Assembly: GCA_965116885.1 (NCBI GenBank)
Contig: OZ220741.1
Span: 3,232,001-3,296,000 of the forward strand
Direction of reading: 5' to 3'
Length of the DNA stretch: 64,000 bases
DNA from: Candidatus Latescibacterota bacterium
GTDB lineage: Bacteria; Latescibacterota; UBA2968
Shown here: piece by piece, positions 1 through 64,000 of the stretch
How the letters are laid out: each line of letters opens with the position of its first letter
How positions within the stretch are numbered: the stretch's first letter is position 1
The notes under the pieces: model-generated
The model's input: only the letters and a program-made list of their open reading frames with translations
The model's database searches: none
Told to the model about the DNA's origin: nothing
Position numbers and translations under genes: made by a program

Positions 1-83
1 TGTACATTATTATCTACTTTGTTTGGCATACAAAACACAACTTTTTAATTTTAAGTATCTACTTGATGTTGTTCTGCATTGCA

Positions 84-1166
84 TCAATTACCGGGTAGTT
101 CGGCAATGTACTGGTAATTGGGGTCACGCGCCTGTCTGTCCAAAATCTCGGCAATCTGTTTCCACGTTTCGCGCAAGCCGCGGGGACAGTGGGGCATCTC
201 GTGTTTGATTAACCTGTGTAACCGACCGAGTTTGTAGCACGGAACCGCAGCATACATGTGGTGCTCGGTATGGTAGTTCATATGCCAGTAGAGAAATTGG
301 AGCAGGGGATTGAGGTATATTGTGCGGCAGCAGAGGCGAAAATCCGGCACCTTGTCTTGCAGTCCAACATGCTGTGCGGAGTTGCAGAGGGATTGCAACC
401 ACGATCCGAACATTTTGGGAAATGTGATGACCAGCGGGACAATCCAGTACCCATACGCCAAAGATACACCTGCGATCAAGAGGTGGCCGATGAGCAACGT
501 GCGCTCCCACCTGGTGTAAGCGCGACACCGCTCTGGATCGCTTTCGGGAAAGAGCATTCCAATCCAGGAATTTTTCCTGTTGATATAGCCGGTAAAGTTT
601 CGAAACCTCTCTTTGAGCAATGTGTAGGGATACTTGTGGTTTACAATGGCCCGCTTCCACAGACCTTTGAGGTCGATTTTTTGAGGGAGTACGACTTCCT
701 GGTCGTCGGGCGCGTGCAGAGTGTATTTGTGGTGCTCGGTATGGCTGGCCCAGAATAGATGGTGGTTGTGCCAGCCGAGGAAGGATAAAATGCGGAGGAA
801 GAAGCGATTGAGCCATCGGGTCTTGAAGACCGAATCGTGTACCAGTTCGTGAAAGCCGTTGACCAAAAAATGCCAGAAGTGCCCGTTGATGAAGATCAGT
901 AGCGCCGTGATATACCAGGGCCAGTGGCGCGATGAGTAAATGGCCGCCCCCGCAGCAACAGTTAGCACGCCCAAGAAACCGAGTGTCTGAGCAAAGCCGA
1001 GGAAATCACTCCGCTTGTTGAGTTCGCGCAATGTCTCGCGGGGGACGCGACAGCGGTACCATTTGATGCGCGTCTTTCTGGAAGGTTTATTGTATTTTGG
1101 ACCTTCTGTCAATACATCTCGATCAGAGAGCGCGTTTTGGTCGGTATTTTTAGTTTGTGTGTTCAT
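84..1166 (-). CDS. Membrane fatty-acid-desaturase-family di-iron protein (MocD-like)
   Basis: His boxes HELVH, HTEHH and HTEHH plus TM helices. ATG at 1166 chosen over TTG at 1187. Confidence 0.85.
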   Translation of the reverse strand: MNTQTKNTDQNALSDRDVLTEGPKYNKPSRKTRIKWYRCRVPRETLRELNKRSDFLGFAQTLGFLGVLTVAAGAAIYSSRHWPWYITALLIFINGHFWHFLVNGFHELVHDSVFKTRWLNRFFLRILSFLGWHNHHLFWASHTEHHKYTLHAPDDQEVVLPQKIDLKGLWKRAIVNHKYPYTLLKERFRNFTGYINRKNSWIGMLFPESDPERCRAYTRWERTLLIGHLLIAGVSLAYGYWIVPLVITFPKMFGSWLQSLCNSAQHVGLQDKVPDFRLCCRTIYLNPLLQFLYWHMNYHTEHHMYAAVPCYKLGRLHRLIKHEMPHCPRGLRETWKQIAEILDRQARDPNYQYIAELPGN

Positions 1167-1260
1167 GTCCGTGATTCGCCCATTCAAAGTTTAAAATCAG
1201 CGACCAAGATACGCGAATCTACCCGTGCGTCAAGTGGGTTCGCAGTACCTCTCTGCCTTG

Positions 1261-2427
1261 CTACCCACTTGTTCTACCAAAATTTGTGGTAAATATCAAA
1301 AAGTCGGCAAAATCCACGTCGCCATCCTGATCCAAATCACCTATTAAACCGCTTGGCGTACCACTCCCGCCTCCACCAGATGGGATTTCAGAGGACCACC
1401 GAAGGATCTGATTTTGTCCTCGGGTCTCTGCGACTCCGTTGCCCACACTATCTACATGAGCCAGGAATTTGCCGCCTTCAATTCCCAATACGCCGTTGCC
1501 CGCATCATCGGCTGCCATAGCTGCAATGGGGCGTCCGGAGGCGTTGAGAATGCCCATTACACCGTGCCCATTTTCATCGACGCCCAATACGGAAGTCAAA
1601 ACGCCCTCTCTATTTCTCACCAATACTGCTGCATCGCCAGCTGCATCAACCCCAAGACCAACTATTGAGCCTGCGGCACTGACGGCACCGACTGAGCCAT
1701 TGCCAGCTTCATCTAAACCCAAAATAGCCGCACCTGCACCCGTTTCGGAGCTACTGCCTACGATCAGTCCCGCATTTCCAGCCTGATCGGAACTGAGAAC
1801 CACAAAGCTCGAACCCGATGCATTTGATGAAGCTACCAAACCATTGCCAGCTTGATCCGCGCCCATCCCCGCAACAGAGGTATTATTTTCTATCACGCTA
1901 ATATCGCCATTGCCAGCTTGATCAACCGATATAGCTGCCACTGCCTCACTTGCTGCGTTCCCTACGAGCAAAATACCATCTCCTACGTTATCCGATCCGA
2001 TTATGGCGACGACTCCCCCCGCTGCATTTACAATCTGCAGTGTGCTTGCCTGTAGTGTTTGTACCCGCAATGTGTCGGATAAAATCTGCTGTAATCCTGC
2101 TTGCGCTTGCTTGCCCAATCGCGGTATCCCATTATCGTGCGAGAGAATATTATTGATAAATTCTGTCTTATCTCTACCCGGACCAAGCTCTGGTGCCTGT
2201 ATCCGGCGCGCCTGAATTTCTTCCCGATGCGACGCAATATTGCGAAAATCACCATCCACATTTACAGAGGTCAATTTGGGAGGGAGTAGCCTGTGAAACT
2301 ACTTTGACGTAAAAGCGGGCGATGTGTTGAAAAGGAATACAATGATCAATCCAATAATCGCCCGCATTTGCCAGCGCACTCTTTTTTCCAGTGTTTCTAC
2401 CTTTTTTTCTACGATTTCCCTATTCAT
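1261..2427 (-). pseudogene. Membrane-anchored/secreted DxAGNG-repeat protein with C-terminal EF-hand/dockerin-like motif, interrupted by an in-frame TAG at 2299-2301
   Basis: ORFs 2299..2487 and 1261..2274 share a frame and are separated by one TAG plus 8 sense codons. ATG at 2427 has an AAGGAG RBS and encodes an N-terminal hydrophobic segment. C-terminus GDLDQDGDVDFADFLIFTTNFG. Confidence 0.7.
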
Positions 2428-2596
2428 TCTATCTCCTTGAATTGGTGGCTGTGTCGTTTTCTTTAATATAAAACAATTGACAAGCAATAATTACTTAATC
2501 CGAGATAAGCACCCATGGGTTCCCCTTGCTTTGATAAAATGAAACGGCTATTATGGACCACCCCACCGCCAATGTAGAGAATGGAGGCGCACAGCG

Positions 2597-3997
2597 ATGA
2601 ATTTGCCAGATCCACTTATCGCATCCAATGACCGCCAACTCTTTGTCGATAACCATCTCATCGACAGCATCGAACATGTGCGTATTCACCAGCACGCGCC
2701 CATCCCGCGCGAAACGTGTCTCGCTCTCAATCGTCCCTGGGAAGGTGAGACGAGTTGGTGTCCCGTTGTTATCAAAGATGGCGATAAATACAGAATGTGG
2801 TACCGATCGCAAGATGAACAACAAGACACAGGTGGTTTTAACCATACGTTCACTGCTTATGCCGAGAGCGAAGACGGCATTTGTTGGCAACGGCCTAACC
2901 TCGGTTTGTTCGACTTTAACGGTTCAACCGATAACAATATCTGCGTTGACAATCCCAATACAAAAAATATCGCGGTTTTTAAGGATAAACGTCCCGGTGT
3001 GCCAGAATCCGAGCGGTACAAAGCAGCGGGACGCTGGAGCGGTGGCAAGCCCGCTCGGATCTACGGTCTCGTCTCATCCGATGGCATTCACTGGCAAAAC
3101 GCAGGAGATGGGCCACTTATCGTCGCCTCTGAAGACGATCCCAATTTTGACAGTCCAGTCAGTGCTTTTTGGGATGTGCGTCAGGGGTGTTATGTCCTGT
3201 ACGCGCGTGGCTGGTTTCCCGATGGGAATGAACCGCGAATGCGCGCCATTCGAATGACTACTTCGCCGGATTTCATACATTGGGACCCATGGCAATACAT
3301 TCGCATTGACGGCAAAACGCGCTTTGATTATCAACTTTATACAAATGCCGTTCATCCCTACGAACGGGCGCCCTATTATTTCGCATTCCCCAAACGCTTT
3401 ATTCCAACGCGCAGGGCCAAGCCCGAGTGGGGTCACGAAGGTCTTTCCGATGTCCTCTTTCTCGCCAGTAGAGATGGTCTGAATTTCACACAGCCTTATG
3501 CCGATGCGTTTATGCGTCCCGGTCTGGATCAAAATAACTGGCACGAGCGCTCTGTTTTTATCGGACCGCGTGCTGTGTCCACCGCGCCCGGCGAACTCTC
3601 ACTTTATTCCGTGCAAAATTATCGCACGTCCAATGCACACATTCGGCGTTTCACTCTGCGCGAAGATGGGTTTGTTTCTGTTCGCGCTGATGCGAGGATT
3701 GGGATTCTTACGACCAGACCGTTTACTTTTACTGGTACCCAATTGGAAATCAATTATTCTACGAGTGTTGCCGGATCAATTCGCGTCGCATTGCTCGACA
3801 AAGCGGGTGATAATCTTTCAAAATTTGCGCTCGACAATTGTCCCCACATTTTTGGCGATGAAATCGCGCGCATCGTTCGCTGGGAAAATGTCAATGCTAT
3901 CGATGTCGCTCCGAACCAACCCATTCGCTTGCAATTTGAGCTAACTGAGGCAGACCTCTTTTCTTTTAGATTTTTCAGTCCCGGAGAAATATCATGA
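2597..3997 (+). CDS. Hypothetical protein, probable five-bladed beta-propeller glycoside-hydrolase-like
   Basis: 466 aa with GGAGG RBS. Repeated SxDGxxW/F Asp-box-like motifs, RQLFVD N-terminus and LRxDGFVS C-terminal motif. Confidence 0.6.
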   Translation: MNLPDPLIASNDRQLFVDNHLIDSIEHVRIHQHAPIPRETCLALNRPWEGETSWCPVVIKDGDKYRMWYRSQDEQQDTGGFNHTFTAYAESEDGICWQRPNLGLFDFNGSTDNNICVDNPNTKNIAVFKDKRPGVPESERYKAAGRWSGGKPARIYGLVSSDGIHWQNAGDGPLIVASEDDPNFDSPVSAFWDVRQGCYVLYARGWFPDGNEPRMRAIRMTTSPDFIHWDPWQYIRIDGKTRFDYQLYTNAVHPYERAPYYFAFPKRFIPTRRAKPEWGHEGLSDVLFLASRDGLNFTQPYADAFMRPGLDQNNWHERSVFIGPRAVSTAPGELSLYSVQNYRTSNAHIRRFTLREDGFVSVRADARIGILTTRPFTFTGTQLEINYSTSVAGSIRVALLDKAGDNLSKFALDNCPHIFGDEIARIVRWENVNAIDVAPNQPIRLQFELTEADLFSFRFFSPGEIS

Positions 3998-5139
3998 AAA
4001 TCGCCAAAATCGAACAATTCTTTCCCCGTCGGAGAATGCGCTTGATTAAAATTACGACCGATACGGGTATTGTCGGCTGGGGGGAGACCACCCTTGAGGG
4101 CAAACCCAGGAGTACCTGGGCTGCCGTAGAAGAACTCGCGGATTATCTCACTGGGAAAGATCCCTTGCGGATTGAGCACCACTGGCAACATATTTACCGC
4201 TCCGCTTTTTATCGCGGGGGCAATGTGCTTATGACCGCTCTTTCGGGTATTGATCAAGCGCTTTGGGATATTGCGGGTAAGTACTTCAATGTGCCGACCT
4301 ATCAGCTTCTCGGTGGACCGGTGCGTGACCGCATTCGCGTTTATGCCCATTGGGGGATTCGCGATAGTTCAGAACGCGCTTTGGATGCCGCGCGTGAGCG
4401 TCTCGACATGCTGCAAGAAAAGGGTGGATATAAAGCTTTTAAATCGGGACCTGGTGGCAAGTGGCGTGCCCACGAACCCCCTGCGGTGATCGACCGCTTT
4501 GTCAAATGTGCCTATACTATGCGCGAGTGGGTTGGTGACGATTGTGAACTCTGTTTTGATTTTCACGGCAAGATGACGCCTGCGCTTGCCGTGGAAATTT
4601 GCCATGAAATCAAAGGCATGCGGCCCATGTTTGTCGAGGAACCCGTGCCACAGGAAAATGTCGATGCGCTCAAACACGTTTCCGACCATGTGCCCTTTCC
4701 CATTGCTACGGGTGAACGCCTGCTTTCACGCTGGGAGTTTCGCACTGTTTTTGAGAAAAATGCCGTTGCCTATATCCAGCCCGATGGCTCGCATGCGGGC
4801 GGTATTTCCGAACTCAAACGCATTGCGAACATGGCAGAAGTGTATTATATGCATATTATGCCGCATTGCGCTATTGGACCAGTTGCGTTCTCGGCCTGTA
4901 TGCAGGTTGATGCCGTTGTGCCCAATTTTCTCATTCAAGAGCAAGTCGATGCTGGTCTGGGTGAGGATCTTTTGCAAGACCCCTGGGTTGTCAGGGATGG
5001 ACATATTGATTTGCCCGCCAGGCCCGGCCTGGGCTTTGATCTTATTGCCAAAGAAGCCGAACGGAATATCGGGGTGTACGAAGAAGAACTCGGCGGAGAA
5101 TATTTTTACGAAAACGATGGCAGTGTTGCGGATTGGTAG
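3994..5139 (+). CDS. dgoD: Galactonate dehydratase-like mandelate racemase/MLE enolase family protein
   Basis: GWGE, SGIDQALWDIAGK, DFHG, EEP, ATGER, QPD and PGLG motifs; C-terminal DGSVADW. Confidence 0.8.
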   Translation: MKIAKIEQFFPRRRMRLIKITTDTGIVGWGETTLEGKPRSTWAAVEELADYLTGKDPLRIEHHWQHIYRSAFYRGGNVLMTALSGIDQALWDIAGKYFNVPTYQLLGGPVRDRIRVYAHWGIRDSSERALDAARERLDMLQEKGGYKAFKSGPGGKWRAHEPPAVIDRFVKCAYTMREWVGDDCELCFDFHGKMTPALAVEICHEIKGMRPMFVEEPVPQENVDALKHVSDHVPFPIATGERLLSRWEFRTVFEKNAVAYIQPDGSHAGGISELKRIANMAEVYYMHIMPHCAIGPVAFSACMQVDAVVPNFLIQEQVDAGLGEDLLQDPWVVRDGHIDLPARPGLGFDLIAKEAERNIGVYEEELGGEYFYENDGSVADW

Positions 5140-5142
5140 TAT

Positions 5143-6036
5143 ATGAACGAAATAAAAGAACAACCCGACAAAATGGGCAAGGCGTTTCTCGATCTCGTCA
5201 GTCGAGGGGAAACGCGCTGGAAAAGGTATATTTTAACGTTGCTGATCATTATTGCTACCTGGACTTTGGGCAGTGGTACAGTCCTGCTTGCTGTTTATGG
5301 CCCCGAACCCGAAGGTTCCCCCATGGATGGTACAAGTCCTTTTCTGGATTTTATTGCCCTTAACTTGCTCTTTGTCACGGTGCTGATCGGCCTGTGGATT
5401 GGTATTTGCAACGCACACAAACGCTCTTTACTCACGCTTATTACGCCACGCGATGATATCCGCTGGGGCCGCATATTGCAGGGCTTTGGTTTGCAAATGG
5501 GTCTGGGTATTGTTTTCGCAGCTATTGATGCTCTGCTTTTTCCCGATAACTACACTTATACCCTGGATCCCGAACGCTTTTACAAATTTGCCATTCTCGT
5601 CCTGCTCCTTACGCCTTTTCAGGCCACTACCGAAGAATTGCTCACGCGCAGTTACTTCTTGCAAATGCTCGGTCACTTCACGCGACACCCCATTGTTCTC
5701 ATTGTTCTCAATGCCCTGCCCTTTGCTTTGTTTCATTTAATGAATCCCGAGATCGCAGCGTATGGCGTAGTGCCCATGTTGATTTCCTACTTTGTCGTCG
5801 GTGCATTTCTCGCCCTTGTCACGCTCAAAGATAACGGAGCGGAACTCGCTATTGGCATTCATGCCGCGAATAACATGTTTGCTGCGGTCCTCGTCAATTA
5901 CAAAGACTCCGCGCTATCTACCAATGCCATTTTTACGATAAATGAGGTCAATGTTTGGTCAGGCACTGTTGCCTACATCATCTCCGCAGCTATTATGTAT
6001 TGGATATTGTTCCGCAGTAAACGACCAGTCCCTTGA
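5143..6036 (+). CDS. CPBP (CAAX/Abi) family intramembrane glutamic endopeptidase
   Basis: EELLTR, FALFH and HAANN motifs; multiple TM helices. Confidence 0.9.
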   Translation: MNEIKEQPDKMGKAFLDLVSRGETRWKRYILTLLIIIATWTLGSGTVLLAVYGPEPEGSPMDGTSPFLDFIALNLLFVTVLIGLWIGICNAHKRSLLTLITPRDDIRWGRILQGFGLQMGLGIVFAAIDALLFPDNYTYTLDPERFYKFAILVLLLTPFQATTEELLTRSYFLQMLGHFTRHPIVLIVLNALPFALFHLMNPEIAAYGVVPMLISYFVVGAFLALVTLKDNGAELAIGIHAANNMFAAVLVNYKDSALSTNAIFTINEVNVWSGTVAYIISAAIMYWILFRSKRPVP

Positions 6037-6158
6037 TCTCTTATGAACTGCGATTTTTTGGCCAATGATTGAGTGTAGCCTGGGGTTGCCCAATACCATA
6101 GGCAACAGAGCATTTTCCCCGGTGTACCGTATATTGATTTTGTTGTCCAGACCGACAG

Positions 6159-7247
6159 ATGAAAGGGCTTGCCGTGCCTAAATTTCAAGCAAAGGCTTTG
6201 CGCCGGATTGGTTACGAACTTTTCGAAGCTGCCGGGTGTACGCCCGAGGACACGCGGACCGTCGTGGACCACCTTGTCGAGTCGAATCTCTTCGGTCACG
6301 ACTCTCACGGCGCCATCCGGTTCTACGAGTATGCTCGGGCGGTCCGGGACGGGCGGTTCCAGCCCCGGGCGGTTCCGGTGGTCGTCGAGGAGTATCCCTG
6401 CCTGGCTGTTGTGGATGCGAAGGGGGCGATGGGACAGGTGGGCGCGACCTTTGCAGCAAAGCTGGCCAGTGAGAAGGCCCGGATACACGGCGTCGGTTGC
6501 GTCGCGCTGCGGAATACCAGCCATATAGGCCGGGCTGGTGCGTATCCGCTCATGGCCGCCCGGGAAGGATTGATTGGTCTGATATTTGTGAATGCCGGGC
6601 ACCTGGGGTATCAGATCGCCCCTTTTGGGGGAATCGACGGACGCCTGAGCACCAATCCGATCGCATTTGCTGCCCCCCGACGGGAGGCAGAGCCGATTCT
6701 GGTAGATATGACGACTTCGGTGGTGGCAGAAGGGAAGGTGCGGGTGGCGATCAACAGCGGGCACCAGGTCCCCGAGGGTTGGCTGATCGATTCAGAGGGG
6801 AATCCGACCGTGGATCCGGGAGATTTTTCGGCCGATCCGCGGGGCGCAATTCTCCCTATGGGCGGCGTGGTTGCCCACAAAGGCTTTGCGTTGAGCCTGG
6901 TGGTGGAGCTTTTGGGAGGCACTCTCAGCGGGCAGGGGTGCGCTGCTGGCGAGCGCCAGATGATCAGCAACGGCGTGCTTTTGACGGTGTACGACATTGC
7001 GCACTTTACCGACCGGGAGGCCTACTACGACGAGGTGGAAGCATTGATCCGGCACGTGAAGTCGAGCCGCGTGGCCCCTGGATTTGAGGAAATCCTGCTG
7101 CCCGGAGAGCCGGAGTTCCGCAGCGCGATGCAGCGGAAGATGGAGGGGATCGAGGTGGACGATACGACCTGGTCAATGATCTGTGAGGAAGCGCGCGCCG
7201 TCGGGCTGGAACCCCAGCGATGGGAAGCCGAGCGGGGTATCGGTTGA
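6159..7247 (+). CDS. Ldh_2 family (malate/L-lactate/ureidoglycolate-type) oxidoreductase
   Basis: GHDSHG, HIGRAG, TNPIAFA, HKGFAL and LPGE motifs. The start may be GTG at 6174. Confidence 0.9.
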   Translation: MKGLAVPKFQAKALRRIGYELFEAAGCTPEDTRTVVDHLVESNLFGHDSHGAIRFYEYARAVRDGRFQPRAVPVVVEEYPCLAVVDAKGAMGQVGATFAAKLASEKARIHGVGCVALRNTSHIGRAGAYPLMAAREGLIGLIFVNAGHLGYQIAPFGGIDGRLSTNPIAFAAPRREAEPILVDMTTSVVAEGKVRVAINSGHQVPEGWLIDSEGNPTVDPGDFSADPRGAILPMGGVVAHKGFALSLVVELLGGTLSGQGCAAGERQMISNGVLLTVYDIAHFTDREAYYDEVEALIRHVKSSRVAPGFEEILLPGEPEFRSAMQRKMEGIEVDDTTWSMICEEARAVGLEPQRWEAERGIG

Positions 7248-7312
7248 GCGCGCGCTGGCTCCGGGGTCGTGTGGTTCGTACCTCGGTAGATTTGAGATGA
7301 AAGAGAGGCAAT

Positions 7313-8662
7313 ATGGCAAATTCAATAGAAATCGGCATTGCCCGCACCGATATCACCCCTGCGGTTGGCATACCCATGGTCGGTTTTGCGGGACGAGGAC
7401 CTTCGACGCGTGTAAATGATCCGTTATATGCCACGGCTATGGCTGTTTCCTGCGCGGGGGAGCAAGCCGTATTGATCACTCTGGATCTTCTCCAGTTTAA
7501 GGCGGAAACGGTCGCCGAGTTTCGCGCACTCATCCAGGCTGCGTCGGGGATTCCCGCTGATCGGATTACTCTGGCGTGCAGTCATACTCATTACGGGCCT
7601 GATGTCGATCGCGCAGGTAAGCAATCCTCGTCGTCGGGTCCGGGACCGGCTGAAGCCTCCGAGTTGGTTGATGCCTATCGGACTCATCTCGGATTCAAAA
7701 TGTCGGGCCTGGTGCAGGAGGCACAACAAAATTTGAGGCCAGCGCGAATGGGTATCGGCTGGGGCAGTTCCGATATCGGTATTAATCGCAGGGAGAAGAC
7801 CCCTGATGGGCGGATTATTCTCGGCAACAACTACGACGGGCCTGTTGATCGCGAGGTCGGTGTGGCGCGGATTGAAGATATAGAGGGAAATCCCATCGCC
7901 TGTCTGGTCAATTTTGCGACACATCCCGTTGCACAGACTTCTCAGCAGCGCGCCATTTCCGCCGGGTTTCCCGGAAAGATGACTCAGGTGGTAGAAGGTC
8001 TTACGGGCGCGTATTGTCTCTTTCTACAGGGGGCAGCTGGAAATATCAATCCGGCTTTGGGATTCCGCCGGCCTGATCATCGGCCCGAGGATCTTCACAA
8101 ACCAGCGGATAGTCTGGGCATTCGACTGGGCTGCGAAGTGGTGCGCGTGTGGGAAACCATCAGCGTTGGCGAGGCGCAAGGCTTGAATTTCGCTTCAAAG
8201 ACCATAAGCCTGCCGCGCTACATGTACGGCGACTTAGAAAGCGCGAAACAGCTCGATGGAGAATTTGCCCAGGAGTTGGAGTCGAGAAATCTCTCCGATG
8301 GACGGCGACATTGGGCCGCGCTCAGGCAAAGTCGGGTGCGGGAAGCGATTGGTAGCTATGAGACGGGTGTTCCTCTCGATCCCGTTGAGGCAGAATTACA
8401 GGCATGGCGAATTGGTGATCTCGCCTTTGTGACTGCACCGGCAGAGATTTTTACCGAAAACGGCACGCTTGTGAAAAATCAATCGCCTTTTGATCACACT
8501 TTCTTCGTGGGCTATACCAATGGCTCCATCGGGTATGTTCCTACAGTGGAAGCCTATCCAGAAGGGGGCTACGAAGTCACCCACGCCTGCCAGGTTGATC
8601 CAGAAGCTGGCGGTATGGTCAATGAGAATTGTCTGGCACTGCTCCAGCAGGTGAAGGCATAG
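7313..8662 (+). CDS. Neutral/alkaline ceramidase N-terminal-domain family hydrolase
   Basis: DITP, DPLYA, SHTHYGP, NFATHP, QGAAGNINP and GYVPT..AY.EGGYE motifs. Confidence 0.75.
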   Translation: MANSIEIGIARTDITPAVGIPMVGFAGRGPSTRVNDPLYATAMAVSCAGEQAVLITLDLLQFKAETVAEFRALIQAASGIPADRITLACSHTHYGPDVDRAGKQSSSSGPGPAEASELVDAYRTHLGFKMSGLVQEAQQNLRPARMGIGWGSSDIGINRREKTPDGRIILGNNYDGPVDREVGVARIEDIEGNPIACLVNFATHPVAQTSQQRAISAGFPGKMTQVVEGLTGAYCLFLQGAAGNINPALGFRRPDHRPEDLHKPADSLGIRLGCEVVRVWETISVGEAQGLNFASKTISLPRYMYGDLESAKQLDGEFAQELESRNLSDGRRHWAALRQSRVREAIGSYETGVPLDPVEAELQAWRIGDLAFVTAPAEIFTENGTLVKNQSPFDHTFFVGYTNGSIGYVPTVEAYPEGGYEVTHACQVDPEAGGMVNENCLALLQQVKA

Positions 8663-8676
8663 CAAAGGGGATTCAT

Positions 8677-10149
8677 ATGTCAGATAGACCTAATGTTCTG
8701 GTGATCATGTCCGATCAGCACAGCAAATTTCACATCGGGTGTTATGGCGATCAGATTGTGCGAACACCACATTTAGATCAGATGGCAGCCGAAGGAATGC
8801 GCTTTACAAACGCTTATTGTCCGGCTCCGCTTTGCGTTCCCAGTCGGATGGCCTTCATGACGGCCCGACGACCCTCCGCCAATCGCGTCTGGACGAACAG
8901 CCATATTCTGTCATCGGCTATTCCCACCTGGGCTCATGCGATGGGTGTTGCCGAATATGAAACTTCTCTGATTGGACGTATGCACTTTGTTGGCTCGGAC
9001 CACCGCCACGGCTTTGAGCACCGTCCCATTGGCGAATACAGCGCACATCATCCCGGTGTTTCCTTGCAGGGTGCTCTCCGGTTTCGCAAAATGCCCCTGG
9101 GAGTAGCTGGGCAGAGCCGCGTAAGTGTAGAATATGCCGGTTATGGTCTATGTACCTATCAAGCCTATGATGACATGGTCGTCGAACGCGCCCTGGAATA
9201 TCTGGATGAAAAAGCACGGGCGCAGAATGATCGTCCTTTTGCCGCAGTGGCTGGCTTCGTCCTTCCGCACTGTCCCTATATCGCGGCCACAAAGGAACTC
9301 TTTGAATATTATTACGACCGGGTAGATGTTCCACAGCCAACGCCCGAAGAGACCCAAAGGGCACCGGCGGCTATCCGCAAACTCAAACGCCTGCGCGATC
9401 TGGACAGACCACTTCCCAAAGAACGCATTCGCGTGGCCCGGGCAGCCTATTTTGCTATGTGCGAGTACTTTGACAGCATCGTCGGCCAAATGCTCCAGAA
9501 GCTGGATGAGACGGGGCTGGCCGAAAACACGCTGGTCATCTACTGTTCTGACCACGGCGAAATGGCCGGAGAACACGGACTGTGGTCCAAAAGCAATTAC
9601 TACGAAGCATCAGTTTCAGTGCCCCTCATTGCCCGTTTGCCCGGAGTCATCCCAATGGGGGGAATCAGCGATAGCATCTGCAACCTCATGGATATTGGAC
9701 CGACCCTGATCGAGATGGCCGACGCCTCTCCCTTGCCTGCTACCGATGGACGTTCGCTGTGGCCCCAGATGTGCGGAGAAAACGATCCGAACTGGCCTGA
9801 CGAAACGTTCAGCGAGCATCTTTGGGAAGCCAACGAAGTGCCTTCCCGCATGATCCGCAAGGGACCGTGGAAGCTCTATAAATACAACGAACCCACTCCT
9901 CCAGCGCTCTTTAACCTGGAAGAAGACCCCGGAGAACTCAATGATCTGGGTCTGGACACGCGGCACCAGGATGTGCGAGAGAAGCTCCTGAAACGCCTCT
10001 ACAAAGATTGGGATCCCGCAGATATCATCAAACAAACAGCTATTCTGGACCGGGATTATCGCACTATTTCGGCATGGGGCCAGGCCGTCCAGCCTATACA
10101 CGAAGACACTGTAGCAGTGCCGGATGTGGAGGATATCGAACTTCGATAG
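8677..10149 (+). CDS. Sulfatase (Cys-type, choline-sulfatase-like subfamily)
   Basis: RPNVLVIMSDQH, CVPSR formylglycine motif, GRMH and SDHGEM. Confidence 0.9.
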   Translation: MSDRPNVLVIMSDQHSKFHIGCYGDQIVRTPHLDQMAAEGMRFTNAYCPAPLCVPSRMAFMTARRPSANRVWTNSHILSSAIPTWAHAMGVAEYETSLIGRMHFVGSDHRHGFEHRPIGEYSAHHPGVSLQGALRFRKMPLGVAGQSRVSVEYAGYGLCTYQAYDDMVVERALEYLDEKARAQNDRPFAAVAGFVLPHCPYIAATKELFEYYYDRVDVPQPTPEETQRAPAAIRKLKRLRDLDRPLPKERIRVARAAYFAMCEYFDSIVGQMLQKLDETGLAENTLVIYCSDHGEMAGEHGLWSKSNYYEASVSVPLIARLPGVIPMGGISDSICNLMDIGPTLIEMADASPLPATDGRSLWPQMCGENDPNWPDETFSEHLWEANEVPSRMIRKGPWKLYKYNEPTPPALFNLEEDPGELNDLGLDTRHQDVREKLLKRLYKDWDPADIIKQTAILDRDYRTISAWGQAVQPIHEDTVAVPDVEDIELR

Positions 10150-10228
10150 AAGGTGAGTTTATTCGCAGAAAACGCAATTCGATTTTGTGGGAGTTAAGCG
10201 GAATAGCCTGAGGCGGTAATTATCTTTC

Positions 10229-11065
10229 ATGCACTGGCTCTTTTTTTCTATTATCCTCGACTTCGGTTTTGTCCAGCTTTTCAAGCTGGGACAAAGACGC
10301 GGCTGTTACGCGCCAGTGGTTGTTTCTGTAAACTACCTCGTCTTGGCTCTTGCAATTGCCATTTATCTCTTTGTTACCGATGCGTGGACATTTCCCGCAC
10401 TTGCCCTCTACACGGGGTTGGGAACGGGTACGGTTTTTATCAGTTCCATGTTGCTGATGAATCACGCGCTTACCCTCGCGCCCATCGGTTCTGTGGTTAC
10501 GGCTTTCCGAATGTCCATTGTCGTGCCTATTGTGCTGGGCATTTACCTCTGGGATGAATCCATGGCCCCAACGCAGTTTGTGGGGCTGCTTCTCGCGCTC
10601 GGTGCTCTGGCACTTATGACTTCTCATCCGGGCAGAACCGCGCAGATCAAAGGAATAAAAGCGTTTGGTTTGCTTATCGCGGTTTGTCTCTGCCAGGGCA
10701 TAAGCCATACGTGTTTGCGGTCTGTTCACTACAATGGTCTCGATCCCGTCTATCTGCATATCTTGATGTTCATCGGCGCAACCGCTGGACTGCTGGGTGG
10801 TGTTGTCATCATTCTCAAAAAACACCGACCACAACGGCCTGCGGTCAAACTCGGCGTTTTTATTGGTCTTTACAATGTTCTGGCGCTTTGCGTCATTATG
10901 ACCGCGTTAAGCAAGTTGCCGGGCACGCTTTTTTTTCCGACATTGGGATGTAGTGTTGTTGTGCTGGATAATCTCTTTGCCCATTTCTACTGGAAAGAAC
11001 GCCTCGCCCGACCCGCTATTGCCGGTGTGGGGATCGCTGTTCTTGCCGTTCTTCTGGTTTTGTGA
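10229..11065 (+). CDS. EamA/DMT family transporter
   Basis: About 10 TM helices in two repeats; 278 aa. Confidence 0.75.
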   Translation: MHWLFFSIILDFGFVQLFKLGQRRGCYAPVVVSVNYLVLALAIAIYLFVTDAWTFPALALYTGLGTGTVFISSMLLMNHALTLAPIGSVVTAFRMSIVVPIVLGIYLWDESMAPTQFVGLLLALGALALMTSHPGRTAQIKGIKAFGLLIAVCLCQGISHTCLRSVHYNGLDPVYLHILMFIGATAGLLGGVVIILKKHRPQRPAVKLGVFIGLYNVLALCVIMTALSKLPGTLFFPTLGCSVVVLDNLFAHFYWKERLARPAIAGVGIAVLAVLLVL

Positions 11066-11077
11066 AAGGAATTCTCT

Positions 11078-12415
11078 ATGAGCCGACCCAATATTATTTT
11101 TGTATTCGCCGATGACTGGGGCTGGGGCGATTTGAGTTGTTATGGACATCCTCATGCCAAAACGCCAAATCTGGATCGTCTCGCGGCACAGGGTACTCTT
11201 TTTTCTCAGTTCTACGTTTGCTCCGGGGTTTGCTCTCCAAGCCGCGCCGCTGTTATGACCGGGCGTTTTCCAGCGCATTGGGGCATACACGGGCATTTTG
11301 CACAGCACGCGCAAAACGCAGCGCGGGGTATGCCCAATTTTCTCGATTCCGATGCGGTTACGGTTACTGGTCTGTTACAACAAAGCGGGTACGCCGTGGG
11401 ACACTTTGGCAAGTGGCATCTCGGTAGCGGAGAGGGTGCGCCCGCGCCTTATGATTACGGCATTGACGAGAGTAAAATCAATGTGGGGAATGGCCCGTTG
11501 CTCGATTTTACCGATTTGCAGACTGGCGAGGGTCGTAGCCGCTCTACAGAGGTGATTATTGATGAAACCATTGGTTTTATTGAGCGCAATAAAGACGAGC
11601 CTTTTTTTGTTCAGGCATGGCTTAACGATACCCATGCCATTCTCGATCCCACTGAGGAGCAGATGGAGCCTTACAAACAATTCACGGCGGATGGCCTGGA
11701 AGACAAGCACAAGGGCGCGTTGCGGATTTACTACTCGGTTGTCACCAATGCAGACCGCCACATTGGCCGGCTGATGGATAAACTCGATGAATTGAATTTG
11801 GGTGATAATACCATCGTGATCTTTTCTGCGGACAATGGTCCCGAAGATATCCATATTCGCAATGCCACGCACAGCGGTGTCGGTTCTTCCGGTCCTTTTC
11901 GCGGTCGCAAACGCAGTCTTTACGAAGGTGGCGTGCGTACGCCTTTTATTATTCGCTGGCCCAATGGCGTTTCTGCCGGGCGCATTGATAATGATACGCC
12001 GCTTTGCGCGGTCGATTTGTTGCCCACTTTTTGCAATCTGGCGGGTGTTGATATCGATGGTCTGGTGATCGATGGGGAGGATATGACCGATGCGCTGCGC
12101 GGCCGCAGTGGTATAAGAAAAAAACCGCTTATGTGGGAATGGCGGTTCAATATTGCGGGTCACTGTTTGCACAAAAGCCCCATGCTTTCTATCCGCGAAG
12201 GCGATTGGAAATTGCTTTTGAATCCCGACCGCAGCCGCGTCGAACTTTTCAATATTCCGCGAGACCCGATGGAGCTCAATAATCGCGCTGAATATATGCC
12301 AGAGCGCGTCGCGGAAATGGCTGATCGGGTACTGGCATGGCAGGATACCCTGCCCGAAGGTCCGATTGATGCCAATGCGGGGTCCAATGCGTATCCCTGG
12401 CCCGGCACGTTTTAG
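11078..12415 (+). CDS. Sulfatase (arylsulfatase/GalNAc-6-sulfatase-like)
   Basis: ADDWGWGD, CSPSRAAVMTGR, GKWHLG, DNG and YEGGVRTP motifs. Confidence 0.92.
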   Translation: MSRPNIIFVFADDWGWGDLSCYGHPHAKTPNLDRLAAQGTLFSQFYVCSGVCSPSRAAVMTGRFPAHWGIHGHFAQHAQNAARGMPNFLDSDAVTVTGLLQQSGYAVGHFGKWHLGSGEGAPAPYDYGIDESKINVGNGPLLDFTDLQTGEGRSRSTEVIIDETIGFIERNKDEPFFVQAWLNDTHAILDPTEEQMEPYKQFTADGLEDKHKGALRIYYSVVTNADRHIGRLMDKLDELNLGDNTIVIFSADNGPEDIHIRNATHSGVGSSGPFRGRKRSLYEGGVRTPFIIRWPNGVSAGRIDNDTPLCAVDLLPTFCNLAGVDIDGLVIDGEDMTDALRGRSGIRKKPLMWEWRFNIAGHCLHKSPMLSIREGDWKLLLNPDRSRVELFNIPRDPMELNNRAEYMPERVAEMADRVLAWQDTLPEGPIDANAGSNAYPWPGTF

Positions 12416-12417
12416 AT

Positions 12418-12819
12418 ATGGATGCACGTAAAACTGTACACGCCTATTTTGACGCGCTTACTGCGGGAGACGCCCGGCGGTTGATCGGTCTTATGTCTCG
12501 CGTGCCTTATTATGTCAAAATAGGTACAGATGAAAACGAATATATCCAGGGTGGTGAAAATATACCCGGGTACTATCGTCACCATGTGGATAGTACAGAG
12601 GATTTCGCCATTACATGCGATTATCTCGATGTTCAAGAGCGCGAGGCAGTTGCATGGTTTTACACACGTCAGACCTGGAAGCTCAAATGGCAGGGCCAGC
12701 GCGAAGAACTGTCTATGCGTTTGACGGGTGTTCTCGAAAAAGAAGATGATCAGTGGAGATTTGTTCAGATCCACGCTTCACTCGGTGTACCTGAATCAGG
12801 AGATATACACGATGGATGA
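12418..12819 (+). CDS. SnoaL/NTF2-like family protein
   Basis: 133 aa; IGTD and RLTGVLEK...WRFVQIHAS are typical of SnoaL-like domains. Confidence 0.8.
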   Translation: MDARKTVHAYFDALTAGDARRLIGLMSRVPYYVKIGTDENEYIQGGENIPGYYRHHVDSTEDFAITCDYLDVQEREAVAWFYTRQTWKLKWQGQREELSMRLTGVLEKEDDQWRFVQIHASLGVPESGDIHDG

Positions 12820-14035
12820 ACTCGCCATTAACGGTGGAGAAAAGGCCAAGACCGTTCCGTACAATCAACCAAATAAATACACCGATGAAGAGCGCGAATT
12901 GTTGCTCGAGGTTCTCGATTCGGGTAAACTGATGGGGCCGGATGGGAAAGTCGCGGATTTTGAAGCTGAGATATGTCGCGCATTCGATGTTAAGCACGCG
13001 ATTATGGTGACATCTGGCACGGTTGCACTGCAAACGGCTCTTGCCGCGCTGGGTGTGTCTGAAGGCGATGAGGTTATTACTACGCCTATGACGGATTTTG
13101 GCACGACTGCGGCCATTCTCGCGCTGCACGCCATTCCGATTTTTTCTGATATCGATTTGTCAACCCGCTTGCTCGATCCGCAAAAGGTGCGCGAGAAAAT
13201 TACGGATAAGACCAGAGTTATTATTGCCGTCCACATGGCCGGTATGCCGTGTGAGATGGATGCGTTTTTGGATATCAGTGAGGAAACAGGGGTTAAAATT
13301 CTCGAAGATTGCGCGCAGGCACACGGCGCGACTTATCGCGGTCGTTTTGTCGGTGCGATTGGACACGCCGCGGGATTTTCCATGAATGAATCCAAGCAAA
13401 TTTCCACTGGCGATGGCGGTTTTGTCACGACCAATGACGATGAGACCGCTGAAATCGCCCGTCTTTTCCGCGATAAAACCTATTTGCGGGGTCAGAAACT
13501 CGAACGCGGTGTGCAACCCATTCCTTTCTTTGGCACGAATTTGCGTCCGACCTGCTTGCAAGCCGCTGTCGCTATTGCGCAACTCCACAAGCTCGAGTAT
13601 CTCGTTGCCCGCCGCGACCAGATTGTTCGGCGATACTATGACGAACTCGGCGATCTGCCCCATCTCGATTTTCCGAAAATTGCCGATCAAGCCCACCCTT
13701 CGTGGTGGCCCCTTGCCATTCGCTATACGGGTAGCACGCCAACGCGAGATGAACTCGTCGATGTTTTTCGCGCCGAGGGCGTTTCCATCAATACGAGCAT
13801 GTCCGCGGTGAAAAATATCCTCCGTACGGAAGTGATTCAAAAACGCAAGTACTATCCTTTAACGGACGATATTCCGATATTCTGGCAAAATACTGCGTAC
13901 AATCCCGATGATTGCCCCAATGTCGATACCTTGCAAGCCACTTGCTTGCGTCTTCCCGTGAATGAACGCTATACCGACGAGGATATCGATCAGACGATCG
14001 CGGCGGTGAAAAAGGTTTGGGCGCACTATTTTTAG
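12812..14035 (+). CDS. DegT/DnrJ/EryC1/StrS PLP-dependent aminotransferase
   Basis: LAINGG, SGTVAL, GDEVI, EDCAQAHGA and FSMNESK..STGDGG motifs; AGGAG RBS. Confidence 0.92.
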   Translation: MDELAINGGEKAKTVPYNQPNKYTDEERELLLEVLDSGKLMGPDGKVADFEAEICRAFDVKHAIMVTSGTVALQTALAALGVSEGDEVITTPMTDFGTTAAILALHAIPIFSDIDLSTRLLDPQKVREKITDKTRVIIAVHMAGMPCEMDAFLDISEETGVKILEDCAQAHGATYRGRFVGAIGHAAGFSMNESKQISTGDGGFVTTNDDETAEIARLFRDKTYLRGQKLERGVQPIPFFGTNLRPTCLQAAVAIAQLHKLEYLVARRDQIVRRYYDELGDLPHLDFPKIADQAHPSWWPLAIRYTGSTPTRDELVDVFRAEGVSINTSMSAVKNILRTEVIQKRKYYPLTDDIPIFWQNTAYNPDDCPNVDTLQATCLRLPVNERYTDEDIDQTIAAVKKVWAHYF

Positions 14036-14119
14036 ATAGCGTTGTTTGTTGTCTTGACCAATCATCTATAACTGAGTAAATTGTCCATCGCAAATCCACA
14101 ATAACCGGTAAAGCTAATC

Positions 14120-14941
14120 ATGACCTTAGATATCGAATCCGGTATTCGCCGTCCCAAAATTGACATGCACTGCCACATCTGGCTTATGGATGGGTGGGAG
14201 CAGTCCGCTGATCAGCTCGTCGCTTCGGGCGATATGCTCGGCATTACCGAATACTGGTGTTCTTCCATTATCCAGCAGGGCATTCTGGCACCTGTTGAGG
14301 ATGTGTATCCTCACAATGATACTATTCTGAGCGCAATGGCACGCCATCCCAAACGCGTTCGCGGCTGGTGTTTTGTCATTCCCGGTCATTTTCAAGACGC
14401 CATAGACGAAGCCGAGCGATGTCTTGATGCGGGCATGATTGGCATTAAGCTCTATAATCAGTACCGCATCAACGATCCGGTTTTGCACCCTATTCTCGAA
14501 TTGGCGAGCGAACGGCGCGTGCCCATTCTTCAGCACGCGGGATACCCCGTTCCCGAACACCGCGCAAGCCAGCCGCTCATTTCACACGGTATTCATTTTA
14601 GCGAGGCCAGTGAAAAATATCCCGATGCGATTCTCATTCACGCCCATATCGGAGGCGGAGGTGATTGGGAACACACGGTGCGCGAAATGCGCCAGGCGTC
14701 TCCCAATGTTTATATCGATGTGTCGGGTAGCAACCTGGACGATGGACAGGTCGAATACGCGGTTTCAGAACTCGGCGTCGAGCGCGTGCTTTTTGGCACC
14801 GATGGCACGATGGCCGGCTCGGTGGGCAAAGTTCTCGATGCAGATCTCACTGAGGATGAACGCGAACACATTTTTTGGACCAATGCCGAGCGCATTCTCG
14901 CGCAACAGGGGGCTACGCCTACAGAACCTCGTACCAATTAA
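14120..14941 (+). CDS. Amidohydrolase_2 family metal-dependent hydrolase
   Basis: IDMHCH, GIKL, QHAG, AHIGG and RVLFGTD motifs. Confidence 0.88.
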   Translation: MTLDIESGIRRPKIDMHCHIWLMDGWEQSADQLVASGDMLGITEYWCSSIIQQGILAPVEDVYPHNDTILSAMARHPKRVRGWCFVIPGHFQDAIDEAERCLDAGMIGIKLYNQYRINDPVLHPILELASERRVPILQHAGYPVPEHRASQPLISHGIHFSEASEKYPDAILIHAHIGGGGDWEHTVREMRQASPNVYIDVSGSNLDDGQVEYAVSELGVERVLFGTDGTMAGSVGKVLDADLTEDEREHIFWTNAERILAQQGATPTEPRTN

Positions 14942-14957
14942 AGGAAGAAAACATCAA

Positions 14958-15755
14958 ATGCTCATAGATGTAAATGCTTGGCTTGGCACATGGCCTTTTC
15001 GTTCATTGCGCGACAATACACCCGATGCGCTTATCACGCGCCTTGACCGGTCGGGTATTGACAAAGCTGTTGTCTCTTATATCGAAGCCGCATTTCACAG
15101 GCATCCGCAATCGGCGAATGAACGGCTTGCCCGCGATGTTGAACCACACGGCGACCGCCTTATTCCGGTTGGTACAATTAATCCTCTGTCGCCGCATTGG
15201 GAAGATGACCTGACATCTTGTATTGATCTCGGTATGAAGGGAATTCGCCTTTTTCCGCAATATCACAATTACCAGACCGATGGGGCTGAGAGCCGAAGCG
15301 TCGTTCAAGCATGCGCTCAGTGCAATTTTCCGGTCTTTATTCCGCACAGACTCGAAGATACTCGGCAGCATCACTGGATGGATCCGGGCCAGAGTATCGA
15401 CCTATCACAACTCGCCAATCTGGTCGCGGCTGTGCCCGATGCCGCGATTATTATACCGAATGCCCGTCCGCTCGCGCGGTCACCGCTCTGGATGCGAGAG
15501 GATCTGCGCGATTTGAACTGGTACTTCGATCTTTCGCTGGCAGAAATTCACTATGGTCTGCACAAAAGTACCAATGCGATGAAGGATCTGGGATATTTGA
15601 TTGAGGAAGGCGGTGCGGGTCATATTCTCTTTGGTACGCATTTGCCCTTTTCCTATGCTGGCCCAGCCCTCGTCAAGCTCGCTATTCTACCCGTCGATGA
15701 AGAGACGCTCGAAGATATTAAACATCGCACTGCTACTAAGCTTCTGAATCTTTAG
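14958..15755 (+). CDS. Amidohydrolase_2 family protein with degenerate metal ligands
   Basis: IDVNAWLG in place of DxHxH, GIRLFPQYH and ILFGTH.P. ATG at 14958 follows AAGGAAG. Confidence 0.8.
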   Translation: MLIDVNAWLGTWPFRSLRDNTPDALITRLDRSGIDKAVVSYIEAAFHRHPQSANERLARDVEPHGDRLIPVGTINPLSPHWEDDLTSCIDLGMKGIRLFPQYHNYQTDGAESRSVVQACAQCNFPVFIPHRLEDTRQHHWMDPGQSIDLSQLANLVAAVPDAAIIIPNARPLARSPLWMREDLRDLNWYFDLSLAEIHYGLHKSTNAMKDLGYLIEEGGAGHILFGTHLPFSYAGPALVKLAILPVDEETLEDIKHRTATKLLNL

Positions 15756-15800
15756 ATACGAAGCCTTTCTCCAGCCTGAATCATCAAAATAGTGCAAACA

Positions 15801-15837
15801 AAACGCCCCTGTTTCATTAGCAGAAACAGGGGCGTTT
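15801..15837. terminator. Bidirectional intrinsic terminator between convergent genes
   Basis: Perfect 15-bp stem: AAACGCCCCTGTTTC-attagca-GAAACAGGGGCGTTT. Confidence 0.85.
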
Positions 15838-15861
15838 GAGTTGGTATTAATGGTGGTTTAA

Positions 15862-17472
15862 TTACACTTCACGACACGGCTTTCGCACGATGACGAGGTT
15901 GAGGGTGGGATCCTGAAGAGCGTCTCGGAAGACAGCGCGCATCTGGTCGTCGGTATCTTGTTCATGGACTTCGCGGACTCGTGACGCTCCGCATGCAAGG
16001 GCGAGGTCGCGCATGGTGACTTGCGGTCCGGCTTCGCCGTTTATTTGAACGCCCTGGTCGGGAGTGGTTTGTCCGCCAGTGGTGAGCGAGCCGCCATTGT
16101 CGAGTACCATAACAATGGGTGTCGCACCTGTGGCGCGCGCATGGACGAGGGCATTGATGCCGCCGTGATAAAAGGCGGAGTCGCCACATATCGCAATGGT
16201 GCGTTCGGCAATATCCGTTTTGCTCAGGCCACAGGCCACGCCAATGGCGGATCCCATCGAGAGTTTGGTATCGAGCATGGGAGCGGCCATTACCACGCAT
16301 CCCGGGTCGGCAGATATAAAGGGATTTTGGCCGAGGGCATTGGCTTCTTCGCGTAGTGCAGTAAGGATTTCCGTGAAGGGGCAGCCAGCGCAGTGGTTTT
16401 TGCGAAAGGGTTTTTCGCTTTCCCAATTTTCTTCGGTATAGCGCGTGGTTGGCGAGAAACCCGGGAGATAGTCGTCGAGTGCGTTTTGTATGTGCCAGCG
16501 GAAGAGTTCACCCACGCTGGTGAGATGTCCCGTGCGTTTGCCCAGGATTGGCGGGGTAACACCGGCGTCGTAACCAATGGCTTTGATGGCGTCTTCGATG
16601 TATGGATCGACTTCTTCAACGACGAGTACTTCACTACATTTTGCGAGAAAGTCTGCGATGAGTTTTTGGGGTAGGGGATACAGGGCACTGAGTTTGAGGA
16701 TGGAGAGATCAGATGTGTCTGCTCCATCGAGCGCGTCGAGGAGTTTGGTGTGCACCATGCCACAGGCGATGATGCCTTTTTGTCCATTGCCATCTATGCG
16801 ATTGAAGGGCAGGTCGCTAAATTGTGCGGTGGCGCGTGCGATTTTTTCGTGTAATTCTGTGTGGTTGCCTTCGGTTGTGCGAAGTGCCGATATCCAGCTC
16901 ATTGGCTCGCGGTCGGGTTCGCGGGTGGGGTGTTGCGCTGCGGGGCGGAAGTCGGAAAGGGCTTGCGTGCTGGTGCTGTAACTTCTGGTCAGGCGCAATA
17001 TCACGATGGATTGCAGGCTTTCTGAGTATTCAAAAGCCCATTTTATCATGTCGCGGCCTTCCCCTGGCGTGGCGGGTTCGAGCATTGGCAGTTCGGCCAG
17101 GGGACCGAGGGTGCGTGTATCTTGTTCGTTTTGCGATCCCCAGGCGCCGGGGTCATCGCCCATGACAATGACGAGTCCGGCGTGTACACCGGTCATGTTG
17201 AGCACCATCAGGGTGTCGAGCGCGACGTTCATACCCACGCTCTTGAGACATACGAGCGCGCGCTTGCCGCCCTGTGATGCACCGGCAGCCATATCCAGGG
17301 CAATGCGTTCATTGATACACCATTCGGCGTGGTGTCCGTGGTCTTTGGCCATTTCGGCCATGGCGTTAAATGTGTTTGTGCCGGGTGAACCGGGATACCC
17401 GGTTACAACGCCGACGCCTGCTTCTACTGCGCCCCAGGCCAGGGCGCGTTCTCCGTCAATGGTTTGGGTCAT
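15862..17472 (-). CDS. iorA: Indolepyruvate:ferredoxin oxidoreductase alpha-subunit-like TPP enzyme, lacking the C-terminal ferredoxin domain
   Basis: GYPGSP, NERIAL, K.VGMNVALD, DDPG..SQNEQD, CAGCP, GDSAFYHGG and DN...TGGQ motifs; ends RKPCREV. Confidence 0.85.
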   Translation of the reverse strand: MTQTIDGERALAWGAVEAGVGVVTGYPGSPGTNTFNAMAEMAKDHGHHAEWCINERIALDMAAGASQGGKRALVCLKSVGMNVALDTLMVLNMTGVHAGLVIVMGDDPGAWGSQNEQDTRTLGPLAELPMLEPATPGEGRDMIKWAFEYSESLQSIVILRLTRSYSTSTQALSDFRPAAQHPTREPDREPMSWISALRTTEGNHTELHEKIARATAQFSDLPFNRIDGNGQKGIIACGMVHTKLLDALDGADTSDLSILKLSALYPLPQKLIADFLAKCSEVLVVEEVDPYIEDAIKAIGYDAGVTPPILGKRTGHLTSVGELFRWHIQNALDDYLPGFSPTTRYTEENWESEKPFRKNHCAGCPFTEILTALREEANALGQNPFISADPGCVVMAAPMLDTKLSMGSAIGVACGLSKTDIAERTIAICGDSAFYHGGINALVHARATGATPIVMVLDNGGSLTTGGQTTPDQGVQINGEAGPQVTMRDLALACGASRVREVHEQDTDDQMRAVFRDALQDPTLNLVIVRKPCREV

Positions 17473-17514
17473 TTTTGTACTCCTGAATGAAAAATCGGGG
17501 ATAGCATTGGAAAT

Positions 17515-17543
17515 ATTAAACTGTGTGTGGGCGTATTTGTCAA
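17515..17543 (-). promoter_or_regulatory. Sigma70-type promoter of iorA
   Basis: TTGACA-17 nt-TTTAAT on the minus strand. Confidence 0.6.
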
Positions 17544-17575
17544 GTAGAGAAGGGGTTGTACGGCGATGGGTAAAA

Positions 17576-18955
17576 TCAAATAAATCCAATTATACGCCAG
17601 TATAACAGGGTCAGCGGTAGCAGCGCGATGAGTGTTATCAAAGAAATCAGCGACATTACGAGTACGAATTGGCCCATTCGGGCATAGCGAAAGCTGTACG
17701 CGACAATAAATGGTGCGCCCTGATAGGGGATGAAAACCACGCCTGTGCCAATTGCCAGGCTGAGGGCGATGGATAGGGGCGACAGGCCGAATTGGGGACC
17801 GAGGTCGAGCAGAAAGGGCGCGAGTACGCCGCCAACCGCAGCGGTATCCATTAAGAAATCAAATGGCACTGCCAGACAAGCTATAAGGGCGAGTTGGGCA
17901 ATGGGGGTTTCGACTGTTTGGAGATGGGGTATGAATACGGACGCGAGGGCGCGGTTGAGGCCAGATTGTTCGAGGGCGTGACCAATGGCAAAAACCGCGG
18001 AGATGAATATGAGAAGGGGAAAATTGACTTTTTTGATGGTGTCAAAGGGCAAGGGACCCCAGCCGGGCAGGTAGCAGAGGAGGACGAGGCCCAGGCCGAT
18101 ATAGACCGGGTGAATGCCGTGTATAACATCGGTCGTCCACAGGAGAACACCTGCGATGAGAATACCGAGTACTTTTTTTTCAGGATCGGTCATGTGGGCG
18201 GGAACATCGGCGATAGCGGAATGGCCCGAGAGGTCGGGTTCCCGCGAGGGGCGAAATAGCAAGCGGATAAGGCCGTAGAGCAGGCCAACGCGCAGGAGGC
18301 CAATGATTGGAAAGAGATAATAGGCCCATTCGCTCCAATAGACTGTGATATCGCGCGATTCGAGTACGCCGAGAATGACCAGGTTGGGCACGCCAGCCGT
18401 CAGTATGCCCGTGCCGCTGTAATACGTAGCGCAGGTCAGAGAGAGGACGAGAGCAGCACTGACTTTTGAGTTGGGGGCTTCGCCGAGGGTTTTGAGCAGA
18501 GAGACGACCATCGGCATCAAGATGAGGACGCGCACGACGCCAGAGGGGATCAGCAGTGCCATTGTGAGGCCCAGGATGTGCAGGCCAAATACGAGTTGTC
18601 GATATCCACTCAGGCGACCGAGTACGCTTTGGGCCATTCGCGCTCCCAGCGGTGTTTCGGTAATGCCCAGGCTCAATGCCATTCCGGCAAAGACCAGCCA
18701 GACGGCTTTGCCAGAGAAGCCTTGAAAAGTGGTTTCAAAGGATAGGATTTTGAGAAGCGGAAAGAGTGTGAGGATGAAGATGGCGGTGTAGGATATGGGG
18801 ATGGGTTCAAAGGTCCAAAAAATAACAGTGAGCGCGGTGAGGGCGAGCGCCATGCGAGCAGATATGCCGAGGTCACTGGGGAAGAGAAAAATAAATAGTG
18901 CCAGCGCGGGACCGAGGATGAGGCCAATGATTTGAGATCGGGTCATATTGGTCAT
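17576..18955 (-). CDS. SLC13/DASS family anion permease
   Basis: About 12 TM helices; WTFEPIP, PSGVVR, TAGVPN and PYQGAP motifs. Confidence 0.85.
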   Translation of the reverse strand: MTNMTRSQIIGLILGPALALFIFLFPSDLGISARMALALTALTVIFWTFEPIPISYTAIFILTLFPLLKILSFETTFQGFSGKAVWLVFAGMALSLGITETPLGARMAQSVLGRLSGYRQLVFGLHILGLTMALLIPSGVVRVLILMPMVVSLLKTLGEAPNSKVSAALVLSLTCATYYSGTGILTAGVPNLVILGVLESRDITVYWSEWAYYLFPIIGLLRVGLLYGLIRLLFRPSREPDLSGHSAIADVPAHMTDPEKKVLGILIAGVLLWTTDVIHGIHPVYIGLGLVLLCYLPGWGPLPFDTIKKVNFPLLIFISAVFAIGHALEQSGLNRALASVFIPHLQTVETPIAQLALIACLAVPFDFLMDTAAVGGVLAPFLLDLGPQFGLSPLSIALSLAIGTGVVFIPYQGAPFIVAYSFRYARMGQFVLVMSLISLITLIALLPLTLLYWRIIGFI

Positions 18956-19086
18956 TTATTTTTTGAGATGTGCATGCAAGATAAGAGGGTATGAGGTGAT
19001 GGACAAATGAATTGTGGGCAGATGGATTCGCTATTGATTAAGTACAAGAAATCGCGTAGTTTAGCGCGGAGAAAGGAGATAAGACT

Positions 19087-20256
19087 ATGAATTTTAGAGG
19101 CAAATTGGTTGATACGTCGCAGGTTGTGACCGTGCAAACAGATGGCGAGCAGATCGCGGCTATTCATCGTGGGGAGGCGGGAGATGCGATTGGTGGAGAC
19201 GATGTGTGGATCGCGCCGGCGATTTTTGATGTGCAGGTCAATGGTGTGGGTGGGATCAACTATAAAGCCAAAGATTTGACGGTGGAGAAAATTGTGGAGA
19301 CGGCGGCGTGGATGCACAGGACGGGTACGGGTTTGTGGTGTCCCACGGTGACGACTTCGTCTGAGGAAGATGCGGTTCACGGTCTGGCGCTGTTGGCAAA
19401 GGCATGCGAGGAATCAGAAGTCTCGCGCGCGTCTTTTGTTGGGTTTCACGTTGAGGGACCTTATATCGCGTCTGAAGATGGTCCCCGCGGGGCGCACCCT
19501 CTGGCGCATGTGCGCGATCCAGACTGGGATGAATTTCAGCGGTATCAAGAAGCGGCTGGTGGGCGTATTGCTATTTTTACGCTTGCGCCTGAGAGAGACG
19601 GTGCATTGGAATTTATTGAGAAGGTGGCAGCGACGGGTGTTATTGTTTCAATTGGTCATTCGGGCGCGAGTCCCGAGCGCATTCAGGAGGCGGTTGCTGC
19701 CGGTGCCCAGATGTCAACCCATCTGGGCAATGGCGCGCATGCCGAGTTGCCGCGTCATCCCAATTATATATGGGAACAACTCGCGGCAGATGCGTTGTGG
19801 GCAGGGATTATTCCCGACGGGTTTCACCTGCCGCCTGCGGTGTTGAAGAGTTTTTATCGCGCAAAAGGCAAAGAACGCCTGTGTCTGGTGAGCGATGTGG
19901 CATCTATCGCTGGTTTGCCGCCGGGTATTTACGGCAGCGAGAGCGGGTTGGGACAGAGCGAGTTGCACACCAATGGCAAAATTTCTCTGGCGGGAACGCC
20001 TTATCTGGCGGGTGCGGGTTTGTTTTTGGACAGTGGCATTCCCAATGCCGTGCGGTTTACAGACGCTTCGCTGTCCGATGCCATTGAAATGACGTCGATT
20101 AATCCGGCGCGTTTGTTGGGGATAGAAGATCGCGTGGGGTCTGTGGAAGTCGGCAAAGAGGCGAGTCTATCTCTGTTCCGCTGGGAAGAAGAGCAGGAGA
20201 AATTGGATGTGGTGGCAACGGTGGTGCGGGGGCGGGTTGTTTATCAGGCTGGATAA
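19087..20256 (+). CDS. nagA: N-acetylglucosamine-6-phosphate deacetylase family protein
   Basis: DVQVNG, HVEGPYI, GAH, TLAPE, GHS, THLGNG, DGFH and NPA motifs. Confidence 0.85.
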   Translation: MNFRGKLVDTSQVVTVQTDGEQIAAIHRGEAGDAIGGDDVWIAPAIFDVQVNGVGGINYKAKDLTVEKIVETAAWMHRTGTGLWCPTVTTSSEEDAVHGLALLAKACEESEVSRASFVGFHVEGPYIASEDGPRGAHPLAHVRDPDWDEFQRYQEAAGGRIAIFTLAPERDGALEFIEKVAATGVIVSIGHSGASPERIQEAVAAGAQMSTHLGNGAHAELPRHPNYIWEQLAADALWAGIIPDGFHLPPAVLKSFYRAKGKERLCLVSDVASIAGLPPGIYGSESGLGQSELHTNGKISLAGTPYLAGAGLFLDSGIPNAVRFTDASLSDAIEMTSINPARLLGIEDRVGSVEVGKEASLSLFRWEEEQEKLDVVATVVRGRVVYQAG

Positions 20257-20267
20257 AGGAATGCGAT

Positions 20268-21125
20268 ATGGCGAAGAAAAAGGTTGTTCTAACAGGTGCA
20301 TCGGGCTATGTGGCGGGGCGGATGTTGCCCGCATTGCGCGAGAGGTACGATCTGACGTTGTTGGATGTGAAGACGACCAACCGCGAGGGCGATAAAGTTG
20401 AAGGCGTGCAAGTTGTGGATTTGATAAACCCGGATCGGGATGCATATCGCGCCCATTTTCGAGGTGCTGATGCCGTGGTACACAGCGGGTTTAAGGGGAC
20501 CGTAGATTGGAGTCATACGGATTATTGGAAGGAGTCCGATAATATTCGGATGTGCTACAATGTGTACCAGACGTGTGTCGAAGAAGGTGTGAAACGCATT
20601 GTGGTGATGAGTTCGAATCACGCATGCGATTTTTACGAGCGGTTGATCTGGTCTGACCGATTGGATTTTGCTACGACCGATATGCTGCCCCTGTCCGACA
20701 ATTTTTACGGTTGGGCAAAGTCGTCGTACGAACATCTGGCTTTTGTGTTTGCAACGGGCAATGCGACCAATGGCAAGCGGTTGGAGAGTGTTCACATTCG
20801 CATTGGCGCGCCCCGAGACACCATTATGGAAGGGCAGTCGGCGGATGATTTAAAGCAGTTGCACCGGGAATTGGGCGCGTATTTGAGTGCGCGAGATTTG
20901 TCGCAATTGGTGATCAAGAGTATTGAGACCGAGAATATTGAAGATGAAAATGGGGTGCCGTTTCAGGTGTTTTTTGGCATTAGTGGGAATACGCACCGGT
21001 TCTGGAATATCGACAATGCAAGGCGCGTTGTGGGATACGCGCCAGAGGATGATAGTCAGATTCGGTTTGCGGGGGAGATTGCGGAGATTATTCAAAAGGC
21101 ACAAAGAAGACAGCGAATAATTTGA
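20268..21125 (+). CDS. NAD-dependent epimerase/dehydratase family (uronate dehydrogenase-like)
   Basis: TGASGYVA, SSNHA, YGWAK, RIG and GISGN...W...ARRVVGYAPED motifs. Confidence 0.8.
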   Translation: MAKKKVVLTGASGYVAGRMLPALRERYDLTLLDVKTTNREGDKVEGVQVVDLINPDRDAYRAHFRGADAVVHSGFKGTVDWSHTDYWKESDNIRMCYNVYQTCVEEGVKRIVVMSSNHACDFYERLIWSDRLDFATTDMLPLSDNFYGWAKSSYEHLAFVFATGNATNGKRLESVHIRIGAPRDTIMEGQSADDLKQLHRELGAYLSARDLSQLVIKSIETENIEDENGVPFQVFFGISGNTHRFWNIDNARRVVGYAPEDDSQIRFAGEIAEIIQKAQRRQRII

Positions 21126-21132
21126 GCTGTCT

Positions 21133-21245
21133 CACAGATGAACACAGATGAACACCGATAAAGAGGGTACAACGTTGGATAATGATCACTCATTTTCGGA
21201 AGGATAAAGATGTAACCATCTGTGTCTATCGGCGTTTATCTGTGG
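21133..21245. repeat. Inverted-repeat element built of 10-bp CACAGATRAA units
   Basis: Left arm CACAGATGAA-CACAGATGAA-CACCGATAAA; right arm ATCTGTGTCT-ATCGGCGTTT-ATCTGTGG. Confidence 0.8.
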
Positions 21246-21262
21246 TTCCAAAAGGTTTTGTC

Positions 21263-22387
21263 ATGAAAATTACAGGATTTGAGACGATTCCCATTCGGGG
21301 TCGGGCGATGATTTTGAAGATGTTTACGGATGAAGGATTGGTGGGGTATGGCGAGCCGATGAATTACGAGCATTGGCGCGTGGTGGCGCAGGCTGTAGAG
21401 GATATGGCCGAGTACCTGGTGGGGAAAGATCCGCTGAATATTGAGGATCACTGGCAGGCGATGTATCGCTCGAGTTATAGCCGGAGTATGCCGGTGCTGG
21501 TCGGTGCGCTGAGTGGGATTGAGATGGCGATGTGGGATGTGTTTGGCAAGATGGTGGGGTTGCCGGTCTGGAAACTTTTGGGTGGGAAAGTTCGCGATCG
21601 CATTCGCGTGTACACTGGGACGGGTGGGACGACGCCAGAGGAATGTGCGGAGAATGCGAGCCAGAAGGTGGCAGAGGGCTTTCGCGCAGTGAAGATGGGG
21701 GCTTCGCCGAGTCCTGTGCGATTTGTCGATACGCCAGAGAAAATAGATTTTATGGTTTCGCGCGTTGCTGCGGTGCGCGAAGCTGTGGGATATTCGGTCG
21801 ATATTGCAGTGGATTTGCATCGGCGGTTGAGTCCGACGATGGCTGCGATTCTGGTGAAGGAGTTGGAGCCGCTGCGTCCTCTGTTTGCAGAGGAGCCGTG
21901 TCATCCGGAAAATAACGAGGCGTTATTGGCGCTGTCCCGGGGTACAACTGTACCTATTGCCACGGGCGAACGGCATTTGACGCGCTGGGGATTCCGCGAA
22001 CTCATAGAGCGAGAGATGTGCGCGATTTTGCAACCGGATATTCGCCATTGTGGGGGTATGTCGGAATTGAAAAAGATCGCGGGGATGGCAGAGATTCACA
22101 ATATGGCGATTGCGCCGCACAATGCGGCCGGGCCTGTGGGGGTGGCAGCGTCGGTGCATGTGATGGCGACGATTCCAAATTTGTTGATTTGCGAGGGTGG
22201 TCATAACCGTGGTGAAGGCTTGTTTAAGATGCCTCTAATTTTTCGAGATGGTTTTATTGAATTGCCAACTGAGCCGGGTTTGGGTGTGGATATGGACGAT
22301 GATGCGCTCGAGGCTTTGCGCGATGAATCACATCGCCTGCGCGGGATGTTCTGGCATGAAGATGACGGATCTTTTGCGGATTATTAA
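21263..22387 (+). CDS. dgoD: Galactonate dehydratase-like enolase family protein (second paralog)
   Basis: GYGE, SGIEMAMWD, DLH, EEP, ATGER, QPD and PGLG motifs; C-terminal DGSFADY. Confidence 0.78.
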   Translation: MKITGFETIPIRGRAMILKMFTDEGLVGYGEPMNYEHWRVVAQAVEDMAEYLVGKDPLNIEDHWQAMYRSSYSRSMPVLVGALSGIEMAMWDVFGKMVGLPVWKLLGGKVRDRIRVYTGTGGTTPEECAENASQKVAEGFRAVKMGASPSPVRFVDTPEKIDFMVSRVAAVREAVGYSVDIAVDLHRRLSPTMAAILVKELEPLRPLFAEEPCHPENNEALLALSRGTTVPIATGERHLTRWGFRELIEREMCAILQPDIRHCGGMSELKKIAGMAEIHNMAIAPHNAAGPVGVAASVHVMATIPNLLICEGGHNRGEGLFKMPLIFRDGFIELPTEPGLGVDMDDDALEALRDESHRLRGMFWHEDDGSFADY

Positions 22388-22390
22388 TGC

Positions 22391-22425
22391 GAATTAAAAA
22401 TTGAGAATTAGGAATTAAGAATTAA
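22391..22425. repeat. Heptamer tandem repeat (consensus GAATTAA) x5
   Basis: gaattaa aaattga gaattag gaattaa gaattaa; a related run lies at 54984-55004. Confidence 0.75.
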
Positions 22426-22499
22426 GGATCGGGAGCGGGGCAGGCTGCACGCCACAGCACCAGCAATCATGAAAATCCCGATTCAGATGGGGGTGTAAG

Positions 22500-23720
22500 T
22501 TGCTTTTCGACTCTCGCTTTTTCTCCGTGTTTATCGGTGTTCATCTGTGGTTGCTTTTGCTGTTTGCAAGCGGTTATGTGGAGGCTATAGAGAGAGTGGC
22601 TCTCAGGCGGGAATACAACGATGTGTCCGCCGCTGTAGATAGTCTCGTGCGGGTGATGCAGGTGGCAGATGCCGAGGTGTTGAAGAAACTGCCGGAAGCG
22701 CGTCCCGATCGCATGCTGCCCGAGGGAATGACGGCTGTGATGATTTTTTGGGCAGATGACGAAGCGCGGGTTTGGCTCAATGATTTTCCCGTGGGTGAGA
22801 CCCGGTTGACACCCGTGGAAGTGACTGTTCCAGATTTGTATTTTCAAGGGCAAAATCGCCTGCGCGTGCGGTGTTGGGATACGGATAGGGTGGAGAGTGG
22901 TTTTTTGGGTGGTTTGTACTTGAAAGATGGTGTTGGAAGGTTGTACCCTATTGTGGTTTCCAATGGGACATGGGAGACCTCAGGAGGACGGGCAACGGAA
23001 ATTATTTATGCCCATCCGATGCCAGATATTCCCGGTGCACAACCGATTTGGGGCATGCGCATGTTTGGATTTGTAGATATGGCTATCACTTTTGACCGGG
23101 GTGCGATTGATCGCGCGCTTGCAAAAAGCGCATCCACAAGGCCAATGGCTGCGCGGCAACAGGCAATGGATTATCACACCTTTGCTCAGCAACTCGCTAT
23201 TTTGCAGGCTCGAAGAGAAAAGTTAAGAGCAGATTTAGCGCGTCAGGGCGACCTGAGCGTGCCGCTTTACAATCGGGAACGCGCCCGTTCTGCATCGCTG
23301 TCACTGGGGAAGGCTGCGCCTTTGACCGAAAAGGTGTCGGCACCGGTGGCAGAAAATGTGCGGTCCTGGTCGGAGAAGTTACCGGCGGTGCAGCAGCAGT
23401 TGATTTATCCAGACCGCCGCGCGTTAAAAGGAGAAGGTGCTGTAACTGCGACCACGGGTGATGCGGTTTCCACTGCGACCGACCGCGGCAGTCGCGAGCA
23501 GGCGTATCGCCCTCCTGAAGAACGCGGTGGGATGAAAAGTGAAACAAAAGATGAGGGTGTCAATGCCCAGGTGCAGCCGCAGGGAATGAGACGCGGTGGT
23601 GGGGGTGGACAATCGAGTCAGGCCACGCGATTGGGATTGTTGTTGCCCACGCTGATAGTGGGAATTTATGTGTTGTATGTGGCCATACGCTGGCAATCGT
23701 TAATGGGAGAAAATGATTGA
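22500..23720 (+). CDS. Hypothetical exported protein: jelly-roll (galactose-binding-like) domain, linker and C-terminal TM anchor
   Basis: Hydrophobic N-terminus; ADDEARVWLN...GQNRLRV...GFLGGL...IVVSNGTW pattern; GGGGG followed by a TM helix at the C-terminus. Confidence 0.6.
   Translation: MLFDSRFFSVFIGVHLWLLLLFASGYVEAIERVALRREYNDVSAAVDSLVRVMQVADAEVLKKLPEARPDRMLPEGMTAVMIFWADDEARVWLNDFPVGETRLTPVEVTVPDLYFQGQNRLRVRCWDTDRVESGFLGGLYLKDGVGRLYPIVVSNGTWETSGGRATEIIYAHPMPDIPGAQPIWGMRMFGFVDMAITFDRGAIDRALAKSASTRPMAARQQAMDYHTFAQQLAILQARREKLRADLARQGDLSVPLYNRERARSASLSLGKAAPLTEKVSAPVAENVRSWSEKLPAVQQQLIYPDRRALKGEGAVTATTGDAVSTATDRGSREQAYRPPEERGGMKSETKDEGVNAQVQPQGMRRGGGGGQSSQATRLGLLLPTLIVGIYVLYVAIRWQSLMGEND
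22524..22552. repeat. Solo arm of the 10-bp CACAGAT repeat family inside the 5' end of ORF 22500
   Basis: TCCGTGTTTATCGGTGTTCATCTGTGGTT is close to the reverse complement of 21133-21162. Confidence 0.75.
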
Positions 23721-24472
23721 TGTACGGATTACACTGGTCTGAATTGTTGTCGTTGGTTCTTTTTTGGGTGGTGTGTGCGATAGCAGGTGCATTGATTTTG
23801 ATGCAACGCTTAAGTGCTACTTGTCGTTACGAAAAACAATTTGGCCTGCCGGAGTCCAATTGGCCTGGTGCGATAATAGGTGGATTGGGCGGTGCTGGCA
23901 TGGCGGGTATTGGTATTTATTTTTATTTTTTTGCGCCAGCAGCCTCGGGTTGGGTCGAGTGGACGGGGCGTTCGGCTTATGTACTCGTTTTGGGCAGTTC
24001 GGCAGCGCATCTGGTCGCGTTTATTCATTTTTGGCGGCGATTGGGGGCAGAAGGTGCGGATACAGGTAATTTGACTGCATTGCGACAGGAACAGGTGGCT
24101 GAATTTCGCCAGAGCCGCGAGAATTATGCGGACTTAAAAGCGCGCGATGACGAGGCAGTAGATGAGTTACTCGCTGTGTTTGGCGAGCGGTTGTTGTCCG
24201 GGCAGCGCGCTTTGAGTCGCATTCCGTTTTATGGGTATTTGGGGACTGTGTGCGGTATTTTGCTGATGGCCGAAGAACTGACCCGACTGGATGAAGCGAC
24301 CGAGACGTTTAAGGTGTTGCGCGATATGGCTGGTGGATTGGTGCTGGCATTTCAGACAACGCTCGTCGCCTTGCTGGCCTATCTGCCGCTTCGAAAGGGC
24401 TATGATATGTTGCTGAATAGGATGTCTGATCTGGAACGCAAATGGTTGGATATGCGCGAAGGGGGGAAATGA
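23720..24472 (+). CDS. Divergent MotA/TolQ/ExbB proton-channel family protein
   Basis: PFYGYLGTVCGI...GLVLAFQTTLVAL helical hairpin, three N-terminal TM helices, TGATG overlap with the upstream gene. Confidence 0.8.
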   Translation: MYGLHWSELLSLVLFWVVCAIAGALILMQRLSATCRYEKQFGLPESNWPGAIIGGLGGAGMAGIGIYFYFFAPAASGWVEWTGRSAYVLVLGSSAAHLVAFIHFWRRLGAEGADTGNLTALRQEQVAEFRQSRENYADLKARDDEAVDELLAVFGERLLSGQRALSRIPFYGYLGTVCGILLMAEELTRLDEATETFKVLRDMAGGLVLAFQTTLVALLAYLPLRKGYDMLLNRMSDLERKWLDMREGGK

Positions 24473-24897
24473 GCGTGAAGCGACGTTTTTTACAGCGCGC
24501 GGTGGCCGAAGCCGAAGCGCACGATGTGAGCAAAGAGTTGTTTTTGGGTATCATGATGCTGATGCTGTGCCTGGGGATTATGATTTTGAATGTGTCGCAG
24601 CCCGTGTGGCGCGTTTACCACCACGATCCCGAACCAGGAGATGTGGTGATTTTATATACTTCCAGAGGTCTGTCGTTTTCGGAAGATGGGCGATCTGCGA
24701 CACGCAGTTTGGGGCCGAACGAGTTTCGCAAAACAGTAAATGATCTGGTTGCGGAACCCGATCGTAATTTGCATCTGTTTCTGAAGGGGGGCAGCCGAGA
24801 GCGCATGGTGAATGACGCGGCTTATGCGGATTCTCTTTTGTCTGTTGGTACAGCGGGCCAAAAGGTGCGCCCCGCCGTATATGTGCATCTGTGGTAA
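24469..24897 (+). CDS. Divergent ExbD/TolR-like single-TM protein
   Basis: Basic N-terminus KRR, then SKELFLGIMMLMLCL TM, then a small periplasmic alpha/beta domain; ATGA overlap with the MotA-like gene. Confidence 0.6.
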   Translation: MSVKRRFLQRAVAEAEAHDVSKELFLGIMMLMLCLGIMILNVSQPVWRVYHHDPEPGDVVILYTSRGLSFSEDGRSATRSLGPNEFRKTVNDLVAEPDRNLHLFLKGGSRERMVNDAAYADSLLSVGTAGQKVRPAVYVHLW

Positions 24898-24920
24898 ATC
24901 GCAATAGTTCAATACTAAAC

Positions 24921-24953
24921 AACAACCCCGGTAGTAGTATCACCGGGGTTGTT
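24921..24953. terminator. Hairpin terminator between convergent operons
   Basis: AACAACCCCGGT-agtagtatc-ACCGGGGTTGTT followed by TATTTT. Confidence 0.75.
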
Positions 24954-25500
24954 TATTTTGTTTATCGCGTTCATCTTTGTACTTCCGCATAAAATACTCA
25001 AAAGAAGTATTCTTAGTCGATGCCGTTTTTCGATCAAACAACTTCATGATCTCTTGCATAAAATCTATTCTTGAGTCGAATCTCTCTGGCATCATACGGT
25101 CAAACTGTTCTTTTGAAATACGATCTGTTTTGTTGAAGCGTCGCCGTATTTTAATTTTACGGCGAGAATCATCATTTAGACCTGCGAGATACCAGCTTTC
25201 TATTTCCCGACACACGACCAAAATTCGATCCTCAGATAGCTTCTCAAACTGGGATGTAATCCGCTCTTTCCTATCTGTTACACACGGAGAATCGTCCATG
25301 TCCGCTACAAAAATATAATCGGCGTGCGGTATAGAATTGATACTATTCAGAAAACCATTTACTTTTTTTAATTTTTGCTGACTATACTTCCAATGCTGAA
25401 CATAATCATAAATATGTTCATATATGGGTCTGATTAAGTGATCAAAGAATCGCTCATCGTCGTCTCCTTCTACGAGAATAAAGAGCCTCCGATACGCCAA
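24940..25500 (-). CDS. TOPRIM/DUF4276-like putative nuclease
   Basis: ILVEGDDD, ADMD and EIESWYLAG motifs; TTG start with GGAGGT RBS. Confidence 0.7.
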   Translation of the reverse strand: MAYRRLFILVEGDDDERFFDHLIRPIYEHIYDYVQHWKYSQQKLKKVNGFLNSINSIPHADYIFVADMDDSPCVTDRKERITSQFEKLSEDRILVVCREIESWYLAGLNDDSRRKIKIRRRFNKTDRISKEQFDRMMPERFDSRIDFMQEIMKLFDRKTASTKNTSFEYFMRKYKDERDKQNKQPR

Positions 25501-25501
25501 T

Positions 25502-26734
25502 CTATACCTCCAACAAGTTCTGGATAAATAGATCTTCAATGCCTATTTCATTTTTCAAGAAAACCTTGATTGCATCACTATCCTCTGGCTTTATTATTTT
25601 GGAAAATCCTTCATCGTCTCTCGTTATGAGCAAGATATTCTCCAAATCCGCGTGTTTAACCATTTCTGGATTATGAGTTGTTGCCAGTATCTGCCTATTT
25701 TTTGATGCCTCTCTGAACATATCCATCACTCTTGAGATTAAATAAGGATGGACATTCCTTTCAGGTTCTTCTATAATGACTGCCTGTTTCTGTTCGAAGT
25801 AAAGCGCGATAATTAAAGCGATAACATTGACAGTGCCATCAGAAATCAAAGAGGCTGGTAGCCCTTCCTTTTTAGCATACTTTTCACGTAGCCTAAAGAA
25901 TATGGATTTATCTACTACCCTTTCCACATTTATATCGTGAATGAATGGCAGGATATCCCGAAATAAATTGAGAAATCTTCGTCTATCTTCTTCTATCCTC
26001 AGGATATTGTTCAGTACTATGGTGAGATTGCTACCATCCATCTCCAATTCTGAGAGACCTGTGATGGGTACAGGTCTCTTGGATAATTTGGGTTCAAAGT
26101 CATAGATACCGATATTTCTAAATCCATTCAAAGCTGATTTTAGGAACACACCAGCAAAAGGTGACTCAATCAAGAGTGGTATTTCATTATACAAAGGCGG
26201 TTCCTTGGTAATTAACAGATCTTCCAAGAATGGAGGTATATCCATATCGGGATTATTTAAGTCTATATTTAGTTTGCCATTAAGACTGGAATATTTGATG
26301 TTAAATTTTTTCGAATTATTGATTTTTTTTTCTTCATAACAGCTCAATGTTATTTTGTCTTGATCAATAGTATATCCAAATTTTCGTGTATGGAATTTTA
26401 AAGAAAACTCATAGTCTATTTTACGAATTTTGAATGAGGGAGATTCGTGATGGTGTCCAAGCCAAAACCCCTCGGATTCGCCCTGCATAACTACGCGAAA
26501 CGAAAGGGGCCGGGAATGCGCAATCCTTATATTCCATAGATACTCTATACCCCCCTGAAGCGAAATTGCATTTTCCAATCCGTGAATAACAATATCTCTC
26601 AAAAATTGGAAGGCTTGAACGAGATTAGATTTTCCCGAGGCATTCGCTCCAACCAGTAAGTTGAAGTCGTTCAAGTGAATAGATTGATTATCGAAACTCT
26701 TAAAGTTTGATATTTCAATTTTTGTAATTTTCAT
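25502..26734 (-). CDS. AAA_21/SMC-like ABC-type ATPase
   Basis: ISNFKSF, Walker A GANASGKS, signature ISDGT, Walker B IIEEPE and TTH; AT-rich. Confidence 0.88.
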   Translation of the reverse strand: MKITKIEISNFKSFDNQSIHLNDFNLLVGANASGKSNLVQAFQFLRDIVIHGLENAISLQGGIEYLWNIRIAHSRPLSFRVVMQGESEGFWLGHHHESPSFKIRKIDYEFSLKFHTRKFGYTIDQDKITLSCYEEKKINNSKKFNIKYSSLNGKLNIDLNNPDMDIPPFLEDLLITKEPPLYNEIPLLIESPFAGVFLKSALNGFRNIGIYDFEPKLSKRPVPITGLSELEMDGSNLTIVLNNILRIEEDRRRFLNLFRDILPFIHDINVERVVDKSIFFRLREKYAKKEGLPASLISDGTVNVIALIIALYFEQKQAVIIEEPERNVHPYLISRVMDMFREASKNRQILATTHNPEMVKHADLENILLITRDDEGFSKIIKPEDSDAIKVFLKNEIGIEDLFIQNLLEV

Positions 26735-26828
26735 GTTGGCAGCCTTGTAAGAATAGGCTTGACCTCTTTTACCATCAGGACCTTGTCCCGATCCACGAAA
26801 AAGATTCCCACAGAGATATTTCGCCCGC

Positions 26829-27599
26829 CTATTGAACACTGCTTTTTAGAGTGCGGGCGAATAGGTCGAGGACCGCATCCCAGGATTTTTCGGCGGCTTC
26901 CGCGTGGTAGTGTGTTAAACGCTGGGGGAAGAAATAGCCGTGTAGCGCACCGTGCATAAAGTCAATGCGATGTGGGACGTCACAGCGGGTGAGTTCGGTT
27001 TTGTAGAGTTGTAAGTGTTCTTCGGTTGCGCCGGCATCCCGGTCTGCCCAGCCAAAGTAGCCTTCGGCTCTGAGTTTGGGAATGGCGAGATGGGGCGAGT
27101 CTGTTGCATCCGTGACGAGTTTGCCGCCGTGAATGGAGGCAAAGGCCAAAACGTGATCGGGATACGTTGCCGCTGCAAAGAGGGCGTGGCGACCGCCCAT
27201 GCATGTGCCGATAGTGCCGACCCGTTGGGCATCGGCTTGAGGTTCTTCGTTGTCGAGGTGGCGAAGCAGGGCACCCGTGTCCTCAACGACCATGGCATTG
27301 GTTGTGCTGGTGTTGAGGTTCATCGGGTGCAGGGGGTCCGTTTTTTCGAGATTGAGATCGCCGCGCATAAATTTTTCGGGGTTGTAAGACGGATTCCCCA
27401 TGCGATAAAATAGGGAGGGGAGTACGGTGTAATATCCCGCGCGAGCAAAACGACGGCACATGTTTTTTATTTCGTCGCGAATGCCAAATATGTCAAAGTA
27501 GAAGATGACAGCGGGATGCGGTCCTTCGCCTTCTGGATGAAAGACACAGGTGGGCATTATACCGTCTGAAGTAGTAACTTCAATGGTTTTTTCGATCAT
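26829..27599 (-). CDS. Dienelactone hydrolase family protein
   Basis: DIFGIR, GTCMGG nucleophile elbow, HGG, SPH and HGY motifs. Confidence 0.9.
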   Translation of the reverse strand: MIEKTIEVTTSDGIMPTCVFHPEGEGPHPAVIFYFDIFGIRDEIKNMCRRFARAGYYTVLPSLFYRMGNPSYNPEKFMRGDLNLEKTDPLHPMNLNTSTTNAMVVEDTGALLRHLDNEEPQADAQRVGTIGTCMGGRHALFAAATYPDHVLAFASIHGGKLVTDATDSPHLAIPKLRAEGYFGWADRDAGATEEHLQLYKTELTRCDVPHRIDFMHGALHGYFFPQRLTHYHAEAAEKSWDAVLDLFARTLKSSVQ

Positions 27600-27611
27600 C
27601 GCGTTATCCTT

Positions 27612-27641
27612 AAAGCCGCGAAAATATGCACTCGCGGCTTT
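27612..27641. terminator. Intrinsic terminator-like hairpin
   Basis: AAAGCCGCGA-10 nt-TCGCGGCTTT. Confidence 0.65.
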
Positions 27642-27661
27642 TGTTTTATATGTCTATTGGA

Positions 27662-28081
27662 TCAACTCGAAATGATGCCACCACTTGGTGGACTGCCTCC
27701 ACCTGGAACGCCACCCTGTCCGGGCAAACCGCCGGGCGGCATTGTGCCGGGGACGACGATGCGGGAAGATTCCTGGCGGCGGTATTCTTTGGCTTCTTCG
27801 ACCATTTGATCAACGGCGTGTTTGATGGCCTGGGGAAATTTTTCTATTGCTTCTTGAAGCGAAGCGGCTTCAATAGGGGCAGAGATTGGCAGAGGCCCCA
27901 TTTGAGATATGATTTGTGTGGAGCCGATGTATTGGGTGGGACGACTTGTGTCGTCTGTGCCATCGGTGTTGATGGGGATCAGGCGCCGAATTGTGGCGAC
28001 GCGCAAATCGGTGATGGATTCTTCTCGATAGAGGTTTTGTTGATCAACCTGAATCTGATCGAGTGGCAACTGGTCGGCCAT
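27662..28081 (-). CDS. Conserved hypothetical cytoplasmic protein
   Basis: NLYREE.ITD..ATIRRL.P...DG..D..R and GPLPI motifs; Pro/Gly-rich tail. Confidence 0.65.
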   Translation of the reverse strand: MADQLPLDQIQVDQQNLYREESITDLRVATIRRLIPINTDGTDDTSRPTQYIGSTQIISQMGPLPISAPIEAASLQEAIEKFPQAIKHAVDQMVEEAKEYRRQESSRIVVPGTMPPGGLPGQGGVPGGGSPPSGGIISS

Positions 28082-28173
28082 GAGAGTCTCCAAAAAAAAA
28101 GGTTACGAGTGCGCCCTGCGAGGGCAATTAAATGTTGGCGTAAATATAGGACAAGTTGTGCGAATACGCACTT

Positions 28174-29544
28174 TTATTTTACTCTGTTAAGCCCGTTGAG
28201 CGCGGCAACGCGATAGGCTTCGGCCATTGTGGGATAGTTGAAGGTGGTGTTGATGAAGTACAGGAGTGTATTGGCTTCACCTTCTTGTGCCATAATGGCT
28301 TGCCCAATGTGGATGATTTCAGATGCCTGAGAGCCAAAACAGTGGATGCCCAAAATTTCAAAGGTTTCGCGATGAAAGATCATTTTGAGCATGCCGGTGA
28401 GCCTTCCCGTTAGCTGTGCCCGCGCGATATGGCGGAAGTAGGCGTGGCCCACTTCGTAGGGAACTTTTTGGGCTGTCAGTTCTTTTTCGGTAAATCCGAT
28501 AGAACTGATTTCGGGTATGGTGTAAATCCCCGTGGGGATGTCTTCCACGAGGTGTTGTTCGCATTCGCCAAAGATGAGATGGGTGGCGGCAAACCGCCCC
28601 TGATCGTAAGCCGCACTCGCCAGACTGGGAAATCCAACGACATCGCCAACAGCGTAAATATGGGGTTGGGCGAGTGTTTGGTACGCGTCGTTGATGAGAA
28701 TGGAACCGCGTTCATCTGTTTCGATTCCGATATTTTCCAGTCCCATGTGGTCTGAGTTTCCGGTGCGGCCTTCCGCCCAGAGGAGAATATCGCTGACAAT
28801 TTGTTTGTTGGATTTCAGGAATACGCGCGCTTCTTTGTCGTTGGCTTCAACGCGGTCGTATTCTTCGTTGTGGCGAATACGCACTCCGTTTTGGCTGAGA
28901 TGATAACTGAGGGCGTCGATGATTTCGTCGTCGAGATAGGAGAGCAATTGGCTTCGGCTGTTGATGAGATTGACTTTTATATTTAGACCGCGAAATATGG
29001 ATGCGTATTCGCAGCCGACTACTCCCGCACCATAAATAGTGATAATGCGCGGCGTTTCTTTGAGGTCCAGGAGGGAATCACTGTCGCGAATCCGGGGATG
29101 AGAAAAGGCGATGTCGGGTGGGTGATAGGGGCGAGATCCCGTGGCGATAATAAATCCCCGGGCGGTGTAGCGTTCAGTCCCTCCGTTGAGCAATGCGACT
29201 TCGGCGGTGTGTTCATTGACAAAAGATGCACGCCCCAGGATAATATCGACATCATTGCGTTCGTAATAGCCCGTGCGAAGGTCAACCTGATCTCCGATGA
29301 GGTCGGCGGCCCGGTCGAGCAGTTCGGGAAAACTCGTTGTGCTATGTGCATTGGTATCGATGAGTTGCTGGACATAGTGGCGCAGTGCTTTGCTCGGTAT
29401 TGTGCCTCTGTGTGTGCTGTTGCCGCCCACGTTTTTGAAATTGTCGATGACGGCAACACGCTTGCCTTCCTTGGCGGATTTCATCGCGGCGCCTTCTCCG
29501 CCAGGGCCAGTACCTATCACGATGATGTCGTAGTCGCAGGTCAT
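28174..29544 (-). CDS. sthA: Soluble pyridine nucleotide transhydrogenase
   Basis: [35 protein letters not shown] and [20 protein letters not shown]. Confidence 0.95.
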
Positions 29545-30296
29545 TTTGGATCCAGATATCCCAATTGCACGAGAAAGTCGTCCATTTGCGCGACGGTTCG
29601 TTCGTAGTCTAATCCATCGCCGCGGCCGTGGTTGAAAAAGCCGTGTCCTTTGCCTTCGTACGCGCAGAGTTCACAGGTGTTGCCCGTTTTGTGCATGGCT
29701 TTTGTGAAGCGTTGGGCCTGTTCAAAAGGGACGGTTGTGTCATCCGTGCCGTGAAAAATTATAGTGGGTGGCAGGTTGGAACAGACGTGTTGAAGAGGCG
29801 AAATTGCCCGCGGGTCTCCGGGAAAACGTTCGGCGAGGCGTCCCAGAGCAATAACATCGACGACGGGGTTAAAGAGTACCATGGCATTGGGCCGGGAAGA
29901 TACCGCCATGTCTTCATCGGGCGCATCCTGTCCGGGAACAGTGCCGGTACACGCACCGACGTGACCGCCAGCCGATCCGCCACCCGAGGCAATGCGGTTG
30001 GGGTCGATGTTGAGTTCATCGGCATGCGCCCGCAGCCAGCGAACTGCTGATTTGCCATCTTCTACACATTCATAAGGCGAGGTGTTGTGTTTGCTTCTGA
30101 TGCGGTATTCAGCCGATGCAGCGAGCATTCCGCGTTCTGAGAGATACTGGCAGTGCGGAAAAAACTGTTGCGGATTGCCACCTGTCCAGCCACCGCCAAA
30201 GAAGAATACGATGGCGGCTGTTTGGTCATTAGTATCGGGTTCAAAGATGTGAATGGCGAGTTCGCCCTGGGGCGTGGTTTTGTATATGCGTTGCAT
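29541..30296 (-). CDS. Alpha/beta hydrolase (esterase/lipase)
   Basis: [20 protein letters not shown] and HGFFN motifs. Confidence 0.88.
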
Positions 30297-30310
30297 GGTG
30301 GGTGTCCCTT

Positions 30311-31990
<1,680 letters not shown>

Positions 31991-31991
31991 G

Positions 31992-32699
31992 CTATTTCCC
32001 CAGATTGTCTGATTCTTGACTGCTGAGTAATTTTTCGGCTTCCTCAAGTTGTTGCTTATCGTTAATTGGCAGCCAAAAATCAGCTTCGATCACTTTGATT
32101 TTTCGACCAGATGCAATCAGATTCATCCATACATCGGGCGTTTCGTATTCGCCGCGTGCGGATGGCGCGATTTCTGTGTCAAAGAAATCTCTGTCCATGA
32201 CCATCGCGCCGTTCCAAACCAAATCTGAAATAAACGTCTGGGGCTTTTCGACTGACCGAAGGAGGTATCCGTTGTCATCTGTTACCAGAACCCCAAAATG
32301 TTGAGGCTGCGCCACTCGCGAGCCAATGAGAGATAGGTCCCGCTGTTGGACGAGTTTTTGAAGGCTGCACGGCCCAAAAATATCATCGCCTACCATTCCC
32401 AGCCACCGCCCGGTGATTGCAGGTGCGGCGACCCGAAAAGCATGGGCGATTCCCAATGGATCTTCCTGAACGAGAAATACAATGCGCCGCCCCCCATATA
32501 TGCCGTCTGAAAAGTGCTGGCGAATCGCCTCTTCGTGCGGTCCTCCTACAATGAATACAAGTTCGCGTATCTCGTTCGGCAATCGATCCAGCGCGTGTTC
32601 CACCACGGGCTTTCCCGCTACCGGCAATAAGTGCTTCGGTCCCTCATAATCCATCGCCATCCGCGTTCCCTTGCCGGCTAACAGCACAACTGCTTGCAT
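31992..32699 (-). CDS. Sugar-phosphate nucleotidyltransferase
   Basis: LAGKGTRM, PKHLLPVAGKP, VEKP and SARGEYE motifs. Confidence 0.88.
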   Translation of the reverse strand: MQAVVLLAGKGTRMAMDYEGPKHLLPVAGKPVVEHALDRLPNEIRELVFIVGGPHEEAIRQHFSDGIYGGRRIVFLVQEDPLGIAHAFRVAAPAITGRWLGMVGDDIFGPCSLQKLVQQRDLSLIGSRVAQPQHFGVLVTDDNGYLLRSVEKPQTFISDLVWNGAMVMDRDFFDTEIAPSARGEYETPDVWMNLIASGRKIKVIEADFWLPINDKQQLEEAEKLLSSQESDNLGK

Positions 32700-32724
32700 A
32701 AAGGTCTCCCGACTACTGATGCTC

Positions 32725-33705
32725 TCAATGACTGTCCCGATAGTGTTGCTTGAGAATATCGCTGCCAAAGTCATTGGTCAGGTCGCGCCAGACTGCGTGG
32801 ATATGATTGGCCTCGTCTTGAGTGCAGTCGTATTCTGCGAGGAAGGTGGAGCCGAGCACGCGATAGTAATGGCCTTCGCCGCGATTCACACCGCCAGCCC
32901 AGGCGAATGCGGCTGTGTCGAGTGAGGTGAGTTTTGTACGCTGGGCTTCTGCAATTCTGTTGGGTAAGCGGGTGATATATACATCGATGAGTGCAGTGAC
33001 GACTTCGCGTTGTGATGCGGTCATGTCCTTGAGTTTCAGACCCTCAATTTGGACTTCATCATTTACCTGGGGGACATTGCGAGTGAGGATGTCAGCAGGG
33101 GCTTCGTCACTGATGATTGCCACTCTTTTTTGGTCGCCGTCCAGAGAAGCGAGCAGATCGCGAGCGAGGTCTTCCTCTTCTTTTAGGGCGCGCAATCCCT
33201 CGTGTTCGCCGTGCCGAACTTGTGCGGGATTGGAGCCGAAGAAGACGGGCGTAGGCGCGACGAGCGTGCCGCTGACAATGGTGTAATTGACGGAGACGTG
33301 ATGGCCTTCAAAACGCCAACTCCATGTTGTCTCGCCATTGGGGGTGCCAAAGATGACGAGGTTGTAGAGATCTGGATCGCGCGGAAACCGCCGTCTGGGG
33401 CCTTCCACTTCGGCGAGGATGGGTTCCAGGTTGATGATTGTTCTGGCTTTGGTGCGCGCCTGTTCACTCAGTCCGGTATCGAGCAGGGCAAATGCTTTGT
33501 CGCGCTGGTGGGCTTCCATGTCTTTGAGCGCGAGACCCAATCGGTCGCGCGGGATGTAGTGCCAGTCCTGTCGTGCGTTTTCATCTCCAAAGCCCAGTTG
33601 CGCAGTCGCCGCCTGATCGGGACGCAGAGATGCCAAAAATGCCGTGGCAGCATCGGCCATGCGGTTGGCCGTGTCAATTTGGGTATAGAGTTCTTCGAGG
33701 TTCAT
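32725..33705 (-). CDS. DUF3500 domain protein
   Basis: WHYIPR.R.GL, WSWRFEGHHVS.N, TPVFFGSNP and NHIHAVWRD..NDFG motifs. Confidence 0.88.
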   Translation of the reverse strand: MNLEELYTQIDTANRMADAATAFLASLRPDQAATAQLGFGDENARQDWHYIPRDRLGLALKDMEAHQRDKAFALLDTGLSEQARTKARTIINLEPILAEVEGPRRRFPRDPDLYNLVIFGTPNGETTWSWRFEGHHVSVNYTIVSGTLVAPTPVFFGSNPAQVRHGEHEGLRALKEEEDLARDLLASLDGDQKRVAIISDEAPADILTRNVPQVNDEVQIEGLKLKDMTASQREVVTALIDVYITRLPNRIAEAQRTKLTSLDTAAFAWAGGVNRGEGHYYRVLGSTFLAEYDCTQDEANHIHAVWRDLTNDFGSDILKQHYRDSH

Positions 33706-33745
33706 GTTCTCAACTCCTTGTGAATGTGAATGATTCAGTTGTTTT

Positions 33746-34585
33746 TCACAGAGAATCTGACCGCTGTTTTCTCCCCCCCAAGGTAGCACCGCCATCAATG
33801 GTCAGTGCTTGTCCGGTGATATTTTTCCCTTTGTCGCTTGCCAAAAAGACGACCATGTGGCCCACATCTTCGGGGGTTTGTTCGGCTCCCAGGGGGACGC
33901 TGTTGCGGATTACATCTTCGAAAATTTCTCTTGCGGTATATTCCTTGTATGCCGGGTTGTTGTTTTTAATTTGAGATGCGATCATTTCCCAGGCGCGCGT
34001 CCAGAGGTATCCGGGACATATTGCGTTGACTCTGATTCCACGCCCCGCGAGTTGGCTGGCTAAGGTTCTGGTTAAATGAATGACTCCGGCTTTTGCCGCG
34101 CCATAAGCCGGCATGGAAACGCTGGGCATCAGCGCGGCGATAGATGCGATGTTGATGATGCTGGATCCGCGGCTGAGATGTGGAATGGCAGCTCTGGATG
34201 AGACAAAGGCGGTCCGGAGATTGGTGTGTAGATGCGCGTCCCAGTCGTCAACGGATAATTCCGTCAGGGGGATTTCCAGCGATGCTTTGGCTGCGTTAGT
34301 ATCCGGTCCTCCAATGCCCGCGTTGTTGACGAGTATATCGAGTGCGCCGAGTTCTGTAACAACCCGGTCCGTTGCCGCGTGCATGGCGGTTTCATCGGAT
34401 GCATCGGCCGATAGACCTATTGCGGGCGTTTTGAGCGTTTTTGCGGTTTCTTTTGCGCCTTCGCCATCCAGGTCGGCAATGGCGATTTTTGCACCCGCAT
34501 CTGACAGGTGTTGTGCTATGGCCGCTCCAATGCCCCGCGCTGCACCGGTTATGAGTGCGACTCGGTTTTGTAATTCCAGGCTCAC
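33746..34585 (-). CDS. SDR family oxidoreductase
   Basis: TGAARGIG, NNAG, YGAAK and ITGQALTIDGG motifs; GTG start. Confidence 0.92.
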   Translation of the reverse strand: MSLELQNRVALITGAARGIGAAIAQHLSDAGAKIAIADLDGEGAKETAKTLKTPAIGLSADASDETAMHAATDRVVTELGALDILVNNAGIGGPDTNAAKASLEIPLTELSVDDWDAHLHTNLRTAFVSSRAAIPHLSRGSSIINIASIAALMPSVSMPAYGAAKAGVIHLTRTLASQLAGRGIRVNAICPGYLWTRAWEMIASQIKNNNPAYKEYTAREIFEDVIRNSVPLGAEQTPEDVGHMVVFLASDKGKNITGQALTIDGGATLGGRKQRSDSL

Positions 34586-34587
34586 GA

Positions 34588-37491
34588 TTATTCCTCTTCT
34601 AATTCTAATCCGAGTGTCTTGCCTTTTTGAACCGCGGGAATGCCCGCGCTCATCCACACAGGGGCGGGGGCGTCTTTGAGGTAGTGGTCAAAGAATTGTT
34701 GCAGGCGGATGCTCCAATCTTTGCGGTTGTGGTGTTTGCGAATGCCGTGGGCTTCCCCGTTGTAATTGACCATCCATGCGGGTTTGCCCAGGCGGCGCAG
34801 GGCAACGAAGAGTTCGATGCCCTGATACCAGGGTACTGCGCCGTCGTCGTCGTTGTGCAAGATGAGCAATGGCGTTTGAATTTTGTCTGCCCAGAAGATG
34901 GGGGAGTTTTCGATAAATCGCGTGGGTGCTTCCCAGAGCGAACCGCCGATGCGACTCTGGCTTTTTTCGTATTGCATCATGCGGCTCAGTCCCGAAGCCC
35001 AGCGAATGCCGCCGTACGCACTGATCATATTTGAGACGGGTGCGCCGGCTTCGGCTGCCCGAAATATATTGGTTCGGGTGATCATATAGGCGATTTGATA
35101 GCCGCCCCAACTGTGGCCCTGTACGCCGATTCGGTCGGGATTGACGAATCCCCGATTTATGAGGTGCGTCACGCCAGAGACAACGGCGTTGACAGCACTT
35201 TCTCCGGGGAAGCCGACTTTGTAGGGGATATCCGGGATAAAGATCAGATATCCGCGGCTGACGTAGAATGGGAAATTTATGGAGGCACCAGAGGCTCTTG
35301 GTGCCCGGTGGGCGTGTAGTTGGTGGGACATTTTTTCATAGAAATAGACCAGCATGGGATATTTCTGGGTGGAATCGAAATTTTCGGGTTTGTAGAGGAT
35401 ACCCTGCAGGGGTTTGCCATCGAGCGAGACCCATTCGACGAGTTCGGCAGTGCCCCACAGGTAGTCTTTTTGTTGCGGATTGACTTCGCTTATTTTTCGC
35501 GCATTCTGAAAATTGAGACCAGAAGCCCAGAGGTCGGGATATTCTTCAAAAGAGGATTGTCTGAAGAGGAGTACGTCGGTGTCTTTGGCTTTTTGGAGAT
35601 TGGAAAACCGTTTGTTGCGCGCGATGAGTTCAGCGGGCTTGTCGGTGCTTTCAAGGCGGTCTCGATAGTAGCCCATGGCTTTGGTTTTGAGATTGAAACC
35701 CGATAAGAGCAAATCGGCTTTTGGATCGCGTGCCCGTTCTTCGGGGTCGAGGCGTACATATCGAAAGCGCGTTTCGGTCTCGCGCCCAACTCCTTCGGTG
35801 ATGTTGATGGGTGCTTTGCGCCCATTGGGATCGGTGAGCCAGATGTCGTAGCGGTCGTAAATGAGAAATTCTTTGTCGCCTTTTGCCCATCCGGCATTGC
35901 CATGTGCGCTGGGTGGATACGGCCAGTCGTGTAATTCGTTGTGAACGGGATGGGGGATATTTTTGCTGACGTTGACGCGGATCAAGTTTTTGACATGCTG
36001 AACGTACCAGTTTTTCTGGACGCGATCCCACCAGTAGATGTATTTGGATTCGGGCGAGAGGGTGGGGCGCGTCTGCATTTTGGTGAGTGCGCGCGTTGCC
36101 TCACCGGTTTTTATGTCGATCAAATAGCTGTCGTAATAAGCTGGCGAATCCCATGAGATGAGTTGTCGATAGGGGAGAATCGAATAGCCTACCGCGACGT
36201 CGGCATTGCCCTCGCTTCCCAGGCGAATATTGGGGATGGTTTCTGTGGCGAGTTGAACGATTTTGCCATTGTTGAGATGAAAGACAGCGCGATAAGTGCG
36301 TTCGCGTTCCTCTTTGGCATCTTTGAGTTGCATGGGCTGGAGATAGGGGTCTTTCCAGTTCCAGATATCGACTGCGACTTTTTCGTCGTCGGGCGTGTCG
36401 TCCTCTGCTTCCACTTCTGGTCTGGGTGCGGTCCCAAAAAAGAGGCGCTTGCCATTTTTGGAAAAGGAGAGGTTGGCGTGTTCGCTGACCCACCAGTTCG
36501 GTGGTATGCCCTTTGTCTCAGATCGGGCGATTTTTTTTGCCTTATTGCGCGAGCCAATGGGCCAGTAATAGAGGGCGTATTCCTGTTGTTCTGAGTTAAA
36601 GCTGTCGCGGTTGGCAATAAATGCGAGATGGAGACTGGATTCGTCCGTGGTGATTTTTTTGTAATCACCTGCGCCCGTGAGTATGGCTGTGGTGTCGCCC
36701 GTGCTGGTGCGAATGGCGTAGATGCCGTCGGCTGTGCTGTCTTTGTTGGCTGCGGCAAAAATGAGATACGAACCGCTTTCTGTGAAGGCGTAGGAGACTA
36801 TGTGGTTATATCTCGTTTCAGCACTGGTTTGAAGGTTGCGGAGAACGAGTGTGGTGCCTTCGGCTTTTCTGCGCTTTTTCTTTTTGGAGTCTTTTGGTTC
36901 TTCCTTTTGGGCTTCTTTAGTTTCAGGCTTTTGTTCGGGCTGTTTTTCGGGTTTTTGCTCTTCTTTTTTTTCTTCAGGTTCGGATGGTTTTTTCTTTTTG
37001 TTCGCAGTAGTGTCTTTTTTTGCGATTTCTTTTTCCAGTAAATAGGCGACCCATCCGCCGTTTTCTTTGGGCAGTTTGAAGGATTTGACGCGTGCGGCCT
37101 TAAAGATGTCTCCCGTGGCGAGGGTGATGATGCCAAGCGAGTCTTTGGGCGATTCTTCGGGTTTTTTCTTGTCGCGTTTTGCCTGTTTTACCGAGTCTTT
37201 GAAGGCTTTGATGAGGGTGACGATATAACGCGAGTCTCTGGTGAAGCGAATGGATTCTCCACGCGGTATCGCGTATGAGCGGTCATCTGCAAGGCTTGTG
37301 ATGCGGAGTTCGGTGTCTTTTTCATCCGGGCCGATGGAGAGAAAAGCCCATTGTCCGTTGTCAGAAATATTGCTGGCGTGCGTGCGATTCCATACGTCAT
37401 ACACGTCGTGATCCAACGGCTTTTTCCCCTGGGCAAAGACGAGTGGCGATAAACACAAGAGCACAGATAGAAGATATGTAGATAGGCGCAT
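34588..37491 (-). CDS. Secreted S9 (prolyl oligopeptidase/acylaminoacyl peptidase) family peptidase
   Basis: Signal peptide; GHSWGG, DGAVP and EAHG catalytic triad; Lys/Glu-rich insertion. Confidence 0.92.
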   Translation of the reverse strand: MRLSTYLLSVLLCLSPLVFAQGKKPLDHDVYDVWNRTHASNISDNGQWAFLSIGPDEKDTELRITSLADDRSYAIPRGESIRFTRDSRYIVTLIKAFKDSVKQAKRDKKKPEESPKDSLGIITLATGDIFKAARVKSFKLPKENGGWVAYLLEKEIAKKDTTANKKKKPSEPEEKKEEQKPEKQPEQKPETKEAQKEEPKDSKKKKRRKAEGTTLVLRNLQTSAETRYNHIVSYAFTESGSYLIFAAANKDSTADGIYAIRTSTGDTTAILTGAGDYKKITTDESSLHLAFIANRDSFNSEQQEYALYYWPIGSRNKAKKIARSETKGIPPNWWVSEHANLSFSKNGKRLFFGTAPRPEVEAEDDTPDDEKVAVDIWNWKDPYLQPMQLKDAKEERERTYRAVFHLNNGKIVQLATETIPNIRLGSEGNADVAVGYSILPYRQLISWDSPAYYDSYLIDIKTGEATRALTKMQTRPTLSPESKYIYWWDRVQKNWYVQHVKNLIRVNVSKNIPHPVHNELHDWPYPPSAHGNAGWAKGDKEFLIYDRYDIWLTDPNGRKAPINITEGVGRETETRFRYVRLDPEERARDPKADLLLSGFNLKTKAMGYYRDRLESTDKPAELIARNKRFSNLQKAKDTDVLLFRQSSFEEYPDLWASGLNFQNARKISEVNPQQKDYLWGTAELVEWVSLDGKPLQGILYKPENFDSTQKYPMLVYFYEKMSHQLHAHRAPRASGASINFPFYVSRGYLIFIPDIPYKVGFPGESAVNAVVSGVTHLINRGFVNPDRIGVQGHSWGGYQIAYMITRTNIFRAAEAGAPVSNMISAYGGIRWASGLSRMMQYEKSQSRIGGSLWEAPTRFIENSPIFWADKIQTPLLILHNDDDGAVPWYQGIELFVALRRLGKPAWMVNYNGEAHGIRKHHNRKDWSIRLQQFFDHYLKDAPAPVWMSAGIPAVQKGKTLGLELEEE

Positions 37492-37571
37492 AGGTGATCT
37501 CGTAGAAGTAGGAGGTTTTGGACAGGTAAGTTTCTGAACAATATAATAGATATACAGCGGTGGGCAAAAAT

Positions 37572-37599
37572 AAAAGCCGACACATAAACATCGGCTTTT
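37572..37599. terminator. Intrinsic terminator
   Basis: AAAAGCCGA-10 nt-TCGGCTTTT, flanked by A and T runs. Confidence 0.75.
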
Positions 37600-37661
37600 G
37601 TTTTTTTGGTTCTTTTTTGTAACTATTTAGGTCATTTGAATGATGAGGAAAAAAAGATGCT

Positions 37662-37750
37662 GTAGGAGCGGCATCCCTGCCGCGATTAAGGTCGGGGAGC
37701 GGGGTACAACTGGTCGTCTCTCAGGCCAGTTTAAGGGATTTCCCTCCTAC
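37662..37750. repeat. Inverted pair of GTAG-type REP palindromes (REPIN-like)
   Basis: GTAGGAGCGGCATCCCTGCCGC ... AGGGATTTCCCTCCTAC. Confidence 0.65.
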
Positions 37751-37758
37751 GCGCAACC

Positions 37759-38238
37759 TTAGAAATTTGATTCTACGTGGTATTTTGCAGAGTATTCTTT
37801 CAGGTTCTTTTTTATTTGCTGAAACTGCGTGTATGAGCAGGTACCCGCTGGAATTTCGATGGGGTGTGCTGGTTGGGCTTTTGGAATGATTTCCACGCCG
37901 TTGATTTTGAGGTGCATCGCCTGGATTTCATCCCAGGATATTTTTTCAGCGTGCCCGCGCTGTTTGGTTTTGATTTCCAGGCCCTCTTTGCTGAATACTA
38001 CTCGCGGTCGTCCGAATTTTTTTGAGGTATAAAGATCAATGATCGCGGTAGCGATTATCGCAACAGCACCGAGAATGTTTATTGTACCTAATATCCACTC
38101 AGCGAGACCGTGTATGTGCGTAAGGTATCGCCAGCCCTGGTAGATCAAGAATCCAGTGAAGAATACGAAATACGACCACCAAAACCTCTTCATTCGGCGG
38201 GGGTGTTCTACGTCAAGGTAAACTGTAAAAGTGTCCAT
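37759..38238 (-). CDS. Hypothetical membrane protein (two TM helices plus soluble domain)
   Basis: 159-aa ORF with GAGGA RBS, co-oriented with the nat genes. Confidence 0.65.
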   Translation of the reverse strand: MDTFTVYLDVEHPRRMKRFWWSYFVFFTGFLIYQGWRYLTHIHGLAEWILGTINILGAVAIIATAIIDLYTSKKFGRPRVVFSKEGLEIKTKQRGHAEKISWDEIQAMHLKINGVEIIPKAQPAHPIEIPAGTCSYTQFQQIKKNLKEYSAKYHVESNF

Positions 38239-38267
38239 GTATTGTCCTCTAAAGTTTTGCAGGTGAT

Positions 38268-38522
38268 TTATCGCCCAGTATCATCCTTTGAAACCTCACC
38301 TTTATCATCCTCTGAAATATGGCGGATTTCTCCAGCGCGTTGTTGTACGATTTCCTGTGCTGCGCGTTTTTTGTCTTCGTTGAGCATGAGGTCTGTTGCG
38401 CCGAGCATCGTTGTGGCCGATCCGCCACCTTTGCGACTGCCTTTTACAAGCGCGTAAAGTGCATAGCCGATGAGAAGAATTGCGATAAGTGTAAAAATGG
38501 CGACTCCCATGAAATGTTCCAT
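38268..38522 (-). CDS. Small single-TM hypothetical protein
   Basis: ATG immediately after the natB stop; N-terminal TM helix and charged tail. Confidence 0.6.
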   Translation of the reverse strand: MEHFMGVAIFTLIAILLIGYALYALVKGSRKGGGSATTMLGATDLMLNEDKKRAAQEIVQQRAGEIRHISEDDKGEVSKDDTGR

Positions 38523-39719
38523 TTAAGTCTCCCGAAAGATCGTGCTTTCGCGTTCAAACCATCTGGCGCAGCCGTAGAGGCTGAGGGCTGCAAGGGCGAT
38601 GAGCGAGGCATAGACTTCGAATAATAGGGGTAGTTTGATGGTTCCCGCGAAAATTTCTTTGGATGCAAGTGAGACATTTAAGACCGGTATGAGCGAGGTG
38701 ATGGCATTGAGTTCAATGCCGGGCAAGAGGCCGATAAATACGGGAATAATAACTATGATGTTGAGGGGTGCCACAATGCTCTGCGCTTCTTTGAAAGATT
38801 TGGCAAATATGGAGACGGACATTAAGGCGGCGGCAAAAAAGATGGTTAAGGGCAGGCACAGAGAAAGGACCAGGAGGATGGATGATATTTCGAACATGCC
38901 CTGTAGCGCGTCGAGGATTCTTGCGACAATTTCTCGTTGTAACATAACAGCTATAAAAAAACCGATAAAACTGTTGGCGATTGACGCAAATCCCGATAGG
39001 ACAATCACACCGCATTTGCCCAGCAAGATCTGAATTTTGCTGACGGGGGCGACGAGCAGTGTTTCGAGGGTGGCGCGTTCTTTTTCGCCAGCGCCCAGAT
39101 CAAGGGCTGGATACATACACCCCATAAAACACATTATGACAAAAATATAAGGCAAAAAACCACCTACGCTTTTTCCGATTCTTTCCCGTTGAGAAGCAAT
39201 GTCGTGGCGTCTGACCTGTACGGGGTCCACGATCATGCGGTCGAGGGCAAGCCGTTGGAATCGGTCATTGATGATCTGGTTTTCGTAGTCTCGAATCAGA
39301 CTTGTCAGGCGATTGCGGGATGCGTCCATATCTCTGGAGGATTTGAAATAGAGATGGATGTGGCCGCGTTGTAAGTCGGCGATTTGGGTATCGAATTGCT
39401 CATCAACGCGAATGGCGGCATCTATGCTGTCGGATCGGATGAGCTGAGGGATTATGTCTTCTGTTATGTCTTCTCGAATTTTCAGGTCGTCGCGTTTGAT
39501 CAGGATTTCGCGGAATGCCTCTGCATTGCCCTGTGTGATCAGGGCAACCACAAGTGTTTTGGTTCTGACTTTTTGGGCCTGACGAGTAGTAAAAACGGCT
39601 GCTATAGTGAATAACAGTGGGAATAATAGCATTGGTATGATGAACATCATCATCATCGAACGCCGGTCGCGCGTGATGTCCTTAAATTCTTTTTTGAAGA
39701 TGGTGAGGATTGTTTTCAT
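38523..39719 (-). CDS. natB: NatB-like ABC-2 permease
   Basis: KEFKDITRDRR, AGEKERATLETLL and AKSFKEAQS motifs. Confidence 0.85.
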   Translation of the reverse strand: MKTILTIFKKEFKDITRDRRSMMMMFIIPMLLFPLLFTIAAVFTTRQAQKVRTKTLVVALITQGNAEAFREILIKRDDLKIREDITEDIIPQLIRSDSIDAAIRVDEQFDTQIADLQRGHIHLYFKSSRDMDASRNRLTSLIRDYENQIINDRFQRLALDRMIVDPVQVRRHDIASQRERIGKSVGGFLPYIFVIMCFMGCMYPALDLGAGEKERATLETLLVAPVSKIQILLGKCGVIVLSGFASIANSFIGFFIAVMLQREIVARILDALQGMFEISSILLVLSLCLPLTIFFAAALMSVSIFAKSFKEAQSIVAPLNIIVIIPVFIGLLPGIELNAITSLIPVLNVSLASKEIFAGTIKLPLLFEVYASLIALAALSLYGCARWFERESTIFRET

Positions 39720-39734
39720 GGGAACCTCTTATGG

Positions 39735-39812
39735 CGAATGTACGAATCAACGAATCAACGAACCCCGCCCATCCTCCCAAAGTCAGTGTGTATCGCCATT
39801 CGTCTATTCGTC
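39735..39812. repeat. Octamer (CGAATCAA)-based inverted repeat element
   Basis: cgaatgta cgaatcaa cgaatcaa cgaaccccgcccatcctcccaaagtca ... attcgtctattcgtc; second copy at 60917-60967. Confidence 0.75.
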
Positions 39813-40571
39813 TTCAACGATGCGGATAAATTCGTCTTCCAACGTGGGGGTTTGCATCTGGTTTTGAAAGTCTTCTAAGGTGCCGTTAAATTGCAATTGG
39901 CCTTTGTGAATGATGGCGAGGTCGTCGCTGAGCAGGCTGACTTCTCCCATGCGGTGCGTGGAAAAGATGACGGTTTTTCCCGCGTTTCGACAATCGCGGA
40001 TGAGGTGTACGATATTGCGCGAGGTGACGACGTCGAGGCCGTCGGTGGGTTCGTCGAATACAATGACATCGGGGTCGTGTATGATTGTGCGTACGATGGA
40101 GACTTTTTGTTTCATGCCCGTGGAGAGTTTGCCAATGCGGCGGTTTGCAAAGGCTTCCATGTCGAGGAGGGCAAAGAGGTGGTCGCGCCGCGTGTTGTAA
40201 TCGGCGCTGTTCATGCCGTGCAGGTCGGCAAAGTAGCGCACCATTTCATTGGGGGTCAGGCGATCGTACAAGCCCGTGTTGCCGGTGAGAAAGCCGAGGT
40301 TTTCGCGCACGGCTTGACTTTGTGTTACAGTGTCGTATTTCGCGACAGATATGCTACCCGAAGTGGGTTTGAGCATGGTGGCAATCATGCGCAATGCAGT
40401 GGTTTTTCCCGCGCCATTGGGACCCAATAGCGCGAAGACGCGACCGGGCTGACAGGTAAAGCTGATGTCGCACACTGCGTCGATGGTGTTGCCCTGAAAA
40501 CCATCTCCCATTTCGCGTTTTTGCTGCCGCGACAATTTGAAGGTTTTGACAATATTTTTTGCGATAACCAT
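39804..40571 (-). CDS. natA: NatA-like ABC transporter ATP-binding protein
   Basis: GPNGAGKTT, LSTGMKQKV, FDEPT and STH motifs. Confidence 0.88.
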   Translation of the reverse strand: MVIAKNIVKTFKLSRQQKREMGDGFQGNTIDAVCDISFTCQPGRVFALLGPNGAGKTTALRMIATMLKPTSGSISVAKYDTVTQSQAVRENLGFLTGNTGLYDRLTPNEMVRYFADLHGMNSADYNTRRDHLFALLDMEAFANRRIGKLSTGMKQKVSIVRTIIHDPDVIVFDEPTDGLDVVTSRNIVHLIRDCRNAGKTVIFSTHRMGEVSLLSDDLAIIHKGQLQFNGTLEDFQNQMQTPTLEDEFIRIVEDE

Positions 40572-40820
40572 AATGCACTCCGCGATTGCGGGTTGATATA
40601 GCGCGTGATCAGTGATCTCCCATTACTTTTTTATTAGTGATAGAGTTACCCAATTTTGTTTCAAAATGCAAGAGGACATTTTTGTATTGGGTTTTTTTGT
40701 TTAAAACAGAAGCCTGCATCTATTCGTCCGTGAACTGCAGGTATGGATTAGGAGTCTTTGGGAGTGTTGAGCGTGGCGAGGTGTGTGGAGATTGGATGGA
40801 GAATGTATTGGGATAGTCCC

Positions 40821-41276
40821 TTAAAAATACATTTGTTCGACATGCTCGGGTCTGGTTCTTGGAAGTACAACTTCACCAACTGTAAAACCATCTTCGAGGA
40901 GCGTCTCTACTTCGTCAATATCAGAAACTATTTTTACCGCTGTTCCTTCCAGTGCTGGTGTAAGCAACAGAACTTCTCGTCCGTCAATGCCCTGTTCTGT
41001 AAGCAATGCATCGCTATGTGTGCTCACAAATACCTGAGGCCGTCTGCTTCTTTGCATTCTGGAAATAAACGGTGCGAGTTGAGAGACGATACCCGCATTT
41101 AATGACAACTCTGGCTCTTCCAGTAAGAGTACGGAGTCACTTTCGAGAAGGTTAGATTTACCGGACGCATTTGCACCTACGACAAACTGACGCTCGCGCA
41201 ATGGGACATTGAGTTCTCGAAAATTGCGCCAGTTTTTTACAATAAGACGTTTGATCATCATAACAATAACTCCCAT
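40821..41276 (-). pseudogene. AAA_21-type ATPase with a large in-frame internal deletion
   Basis: Walker A (GANASGKSNLL) is followed after a few residues by Walker B (VLLLEEPE) and STH; the helical insert and ABC signature are missing. Confidence 0.75.
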
Positions 41277-41478
41277 GAAAACCTAAATGGCTCATCGCTC
41301 AAGCTCATCCATGGAAACATGATCTTCAACAGTAAAAATAACAGCATTGATAAACTTATTCGAGATGGGTGTGTTGGGCAAGCCATTTTGTAAGTGCGAT
41401 GCGCGGTATCAGATATAGTGTGTTCAATTTTAATAATGGCATATATTCCCTGTAAGCAAATCTGGTAAAGGTGAAAAT

Positions 41479-42699
41479 ATGGACAAACGCGTTCTAAACA
41501 GCCCAGTTGAGACCGCGGACCGCATTGAGAGTTTGGATGTGTTGCGCGGCTTTGCTGTGCTTGGTATCCTGGTCATGAACATCCAGTCATTTGCAATGCC
41601 TGGAGCGGCGTACCTGAACCCGACGGCTTACGGCGATCTCAATGGTATCAACTTTTTTACCTGGCTGATTAGCTACCTGCTCGTTGATCAGAAGTTTATG
41701 TCAATCTTTTCAATGCTCTTTGGTGCCGGCATCTGCCTGTTTGCCGATCGCGCCGAGGCTCGCAGTGGTCGCTCCGCTGGCTTGCACTACCGCCGCACAT
41801 TCTATCTGCTCGTCTTCGGCCTTGTGCATGCCTATTTTTTGTGGTCGGGAGATATATTGGTTGCCTACGCGCTTTGCGGCTCCGTCATCTTTCTTGTTAG
41901 GAATCGTTCGCCGCGGACGCTGGTGGTCATCGGCCTCGTTGTTTTTGCAGTGGCGAGTGTGCTGTCCATTGGAATAGGTCTGACAACAGAATTTATTCCC
42001 GAAAAAGATGTGGCGGATATCACCGCGACGTGGGCACCGGATGCGACCAAAATTGATGCGGAGTTGCTCGCTTATCGCAGCGGATGGTTCGCACAGCAGG
42101 CGCAACGGACCAGCGATACACTGGGAATGCACACGACGGTCCTGCCAATTGAAGTGTTTTGGCAATCCGCAGGTATCATGCTGCTGGGCATGGCCCTCTA
42201 CCGCTGGCACATCCTGAGCGCGGTCCGCAATGACCGATTCTACTGCTGCCTCGTGCTCATCGGGTTCGGTGTGGGCGTGCCGGTTGTTGCTGCTGGAGCC
42301 TGGTGGAATTTTGCGGCCGGATGGAACTGGGAGCATTCGATGTTCCTTGGGTCGCAGTTCAACTATTGGGGTAGCCTCTCTATGGCATTTGGATACGTGG
42401 GCCTTGTGATGTTGGCGGTTCGGCGCGGATGGTTTTCTGTGTTACAGATGCGCCTGGCAGCAGCCGGGCGAATGGCGTTTACCAATTACATCGCACAAAC
42501 GCTAATCTGCACAACTATTTTTTATGGGCATGGATTCGGGCTTTTCGGGCGCGTTGACCGCTGGCAACAGGCCATAGTCGTCATCGCTGTATGGGGCCTC
42601 CAACTCTGGTGGTCGCCGTTGCTGATGAGACGCTTTCGATATGGTCCGTTGGAATGGTGTTGGCGGGCACTGACCTACTGGCGGGTCCCGGGACGATAG
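41479..42699 (+). CDS. DUF418 (YeiB) family membrane protein
   Basis: RIESLDVLRGFAVLGI, GRMAFTNY.Q and GPLEW.WR.LTY motifs. Confidence 0.92.
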   Translation: MDKRVLNSPVETADRIESLDVLRGFAVLGILVMNIQSFAMPGAAYLNPTAYGDLNGINFFTWLISYLLVDQKFMSIFSMLFGAGICLFADRAEARSGRSAGLHYRRTFYLLVFGLVHAYFLWSGDILVAYALCGSVIFLVRNRSPRTLVVIGLVVFAVASVLSIGIGLTTEFIPEKDVADITATWAPDATKIDAELLAYRSGWFAQQAQRTSDTLGMHTTVLPIEVFWQSAGIMLLGMALYRWHILSAVRNDRFYCCLVLIGFGVGVPVVAAGAWWNFAAGWNWEHSMFLGSQFNYWGSLSMAFGYVGLVMLAVRRGWFSVLQMRLAAAGRMAFTNYIAQTLICTTIFYGHGFGLFGRVDRWQQAIVVIAVWGLQLWWSPLLMRRFRYGPLEWCWRALTYWRVPGR

Positions 42700-42735
42700 T
42701 GCGAATTTTGTTTCACACGATTCAAAGGAGATAAC

Positions 42736-43977
42736 ATGGACAAACTCAAACTCGCCTTGATCGGTTGTGGCGGTATGGGGACGCGCCATTTGTATGGGTT
42801 GCGCGAACTCGCGAAGACGCCGTTTAACAATATCGAATTGTGCGCTTTGTGCGATCTCAATCGGGATAACGCGGAATTGGCCGCGAGAGAGACCGAGCAG
42901 TTGCTCGGTTTTAGACCTCCTGTATTTACATCCATAGAAGAGATGGCGCAAGCGATTCCCGATTTGATGGCTGTCGATGTGGTAACAGATCCGTCGGTGC
43001 ATCACACGGTGGTGTGTGAGGCGCTGGACCTGGGATTGCACGTGCTGGTTGAAAAACCCATGGCGATTTCTGTCAAAGCATGCCATGCTATGAATGAGGC
43101 GGCGGAGCGCAACGGACGAAAACTGTCGGTTGCTGAAAATTATCGGCGCGATCCTTCGGCGCGGCTAACGCGCCATTTGTTGGATACCGGGCGGATCGGA
43201 ATGCCTTATATGGCGACTTTTCACGCCCTGCGAGGTGGCAATGAAATTTTTATCACGCCCTGGCGGCATTTGAAAGATCGCGGGGGGCCGTTGATCGATA
43301 TGGGAGTACACTATACGGATCTGATTCGATATCAACTCGGCGATGTGGTCGAGGTATATGGCGATGCGCGTCTGGTAGAGCCGGTTCGAAAAAAACAACA
43401 GTCCATTGGCGATCGGTATGAATTTTATCAGCAGCGGTTTCGCGCGATGCCAGATGAAGTGCCCGCTACGGCAGAAGATACGGCGATGGCGATGATGAAG
43501 ATGGATAGCGGTGTGATGGTGAGTTTTATTGTGGGCATTGGAGGGCACGGCGCCTGTCGCAGTCAGTTGATTTTGGGCGATAAAGGGTGCTTGCAGAGCT
43601 ATGGCAGCCGCGGGAGTCGGGCGATATGGCAGCCGGCAGGTGGCGAGGTGAGAGATCAGAATGCGATTCTAAGTGCTGTTGACGATTTTGAATTGCATCC
43701 TCTTTTAGATCATTTTTTTCCCACCAAAAACAGCGTGGGAGATCAGGCAGTGGATTGGAAATTGATCGCTTATGAACAATACGAACTCGCCTGTGCTGTT
43801 CTGAATAATGATCCGATTGAGGTCGATGGTGTTGAGGGGATGAAGGATGTGGCGGCGATTTATGCGATTTGCGAGTCTGCTCGCGCAGGTCGCACTGTGA
43901 CGGCAGCAGAGATCGAAAGCGGCGAGTTGTATGAATATCAAGCGGAGATCGATGCGGCGTTAAATATCAACTCTTAA
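42736..43977 (+). CDS. Gfo/Idh/MocA family oxidoreductase
   Basis: IGCGGMG, EKPMA and DMGVHYTD motifs. Confidence 0.9.
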   Translation: MDKLKLALIGCGGMGTRHLYGLRELAKTPFNNIELCALCDLNRDNAELAARETEQLLGFRPPVFTSIEEMAQAIPDLMAVDVVTDPSVHHTVVCEALDLGLHVLVEKPMAISVKACHAMNEAAERNGRKLSVAENYRRDPSARLTRHLLDTGRIGMPYMATFHALRGGNEIFITPWRHLKDRGGPLIDMGVHYTDLIRYQLGDVVEVYGDARLVEPVRKKQQSIGDRYEFYQQRFRAMPDEVPATAEDTAMAMMKMDSGVMVSFIVGIGGHGACRSQLILGDKGCLQSYGSRGSRAIWQPAGGEVRDQNAILSAVDDFELHPLLDHFFPTKNSVGDQAVDWKLIAYEQYELACAVLNNDPIEVDGVEGMKDVAAIYAICESARAGRTVTAAEIESGELYEYQAEIDAALNINS

Positions 43978-43978
43978 A

Positions 43979-44356
43979 ATGGAGGAAAGACAGATGGTGA
44001 TTCGCAATTGGCAAGATGCCACGCCCACAGTGGGCCATGAAACGGCGTTGATCTGGTCGATTTTCAGGCAGAAGGGGTCTGCTGGTTTGAGCGAGGAAGA
44101 AGCACCGATGTTGGCGGCGTCGGGATTTACCCTGCATATGATGCAGAGCCGCAAGGCGGGCGATTACCACATGCACGATGACAAAGAACAGATTTATTAT
44201 TTTACGCGCGGTCATGGCAAGATGAAAATCGATGACGAGATTTATCCCGTGGAGCCGGGCGATGCCGTGCATTTACCGCCTTATACCTATCATCAGTTGA
44301 TCAATGACAGCGACGATTGGATTGAACACATCCTGGTGACTGTGCCGGTGGGTTAA
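43979..44356 (+). CDS. Cupin domain protein
   Basis: HMH...EQIYY..G.G and PGDAVHLPP..YHQ motifs. Confidence 0.88.
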   Translation: MEERQMVIRNWQDATPTVGHETALIWSIFRQKGSAGLSEEEAPMLAASGFTLHMMQSRKAGDYHMHDDKEQIYYFTRGHGKMKIDDEIYPVEPGDAVHLPPYTYHQLINDSDDWIEHILVTVPVG

Positions 44357-45375
44357 GGACACAGGACGTATTTTAATCCCTCTTGTCGCTCTGCGCCATC
44401 AAATGCCTGTTCCCAATTCTCGAGTGGCAGCCTGTGGGATATGTATGCCGAGGGATCTATTGTTTTGGAGATGACCATTTCGAGGGCGCGCTGCCAACTG
44501 GGCCAGTTCTGGGCAATCGAACTGTTCACGGAAAGCTGTTTGTAGATGATTTTGCCCCAGTTCACTTCAACGGGATGTTCGATTAGAGCCACCTGTGTGA
44601 ATGTGCCGAGGGGACGCACGGCGTCGAGGCATTGATCGATGGCGGCGGCAGCACCGGCACATTCGATGACAATATCGGCACCGTTGCTGTTGAGCGATCG
44701 GACAAATTCAGATATATTTTCGCGCGTGACATCCACGGTGTGTTCTGCGCTTTTAGCCATAGCGAGGCGATGGGCGTCGCGGTCTGTTCCGCAGACAATA
44801 ACGCGTCCGCCTGCGAGTCTCGCGAGGTCGGCACACATCAGGCCAATGGGACCGGGACCAGAAACGAGTACCAGGTCGCCGGGTACAATTTTTGTGTAAA
44901 AAAGAACGGCTTTGATGCAGCAGGCGAGGGGTTCAACAAGCGCGGCGGTGTCATAGGAGACGGATTCGGGAAGCGGAAAGGCGAGGTTTTGGGGGATGAC
45001 GCAGTATTCGGCAAATCCGCCGTCGCGCATGCTGCCAACGGATTTGCGCTGGGGACAGAAGAAAAATTCGCTGGCTCGACAATAGCGACAGTGCCCACAC
45101 GCGCCATTCGCTGTGGGAAGGACCGTGACGCGGTCGCCTGTTTTGATGCGGGTGACATTGGTGCCGACTTTGACAACCTTACCTGAGAGTTCATGGCAAA
45201 GCGTGACAGGTGGGCGAATGCCATAGCCGCCGTGGCGGATGTGGAGATCGGTGCCGCAGAGTCCGCCGCGCTGAACGGCGATTTTGATGTCGTCGGGGTG
45301 TTCGATATCCGGTTCTGGTATGTTGCATAAGGCGATATGACCAGGACCGGGTTTTAGTTTGCGTACAGCGCGCAT
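44353..45375 (-). CDS. Zinc-binding (MDR) alcohol/sorbitol dehydrogenase family protein
   Basis: CGTDLH, HE, CGHCRYC, EPLAC and GPGPIG motifs. Confidence 0.92.
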   Translation of the reverse strand: MRAVRKLKPGPGHIALCNIPEPDIEHPDDIKIAVQRGGLCGTDLHIRHGGYGIRPPVTLCHELSGKVVKVGTNVTRIKTGDRVTVLPTANGACGHCRYCRASEFFFCPQRKSVGSMRDGGFAEYCVIPQNLAFPLPESVSYDTAALVEPLACCIKAVLFYTKIVPGDLVLVSGPGPIGLMCADLARLAGGRVIVCGTDRDAHRLAMAKSAEHTVDVTRENISEFVRSLNSNGADIVIECAGAAAAIDQCLDAVRPLGTFTQVALIEHPVEVNWGKIIYKQLSVNSSIAQNWPSWQRALEMVISKTIDPSAYISHRLPLENWEQAFDGAERQEGLKYVLCP

Positions 45376-45530
45376 GGTATTTTGGTCGGTTCGAGGGATA
45401 TGTATTTGGGGTCGTGTACTTTGCTATTATGCACAATCTTCACATGATAGGCAATCACTGTTTGTTTTGCCCTATAGCTTGTGCAATACGTATCATTCGA
45501 CGTGCTGTTTTGTCCGCAAGAAGGTGAGCG

Positions 45531-47594
45531 ATGATCCGGAATATTCTGCATATAGGAATGGGCGTGGGGGCGGTCTTTTTGGGGCTGGTCGCCCTGGTGG
45601 AGTTACTGGGATATGTGACCTGGTACCTGATGCCCCGAGATGCGGAGTCTATGCAACAGGCGTCCGAGTTTGAGGCGATTATGGGCAGGCTGGTGCAAAG
45701 TCCCACAGAGGGAGCTATACAGGTTGTGGTGCCAGACCGACATCCGAAGACCGCAAAAGCCGTACACCAGGTTATGGAATGGCCGGAAAGAAGGGGACGG
45801 CAGTTTCGGGAAGCTCCTATGCTTCAAAAGAGGGTGGTGGGTAAGTTGCCGCCGGTTGAGGAACGGCTGCCGGAAAATCCATTGGTGATCGTGCCGCCCC
45901 ATCAGAATGGTCCTTATGGAGGTACCTGGACACGGTTTGCAACGGGACCGAGAGATATAGGTATTGTAGAGGCGCGATTCGCCTATGAAGGGTTGGTGAG
46001 ATGGGATCCGATGGGGCAAAAAATTCTTCCCAATCTGGCAACGCACTGGGAGATATCCGATGGGGGACGGACGTACACGTTCTGGTTGCGAAAGGGGGTG
46101 CGCTGGTCAGATGGACATCCCTTTACGGTAGAGGATATTTTCTTCTGGCATGAAAATGTGTTGCGTAACGAGGAGTTGACACCGGTGGTGGCGCGGGATT
46201 TTCAACGGGGAGGCGAGGTGATGGCGATAGAAAAAGTCGATGCGTACACCGTGCGTTTTCGCTTCAAGCGACCCAATGGTCTTTTCCTGAAATTGCTGGC
46301 GTGGGGGCGCGGATACGAAATGTTGCGGTATCCGGCGCATTATATGGCGCAGTTTCATCCGCGATATGTGCCGCTGGAGAAATTGGAAGCGATGGCCCGG
46401 GAGCACGGTTTTGATTTCTGGCACCAGCTTTTTCAAGACAAGCGGGACTGGCGGAACCCGGATATTCCCAGGCTGTGGCCGTGGGTTGTCGTGGCGCCGC
46501 CACCGGCCCGTCCTTCTGTGTTCGAGCGAAATCCCTATTATTGGAAGGTGGATCCAGAGGGGAACCAGCTTCCCTATATTGATCGTATGACCTTTGAGAT
46601 TTATGACCGCGAGACGATCAATCTCAAAGCGATTAATGGGGAGATCGGGATGCAGGGGCGGCACATTTTGATCGACAATTATTCCTTATTTATGGAGAAT
46701 CAGTCGCGCGGAGGGTACCGGGTGCTGCACTGGATTACCGGGGGGACCGGCGGAGAGAGCGTTGCGCTGAATTTGAACCACAAGGATCCGGTGATGCGCG
46801 AAATTATATGGGATCGTCGGTTCCGCATCGCGCTGTCACACGCGATTGATCGGGAGGCGATTAACGAGATCGGTGGGTTTGGTATCGGTCAGCCGAGGCA
46901 ACCGGCGCCTTTGCAAACATCGGTGCATTATTCAGAGGCATTTGAAAAAGCATATATCGAATATGAGCCGGATAGGGCCAACGCGCTTTTGGACGAGATG
47001 GGATTGGTGGAGAAAGACCCGTCCGGCATGCGACTGCGTCCGGATGGCGAGCCGATCAGGGTGGCAATTGAAACGATGTCGATCAACAACCGGGTGCTGG
47101 AATTGGTGGCGAATTATTGGACGGCGGTGGGGGTGAAGACGGAGATCAAAGAGGAAGCCCGACAGCTTTATTACGAGCGAAGAAAGGCGTTGATACACGA
47201 TGCGGCTACTGCGGGGGGTGAGGTTCAGAACCCACTTTTGGAGCCGCGCCTGTTTGTCCCCTATAATGTGGGATCGAGCCATGCGATTGGGTTCACGCAT
47301 TGGCTTTTGACCAATGGAAAACGAGGGGAGACGCCCACGGGAGATATGCGGCGCTGCATTGAACTGTTCTGGCAGATTGAGGAGACGCCGGACGAGGCCG
47401 AACAAATTCGGCTGTTTGGAGAGATTATAGAACTGAACCGGAAAAATCTCTGGGTGATTGGAACAATCGGGAGTATGCCTTCGATTATGCTGGTACACAA
47501 TACATTTCGGAACGTGCCGGAGGTCGCCATGGCATCGTGGTCTGTTCGCACGCCTGCGAATACAGCGGTTGAGTGTTATGCGATTGAGCCATAA
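45531..47594 (+). CDS. ABC transporter substrate-binding protein, family 5
   Basis: EAPML...LPPVEERLP, PNLA..W, LRKGVRWSDGHPFT and RNPYYWKVD.EGNQLPYID; N-terminal TM helix. Confidence 0.9.
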   Translation: MIRNILHIGMGVGAVFLGLVALVELLGYVTWYLMPRDAESMQQASEFEAIMGRLVQSPTEGAIQVVVPDRHPKTAKAVHQVMEWPERRGRQFREAPMLQKRVVGKLPPVEERLPENPLVIVPPHQNGPYGGTWTRFATGPRDIGIVEARFAYEGLVRWDPMGQKILPNLATHWEISDGGRTYTFWLRKGVRWSDGHPFTVEDIFFWHENVLRNEELTPVVARDFQRGGEVMAIEKVDAYTVRFRFKRPNGLFLKLLAWGRGYEMLRYPAHYMAQFHPRYVPLEKLEAMAREHGFDFWHQLFQDKRDWRNPDIPRLWPWVVVAPPPARPSVFERNPYYWKVDPEGNQLPYIDRMTFEIYDRETINLKAINGEIGMQGRHILIDNYSLFMENQSRGGYRVLHWITGGTGGESVALNLNHKDPVMREIIWDRRFRIALSHAIDREAINEIGGFGIGQPRQPAPLQTSVHYSEAFEKAYIEYEPDRANALLDEMGLVEKDPSGMRLRPDGEPIRVAIETMSINNRVLELVANYWTAVGVKTEIKEEARQLYYERRKALIHDAATAGGEVQNPLLEPRLFVPYNVGSSHAIGFTHWLLTNGKRGETPTGDMRRCIELFWQIEETPDEAEQIRLFGEIIELNRKNLWVIGTIGSMPSIMLVHNTFRNVPEVAMASWSVRTPANTAVECYAIEP

Positions 47595-47610
47595 CCCGTA
47601 CAGGTGATGA

Positions 47611-49383
47611 TTACTCGTTCAATGCCGAGAATTGGGCGATTTGTTCAACCTTGCCATCGACAATGCCCATGTACCCAATTAGCATTTCGTCAAAACTCTG
47701 CTCACCCCAGCGAACCGTTGCAGATGGGTCGGGATTGAGTTTGTTTTTTGCCGAGTTGTCAAAGACGGCATGGCTGACTATGCGCGTTCCAGCGGGCAGG
47801 TATTTGGGGGTTGATAGGGCGTAGAATCGCTGCCAGTTGAATGTGTAATTTGGCACAGAGAGCAGGGCTTCGCGGGTTCCATCGGGATAATGTGCCACAT
47901 AGCGGAAGCCCGCGCCCCGGAAGTGCATGTGGGGGAAGAAGGTGTAGAGGGTGACGTCTTGTTCAAAGATTTTTATGGATGAATCGCGATAGGCACTCGC
48001 ATGCGGTGGGATTTTAATTTGGGTATTGGCGGGACCGACTACGCGGTGTTCGCGCAGGTTTTGTGCGTCGGTGAAATACAGTCCCAGTTTGCTTTCATCC
48101 ACTTCGGGTCGTCCAGTGGTCGTGTAGTGGAGTTGAAACTGGATTTTGCTCCCTTTGGGGAGTAGTTTTGCCGTGCCTTTGGGCAGCATGACACCGTCCA
48201 TGCCCGGTACATAAGAGGCAAAGATGCCGTCTAACCAGCGGTTCTTTTTGATGGTTTTCATTTTGTGCCCTTTGGGATAGATCAGGTGCGCCAGTGCGTG
48301 GTGCATGGCCGCGCGATTTCCCGGCAGAAATTCGGTGCCCCGCAATTGCACATCGCGGTCTATGGGCACTGTAATTTTGAGATAGCGATAATCGACAATG
48401 CCGGTTGCGGGGATTTCCTGCCGTTCCAGTGCGATGACGAGGTCGGGTTCACCATAAGCCCAGGTTGTGGCGTGTGTCGGGTTGTCGGATAGGGGATCTG
48501 GCCCATCGCCGCGGGGCGATCCAGCTTCGATCCAGTGGACGAGGGTTTGTTCTTCTTGTTGTGTGAGAGACATGTCGTTGTTGAATGTGCCTATGTGTGG
48601 GTCTGCATGCCAGGGGGGCATGCGGCGGGTGCGCACGACTTCGCGCATCATTGGAGACCAGCCAGCGACTTCTTTGTAGTCGGTCATGTCAAAGGGTGCT
48701 ATGCCGCCGGTTTGGTGACAGGTGACGCATTTGTTTTGCAAAATGGGCGCGATCTGATTGGCATAAGAGATCTGTTTGTGTTGTGCGCGGTCTTTGCCCG
48801 GCAGGGCAATCAGGCAACCGGGTGATGCAACGGCTTTGACGGCGACTTCCTCGGCTTTGAGGTGGGCGAGGAGTGCATCGGCGAGATAATGGTTGGATGC
48901 ACTGGGTTTTTGCGCTTCGTAATTCAGACGATCGTCGATGGGTCCCCGGTAGAGGATGTGCCATGTTTTGGGATCGATGACAAGTGCCTCAGCCGTGCGG
49001 TGCAGGTCGAGTGATTCGGCGACGAGTTGTGTTTCGTCAATGAGGATGGGATAGTCGATGGAGAAGGCGACGGCTTCTTCGCGTACGTTTTCGCGGTCGT
49101 CTTGCAAATTGGCATTGAGCATTAAAAATTGCACGCCTTTGGGCGCGTATTCATCGCGTATTGCATTGAGGCTATGTACCGCATTGCGCACAATAGGGCA
49201 ACCATTGCCCTGGACGAATAAGACGATGGCAGATGCGTCTGAGTGTTCATGGAGGGTGTGGAATTCGCCGTTCTGGTCATAAAGGCCAAAATCATCAACG
49301 ACAATATCTACGGATTGTGGTGTTTCGGGAATGGCAGAACAGCCAATGAAGAGACAGGAGAGGATGTACAATAGATGTTTCAT
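47611..49383 (-). CDS. Lipoprotein fusing redoxin, c-type cytochrome and PHM/PNGase-F-like copper monooxygenase domains
   Basis: Lipobox FIGC; GCP and YRGPIDD redoxin; CVTCH heme; MPPW; HH, LHY, HMH and EM copper-ligand pattern. Confidence 0.8.
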   Translation of the reverse strand: MKHLLYILSCLFIGCSAIPETPQSVDIVVDDFGLYDQNGEFHTLHEHSDASAIVLFVQGNGCPIVRNAVHSLNAIRDEYAPKGVQFLMLNANLQDDRENVREEAVAFSIDYPILIDETQLVAESLDLHRTAEALVIDPKTWHILYRGPIDDRLNYEAQKPSASNHYLADALLAHLKAEEVAVKAVASPGCLIALPGKDRAQHKQISYANQIAPILQNKCVTCHQTGGIAPFDMTDYKEVAGWSPMMREVVRTRRMPPWHADPHIGTFNNDMSLTQQEEQTLVHWIEAGSPRGDGPDPLSDNPTHATTWAYGEPDLVIALERQEIPATGIVDYRYLKITVPIDRDVQLRGTEFLPGNRAAMHHALAHLIYPKGHKMKTIKKNRWLDGIFASYVPGMDGVMLPKGTAKLLPKGSKIQFQLHYTTTGRPEVDESKLGLYFTDAQNLREHRVVGPANTQIKIPPHASAYRDSSIKIFEQDVTLYTFFPHMHFRGAGFRYVAHYPDGTREALLSVPNYTFNWQRFYALSTPKYLPAGTRIVSHAVFDNSAKNKLNPDPSATVRWGEQSFDEMLIGYMGIVDGKVEQIAQFSALNE

Positions 49384-49404
49384 CAGGGGATATCCTTACA
49401 AGAG

Positions 49405-50307
49405 TTAAAATTCTCTGCTTCGCAACAATTCCAGCACGCGCTCGAGGTCGTCATTGCTGTAAAATTCGATTTCGATTTTGCCCCGAGAGCCTCTGCGGTT
49501 GATATTGACTGCTGTGCCAAAATAACGCTGGAGGTCTTCTTCGAGAAATAGCAGGTTGGGATCTTTGGGCGGCGTGGATTTTTTTTCTGTGGTGCCTTCT
49601 TTGAGTGCTTTGACGAGGGCTTCTGTGCGGCGAACCGATAATTCCTGTGCAATAATCTGCTGGCATAAGGCAATTTGTTGATCCGCGTTGTCAAGGCCCA
49701 GCAGTGTGCGGGCGTGACCTGCGGATATTTGTCCGGCTTGCAGGGCGTCGAGTACTTCGGGTGCCAATGCGAGGAGGCGCAAGGTGTTGGCAATGGTGGA
49801 GCGGTCTTTGCCCACATGCTCGGCAACCTCCTCTTGTGTGAGAAAACACTCGTCTATGAGCATGCGATAGGCTTTGGCTTCTTCTATGGGGTTGAGATTT
49901 TCCCGTTGAATATTTTCAATTAGCGAGAGTTCCACCATTTCCTGGTCTGTTCCCACGTCCATAACAATTGCAGGTACGACCGCGAGTTCGGCCTGGCGTG
50001 CGGCGCGAAAACGGCGTTCGCCAGCGATCAGTTGATAGCCCGATCCAAAGCTACGCACGGAAATGGGTTGTATGATGCCTTTTTCGCGGATTGATTGCGC
50101 CAATTCGCTCACGGCTTTGGGATCGAATTCTGCGCGCGGCTGGTGGGGGTTGGGTTCTATATCCTCAATGGGTATTTCGATGATTTGCCGTTGGGTCTGT
50201 CCTGTGGGCGATGGAGCAGTTTCCGATGTGATTTTTTTGGCAGAGGTTTCATCGGCACCGGGAATCAGGGCACCCAATCCCTTGCCGAGGGCGTTGCGTT
50301 TAGCCAT
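49405..50307 (-). CDS. parB: Chromosome partitioning protein ParB/Spo0J
   Basis: [40 protein letters not shown] and GHAR motifs. Confidence 0.97.
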
Positions 50308-51061
50308 TGATGACCTCCCCGGCTAAGTTCATGTAATTCTGCGCGCCGGTAGATATAATATCGTAGAGGATGATTGGTTTGCCAAAACTGGGCGCTTCGC
50401 CAAGTTTGACGTTGCGGCTGATAATCGTATTATAGACGCGGTCGCCAAAATGCGATTTGGTTTCTTCGGCAACCTGCCGCGCCAGATTGAGACGTCCGTC
50501 GTACATTGTGAGTAGTACGCCTTCAATAGTGAGGTGGGGATTGAGATGTTGTTGCACGAGGTGCAGGGTGTTGAGCAATTTGCTCAGGCCCTCGAGCGCG
50601 TAGAATTCGCATTGTATGGGAATGAGTACAGAGTCGGCTGCCGTCAGCGCGTTGAGTGTGAGCAATCCCAGTGCAGGGGGGCAGTCGATGATGATGAAGT
50701 CATAGGTTTCGCGCGCTTGCAAAAGGGCATTTTTGAGGCGTTGTTCGCGCGATGTGACGGAGACCATTTCCACTTCGGCGCCGGTGAGGCGAATGTGAGA
50801 GGGCGCAATGCTGAGAAAGGGCAAGGCGCTTTCGTGGATGACTTCCATTAAGGGCAAGTTTTCGAGAAGCACTTCGTACACACAGGGCGTTTGTTCATCT
50901 ACCTCAATGCCACATCCGCTGGACGCGTTGGCCTGTGGGTCTATGTCGAGCAGCAGGGTTTTCTTTTCGGCAGTAGCCAGACACGCAGATAGGTTGACTG
51001 CGGTGGTGGTTTTGCCCACGCCGCCTTTTTGATTGGCTATGGCAATGACCCGTGCAGACAT
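50300..51061 (-). CDS. parA: Chromosome partitioning ATPase ParA/Soj
   Basis: [30 protein letters not shown] and EAPSFGKP motifs. Confidence 0.97.
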
Positions 51062-51310
51062 CTGAAACCCCGTAAATTCAAGTATAACAGAGATATTCAA
51101 GCCTTCGAAATATAGGGTAAGGAAAAGAGAAAATCAAGCGCGGGTGTTTGTCGCTACTTCGCGCTGTGGGGTGGAAAGGCGAGGATTATGGTGCTTTTTG
51201 TAATGACTTTTCAGAATACTGCGTCTAAGCCGAGACTTTGGAGTCAAATTTTAAGGTATAAAAGAAGCGGTTTTAGACAGGTGGGATTTGGAGAAATTTG
51301 GAAAATTGGG

Positions 51311-51338
51311 TTGACAACAGATAGATATTATCTACGTT
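51311..51338 (+). promoter_or_regulatory. Putative sigma70 promoter with a palindromic operator in the spacer
   Basis: TTGACA-16 nt-TACGTT, with TAGATA-T-TATCTA at 51322-51334. Confidence 0.5.
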
Positions 51339-51419
51339 ATTAAAAATAATCACACTGAGAGGGAGGGGCGCGTTACAGAAAGATGATAAAATTTTAGCGA
51401 CCACAACGAGGAGAGTCAC

Positions 51420-52112
51420 ATGGCAGATGCACCACAAACCACAGAAAGAGATTTAGCCCAAGCAGATCAAAGGATTGATCGCCGTTTTGATGAACAGCAA
51501 CGCGAAACCGTTAGGCAAGGCCAGCAGTTGACAGCGATTGAAAAACTGATTGAACAGAACAACGAGCACCACAAAGACCGCATGGCGCGTTACGAAGCCG
51601 CTCAGGAGAAGATGTTTGAGCGATTGGAGACGCGCATTGAGCAGAATGCCACAAGAATCACAGAGAGTAACGAGCATGTGATCAGACTGGACACCCTCAT
51701 AGATCAGCATGACGAGCGCATGAGCCATCTATCCGAGATCCAACGGGAATTGCGGGCGACGATTGATCAGAACGCCAAAGAAATCACGGAGAGTAATGAG
51801 CGAACGACCAGATTGGATACCCTCATAGATCAGCATGACGAGCGCATGAGCAGTCAAGCGGAGATCCAGCGAGAATTGCATGTGATGATTGATCAGAACG
51901 CCACAAGAATCACAGAGAGTAACGAGCATGTGATCAGACTGGACACCCTCATAGAGCAGCACGATGACCGCATGAGCCGTCTATCCGAGATCCAACGGGA
52001 ATTGCGTGCGACGATGCAGAGCAATTTCAATTGGATTGTTGGCGTTGTCCTCGGAGGAGTTTTTCTGATATTGGGTACACTGGTAACGGGATTTTTCGCT
52101 TTGCCTAAGTAA
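51420..52112 (+). CDS. Coiled-coil repeat protein with C-terminal TM anchor
   Basis: GAGGAG RBS, heptad pattern, three 42-aa repeats and C-terminal WIVGVVLGGVFLILG. Confidence 0.8.
   Translation: MADAPQTTERDLAQADQRIDRRFDEQQRETVRQGQQLTAIEKLIEQNNEHHKDRMARYEAAQEKMFERLETRIEQNATRITESNEHVIRLDTLIDQHDERMSHLSEIQRELRATIDQNAKEITESNERTTRLDTLIDQHDERMSSQAEIQRELHVMIDQNATRITESNEHVIRLDTLIEQHDDRMSRLSEIQRELRATMQSNFNWIVGVVLGGVFLILGTLVTGFFALPK
51636..52013 (+). repeat. Intragenic tandem repeat, 3 x 126 bp
   Basis: Units start at 51636, 51762 and 51888. Confidence 0.92.
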
Positions 52113-52176
52113 CCACACGAGTATAGACTTGTCACAGGCTGAGATAAACCACCATCTTAACGATATAAAAACAAGC

Positions 52177-52209
52177 AAGTGCCCGTCTCCTCAATGGAAG
52201 CGGGCACTT
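52177..52209. terminator. Bidirectional terminator
   Basis: AAGTGCCCG...CGGGCACTT between convergent genes. Confidence 0.75.
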
Positions 52210-52233
52210 TTGTGTTTATCCCAAAATAGAAGA

Positions 52234-54879
52234 TTACTCTTCCAGTGCAGCGTGGGCGGCTGCCAGGCGGGCGATGGGTACGCGGAAGGGGGAACAGGAT
52301 ACGTAGTCCATGCCGATGTTGTGGCAGAAGTGTACAGAGGACGGATCGCCGCCGTGTTCGCCGCAGATGCCCACTTTGAGGTCGCTGCGAGCGCCGCGTC
52401 CGTTTTTGGTGCCGAGTTCGACGAGTTGCCCCACGCCGGTCTGGTCGAGGGTCTGGAAGGGGTCGTTTTCGAGGATGCCCTTTTCGACGTATTCGCCCAG
52501 GAATTTGCCGGCGTCGTCGCGCGAGTAACCATAGGTCATTTGCGTGAGGTCGTTGGTGCCAAACGAGAAAAACTCTGCGTGTTCGGCAATTTCGGCGGCG
52601 GTGAGGGCAGCGCGGGGGATTTCGATCATGGTGCCGACGAGATACGCGACGCGCTTGCCGGTTTCGCTTTCTACTGCGCGGGCCACGCGATCCGTCATAA
52701 TTTTGAGTTCGGTAAATTCTTTGACCGTGCCCACGAGTGGGATCATGATTTCGGGAACGGCTTTGGATCCCACATTGGCGGCGGCTTCGAGGATGGCGCG
52801 CACCTGCATTTCGTAAATTTCCGGATAGGTGATGCCCAGCCGACAGCCGCGATGCCCGAGCATGGGATTAAATTCGTTGAGGGATTCGACCTTGTCCTGA
52901 ATCACGCGCAACGAGGTATCGAGCCGCCTTGCCATTTCCTCTTGCTGGTCGCTCTCATGTGGGAGAAACTCGTGCAGGGGAGGGTCGAGCAAGCGAATGG
53001 TCACGGGCAGCCCTGCCATGGCATTGAAAATGCCTTCAAAGTCGCCACGCTGGATGGGCAACAGCTTTTCGAGGGCGCCACGGCGGCCTTCTTCATCATC
53101 GGCGAGAATCATTTCGCGCACGATATTGATGCGGTCGCCTTCAAAAAACATGTGTTCCGTGCGGCACAGGCCAATGCCTTCGGCGCCAAATTCGCGCGCA
53201 ACAGCCGAATCGTGTGGTGTGTCCGCATTGGTGCGCACATTGAGTGTGCGAATTTCGTCGGCCCAGCTCATCAAGGTGGCAAAATCGCCCGAGAGTTCAG
53301 GCTCCTGTGTGGGAACCTGGCCGAGCATGACTTCGCCCGTGGAACCGTCAATGGAGACCCAGTCGCCGCCTTTGACAACTGTATCGCCGACAGAGAACTG
53401 ATTCGCAGTGTAGTCGATGGCGAGATCGCCACAACCAGCCACACAGCATTTACCCATACCGCGAGCAACCACGGCGGCGTGTGAGGTCATACCCCCGCGT
53501 GCGGTGAGAATGCCCTGTGCGGCGTTCATGCCGCCGATGTCTTCGGGCGAGGTTTCAAGACGCACCAGCAGAACATGCTCGCCCTGTTCGGCGGCTTCTT
53601 CGGCTTCTTCAGCGAGAAAGACGACCTTTCCCGATGCAGCACCCGGTGAAGCGGGTAATCCCGTAGCCAATACATTGCGTTCAACTGAGGGGTCGAAAGT
53701 GGGGTGCAGGAGTTGGTCGAGTTGTTCGGGATCCACGCGTTGCACGGCTTCGCTCCGGGTGATTAGTCCTTCGTTGACCATGTCAACGGCAATTTTGACG
53801 GCGGCAGCCGCAGTGCGTTTGCCATTGCGGGTTTGCAGCATCCAGAGTTTGCTCTGTTGCACGGTAAATTCGATGTCCTGCATGTCCCGATAGTGATTTT
53901 CGAGTGATTGGTAGATATCTTCAAGTGTTTGATAGGCTTCGGGTTGTCTGCTCTTCAGGCGTTCTACGGGTTCGGGGGTGCGTACGCCTGCGACCACGTC
54001 TTCGCCCTGTGCGTTGGTGAGAAATTCGCCGTAAAATGTGTTTTCACCCGTGGATGGGTCGCGCGTAAATGCAACGCCTGTGGCGCAGTCATCGCCCATG
54101 TTGCCATAGACCATGGACTGTACGTTGACGGCTGTTCCCCAGTCTCCGGGGATATTCTCCAGACGCCGATAGGTGATGGCGCGATCCGCCTGCCATGAGC
54201 CAAATACCGCGCCAATACCGCCCCAGAGTTGCTCGATGGGATCGGTGGGGAAATTTTGTCCCGTGCGTGTTTTGACGATGTCTTTGAACATATCGACGAG
54301 GGTTTTGAGGTCCTCTACGGTCATGTCGAGGTCGTCTTCGATGCCGCGCTTTTCTTTTATTTCCTCAATAGCGGCTTCAAAGGGGTCTATTTCGAGGCCC
54401 TCGGGAGTCACGCCCATTACCACATCGCCATAGGTCTGGATGAAGCGACGATAAGAGTCCCATCCAAAACGCGGGTTGTTGCTTCTGGCTATGAGACCTT
54501 CTGTGATTTCATCGTTGAGGCCGAGGTTGAGTACGGTTTCCATCATGCCGGGCATGGAGACGCGCGCACCCGAGCGCACGGACAGGAGCAATGGGTTTGT
54601 CGCATCGCCGAATTTGCCGCCCATCACATTTTCGAGTTTGGCAACGTTGTCCAGGACCTGTTTTTCAAGGGCGTCGGGATATTGTTTGTCGTGGTCGTAA
54701 TAATACGTGCAAACCTCGGTGGTTATGGTAAATCCGGCGGGCACGGGAATGCCCAGACCCGACATTTCTGCGAGGTTCGCGCCTTTGCCACCGAGCAAGT
54801 TGCGCATTTCTGCAGAGCCTTCGGCGTTGCCATCGCCAAAGAAATAGACGTATTTTTCTTCTTGTTTTGCTGTTGCCAT
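52234..54879 (-). CDS. ppdK: Pyruvate, phosphate dikinase
   Basis: LLGGKGANLAEM, SVRSGA, GGMTSHAAVVAR, GTNDLTQ and GICGEHGGDP motifs. Confidence 0.98.
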   Translation of the reverse strand: MATAKQEEKYVYFFGDGNAEGSAEMRNLLGGKGANLAEMSGLGIPVPAGFTITTEVCTYYYDHDKQYPDALEKQVLDNVAKLENVMGGKFGDATNPLLLSVRSGARVSMPGMMETVLNLGLNDEITEGLIARSNNPRFGWDSYRRFIQTYGDVVMGVTPEGLEIDPFEAAIEEIKEKRGIEDDLDMTVEDLKTLVDMFKDIVKTRTGQNFPTDPIEQLWGGIGAVFGSWQADRAITYRRLENIPGDWGTAVNVQSMVYGNMGDDCATGVAFTRDPSTGENTFYGEFLTNAQGEDVVAGVRTPEPVERLKSRQPEAYQTLEDIYQSLENHYRDMQDIEFTVQQSKLWMLQTRNGKRTAAAAVKIAVDMVNEGLITRSEAVQRVDPEQLDQLLHPTFDPSVERNVLATGLPASPGAASGKVVFLAEEAEEAAEQGEHVLLVRLETSPEDIGGMNAAQGILTARGGMTSHAAVVARGMGKCCVAGCGDLAIDYTANQFSVGDTVVKGGDWVSIDGSTGEVMLGQVPTQEPELSGDFATLMSWADEIRTLNVRTNADTPHDSAVAREFGAEGIGLCRTEHMFFEGDRINIVREMILADDEEGRRGALEKLLPIQRGDFEGIFNAMAGLPVTIRLLDPPLHEFLPHESDQQEEMARRLDTSLRVIQDKVESLNEFNPMLGHRGCRLGITYPEIYEMQVRAILEAAANVGSKAVPEIMIPLVGTVKEFTELKIMTDRVARAVESETGKRVAYLVGTMIEIPRAALTAAEIAEHAEFFSFGTNDLTQMTYGYSRDDAGKFLGEYVEKGILENDPFQTLDQTGVGQLVELGTKNGRGARSDLKVGICGEHGGDPSSVHFCHNIGMDYVSCSPFRVPIARLAAAHAALEE

Positions 54880-55051
54880 TGCGTCCTCCAAAGGGGTTCA
54901 AGTCGGGGCACGACAGTGTGCCCCCGGGATATTTTGGCAGGAAAAAATATAATAGGGCAAAAAAACGAGCAAGGATTTTGTTTGAATTAAAAATTAAGAA
55001 TGGGGAGCAGAGCGGGCTGGCTGATGAAGAAGATGGGCTGGAGCGAGCTGA

Positions 55052-56194
55052 CTACTCATTACTGGAAGTATCGGGCTGTGAGGTTTGGATTGAATCAATC
55101 AATGATTTTACCTGATTGAACTGGGTGTTGCTTTCCCAGCCGAGGATGGTTTGCAAAATGCTGCGACGCCCCACGTAGATACGCAAATCAGCGGTAGATC
55201 CAAAGCTCAGGGCAATGGGGGTTTGTTTGACGGCGACTTCCAGGCCAAAGGTGCGAACATTGCCTTCGTGAATGGCATACCCATGGACTTCGGACACTTC
55301 GCCATGACCGACAAAACCTTCGCGGTCGGTAAAGAGATTGCTCAATATTTCGACGGGTTGACCAGAGCGCACCTTCCACGCACTGGTTTCGGGCATCCAG
55401 GCACCGATGACTGTACCTTCGCCTTCTCCTGCGATGATCATGACAATGGCACCTTGATTGGCCTGCATGCCTGGATAGAGATCCTGGCGGGCTACCACGC
55501 CACTGACTGGCGCACGCAGGGTGGCGCGTTCGAGGGCTTCGCGCGCGGCTTCGAGATTGTGTTTTGCCTTGTCCAGAGATGCCTGGGTTTGGCGCACTGC
55601 TGCTTCGGCTTGTTGAATTTCGGCGGGCAGGGGACCGCGTCTTACCAGATTGAGATTTTCGAGTTCGACTTTTAAGCTGGCCTCAGCCAGGTCGTAACTG
55701 GTTTTGGCGCGTTCGTAGTCTTCCTGACTGAAGAGCCGCTGGCCTTCATAAAGAGCCTGGGCGCGTTTGAGGTCCTGTTGCCGGGCCGTGAGATTAATGC
55801 GCGCTTGCTCAACGCGCGATTCGGCTATTTTGAGTTCTTCGGGAGTTGGCTGTGCGCGCAGCAGGGCAAGCCGCGCCTGTGCGGCTTCGAGGTTGGCGAT
55901 TTCCCGTTTGATTTCTTGTTCGGAGGTTGCGGCTACCGCTCTCAAATTGCCGTCGTAGAGTCGGGCGACGGGTTGACCGGCTATGACGGAGTCGCCGGGT
56001 TCTGCGAGAATTTCGTGGATGTCCTGGCTCATGGGCGAGTTGATATATATTTTATCTCCTGGTTCTACAATGCCTTGAGCCATCACGATATCGTCAATCT
56101 GGATCAGTGCGAGGGCGAGTGCAATGGCCCCAATCACACCGAAGACCCAGAGTAGCCATTTGACAATTCTGCCTTTTCGGCGACGGCGCATCAT
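55052..56194 (-). CDS. HlyD-family periplasmic adaptor (membrane fusion protein)
   Basis: Basic N-terminus plus TM helix, lipoyl half-motifs (PGDSV.AGQ; LRAPVSGVV) and a long alpha-hairpin. Confidence 0.85.
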   Translation of the reverse strand: MMRRRRKGRIVKWLLWVFGVIGAIALALALIQIDDIVMAQGIVEPGDKIYINSPMSQDIHEILAEPGDSVIAGQPVARLYDGNLRAVAATSEQEIKREIANLEAAQARLALLRAQPTPEELKIAESRVEQARINLTARQQDLKRAQALYEGQRLFSQEDYERAKTSYDLAEASLKVELENLNLVRRGPLPAEIQQAEAAVRQTQASLDKAKHNLEAAREALERATLRAPVSGVVARQDLYPGMQANQGAIVMIIAGEGEGTVIGAWMPETSAWKVRSGQPVEILSNLFTDREGFVGHGEVSEVHGYAIHEGNVRTFGLEVAVKQTPIALSFGSTADLRIYVGRRSILQTILGWESNTQFNQVKSLIDSIQTSQPDTSSNE

Positions 56195-56216
56195 GGGATT
56201 ATTTTTTTCCTTTTGC

Positions 56217-56244
56217 TTGACAGATTTCGGCAGAATGGTATATT
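56217..56244 (+). promoter_or_regulatory. Sigma70 promoter of tRNA-Lys
   Basis: TTGACA-16 nt-TATATT with an extended -10 TG. Confidence 0.6.
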
Positions 56245-56271
56245 TTACAATTCTATACCAAAATCCTGGAT

Positions 56272-56344
56272 GGGCGCGTAGCTCAGGCGGTAGAGCAACG
56301 GCCTTTTAAGCCGTGGGTCGCAGGTTCGAATCCTGCCGCGCTCA
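56272..56344 (+). tRNA. tRNA-Lys (anticodon UUU), CCA not encoded
   Basis: Cloverleaf: acceptor GGGCGCG/CGCGCTC, D arm GCTC/GAGC, anticodon arm ACGGC-CTTTTAA-GCCGT, T arm GCAGG-TTCGAAT-CCTGC; followed by CTA. Confidence 0.96.
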
Positions 56345-56357
56345 CTATTACAAAACG

Positions 56358-56389
56358 GCCCTGAATCACAATGATTTCAGGGCTTTTTT
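56358..56389 (+). terminator. Intrinsic terminator after tRNA-Lys
   Basis: GCCCTGAA...TTCAGGGC followed by TTTTTT. Confidence 0.75.
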
Positions 56390-56499
56390 CGTGCCCATTA
56401 CGAGTAAATATAGTGAATAAATTTATTATATTGTTTTGCAAAGGTCAAGAAAGTTCTAAATAAAAGTTATGATTTGGGACCGCTATATTGCGAGGTAAC

Positions 56500-56528
56500 T
56501 TGACATCACAACGGGTATTAAATATATT
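56500..56528 (+). promoter_or_regulatory. Sigma70 promoter of cysH
   Basis: TTGACA-17 nt-TATATT. Confidence 0.65.
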
Positions 56529-56560
56529 GTGAATCAACGAACTCAAGAATAGGAGATGTT

Positions 56561-57301
56561 GTGCTTACCCGAGAAAAATTGAACGCGCAGTCCCTGGCTC
56601 TTGAAGCGGTACCTCTGGAAGATATTTTGATCTGGGCATGGGAGACGTTGGGTTCTCGCGTGGCGTTTGGTACTGCTTTTGGTGCCAGCGGCATGGTCTT
56701 GCTCGACGTGATGCAAAAGGTTGCGCCACAAATTCCCGTATTTACAATTGACACGGGTTTTCTGTTTCCCGAAACCCTGAGTTTGATCGACCGTGTGGAG
56801 GCGCGCTATGGAATTGAGATTGAGCGGGTGCATTCCCGCTTGAGTGTTGAAGAGCAAGCGCGTGATTACGGTGATGAACTCTACAAGCGGGATGCCGACC
56901 GGTGTTGCTGGTTGCGAAAAGTCGAGCCTTTGCAGCGCAAGTTGTCCCAGTTGAATGGCTGGATTAATAGCCGTCGGCGAGATCAGGGCGATACCCGCAG
57001 CCAAATTTCCATTCTGGAATATTATGAAACAGATGGGCGCGCGTTGCTCAAATTGAATCCCATGGCTCCGTGGACGCGCAAACAGGTCTGGGATTATATT
57101 GTCGAACACGATGTGCCCTATAATCCCTTGATGGATCAGGGCTTTGCCACGATAGGATGCTGGCCCTGCACGAAAGCTGTAGATGCAGATGCAGACGAAC
57201 GCGCCGGTCGTTGGGCGGGTTCGGATAAGACAGAGTGCGGTATCCACACCTTTTTACAGCCGATTGATGCGGCGGTCAATGCCGTGCCTGTTGAATCTTG
57301 A
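56561..57301 (+). CDS. cysH: APS/PAPS reductase (4Fe-4S APS-reductase type)
   Basis: IDTG, CC..RKVEPL, IGCWPCT, ERAGRW and ECGIH motifs. Confidence 0.93.
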   Translation: MLTREKLNAQSLALEAVPLEDILIWAWETLGSRVAFGTAFGASGMVLLDVMQKVAPQIPVFTIDTGFLFPETLSLIDRVEARYGIEIERVHSRLSVEEQARDYGDELYKRDADRCCWLRKVEPLQRKLSQLNGWINSRRRDQGDTRSQISILEYYETDGRALLKLNPMAPWTRKQVWDYIVEHDVPYNPLMDQGFATIGCWPCTKAVDADADERAGRWAGSDKTECGIHTFLQPIDAAVNAVPVES

Positions 57302-57414
57302 CATAATGTCGAAAATAGTATTATTTGGATGTAATCGCGGCCCTCTCGTGGGGTCGTTTTTGGTTTATGGAAGCGCGTGAGTGATACTAATTTCCTTTAA
57401 CAACGACTAAATTT

Positions 57415-58359
57415 ATGCGTAGGAAAAAGCTATCAAAGCGTTCTCGCATCCGACACTCGATTCTCGATGCAATAGGCAATACGCCGCTGTTGCGTATCCG
57501 GGAATTGGGTGACAAGATCGAGCCAGGGGTTGAAATCTGGGCGAAGCTGGAGATGTTTAACCCGGGCGGATCGGTCAAAGATCGCCCCGCTTTGCAGATG
57601 ATTGAAGATGCCGAAAAAGCGGGTGTGCTCACGCCGGAGAAAGTGATTTTGGATTCGACTTCGGGCAATACGGGTATTGCGTATGCCATGATCGGTGCGG
57701 CTAAGGGATATCGCGTCGAGCTGGTCATGCCCGAGAGCGTGAGCATTGAGCGACGATACGTCATTCAGTCTTATGGATCTGATCTGGTGTTGAGCGATCC
57801 CCTTGAAGGCTCAGATGGCGCAATTTTGAAATGTCGGGAAATGCTGGCTGCAAATCCCGATTTGTATTACAAACCCGATCAGTACAATAATCCGTCCAAT
57901 TCCAGGGCGCATTATTTGCATACGGCGCCGGAAATCTGGTCGCAGACCCAGGGCAGGGTGACGCATTTTGTGGCGACGTTGGGCACGAGTGGTACTGTCA
58001 TGGGTACTGGCAGGGGGCTGAAGGCATTTAATCCCGATGTGCAGATTATTGCCGTTGAGCCACCCGAATTTCACGGGATTGAGGGTCTGAAAAATATGGA
58101 TGTGTCTATTGTGCCCGGTATTTACGATCCATCGGTGTGGGACCAGAAGATTCGGATTGAAACGGAAGAAGCGTATGATATTGCGCGGTGGTTGACGCGA
58201 GATATGGGTTTGCTGGTGGGGCAGTCTTGTGGTGCCGCGATGGCCGCTGCCCTGAAAGTTGCCGAGACCATAGATGAAGGGGTCATTGTCACGCTGTTTC
58301 CCGATAGTGGTGAAAAGTACATGAGTACGCCTCTGTGGCGGCTCGATCCTGCGAGGTAG
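57415..58359 (+). CDS. cysM: PLP-dependent cysteine synthase (CysM-like, probably sulfur-carrier dependent)
   Basis: NPGGSVKDR, STSGNTG, DQYNNPSN and GTSGT motifs; adjacent to mec and cysO. Confidence 0.8.
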   Translation: MRRKKLSKRSRIRHSILDAIGNTPLLRIRELGDKIEPGVEIWAKLEMFNPGGSVKDRPALQMIEDAEKAGVLTPEKVILDSTSGNTGIAYAMIGAAKGYRVELVMPESVSIERRYVIQSYGSDLVLSDPLEGSDGAILKCREMLAANPDLYYKPDQYNNPSNSRAHYLHTAPEIWSQTQGRVTHFVATLGTSGTVMGTGRGLKAFNPDVQIIAVEPPEFHGIEGLKNMDVSIVPGIYDPSVWDQKIRIETEEAYDIARWLTRDMGLLVGQSCGAAMAAALKVAETIDEGVIVTLFPDSGEKYMSTPLWRLDPAR

Positions 58360-58361
58360 CG

Positions 58362-58817
58362 ATGTTTGACAAAGCGATTTGGGACGCCATGTTTGTCCAC
58401 GCACAGCGGGAATATCCGGCTGAGTGTTGCGGTATTGTGACCGAAGATGCTTCGGGGATACAGACGATTCATCCGTGTGAGAATATCCAGGACAAATTGC
58501 ACGCTGCCGATCCCGAAACCCATCCGCGCACTTCCAGGACGGCTTATCGCATGAACGATATGCATGTGATGAAAATTCAATCGGAGGCGGAACAAGCGGG
58601 TGGGCGGATTGTCGCGATCTATCATTCGCATATCGATGTGGATGCTTATTTTTCTCAAGAGGATCAAGATGCGGCGACATTTTTTGGTGAACCAGCCTAT
58701 CCGGGCGTGGTTTATCCCATTATTCCAGTAAAAAATGCCCGGGTGGATATCGGTGGGGAAAAAGTTTTTCAATGGCGTGATTCGTCATCAAAATTTGAGG
58801 AAGTGGTGATTCGGTGA
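58362..58817 (+). CDS. mec: JAB/MPN (JAMM, M67) metallopeptidase, Mec-like
   Basis: YPAECCG and YHSH....AYFSQED JAMM motif. Confidence 0.88.
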   Translation: MFDKAIWDAMFVHAQREYPAECCGIVTEDASGIQTIHPCENIQDKLHAADPETHPRTSRTAYRMNDMHVMKIQSEAEQAGGRIVAIYHSHIDVDAYFSQEDQDAATFFGEPAYPGVVYPIIPVKNARVDIGGEKVFQWRDSSSKFEEVVIR

Positions 58818-58839
58818 GAAATAAAAAAGGAGGTAACAC

Positions 58840-59124
58840 ATGGCTGTCACAGTTCGGATTCCAACGCCTTTGCGCAAATTTACAGGTGATCAATCCGATG
58901 TAGAAGTGCAGGGCGAAACGGTTGGGGAAGCTATCGACAATCTCGAAGCACAGCATGCGGGCATTAAGGAACACATGGTCGATGAGTCGGGCGCTATTCG
59001 ACGCTTTGTCAATGTGTATGTCAACGAAGAGGATATTCGCTTTCTGGACGGTCCCGATACCAGCGTCAAAGATGGCGATCAGGTGACTATTGTGCCTGCG
59101 ATTGCTGGCGGGTGTTCCTTTTAA
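58840..59124 (+). CDS. cysO: MoaD/ThiS ubiquitin-like sulfur carrier (CysO-like) with C-terminal extension GG-CSF
   Basis: VRIPTPLR, RRFVNVYVNEEDIRFL and IVPAIAGG; AGGAGG RBS. Confidence 0.88.
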   Translation: MAVTVRIPTPLRKFTGDQSDVEVQGETVGEAIDNLEAQHAGIKEHMVDESGAIRRFVNVYVNEEDIRFLDGPDTSVKDGDQVTIVPAIAGGCSF

Positions 59125-59140
59125 TCGGTATATCTGACTT

Positions 59141-59572
59141 ATGATGCACATTTCCGCTAAAGGAGATTACGGTTTGCGCGCGGTCTTAGACCTGTGTCTG
59201 CACGATGGGGAAGGGCCAGTTTTGCGTACAGATATCGCTGCGCGGCAAAATATCCCCGCAGCGTATTTGGTACAGTTGCTCAATCTTTTGCGAAAAGCCG
59301 GTTTGGTACACAGTATTCGCGGTCCCAAAGGCGGACATGTGTTGTTGAAACGTCCGGATGAATTGACTGTGGAAGAGGTATTGGCTGCTCTGGAAGGGCC
59401 GGTCAATTTGGTGGATAAGCGCGAAAAGGCTGGGGATGCGGGAACAGATGTGCTCAAAGATGTATGGGAAGCTGTGGGAACCGCTGTACACGATGTCCTG
59501 TCATCGGTGACGTTTGACGATTTGTGTCGAAAGTATCGGGCGCGTCAGATGCCTGTCACATTCCGGATTTGA
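59141..59572 (+). CDS. Rrf2 family transcriptional regulator (CymR-like, no Fe-S Cys triad)
   Basis: SAKGDYGLRA and LRKAGLVHSIRGPKGG motifs. Confidence 0.92.
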   Translation: MMHISAKGDYGLRAVLDLCLHDGEGPVLRTDIAARQNIPAAYLVQLLNLLRKAGLVHSIRGPKGGHVLLKRPDELTVEEVLAALEGPVNLVDKREKAGDAGTDVLKDVWEAVGTAVHDVLSSVTFDDLCRKYRARQMPVTFRI

Positions 59573-59574
59573 TT

Positions 59575-60495
59575 ATGGATGGCGCGAGAACTGGACATAC
59601 GGTGCTGGATCTGGTGGGCAATACGCCCATGGTACGACTGAACTCGGTGGGGCCTGTAAATGGTGCTCAGATCTGGGCGAAATTGGAATTTTTTAATCCG
59701 GCGGGCAGTGTAAAAGATCGCACGGCACTCGCTATGGTTGAGGCTGCGGAGAAAAATGGGCAGCTCAAACCCGGTATGACCATTGTGGAATCGACCAGTG
59801 GCAATACGGGTATTGGCCTTGCCATGGTGGCTGCGATAAAAAATTATCGGCTGATTATTACCATGCCCGAGGGCGTCAGCGACGAGCGCACCCGATTGCT
59901 CAAAGCTTATGGTGCCGAGGTTGTGCTAACGCCTGCCCGCGATGGGATGCGCGGAGCGATTGAAAAAGCCTGGACGCTTAAGGATAAAAACTGTTTTATT
60001 CCGATGCAGTTTGAAAACCCCGCCAATCCCGAGATTCATCGGCAGACCACTGCCCGAGAGATGATTTTACAACTCGAGGGCGTTCCCGATGCTTTTGTCG
60101 CAGGTGTGGGAACGGGAGGTACCGTGACTGGCGTGGGCGAGGTCTTTAAGCAGGTGCGATCAGATGTGGTGGTCGTCGGGGTAGAGCCAAGGGATTCTGC
60201 GGTGTTATCGGGAGGAGAGCCGGGTCCGACTGAGATCGATGGCCTGGGCGCGGGCATGATTCCAGATGTGCTGAATACGGACATACTGGACCGGGTGATC
60301 GCCGTATCCAATTCGGATGCGCGCAAGATGTCAAAGCGCCTGGCGCGTGAAGAGGGCTTGCTGGTGGGGATTTCGTCGGGTGCAGCAGCACACGCAGCCG
60401 TTGTTGTCGCTTCAGGTATGAGACCTCAACAGACGGTCGCAACGGTATTGTGCGATACCGGTGAACGGTATTTGGGCACGTTTTTATTTGGCTGA
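59575..60495 (+). CDS. cysK: Cysteine synthase A
   Basis: NPAGSVKDR, TSGNTGIGLA, QFENPANP, GVGTGGT and GISSGA motifs. Confidence 0.92.
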   Translation: MDGARTGHTVLDLVGNTPMVRLNSVGPVNGAQIWAKLEFFNPAGSVKDRTALAMVEAAEKNGQLKPGMTIVESTSGNTGIGLAMVAAIKNYRLIITMPEGVSDERTRLLKAYGAEVVLTPARDGMRGAIEKAWTLKDKNCFIPMQFENPANPEIHRQTTAREMILQLEGVPDAFVAGVGTGGTVTGVGEVFKQVRSDVVVVGVEPRDSAVLSGGEPGPTEIDGLGAGMIPDVLNTDILDRVIAVSNSDARKMSKRLAREEGLLVGISSGAAAHAAVVVASGMRPQQTVATVLCDTGERYLGTFLFG

Positions 60496-60511
60496 TGCAC
60501 GCGATTGTGAC

Positions 60512-60550
60512 AAAAAACCCGGCATCTTTTTGAGATTGCCGGGGCTTTTT
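60512..60550. terminator. Bidirectional terminator between cysK and rpsT
   Basis: AAAAAACCCGGCA...TGCCGGGGCTTTTT. Confidence 0.75.
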
Positions 60551-60565
60551 GTTTTTGCAGATATT

Positions 60566-60823
60566 TTACGATTCAAGAGCAGCGACGTGGCGCTGTACTT
60601 TCGATTTGTATCGGGCGGCCGCATTGCGGTGGATAACGCCTTTTTGAGCTGTTTTGTCAATTGCGGACTGTGTGCTATTGATCAGTGCCTCCGCTTCTTC
60701 TTTACTATTTGTCGCCAGTATTTTTTTAAGAGAAGTACGCAAAGAAGAGCGTACACTTCTGTTGCGGAGCCTGGCTTTTTCAGCCTGACGCATGCGTTTT
60801 TTTGAAGATGCCAATGTGGGCAA
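60566..60823 (-). CDS. rpsT: 30S ribosomal protein S20
   Basis: SSKKRMRQ..K.RLRN and IDK.AQKGVIHRNAAARYKS motifs; TTG start with AAGGAGGT RBS. Confidence 0.96.
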   Translation of the reverse strand: MPTLASSKKRMRQAEKARLRNRSVRSSLRTSLKKILATNSKEEAEALINSTQSAIDKTAQKGVIHRNAAARYKSKVQRHVAALES

Positions 60824-60916
60824 GGGATTCACCTCCTTAGAGAATTTTCCGGAATTCAGAATAGGAAATTTAACCATTTACAGGTATTTGCACAACCCAT
60901 TTTTCATTGAAAAACG

Positions 60917-60967
60917 CGAATCGACGAATCAACGAATAGACGAACCCCGCTCTACCACCCAAAGTCA
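60917..60967. repeat. Second copy of the CGAATCAA-octamer element
   Basis: cgaatcga cgaatcaa cgaataga cgaaccccgctctaccacccaaagtca. Confidence 0.75.
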
Positions 60968-61075
60968 TGGATGAACTGTTATCGCAGTTGTTACCATGCA
61001 TTTTCTTGTTTTTTTCTTTTTCTACAGTATTTTACTGCCCAGGACTTTCAATCAAATCCAAGAGGAGGAACCACA

Positions 61076-62026
61076 ATGGCACCAACTATTTATGTCGGCA
61101 CAATCGGTCAGGGCGTCTGGCGAAGTGAAGATGGTGGCGACTCCTGGCGACGCACGAGCAGCGGTATGTTCTCGGAATCGGATATTCGCGCCATTGCCGT
61201 GCATCCGGGTGATGCGTCAATTCTGTTTGCGGGAACAGAGAACGGTATTTATCGCTCGCAAAATGGAGGGGATAACTGGGAAAAATTGGATTCGCCAATG
61301 AACGGTATGCAAATCTGGTCCATTGCAATTCATCCCAGAAGTCCAGATACGGTTTATGCTGGCACATGTCCTTCTGCGCTGTTTCGGTCGGACGATGGCG
61401 GTGAAACGTGGAAGCAACTTTCCGTGGAGCTCGTCGAGGATTGCGGTGCTATTATTCCGCGCGTCACGACTATTATCACAGATCCGACAGATGATCAGAC
61501 CGTCTATGCGGGTATTGAAATCGATGGCATGCGGATTAGCAGAGACAGCGGTGAGACATGGACATCTGGTAATGAGGGTCTTTCGAGTCTCGATATTCAC
61601 GGCCTCGCGCTTGTGCCCGGAAGTCCAAAAACACTTGTGGCTGGTACCAATAATGATGTGTGTATTACAACCGATATGATGAATTGGACACGGCTCAATG
61701 TGAAAGCAGAGTTTCCCTGGCCCTATTGCAGGGGGGTGCTCTATATGTCAAGTGGTCGGGTGTATGTCGGCGCGGGAAATGGTCCGCCAGGCGATGAAGG
61801 GGGGCTGTTCTACACTTCTGATTTGGGACATTCATGGGCGCGCGCCGATCTGAACGGCAATACAAACAGTACGGTCTGGGCGATTGTTCACAATCCCGCT
61901 GTGCCGAATTTGATAATAGCGTATAGCATTGCCGGACAAATTTTTAGCAGCACCGATAATGGCGATTCCTGGACCAAACTCACCCGCGAGTTCGGCGAAG
62001 TTCGCGCGGTGGCTATTGCGCAGTGA
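61076..62026 (+). CDS. BNR/Asp-box repeat beta-propeller protein
   Basis: Multiple SxDGGxxW repeats; GAGGAGG RBS. Confidence 0.85.
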   Translation: MAPTIYVGTIGQGVWRSEDGGDSWRRTSSGMFSESDIRAIAVHPGDASILFAGTENGIYRSQNGGDNWEKLDSPMNGMQIWSIAIHPRSPDTVYAGTCPSALFRSDDGGETWKQLSVELVEDCGAIIPRVTTIITDPTDDQTVYAGIEIDGMRISRDSGETWTSGNEGLSSLDIHGLALVPGSPKTLVAGTNNDVCITTDMMNWTRLNVKAEFPWPYCRGVLYMSSGRVYVGAGNGPPGDEGGLFYTSDLGHSWARADLNGNTNSTVWAIVHNPAVPNLIIAYSIAGQIFSSTDNGDSWTKLTREFGEVRAVAIAQ

Positions 62027-62034
62027 GATAATTC

Positions 62035-63687
62035 CTAAACGAGTTTCTCTTCGGCGGATGACCATGTTCCACATCTGATTTCCAGCATGTGATTCACTGG
62101 CGTCGTAAATGTCATCAATACGCGGAAGGCAGTGGGGGCGGACTCGCTGCCCCGCAACGCCCAGAAGCGATGGGCATACGCGCCCGGTCCGATGGAAATG
62201 GCGTCGTTGCCTATGTGGTAGGTCGCATATCCGGATTTGAGGAATGCGACCTCTGCGGCCTGGCTGCGCACGATGCCACTGTCAAAATCCAGTTCGCCAC
62301 CGGGTACAAAATCGCACGCGATTTGAAATGGCACGCGGTCATAGCCCTCTGATTTTACGTGCAGATTAAATCCGCTATCCACTTCTTCAATTTCCAATAT
62401 TGTCGTTAGCGGTGGCAGGGCGTACACATCTCTTTCTTTTCGCAAGTTGTAAAATTCCTCAAAAGCGACCTCGCGTCCCAATGGCAGATCATAACCGGGT
62501 CTGCCGCCATCTGAACTTCGGCTTATGTGTGTCATTCTGATTTTGCCATCCACTTCCTCAAAGGTCTCACCTGAAAATTGTGCAATAGCAAAATAGCTCG
62601 CGCACAGGTTCACCGAGGCCAATTCCACGTCTCCGTGTTTTACGCTAAATGGCGATGTTATACCTGCACCTGCTGTGGCACTCGTTTTTTCGCGCCGCAC
62701 GCGCCACAGTCGCGCTGTGGGATAAACCTTCGCGTACGATTCGGGCAAAGGCTCGCGCTTCAGGTTGTCGTCTCGCCATTCGGGGTGGGTTAAAAATGGT
62801 TCCAGCGTCCACGGCAAACCGCCCGGGGATATGGCGTATAACCAGTCTGCGACTGCCGCGTAGAATCCATTTTCTTCGCGCCGCGCCATGTTGTAATAGC
62901 TATCGACCATGTTGACCAGAACAACGCGGGTGCCGTGGTCCTGTCTGCGGGAAAAACTCGTTACAACGGTTCCGTCTGCATGTAACATGTGATAGGACAA
63001 ATCCAGGTTTCGGCGTATGGGTTTTAGCAGTTGGGGGCGATTGAGTGCGTCGGCAGCCAGTCTGAGCGCGCGATTGCAGATGGCGTTATACGTGCCTGCA
63101 CTGCGCTCGATGTATTCGCCATCTGCGTTTATATCTATTGTTTCGGCGAGGTAGCTTTCAATGGTGTCCATTCCGTCCAGGTCGGGGAATAATTCCAGTG
63201 CCTGAGAAAGGGCGGCGACCAATACCCAGCGGTGATTCGGTGTGTGGAATCCGCCTGCGACCATGCCCGGCACAGCCGTTTGAATAATTTCACCGAGTAC
63301 CTCAGCTATCTGTTCTGCACCGTCATCTTTTGCTTTGCGAGCCGCGCGGACTACTGGCGCGAGTCCTTCGACCAGGAATCCCGTGTCTGGCGATGAATCA
63401 AAATTGGTTGTTATTAGGTCAAAACACCCACTCTCCCGACGAATTTTTCGAGCAAAGGCCGCGCCAGCGAGAATGCGTGCCAGAATTTCTTCGCTTTGAT
63501 AATACCGACCGCCTTCCAGAAGATAGGCATAGCCCAGCGTAGATATAGCGCTCACATTTGTCGCACCGGCAATTCCATCGCTGACAAACCCGCCGTAATC
63601 TTCTCGTCCTGCATCCATGACCTGACGGGACAACATAGTTTCTATTTGTTCATTCAGATTTTCCAACAGTGTTTCGTATTTTAGCAT
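62035..63687 (-). CDS. Conserved hypothetical protein (possible alpha-toroid plus beta-sandwich, lyase-like)
   Basis: About 550 aa; SPDTGF, GGFHTPNHRW, DGEYIERS and SRRQD motifs. The fold is inferred. Confidence 0.55.
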   Translation of the reverse strand: MLKYETLLENLNEQIETMLSRQVMDAGREDYGGFVSDGIAGATNVSAISTLGYAYLLEGGRYYQSEEILARILAGAAFARKIRRESGCFDLITTNFDSSPDTGFLVEGLAPVVRAARKAKDDGAEQIAEVLGEIIQTAVPGMVAGGFHTPNHRWVLVAALSQALELFPDLDGMDTIESYLAETIDINADGEYIERSAGTYNAICNRALRLAADALNRPQLLKPIRRNLDLSYHMLHADGTVVTSFSRRQDHGTRVVLVNMVDSYYNMARREENGFYAAVADWLYAISPGGLPWTLEPFLTHPEWRDDNLKREPLPESYAKVYPTARLWRVRREKTSATAGAGITSPFSVKHGDVELASVNLCASYFAIAQFSGETFEEVDGKIRMTHISRSSDGGRPGYDLPLGREVAFEEFYNLRKERDVYALPPLTTILEIEEVDSGFNLHVKSEGYDRVPFQIACDFVPGGELDFDSGIVRSQAAEVAFLKSGYATYHIGNDAISIGPGAYAHRFWALRGSESAPTAFRVLMTFTTPVNHMLEIRCGTWSSAEEKLV

Positions 63688-63792
63688 GCGTAACCCCCAT
63701 GAGTGAACGACCTCCAGCAAACCGAAGACCTGCCCAATATATCCCCAATTTGCCCGTATTTCAAGAGAAGTCGTTTCCCACAGGGGCCTGGT

Positions 63793-64000
63793 TCAATGCA
63801 AACTGAAACGGATCGGGATGGCCATGCGTACCGCAATAGCTCTGTCATTTTGCCTGGCTGGCTCGAACAGGAATTGCCTGACCGCCTCCAGAGCCGCAGC
63901 GCGAAAAATTTCGGGTCCTTTTAAGACTCGCGGTTCGGCTACACGCCCTTCTCTGGTAACAATAAACGACACAATCACCTGGCCTTGTAATCCCGCTCTG
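63793..64000 (-). CDS. tonB: Energy transducer TonB, C-terminal part (5' end outside window)
   Basis: G.QGQVIVSFIV..EGRV..P.VLKG...F..AALEAVRQF.FEPA...V.M.IPI.F pattern. Confidence 0.85.
   Translation of the reverse strand, partial: RAGLQGQVIVSFIVTREGRVAEPRVLKGPEIFRAAALEAVRQFLFEPARQNDRAIAVRMAIPIRFSLH

Follow-up and report, generated by a model that had tools for sequence, protein, structure and literature searches.

Mot, Ton, Tol, Gld, Agl and Zor form a small set of ion-driven 5:2 motors through which the inner membrane supplies energy to the rest of the envelope, and each new partner found for such a motor so far has revealed a new cell function. Three consecutive genes, denoted here g1, g2 and g3, from a 64,000-nucleotide stretch of Candidatus Latescibacterota DNA (contig OZ220741.1; hereinafter the window) raise the question whether they encode one more motor of this kind and, if so, what such a motor would act upon.

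Gene organization and conservation of the locus

The locus consists of the following features:

22500-23720, + strand: g1, ORF with a TTG start, 406 aa; putative periplasmic partner protein
23720-24472, + strand: g2, ORF with an ATG start, 250 aa; predicted A subunit of the MotA/TolQ/ExbB family
24469-24897, + strand: g3, ORF with an ATG start, 142 aa; B-subunit-like protein
24921-24953, no strand assigned: hairpin with a 13-bp stem including 7 G-C pairs, T-rich on either side

In agreement with the original prediction, the three genes are coupled by overlaps and closed by a hairpin: the start of g2 overlaps the stop of g1 in the sequence TGATG (23718-23722), and the start of g3 overlaps the stop of g2 in ATGA (24469-24472). 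On the + strand, a T-rich tail comes after the hairpin, which sits between convergent genes and is probably a bidirectional terminator for g3 and the convergent gene. The start of g1 cannot be placed with certainty: the N-terminus of the closest homolog is matched by a short ORF that lies upstream in a different frame.

A survey of 80 related loci of 16 kb, nearly all from Latescibacterota MAGs, identifies the intact g1-g2-g3 array, in the same order and on the same strand, in 76 loci; contig ends truncate the remaining four. A 4-nt overlap joins g2 and g3 in 61 of these 76 loci, and g1 overlaps g2 in 52. The three genes are the sole gene clusters common to all loci. The arrangement, which had been expected to be conserved as a unit, is far beyond chance. 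Among the homologs listed, sequence identity goes down to 61% for g3 and to 39% for g2. The absence of an adjacent TonB gene, also part of the original prediction, holds for the other window ORFs as well as for the conserved neighbor clusters of the related loci: none of the 54 other window ORFs scanned matches an OmpA/ExbD/TonB-type family at E <= 1e-5, none of the 15 neighbor-cluster representatives scanned from the 80 loci belongs to the TonB, TolA, OmpA or ExbD families, and neither g1 nor g3 itself yields a Pfam match to OmpA, ExbD or TonB.

The proteins encoded at 24943-26839, convergently to the trio, match the candidate system HEC-01 (E 2.2e-50 for the A component and 1.1e-8 for the B component), and MotAB-like motors can serve defense, as exemplified by ZorAB in the available text of PMC12505986. 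Both points are compatible with the earlier suggestion of a defense role, in the form of a Zorya-type anti-phage module (motor plus sensor) that would function together with this convergent ATPase-nuclease pair. The link fails, however, because the pair is a variable insertion: it is present in 4 of the 80 loci and lies between g3 and a dienelactone-hydrolase gene that is found directly 3' of g3 in 10 other close relatives. No PADLOC model matches g1, g2 or g3 at E <= 1, g2 (250 aa) has no long ZorA-like tail, and the fixed chromosomal context of the trio across the phylum, among metabolic genes, is unlike a mobile defense island. We consider a defense function highly improbable.

Convergent genes for two TM-plus-coiled-coil proteins follow the trio, one in 57 and the other in 55 of the 80 loci, and a gene for a TPR protein with a signal peptide overlaps the start of g1 in 12.

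These neighbors suggest a further reading, in which the motor would drive surface motility or secretion, in the manner of AglRQS or GldLM, together with the nearby TM, coiled-coil and TPR proteins, and TPR genes are reported to accompany other non-Ton motors (PMC12204202, available text). Yet the coiled-coil and TPR neighbors are missing from the window and from its clade (loci L001-L016). Where they occur, they are on the opposite strand and after a sigma-70 gene, so that shared ancestry of the gene order explains them equally well, and gliding or T9SS families are not found among the neighbor clusters or window ORFs scanned. A motility or secretion apparatus is thus an improbable interpretation of the locus.

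g2, a divergent MotA/TolQ/ExbB protein and proposed channel subunit

The relevant feature of g2 is:

24218-24391, + strand: channel hairpin, residues 167-224, equivalent of TolQ TM2-TM3

A Pfam search with g2 (239 homologs, most of which carry a precomputed PF01618 label) identifies PF01618 with an E-value of 2.3e-6 and 27.8 bits (cut-off 22.9), the match being confined to residues 164-242; NCBIfam yields a weak tolQ match (2.3e-4). An hhalign comparison of the 30-sequence g2 alignment A3 with E. coli TolQ gives a probability of 90.5% (E 1.3e-6) and aligns residues 169-248 of g2 with residues 138-212 of TolQ. Judging by these sequence comparisons, g2 is a true, very divergent member of the MotA/TolQ/ExbB family. 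The motifs IPFYGYLGTVCG and AFQTT are read directly in its translation. Two conserved threonines of the TolQ/ExbB-type hairpin are described as lining the channel in the available text of PMC12204202; Thr176 of g2 aligns with TolQ Thr145 and Thr214 with TolQ Thr178, both being invariant in the 30 sequences, and the position of TolQ Glu173 is occupied by Leu209. By hydropathy, three N-terminal hydrophobic segments, 9-27 (2.79), 50-70 (1.45, weak) and 86-104 (1.66), precede the canonical hairpin segments 167-185 and 206-224, which makes about five TM segments in total. Motifs, Pfam, hhalign and hydropathy therefore agree with the prediction that g2 combines the channel hairpin of this family with three N-terminal hydrophobic segments.

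g3, an axle-like subunit with glutamate in place of aspartate

Two parts of g3 can be delineated:

24520-24594, + strand: residues 18-42, invariant H-D-x-S-K-E followed by a single TM helix
24643-24894, + strand: predicted periplasmic alpha/beta domain, residues 59-142, with the element order b-b-b-a-b-a-b, TolR/ExbD-like

The topology of g3 is ExbD/TolR-like: N-in, with a single TM, about 140 aa in length and encoded directly after the A-subunit gene. The TM helix (24-42, hydropathy score 2.58) is preceded by five K/R within residues 1-22. The segment SKELFLGIMML is read directly, with the codon GAG at 24535-24537 specifying Glu23, which is located at the cytoplasmic end of the TM helix, where ExbD, TolR and MotB have Asp. 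Of the 252 homologs of g3, all 120 listed contain H-D-[VI]-S-K-E, and Glu23 is present in 24 of 24 sequences of alignment A1; the invariant Asp19 precedes Glu23 by four residues and is outside the hydrophobic stretch. In the AF2 model (pLDDT 80.7), a helix encompassing residues 3-43 is connected by a very short linker (residues 43-58) to a folded domain.

At the sequence level, g3 is isolated. It belongs to no Pfam family and yields no match to PF02472 at E <= 1; even at E <= 10, PF02472 is not matched by any of 24 family members, and an hhalign comparison with E. coli TolR returns a probability of 0.3%. A search of PDB sequences with the g3 profile retrieves no ExbD or TolR chain and nothing else of relevance, and a search against 1.84 billion representatives retrieves its own family only (11 matches, one of which is a full-length cluster). 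In a Foldseek search of PDB with the g3 model, TolR (5by4) and ExbD (8vgc, 8vgd, 8p9r) occupy ranks 1, 2, 4 and 24, with a probability of 0.87 (E 0.13, TMt 0.50) for 5by4 and 0.82 (TMt 0.57) for 8vgc. All these matches are weak (E 0.13-0.3, probabilities 0.87-0.69, TM 0.39-0.57, or 0.50-0.58 when normalized by target), and no PDB entry reaches E <= 0.001. The model thus lends weak support to a TolR-like fold; the ExbD fold proposed for g3 is in line with the identity of the best PDB matches but is recovered only at E 0.13 and with no sequence similarity. With a B subunit that can no longer be recognized from its sequence, whole motor families may be escaping surveys that rely on profiles.

An OmpA-like domain is not detected in g3 by family searches; its single folded domain spans about 85 residues, and the chain stops at residue 142. 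A MotB/PomB-type stator B subunit, which would have a C-terminal OmpA-like peptidoglycan-binding domain and a plug helix, was considered for g3 and rejected on these grounds. The combination of features originally ascribed to g3, namely ExbD topology, Glu for Asp and no OmpA domain, is borne out by the model, the hydropathy profile and the 120 listed homologs.

The replacement of the axle acid bears on whether the complex moves at all. ExbD D25E is reported to keep 5-10% activity and MotB D32E slight activity (bioRxiv 10.1101/2022.09.26.509584, available text), so Glu can partly replace Asp in known motors; because these changes nearly kill both proteins, an axle that naturally carries Glu would be a ready-made test of the way in which the ion site accommodates side-chain length. 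With Leu at the TolQ Glu173 position of g2 and Glu as the axle acid, ion conduction could be lost or altered. The trio might then be a static envelope scaffold or sensor, in which g2 and g3 anchor and orient a lectin-like g1, e.g., as a periplasmic glycan sensor, and the very short linker of g3 would fit such an arrangement. Against this interpretation, which we regard as unlikely, Glu23 and both channel threonines are invariant among the homologs listed, the pattern expected of a working ion path, and the entire H-D-x-S-K-E motif is strongly constrained.

g1, a lectin-like protein with a C-terminal anchor

The g1 protein can be divided into five parts:

22500-22586, + strand: signal-peptide-like N-terminus, residues 1-29; hydrophobic core 7-25, then V-E-A before Ile30
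22584-22685, + strand: conserved helix, residues 29-62; L-R-R-E-Y-N-x-V-S-A-x-I-D-S-L-V-R, helical in the model
22731-23165, + strand: predicted beta-sandwich, residues 78-222, of the rhamnosidase-N / GH2-N (galactose-binding-like) type; pLDDT 90 or more
23223-23324, + strand: residues 242-275, end of a helix and linear motif L-S/T-L-G-K-A-x-P-L
23625-23687, + strand: predicted C-terminal membrane anchor, residues 376-396; hydropathy 2.37, helical in the model

No Pfam or NCBIfam family includes g1 (272 homologs at E <= 0.001), and a consistent Pfam match is found in 0 of 32 members of its family. The N-terminal core has a hydropathy score of 2.02, and the homologs have small-x-small motifs ahead of the LRREYN helix; from these features, we infer signal-peptide cleavage. 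Within the helix, R36, N40 and D47 are invariant in alignment A2. For the beta-sandwich of the AF2 model (mean pLDDT 77.7 for the whole protein), Foldseek identifies rhamnosidase 3w5m as the best local match (probability 1.00, with 23% identity and an rmsd of 3.4 in 96 columns), in addition to 4jkl at 0.51 and CBM60 at 0.66; the Atlas look-alikes PF21209 and PF08531, with scores of 0.89, serve as a lead only. Two acidic motifs of the sandwich, W-A-D-D-E-A and C-W-D-T-D, are both present in 118 of 120 among the homologs listed. In the linear motif behind the sandwich, L269 and G270 are invariant (A2), and residues 258-272 are disordered in the model of the monomer. Gly5 precedes the anchor in the clade of the window, and a short R/W tail comes after it. 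Of the anchor residues, L387 and Y390 are nearly invariant, and neither His nor an SHLS motif is found in it across alignment A2.

The predicted succession of a signal-like N-terminus, a galactose-binding-like sandwich and a C-terminal anchor is supported by hydropathy, the AF2 model and Foldseek; the Gly5 run said to precede the C-terminal helix is present in the window, but its conservation fails in the divergent half of the family. A TonB/TolA-type protein was considered and rejected for g1, given its signal-peptide-like N-terminus and C-terminal anchor in place of the N-terminal TM anchor with the SHLS/His motif that marks such transducers (motif as defined in PMC12204202, available text). 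Likewise, a TonB_C or TolA C-terminal domain was rejected, there being no Pfam match and the folded domain being a beta-sandwich.

Predicted interaction between g1 and g3

The notion of g1 as the dedicated partner of the motor gains in-silico support from a predicted g1-g3 complex, which has a score of 0.74 compared to 0.00 for the best of 3 controls. In the calibration of the tool, 116 of 157 solved complexes attain the score mark, as do 2 of 215 mismatched pairs; the g1-g3 run differs from this calibration in using its own alignments and two copies of g3, and the score is the model's own confidence. The runs share at least 68% of contacts, with a partner pLDDT of at least 60. The predicted interface places the LRREYN helix (29-44) and residues 242-275 of g1 on the periplasmic domain of g3; invariant or nearly invariant g1 residues are not enriched in it (7 of 40 inside vs 56 of 308 outside, by hand count). 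The modeling supports binding of g1 to the periplasmic domain of g3.

This prediction also bears on an alternative, namely that g2 and g3 are an ordinary, spare ExbBD/TolQR pair that energizes a TonB or TolA encoded elsewhere, g1 being co-transcribed and playing no part in the motor. ExbB and TolQ share the Pfam family of g2, the survey covers 16-kb loci rather than whole genomes, and TonB proteins exist in the phylum because single-cell genomes of Latescibacteria are reported to encode TonB, ExbB and ExbD (PMC4454575, available text). A spare pair appears quite unlikely, however, considering that the predicted complex passes whereas its controls do not, that no sequence method recognizes g3 as ExbD, that g1 is translationally coupled and never parted from g2-g3 in the 76 sufficiently long loci, and that tonB and tolA are absent from every conserved neighbor cluster scanned.

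Proposed mechanism and implications

The evidence is best compatible with the hypothesis that the trio is a lineage-specific, Ton/Tol-like 5:2 motor of Latescibacterota and close relatives with its own dedicated transducer, for which we estimate a probability slightly above one half (about 0.55). In this motor, g2 would be the pentamer-forming channel subunit of a presumptive 5:2 assembly, and g3 would be the axle (B) subunit, with Glu23 doing in putative ion coupling what Asp does in ExbD, TolR and MotB; g1 would be the partner that replaces TonB or TolA. After cleavage of the signal peptide, the N-terminal helix of g1 and the linear motif behind the sandwich would clamp the periplasmic domain of g3, and a linker of about 100 residues would lead to the C-terminal membrane anchor, which might dock on the extra TM helices of g2. 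Ion flow would turn g2 relative to g3, and the movement would be passed on to g1, whose conserved acidic sandwich face might act on a ligand in the periplasm or the envelope, perhaps a glycan.

The original suggestion that the trio may be an undescribed motor class is accurate insofar as this is a new, sequence-isolated branch but is overstated with regard to the kind of machine, which is the known 5:2 ExbBD/TolQR one; moreover, the literature already contains proposals of non-TonB transducers attached to motors of this kind (PMC12204202, available text). A more far-reaching possibility, which is doubtful and put forward only tentatively, is a third periplasmic force-transduction system beside Ton and Tol, with an obligate-Glu axle, a matching remodeled channel, and a type-I-anchored, lectin-like transducer clamped on the axle. 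If so, polysaccharide-degrading Latescibacterota could put ion-motive force on a periplasmic glycan or envelope polymer without a TonB-dependent receptor. The reversed topology and carbohydrate-binding-type fold of g1 would widen the range of what such motors pull on, and the trio, to the extent that the inferred functional steps hold, would provide a first way into the function of an envelope system that is conserved in an uncultured phylum.

Comparison with known systems

ZorAB of the Zorya system is a MotAB-like pair used outside motility, and g2 and g3 would likewise be such a pair. Unlike Zorya, it has no PADLOC match, no long ZorA tail and no ZorC, ZorD or ZorE genes, and its core-genome context is fixed.

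The 'generic ion transporters' (GIT), non-flagellar relatives of MotAB described in PMC12505986 (available text), resemble the trio in that their A subunit is ExbB/TolQ-like and bears extra terminal elements, their minimal B subunit lacks a plug and an OmpA domain, and their A and B genes adjoin; neither 'Latescibacter' nor 'glutamate' occurs in the main text of that article. The vWA 'force transducers' (PMC12204202, available text) share with g1 a globular domain that is neither TonB nor TolA, an inner-membrane tether and synteny with a TolQ/TolR-like motor, often with a TPR gene nearby (here in 12 of 80 loci). These transducers have the vWA fold and either an N-terminal TM with an SHLS/His motif or a pore-inserting, Asp-bearing helix, whereas g1 has a C-terminal anchor, neither motif and a beta-sandwich instead; Latescibacterota are not mentioned in that article.

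Compared to TolQ-TolR-TolA and ExbB-ExbD-TonB, the trio differs in that no similarity of g3 to ExbD or TolR can be detected in sequence, g3 carries Glu instead of Asp, and g2 possesses two additional TM segments at its N-terminus, with Leu where TolQ has Glu173. The gene for the partner g1 comes first in the trio; the protein combines a signal peptide with a C-terminal anchor, i.e., a reversed topology, lacks the SHLS/His motif, and contains a rhamnosidase-N-like beta-sandwich in place of the C-terminal domain of TonB or TolA; TolB, Pal and TonB-dependent receptor genes do not adjoin the trio. Shared with these systems are a PF01618 protein with the TM2-TM3 hairpin and two channel threonines (g2), a small B subunit with one TM, the gene for which comes directly next and overlaps at its start (g3), and a third co-transcribed, membrane-anchored periplasmic protein (g1) with a long disordered linker and predicted binding to the periplasmic domain of the B subunit. 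Among PDB entries, TolR and ExbD are the closest to the periplasmic domain of g3, by weak matches. Judging by the titles of PDB entries 8vgc and 8p9r, ExbD binds TonB in a manner comparable to the predicted contact between g1 and g3.

Organization and conservation of the three-gene unit

The trio comprises three overlapping genes on the plus strand of the window, here denoted g1, g2 and g3, followed by a hairpin and a minus-strand gene pair.

22500-23720, plus, g1, ORF with a TTG start, 406 aa
23720-24472, plus, g2, ORF, 250 aa
24469-24897, plus, g3, ORF, 142 aa
24921-24953, hairpin with a 13-bp stem (7 G-C pairs) and T-rich flanks, closing the trio unit against the convergent gene
24943-25539 and 25505-26839, both minus, pair encoding a DUF4276-like protein and an AAA_21 ATPase

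The sequence TGATG at 23718-23722 is common to the stop of g1 and the start of g2, and ATGA at 24469-24472 to the stop of g2 and the start of g3; every motif quoted in the original prediction is found in the window sequence. The G+C content of the window is 51.8%, and its nearest relatives are Latescibacterota metagenome-assembled genomes. A sigma-70 promoter scan finds no plus-strand site upstream of g1, the counts being at shuffle level.

The 112-nt AT-rich spacer between an enolase-family gene and g1 contains a tandem of the heptamer GAATTAA (22391-22426, 5.1 copies, 79% matches), an exact 16-mer of which occurs elsewhere in a single related locus (L014); the tandem may be a regulatory site or a product of slippage. 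A 9-codon ORF that begins with the ATG at 22469 (M-K-I-P-I-Q-M-G-V-stop, 22469-22498) matches the N-terminus of the closest g1 homolog (P0243), but its frame differs from that of the TTG at 22500. This out-of-frame match indicates a small indel in the start region, so that the start of g1 is putative; the signal-peptide core is not touched.

A scan with the g3 profile, with one genome per species, yields 104 loci confirmed by tblastn, 80 of which were kept. By the submitters' labels (hand count), 61 are Latescibacterota/Latescibacteria, 15 Gemmatimonadota/Gemmatimonadetes/Gemmatimonadaceae and one Planctomycetota; three are unlabelled. According to tblastn, 76 of the 80 loci carry all three genes on one strand and in unchanged order, and the remaining four (L024, L025, L039 and L080) are interrupted by contig ends, so that the trio is conserved together across related genomes. 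Clustering of all ORFs of the loci shows that g1, g2 and g3 form the only clusters common to all. Median identities across loci are 43% for g1, 50% for g2 and 65% for g3. Genes g2 and g3 overlap by 4 nt in 61/76 loci and by 1 nt in 5/76, and g1 overlaps g2 in 52/76. The C-terminus of g1 and the N-terminus of g2 diverge in concert (29 and 36 concordant loci vs 11 discordant); this concordance tracks phylogeny and was therefore given no weight.

The neighbors are lineage-specific, namely an enolase-superfamily, SDR or TPR gene upstream and, convergent downstream, a pair of genes for TM-plus-coiled-coil proteins (present in 57 and 55 of 80 loci) together with a sigma-70 gene. The coiled-coil pair encodes membrane-anchored proteins without a Pfam family and is transcribed behind the sigma-70 gene (e.g., L035 8619-9485, L021 9524-10339 and L032 10514-11371, all minus). 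The TPR protein, of about 350 aa with a signal peptide, has its gene immediately 5' of g1 in 12/80 loci, resulting in a four-gene unit (e.g., L062 5007-6077, L064 5027-6052 and L070 4910-5974; in L062, the two genes share 4 nt at the g1 start), and has no homolog in the window. Neither the coiled-coil genes nor the TPR gene belongs to the core; the window and its clade lack them. Cluster 37 is merely an antisense ORF across g3.

In the window, positions 3994-22384 hold a gene set fitting sugar-acid and sulfated-glycan catabolism, with two sulfatases, two enolase-superfamily dehydratases, an Ldh_2 dehydrogenase, a DegT aminotransferase, amidohydrolases and a Na/sulfate-type symporter; only in the window's clade does the trio have these genes upstream. 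Farther away, a 151-aa ORF (40824-41276, minus) that adjoins an ABC-2 transporter pair has similarity only to positions 1-41 of AAA_15 and to the final 50 of AAA_21, and appears to be what is left of a collapsed OLD/AbiEii-type ATPase.

The DUF4276-like/AAA_21 pair is similar to the candidate defense system HEC-01 (B component, E 1.1e-8; A component, E 2.2e-50) and to MAD3 of MADS (6.1e-40). The idea that the trio itself is a defense module is rejected: PADLOC has no matches for the trio, and the HEC-01-like pair is a variable insertion present in only 4/80 loci (L002, L007, L008 and L010), where it separates g3 from a dienelactone-hydrolase gene, the immediate 3' neighbor of g3 in 10 further close relatives.

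The absence of an adjacent TonB is borne out: no TonB, TolA, ExbD or OmpA is detected among the 54 other ORFs of the window at E <= 1e-5 or among 15 scanned representatives of neighbor clusters. It is possible that g2 and g3 are a spare ExbBD pair serving a distant TonB, because canonical Ton genes have been reported in the phylum (a passage of PMC4454575), but this would leave unexplained both the strict linkage to g1 and the unrecognizable sequence of g3.

The channel subunit and the putative axle subunit

The g2 protein matches pfam01618 (MotA/TolQ/ExbB) with an E-value of 2.3e-6 (27.8 bits, cut-off 22.9), over residues 164-242 only. In NCBIfam, the tolQ and exbB matches are sub-threshold only, and the top match of a PDB sequence search is TolQ (E 0.67). 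An hhalign comparison of 30 g2 family members with E. coli TolQ aligns residues 169-248 with TolQ 138-212 with the probability of 90.5% (E 1.3e-6), placing Thr176 and Thr214, both invariant in the family, on TolQ Thr145 and Thr178; the counterpart of TolQ Glu173 is a nearly invariant leucine, Leu209. Hydropathy reveals three N-terminal hydrophobic segments (9-27, 50-70, which is weak, and 86-104) followed by the canonical hairpin, and the K/R pattern is consistent with an N-out/C-in topology, as in ExbB. Taken together, the pfam01618 match, the TolQ alignment and the hydropathy identify g2 as a genuine, very divergent MotA/TolQ/ExbB member with two extra N-terminal helices, in agreement with the claim that it keeps the channel hairpin behind three N-terminal TM segments.

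The g3 family is tight (62-96% identity to the query among the 120 homologs listed, all of which carry H-D-[VI]-S-K-E ahead of the TM helix) and matches no family in Pfam, NCBIfam or PADLOC; pfam02472 (ExbD/TolR) is found in 0/24 members even at E <= 10. A search of 1.84 billion representative proteins with the profile of these 24 sequences gives 11 hits at E <= 0.001: a single cluster of full length, fragments and a repeat protein of 1086 aa (E 5e-6). Since nearly all hits are to the family itself or its fragments, g3 is isolated in sequence space. Against PDB sequences, the profile finds chance matches only (AmiA, E 0.76; GroEL, E 1). By hhalign, its similarity to E. coli TolR falls short of significance (probability 0.3%), the sole aligned stretch (g3 92-124 on TolR 98-127) being the equivalent strand-helix.

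The AF2 model of g3 (mean pLDDT 80.7) consists of a long helix, 3-43, and a b-b-b-a-b-a-b domain. A PDB fold search with this model gives no match at E <= 0.001; the top match is TolR, 5by4 (E 0.13, probability 0.87, TM by target 0.50), and the ExbD structures 8vgc, 8vgd and 8p9r are found with probabilities of 0.82, 0.80 and 0.69 (TM by target about 0.57). Glu23 lies at the end of the hydrophobic segment that faces the cytoplasm, taking the place of ExbD Asp25, TolR Asp23 and MotB Asp32, which are equivalent positions; ExbD D25E retains 5-10% activity and MotB D32E slight activity (both from a passage of bioRxiv 10.1101/2022.09.26.509584). Thus, the ExbD-like character originally proposed for g3 holds for the helix-then-domain layout, the Glu in the Asp place and the weak TolR/ExbD fold matches, but not for sequence similarity, and g3 is probably a B-subunit (axle protein) analog, a remote homolog of ExbD/TolR without a detected pfam02472 match. 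That the proteins form a static scaffold or sensor is unlikely, given that Glu23 and both threonines are invariant, which argues for a working ion path.

The proposed periplasmic partner

Searches of Pfam, NCBIfam and PADLOC with g1 give nothing usable. An alignment of 32 g1 sequences, with identity down to 30%, and an AF2 model (pLDDT 77.7) delineate the following parts.

N-terminus, hydrophobic with small-x-small motifs, signal-peptide-like
Conserved helix, L-R-R-E-Y-N-x-V-S-A-x-I-D-S-L-V-R
Residues 78-222, confident beta-sandwich with invariant W-A-D-D-E-A and C-W-D-T-D
Post-sandwich part, a helix, then conserved linear motifs within disordered stretches
Residues 376-396, C-terminal TM helix

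Both sandwich motifs are present in 118 of the 120 g1 homologs listed. The only convincing Foldseek match is a local one to alpha-L-rhamnosidase 3w5m (probability 1.00, 96 columns, rmsd 3.4, 23% identity); GH2 beta-glucuronidase and CBM60 match the sandwich more weakly, and all E-values are at least 0.02. The whole-model matches (Fc fragments, PI3K, neurotoxin binding domains) are mostly low-probability noise, and the local sandwich matches alone were retained. A language-model look-alike (Atlas) search with residues 66-225 finds clusters of the rhamnosidase N-terminal domain with a score of 0.89, which, being below the 0.9 line, is only a lead, albeit one that appears to agree independently with Foldseek on a rhamnosidase-type domain; with the whole protein, the Atlas search gives nothing (best score 0.75). 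The fold match and this lead support the proposed galactose-binding-like jelly roll at the fold level, and glycan binding is putative. The C-terminal anchor is likewise upheld by the TM helix, but the Gly5 run is restricted to the window's half of the family.

A complex modeled from two copies of g3 residues 44-142 and g1 residues 28-375 scores 0.74, compared with 0.00 for the best of three controls; the mark is reached by 116/157 solved complexes and 2/215 mismatched pairs, counts that are only a rough guide here because custom alignments and two g3 copies were used. Contact agreement between runs is at least 68% and partner pLDDT at least 60. The predicted interface involves g1 residues 29-44 (the LRREYN helix) and 242-275, a segment partly disordered in the monomer model, and g3 residues 47-60, 70-74, 85-99 and 123-141. 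The model supports binding of g1 to the periplasmic domain of g3. Invariant or nearly invariant g1 residues show no enrichment in the predicted interface (7/40 inside vs 56/308 outside, hand count); most invariant residues are located on the sandwich, and their distribution suggests that the sandwich holds a functional site of its own.

Proposed mechanism and relation to known systems

The three co-inherited and translationally coupled genes encode a channel subunit related to TolQ, a small protein with a single TM helix and an anchored periplasmic protein; for the second of these, the structural model weakly points to a TolR/ExbD-like fold. A g2 pentamer would surround a g3 dimer, with Glu23 undergoing cycles of protonation or Na+ binding against the ring of Thr176 and Thr214, and the rotation would be handed on to g1. 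The latter would grip g3 with two segments, and a linker of about 100 residues would connect it to its membrane-embedded C-terminal helix, possibly seated on the extra helices of g2, so that winding or pulling might displace the sandwich and any ligand of its acidic face. A role as a motility or secretion motor, for which the neighbors provide circumstantial evidence only, seems quite improbable.

No description of the trio was found in the main texts of the literature on ExbB/TolQ/MotA of Latescibacteria/Latescibacterota or on 5:2 motor families. Latescibacterota are not mentioned in the main texts of PMC12505986 and PMC12204202; the word 'glutamate' does not occur in the main text of PMC12505986 or in the 5:2 review PMC9389320, which refers solely to a conserved aspartate. 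The trio is real and conserved, and constitutes a lineage-specific variant of the Ton/Tol-type motor with two unclassified components. The 'undescribed motor class' of the original prediction goes too far: the family and the architecture are new, but the category of machine is not. According to parts of PMC12505986, MotAB relatives that are non-flagellar and have no assigned function are diverse, and TolQR-like motors with non-TonB partners have already been proposed in parts of PMC12204202; the latter partners are vWA proteins, often accompanied by a TPR gene, and differ from g1 in carrying N-terminal SHLS anchors or Asp-bearing helices.
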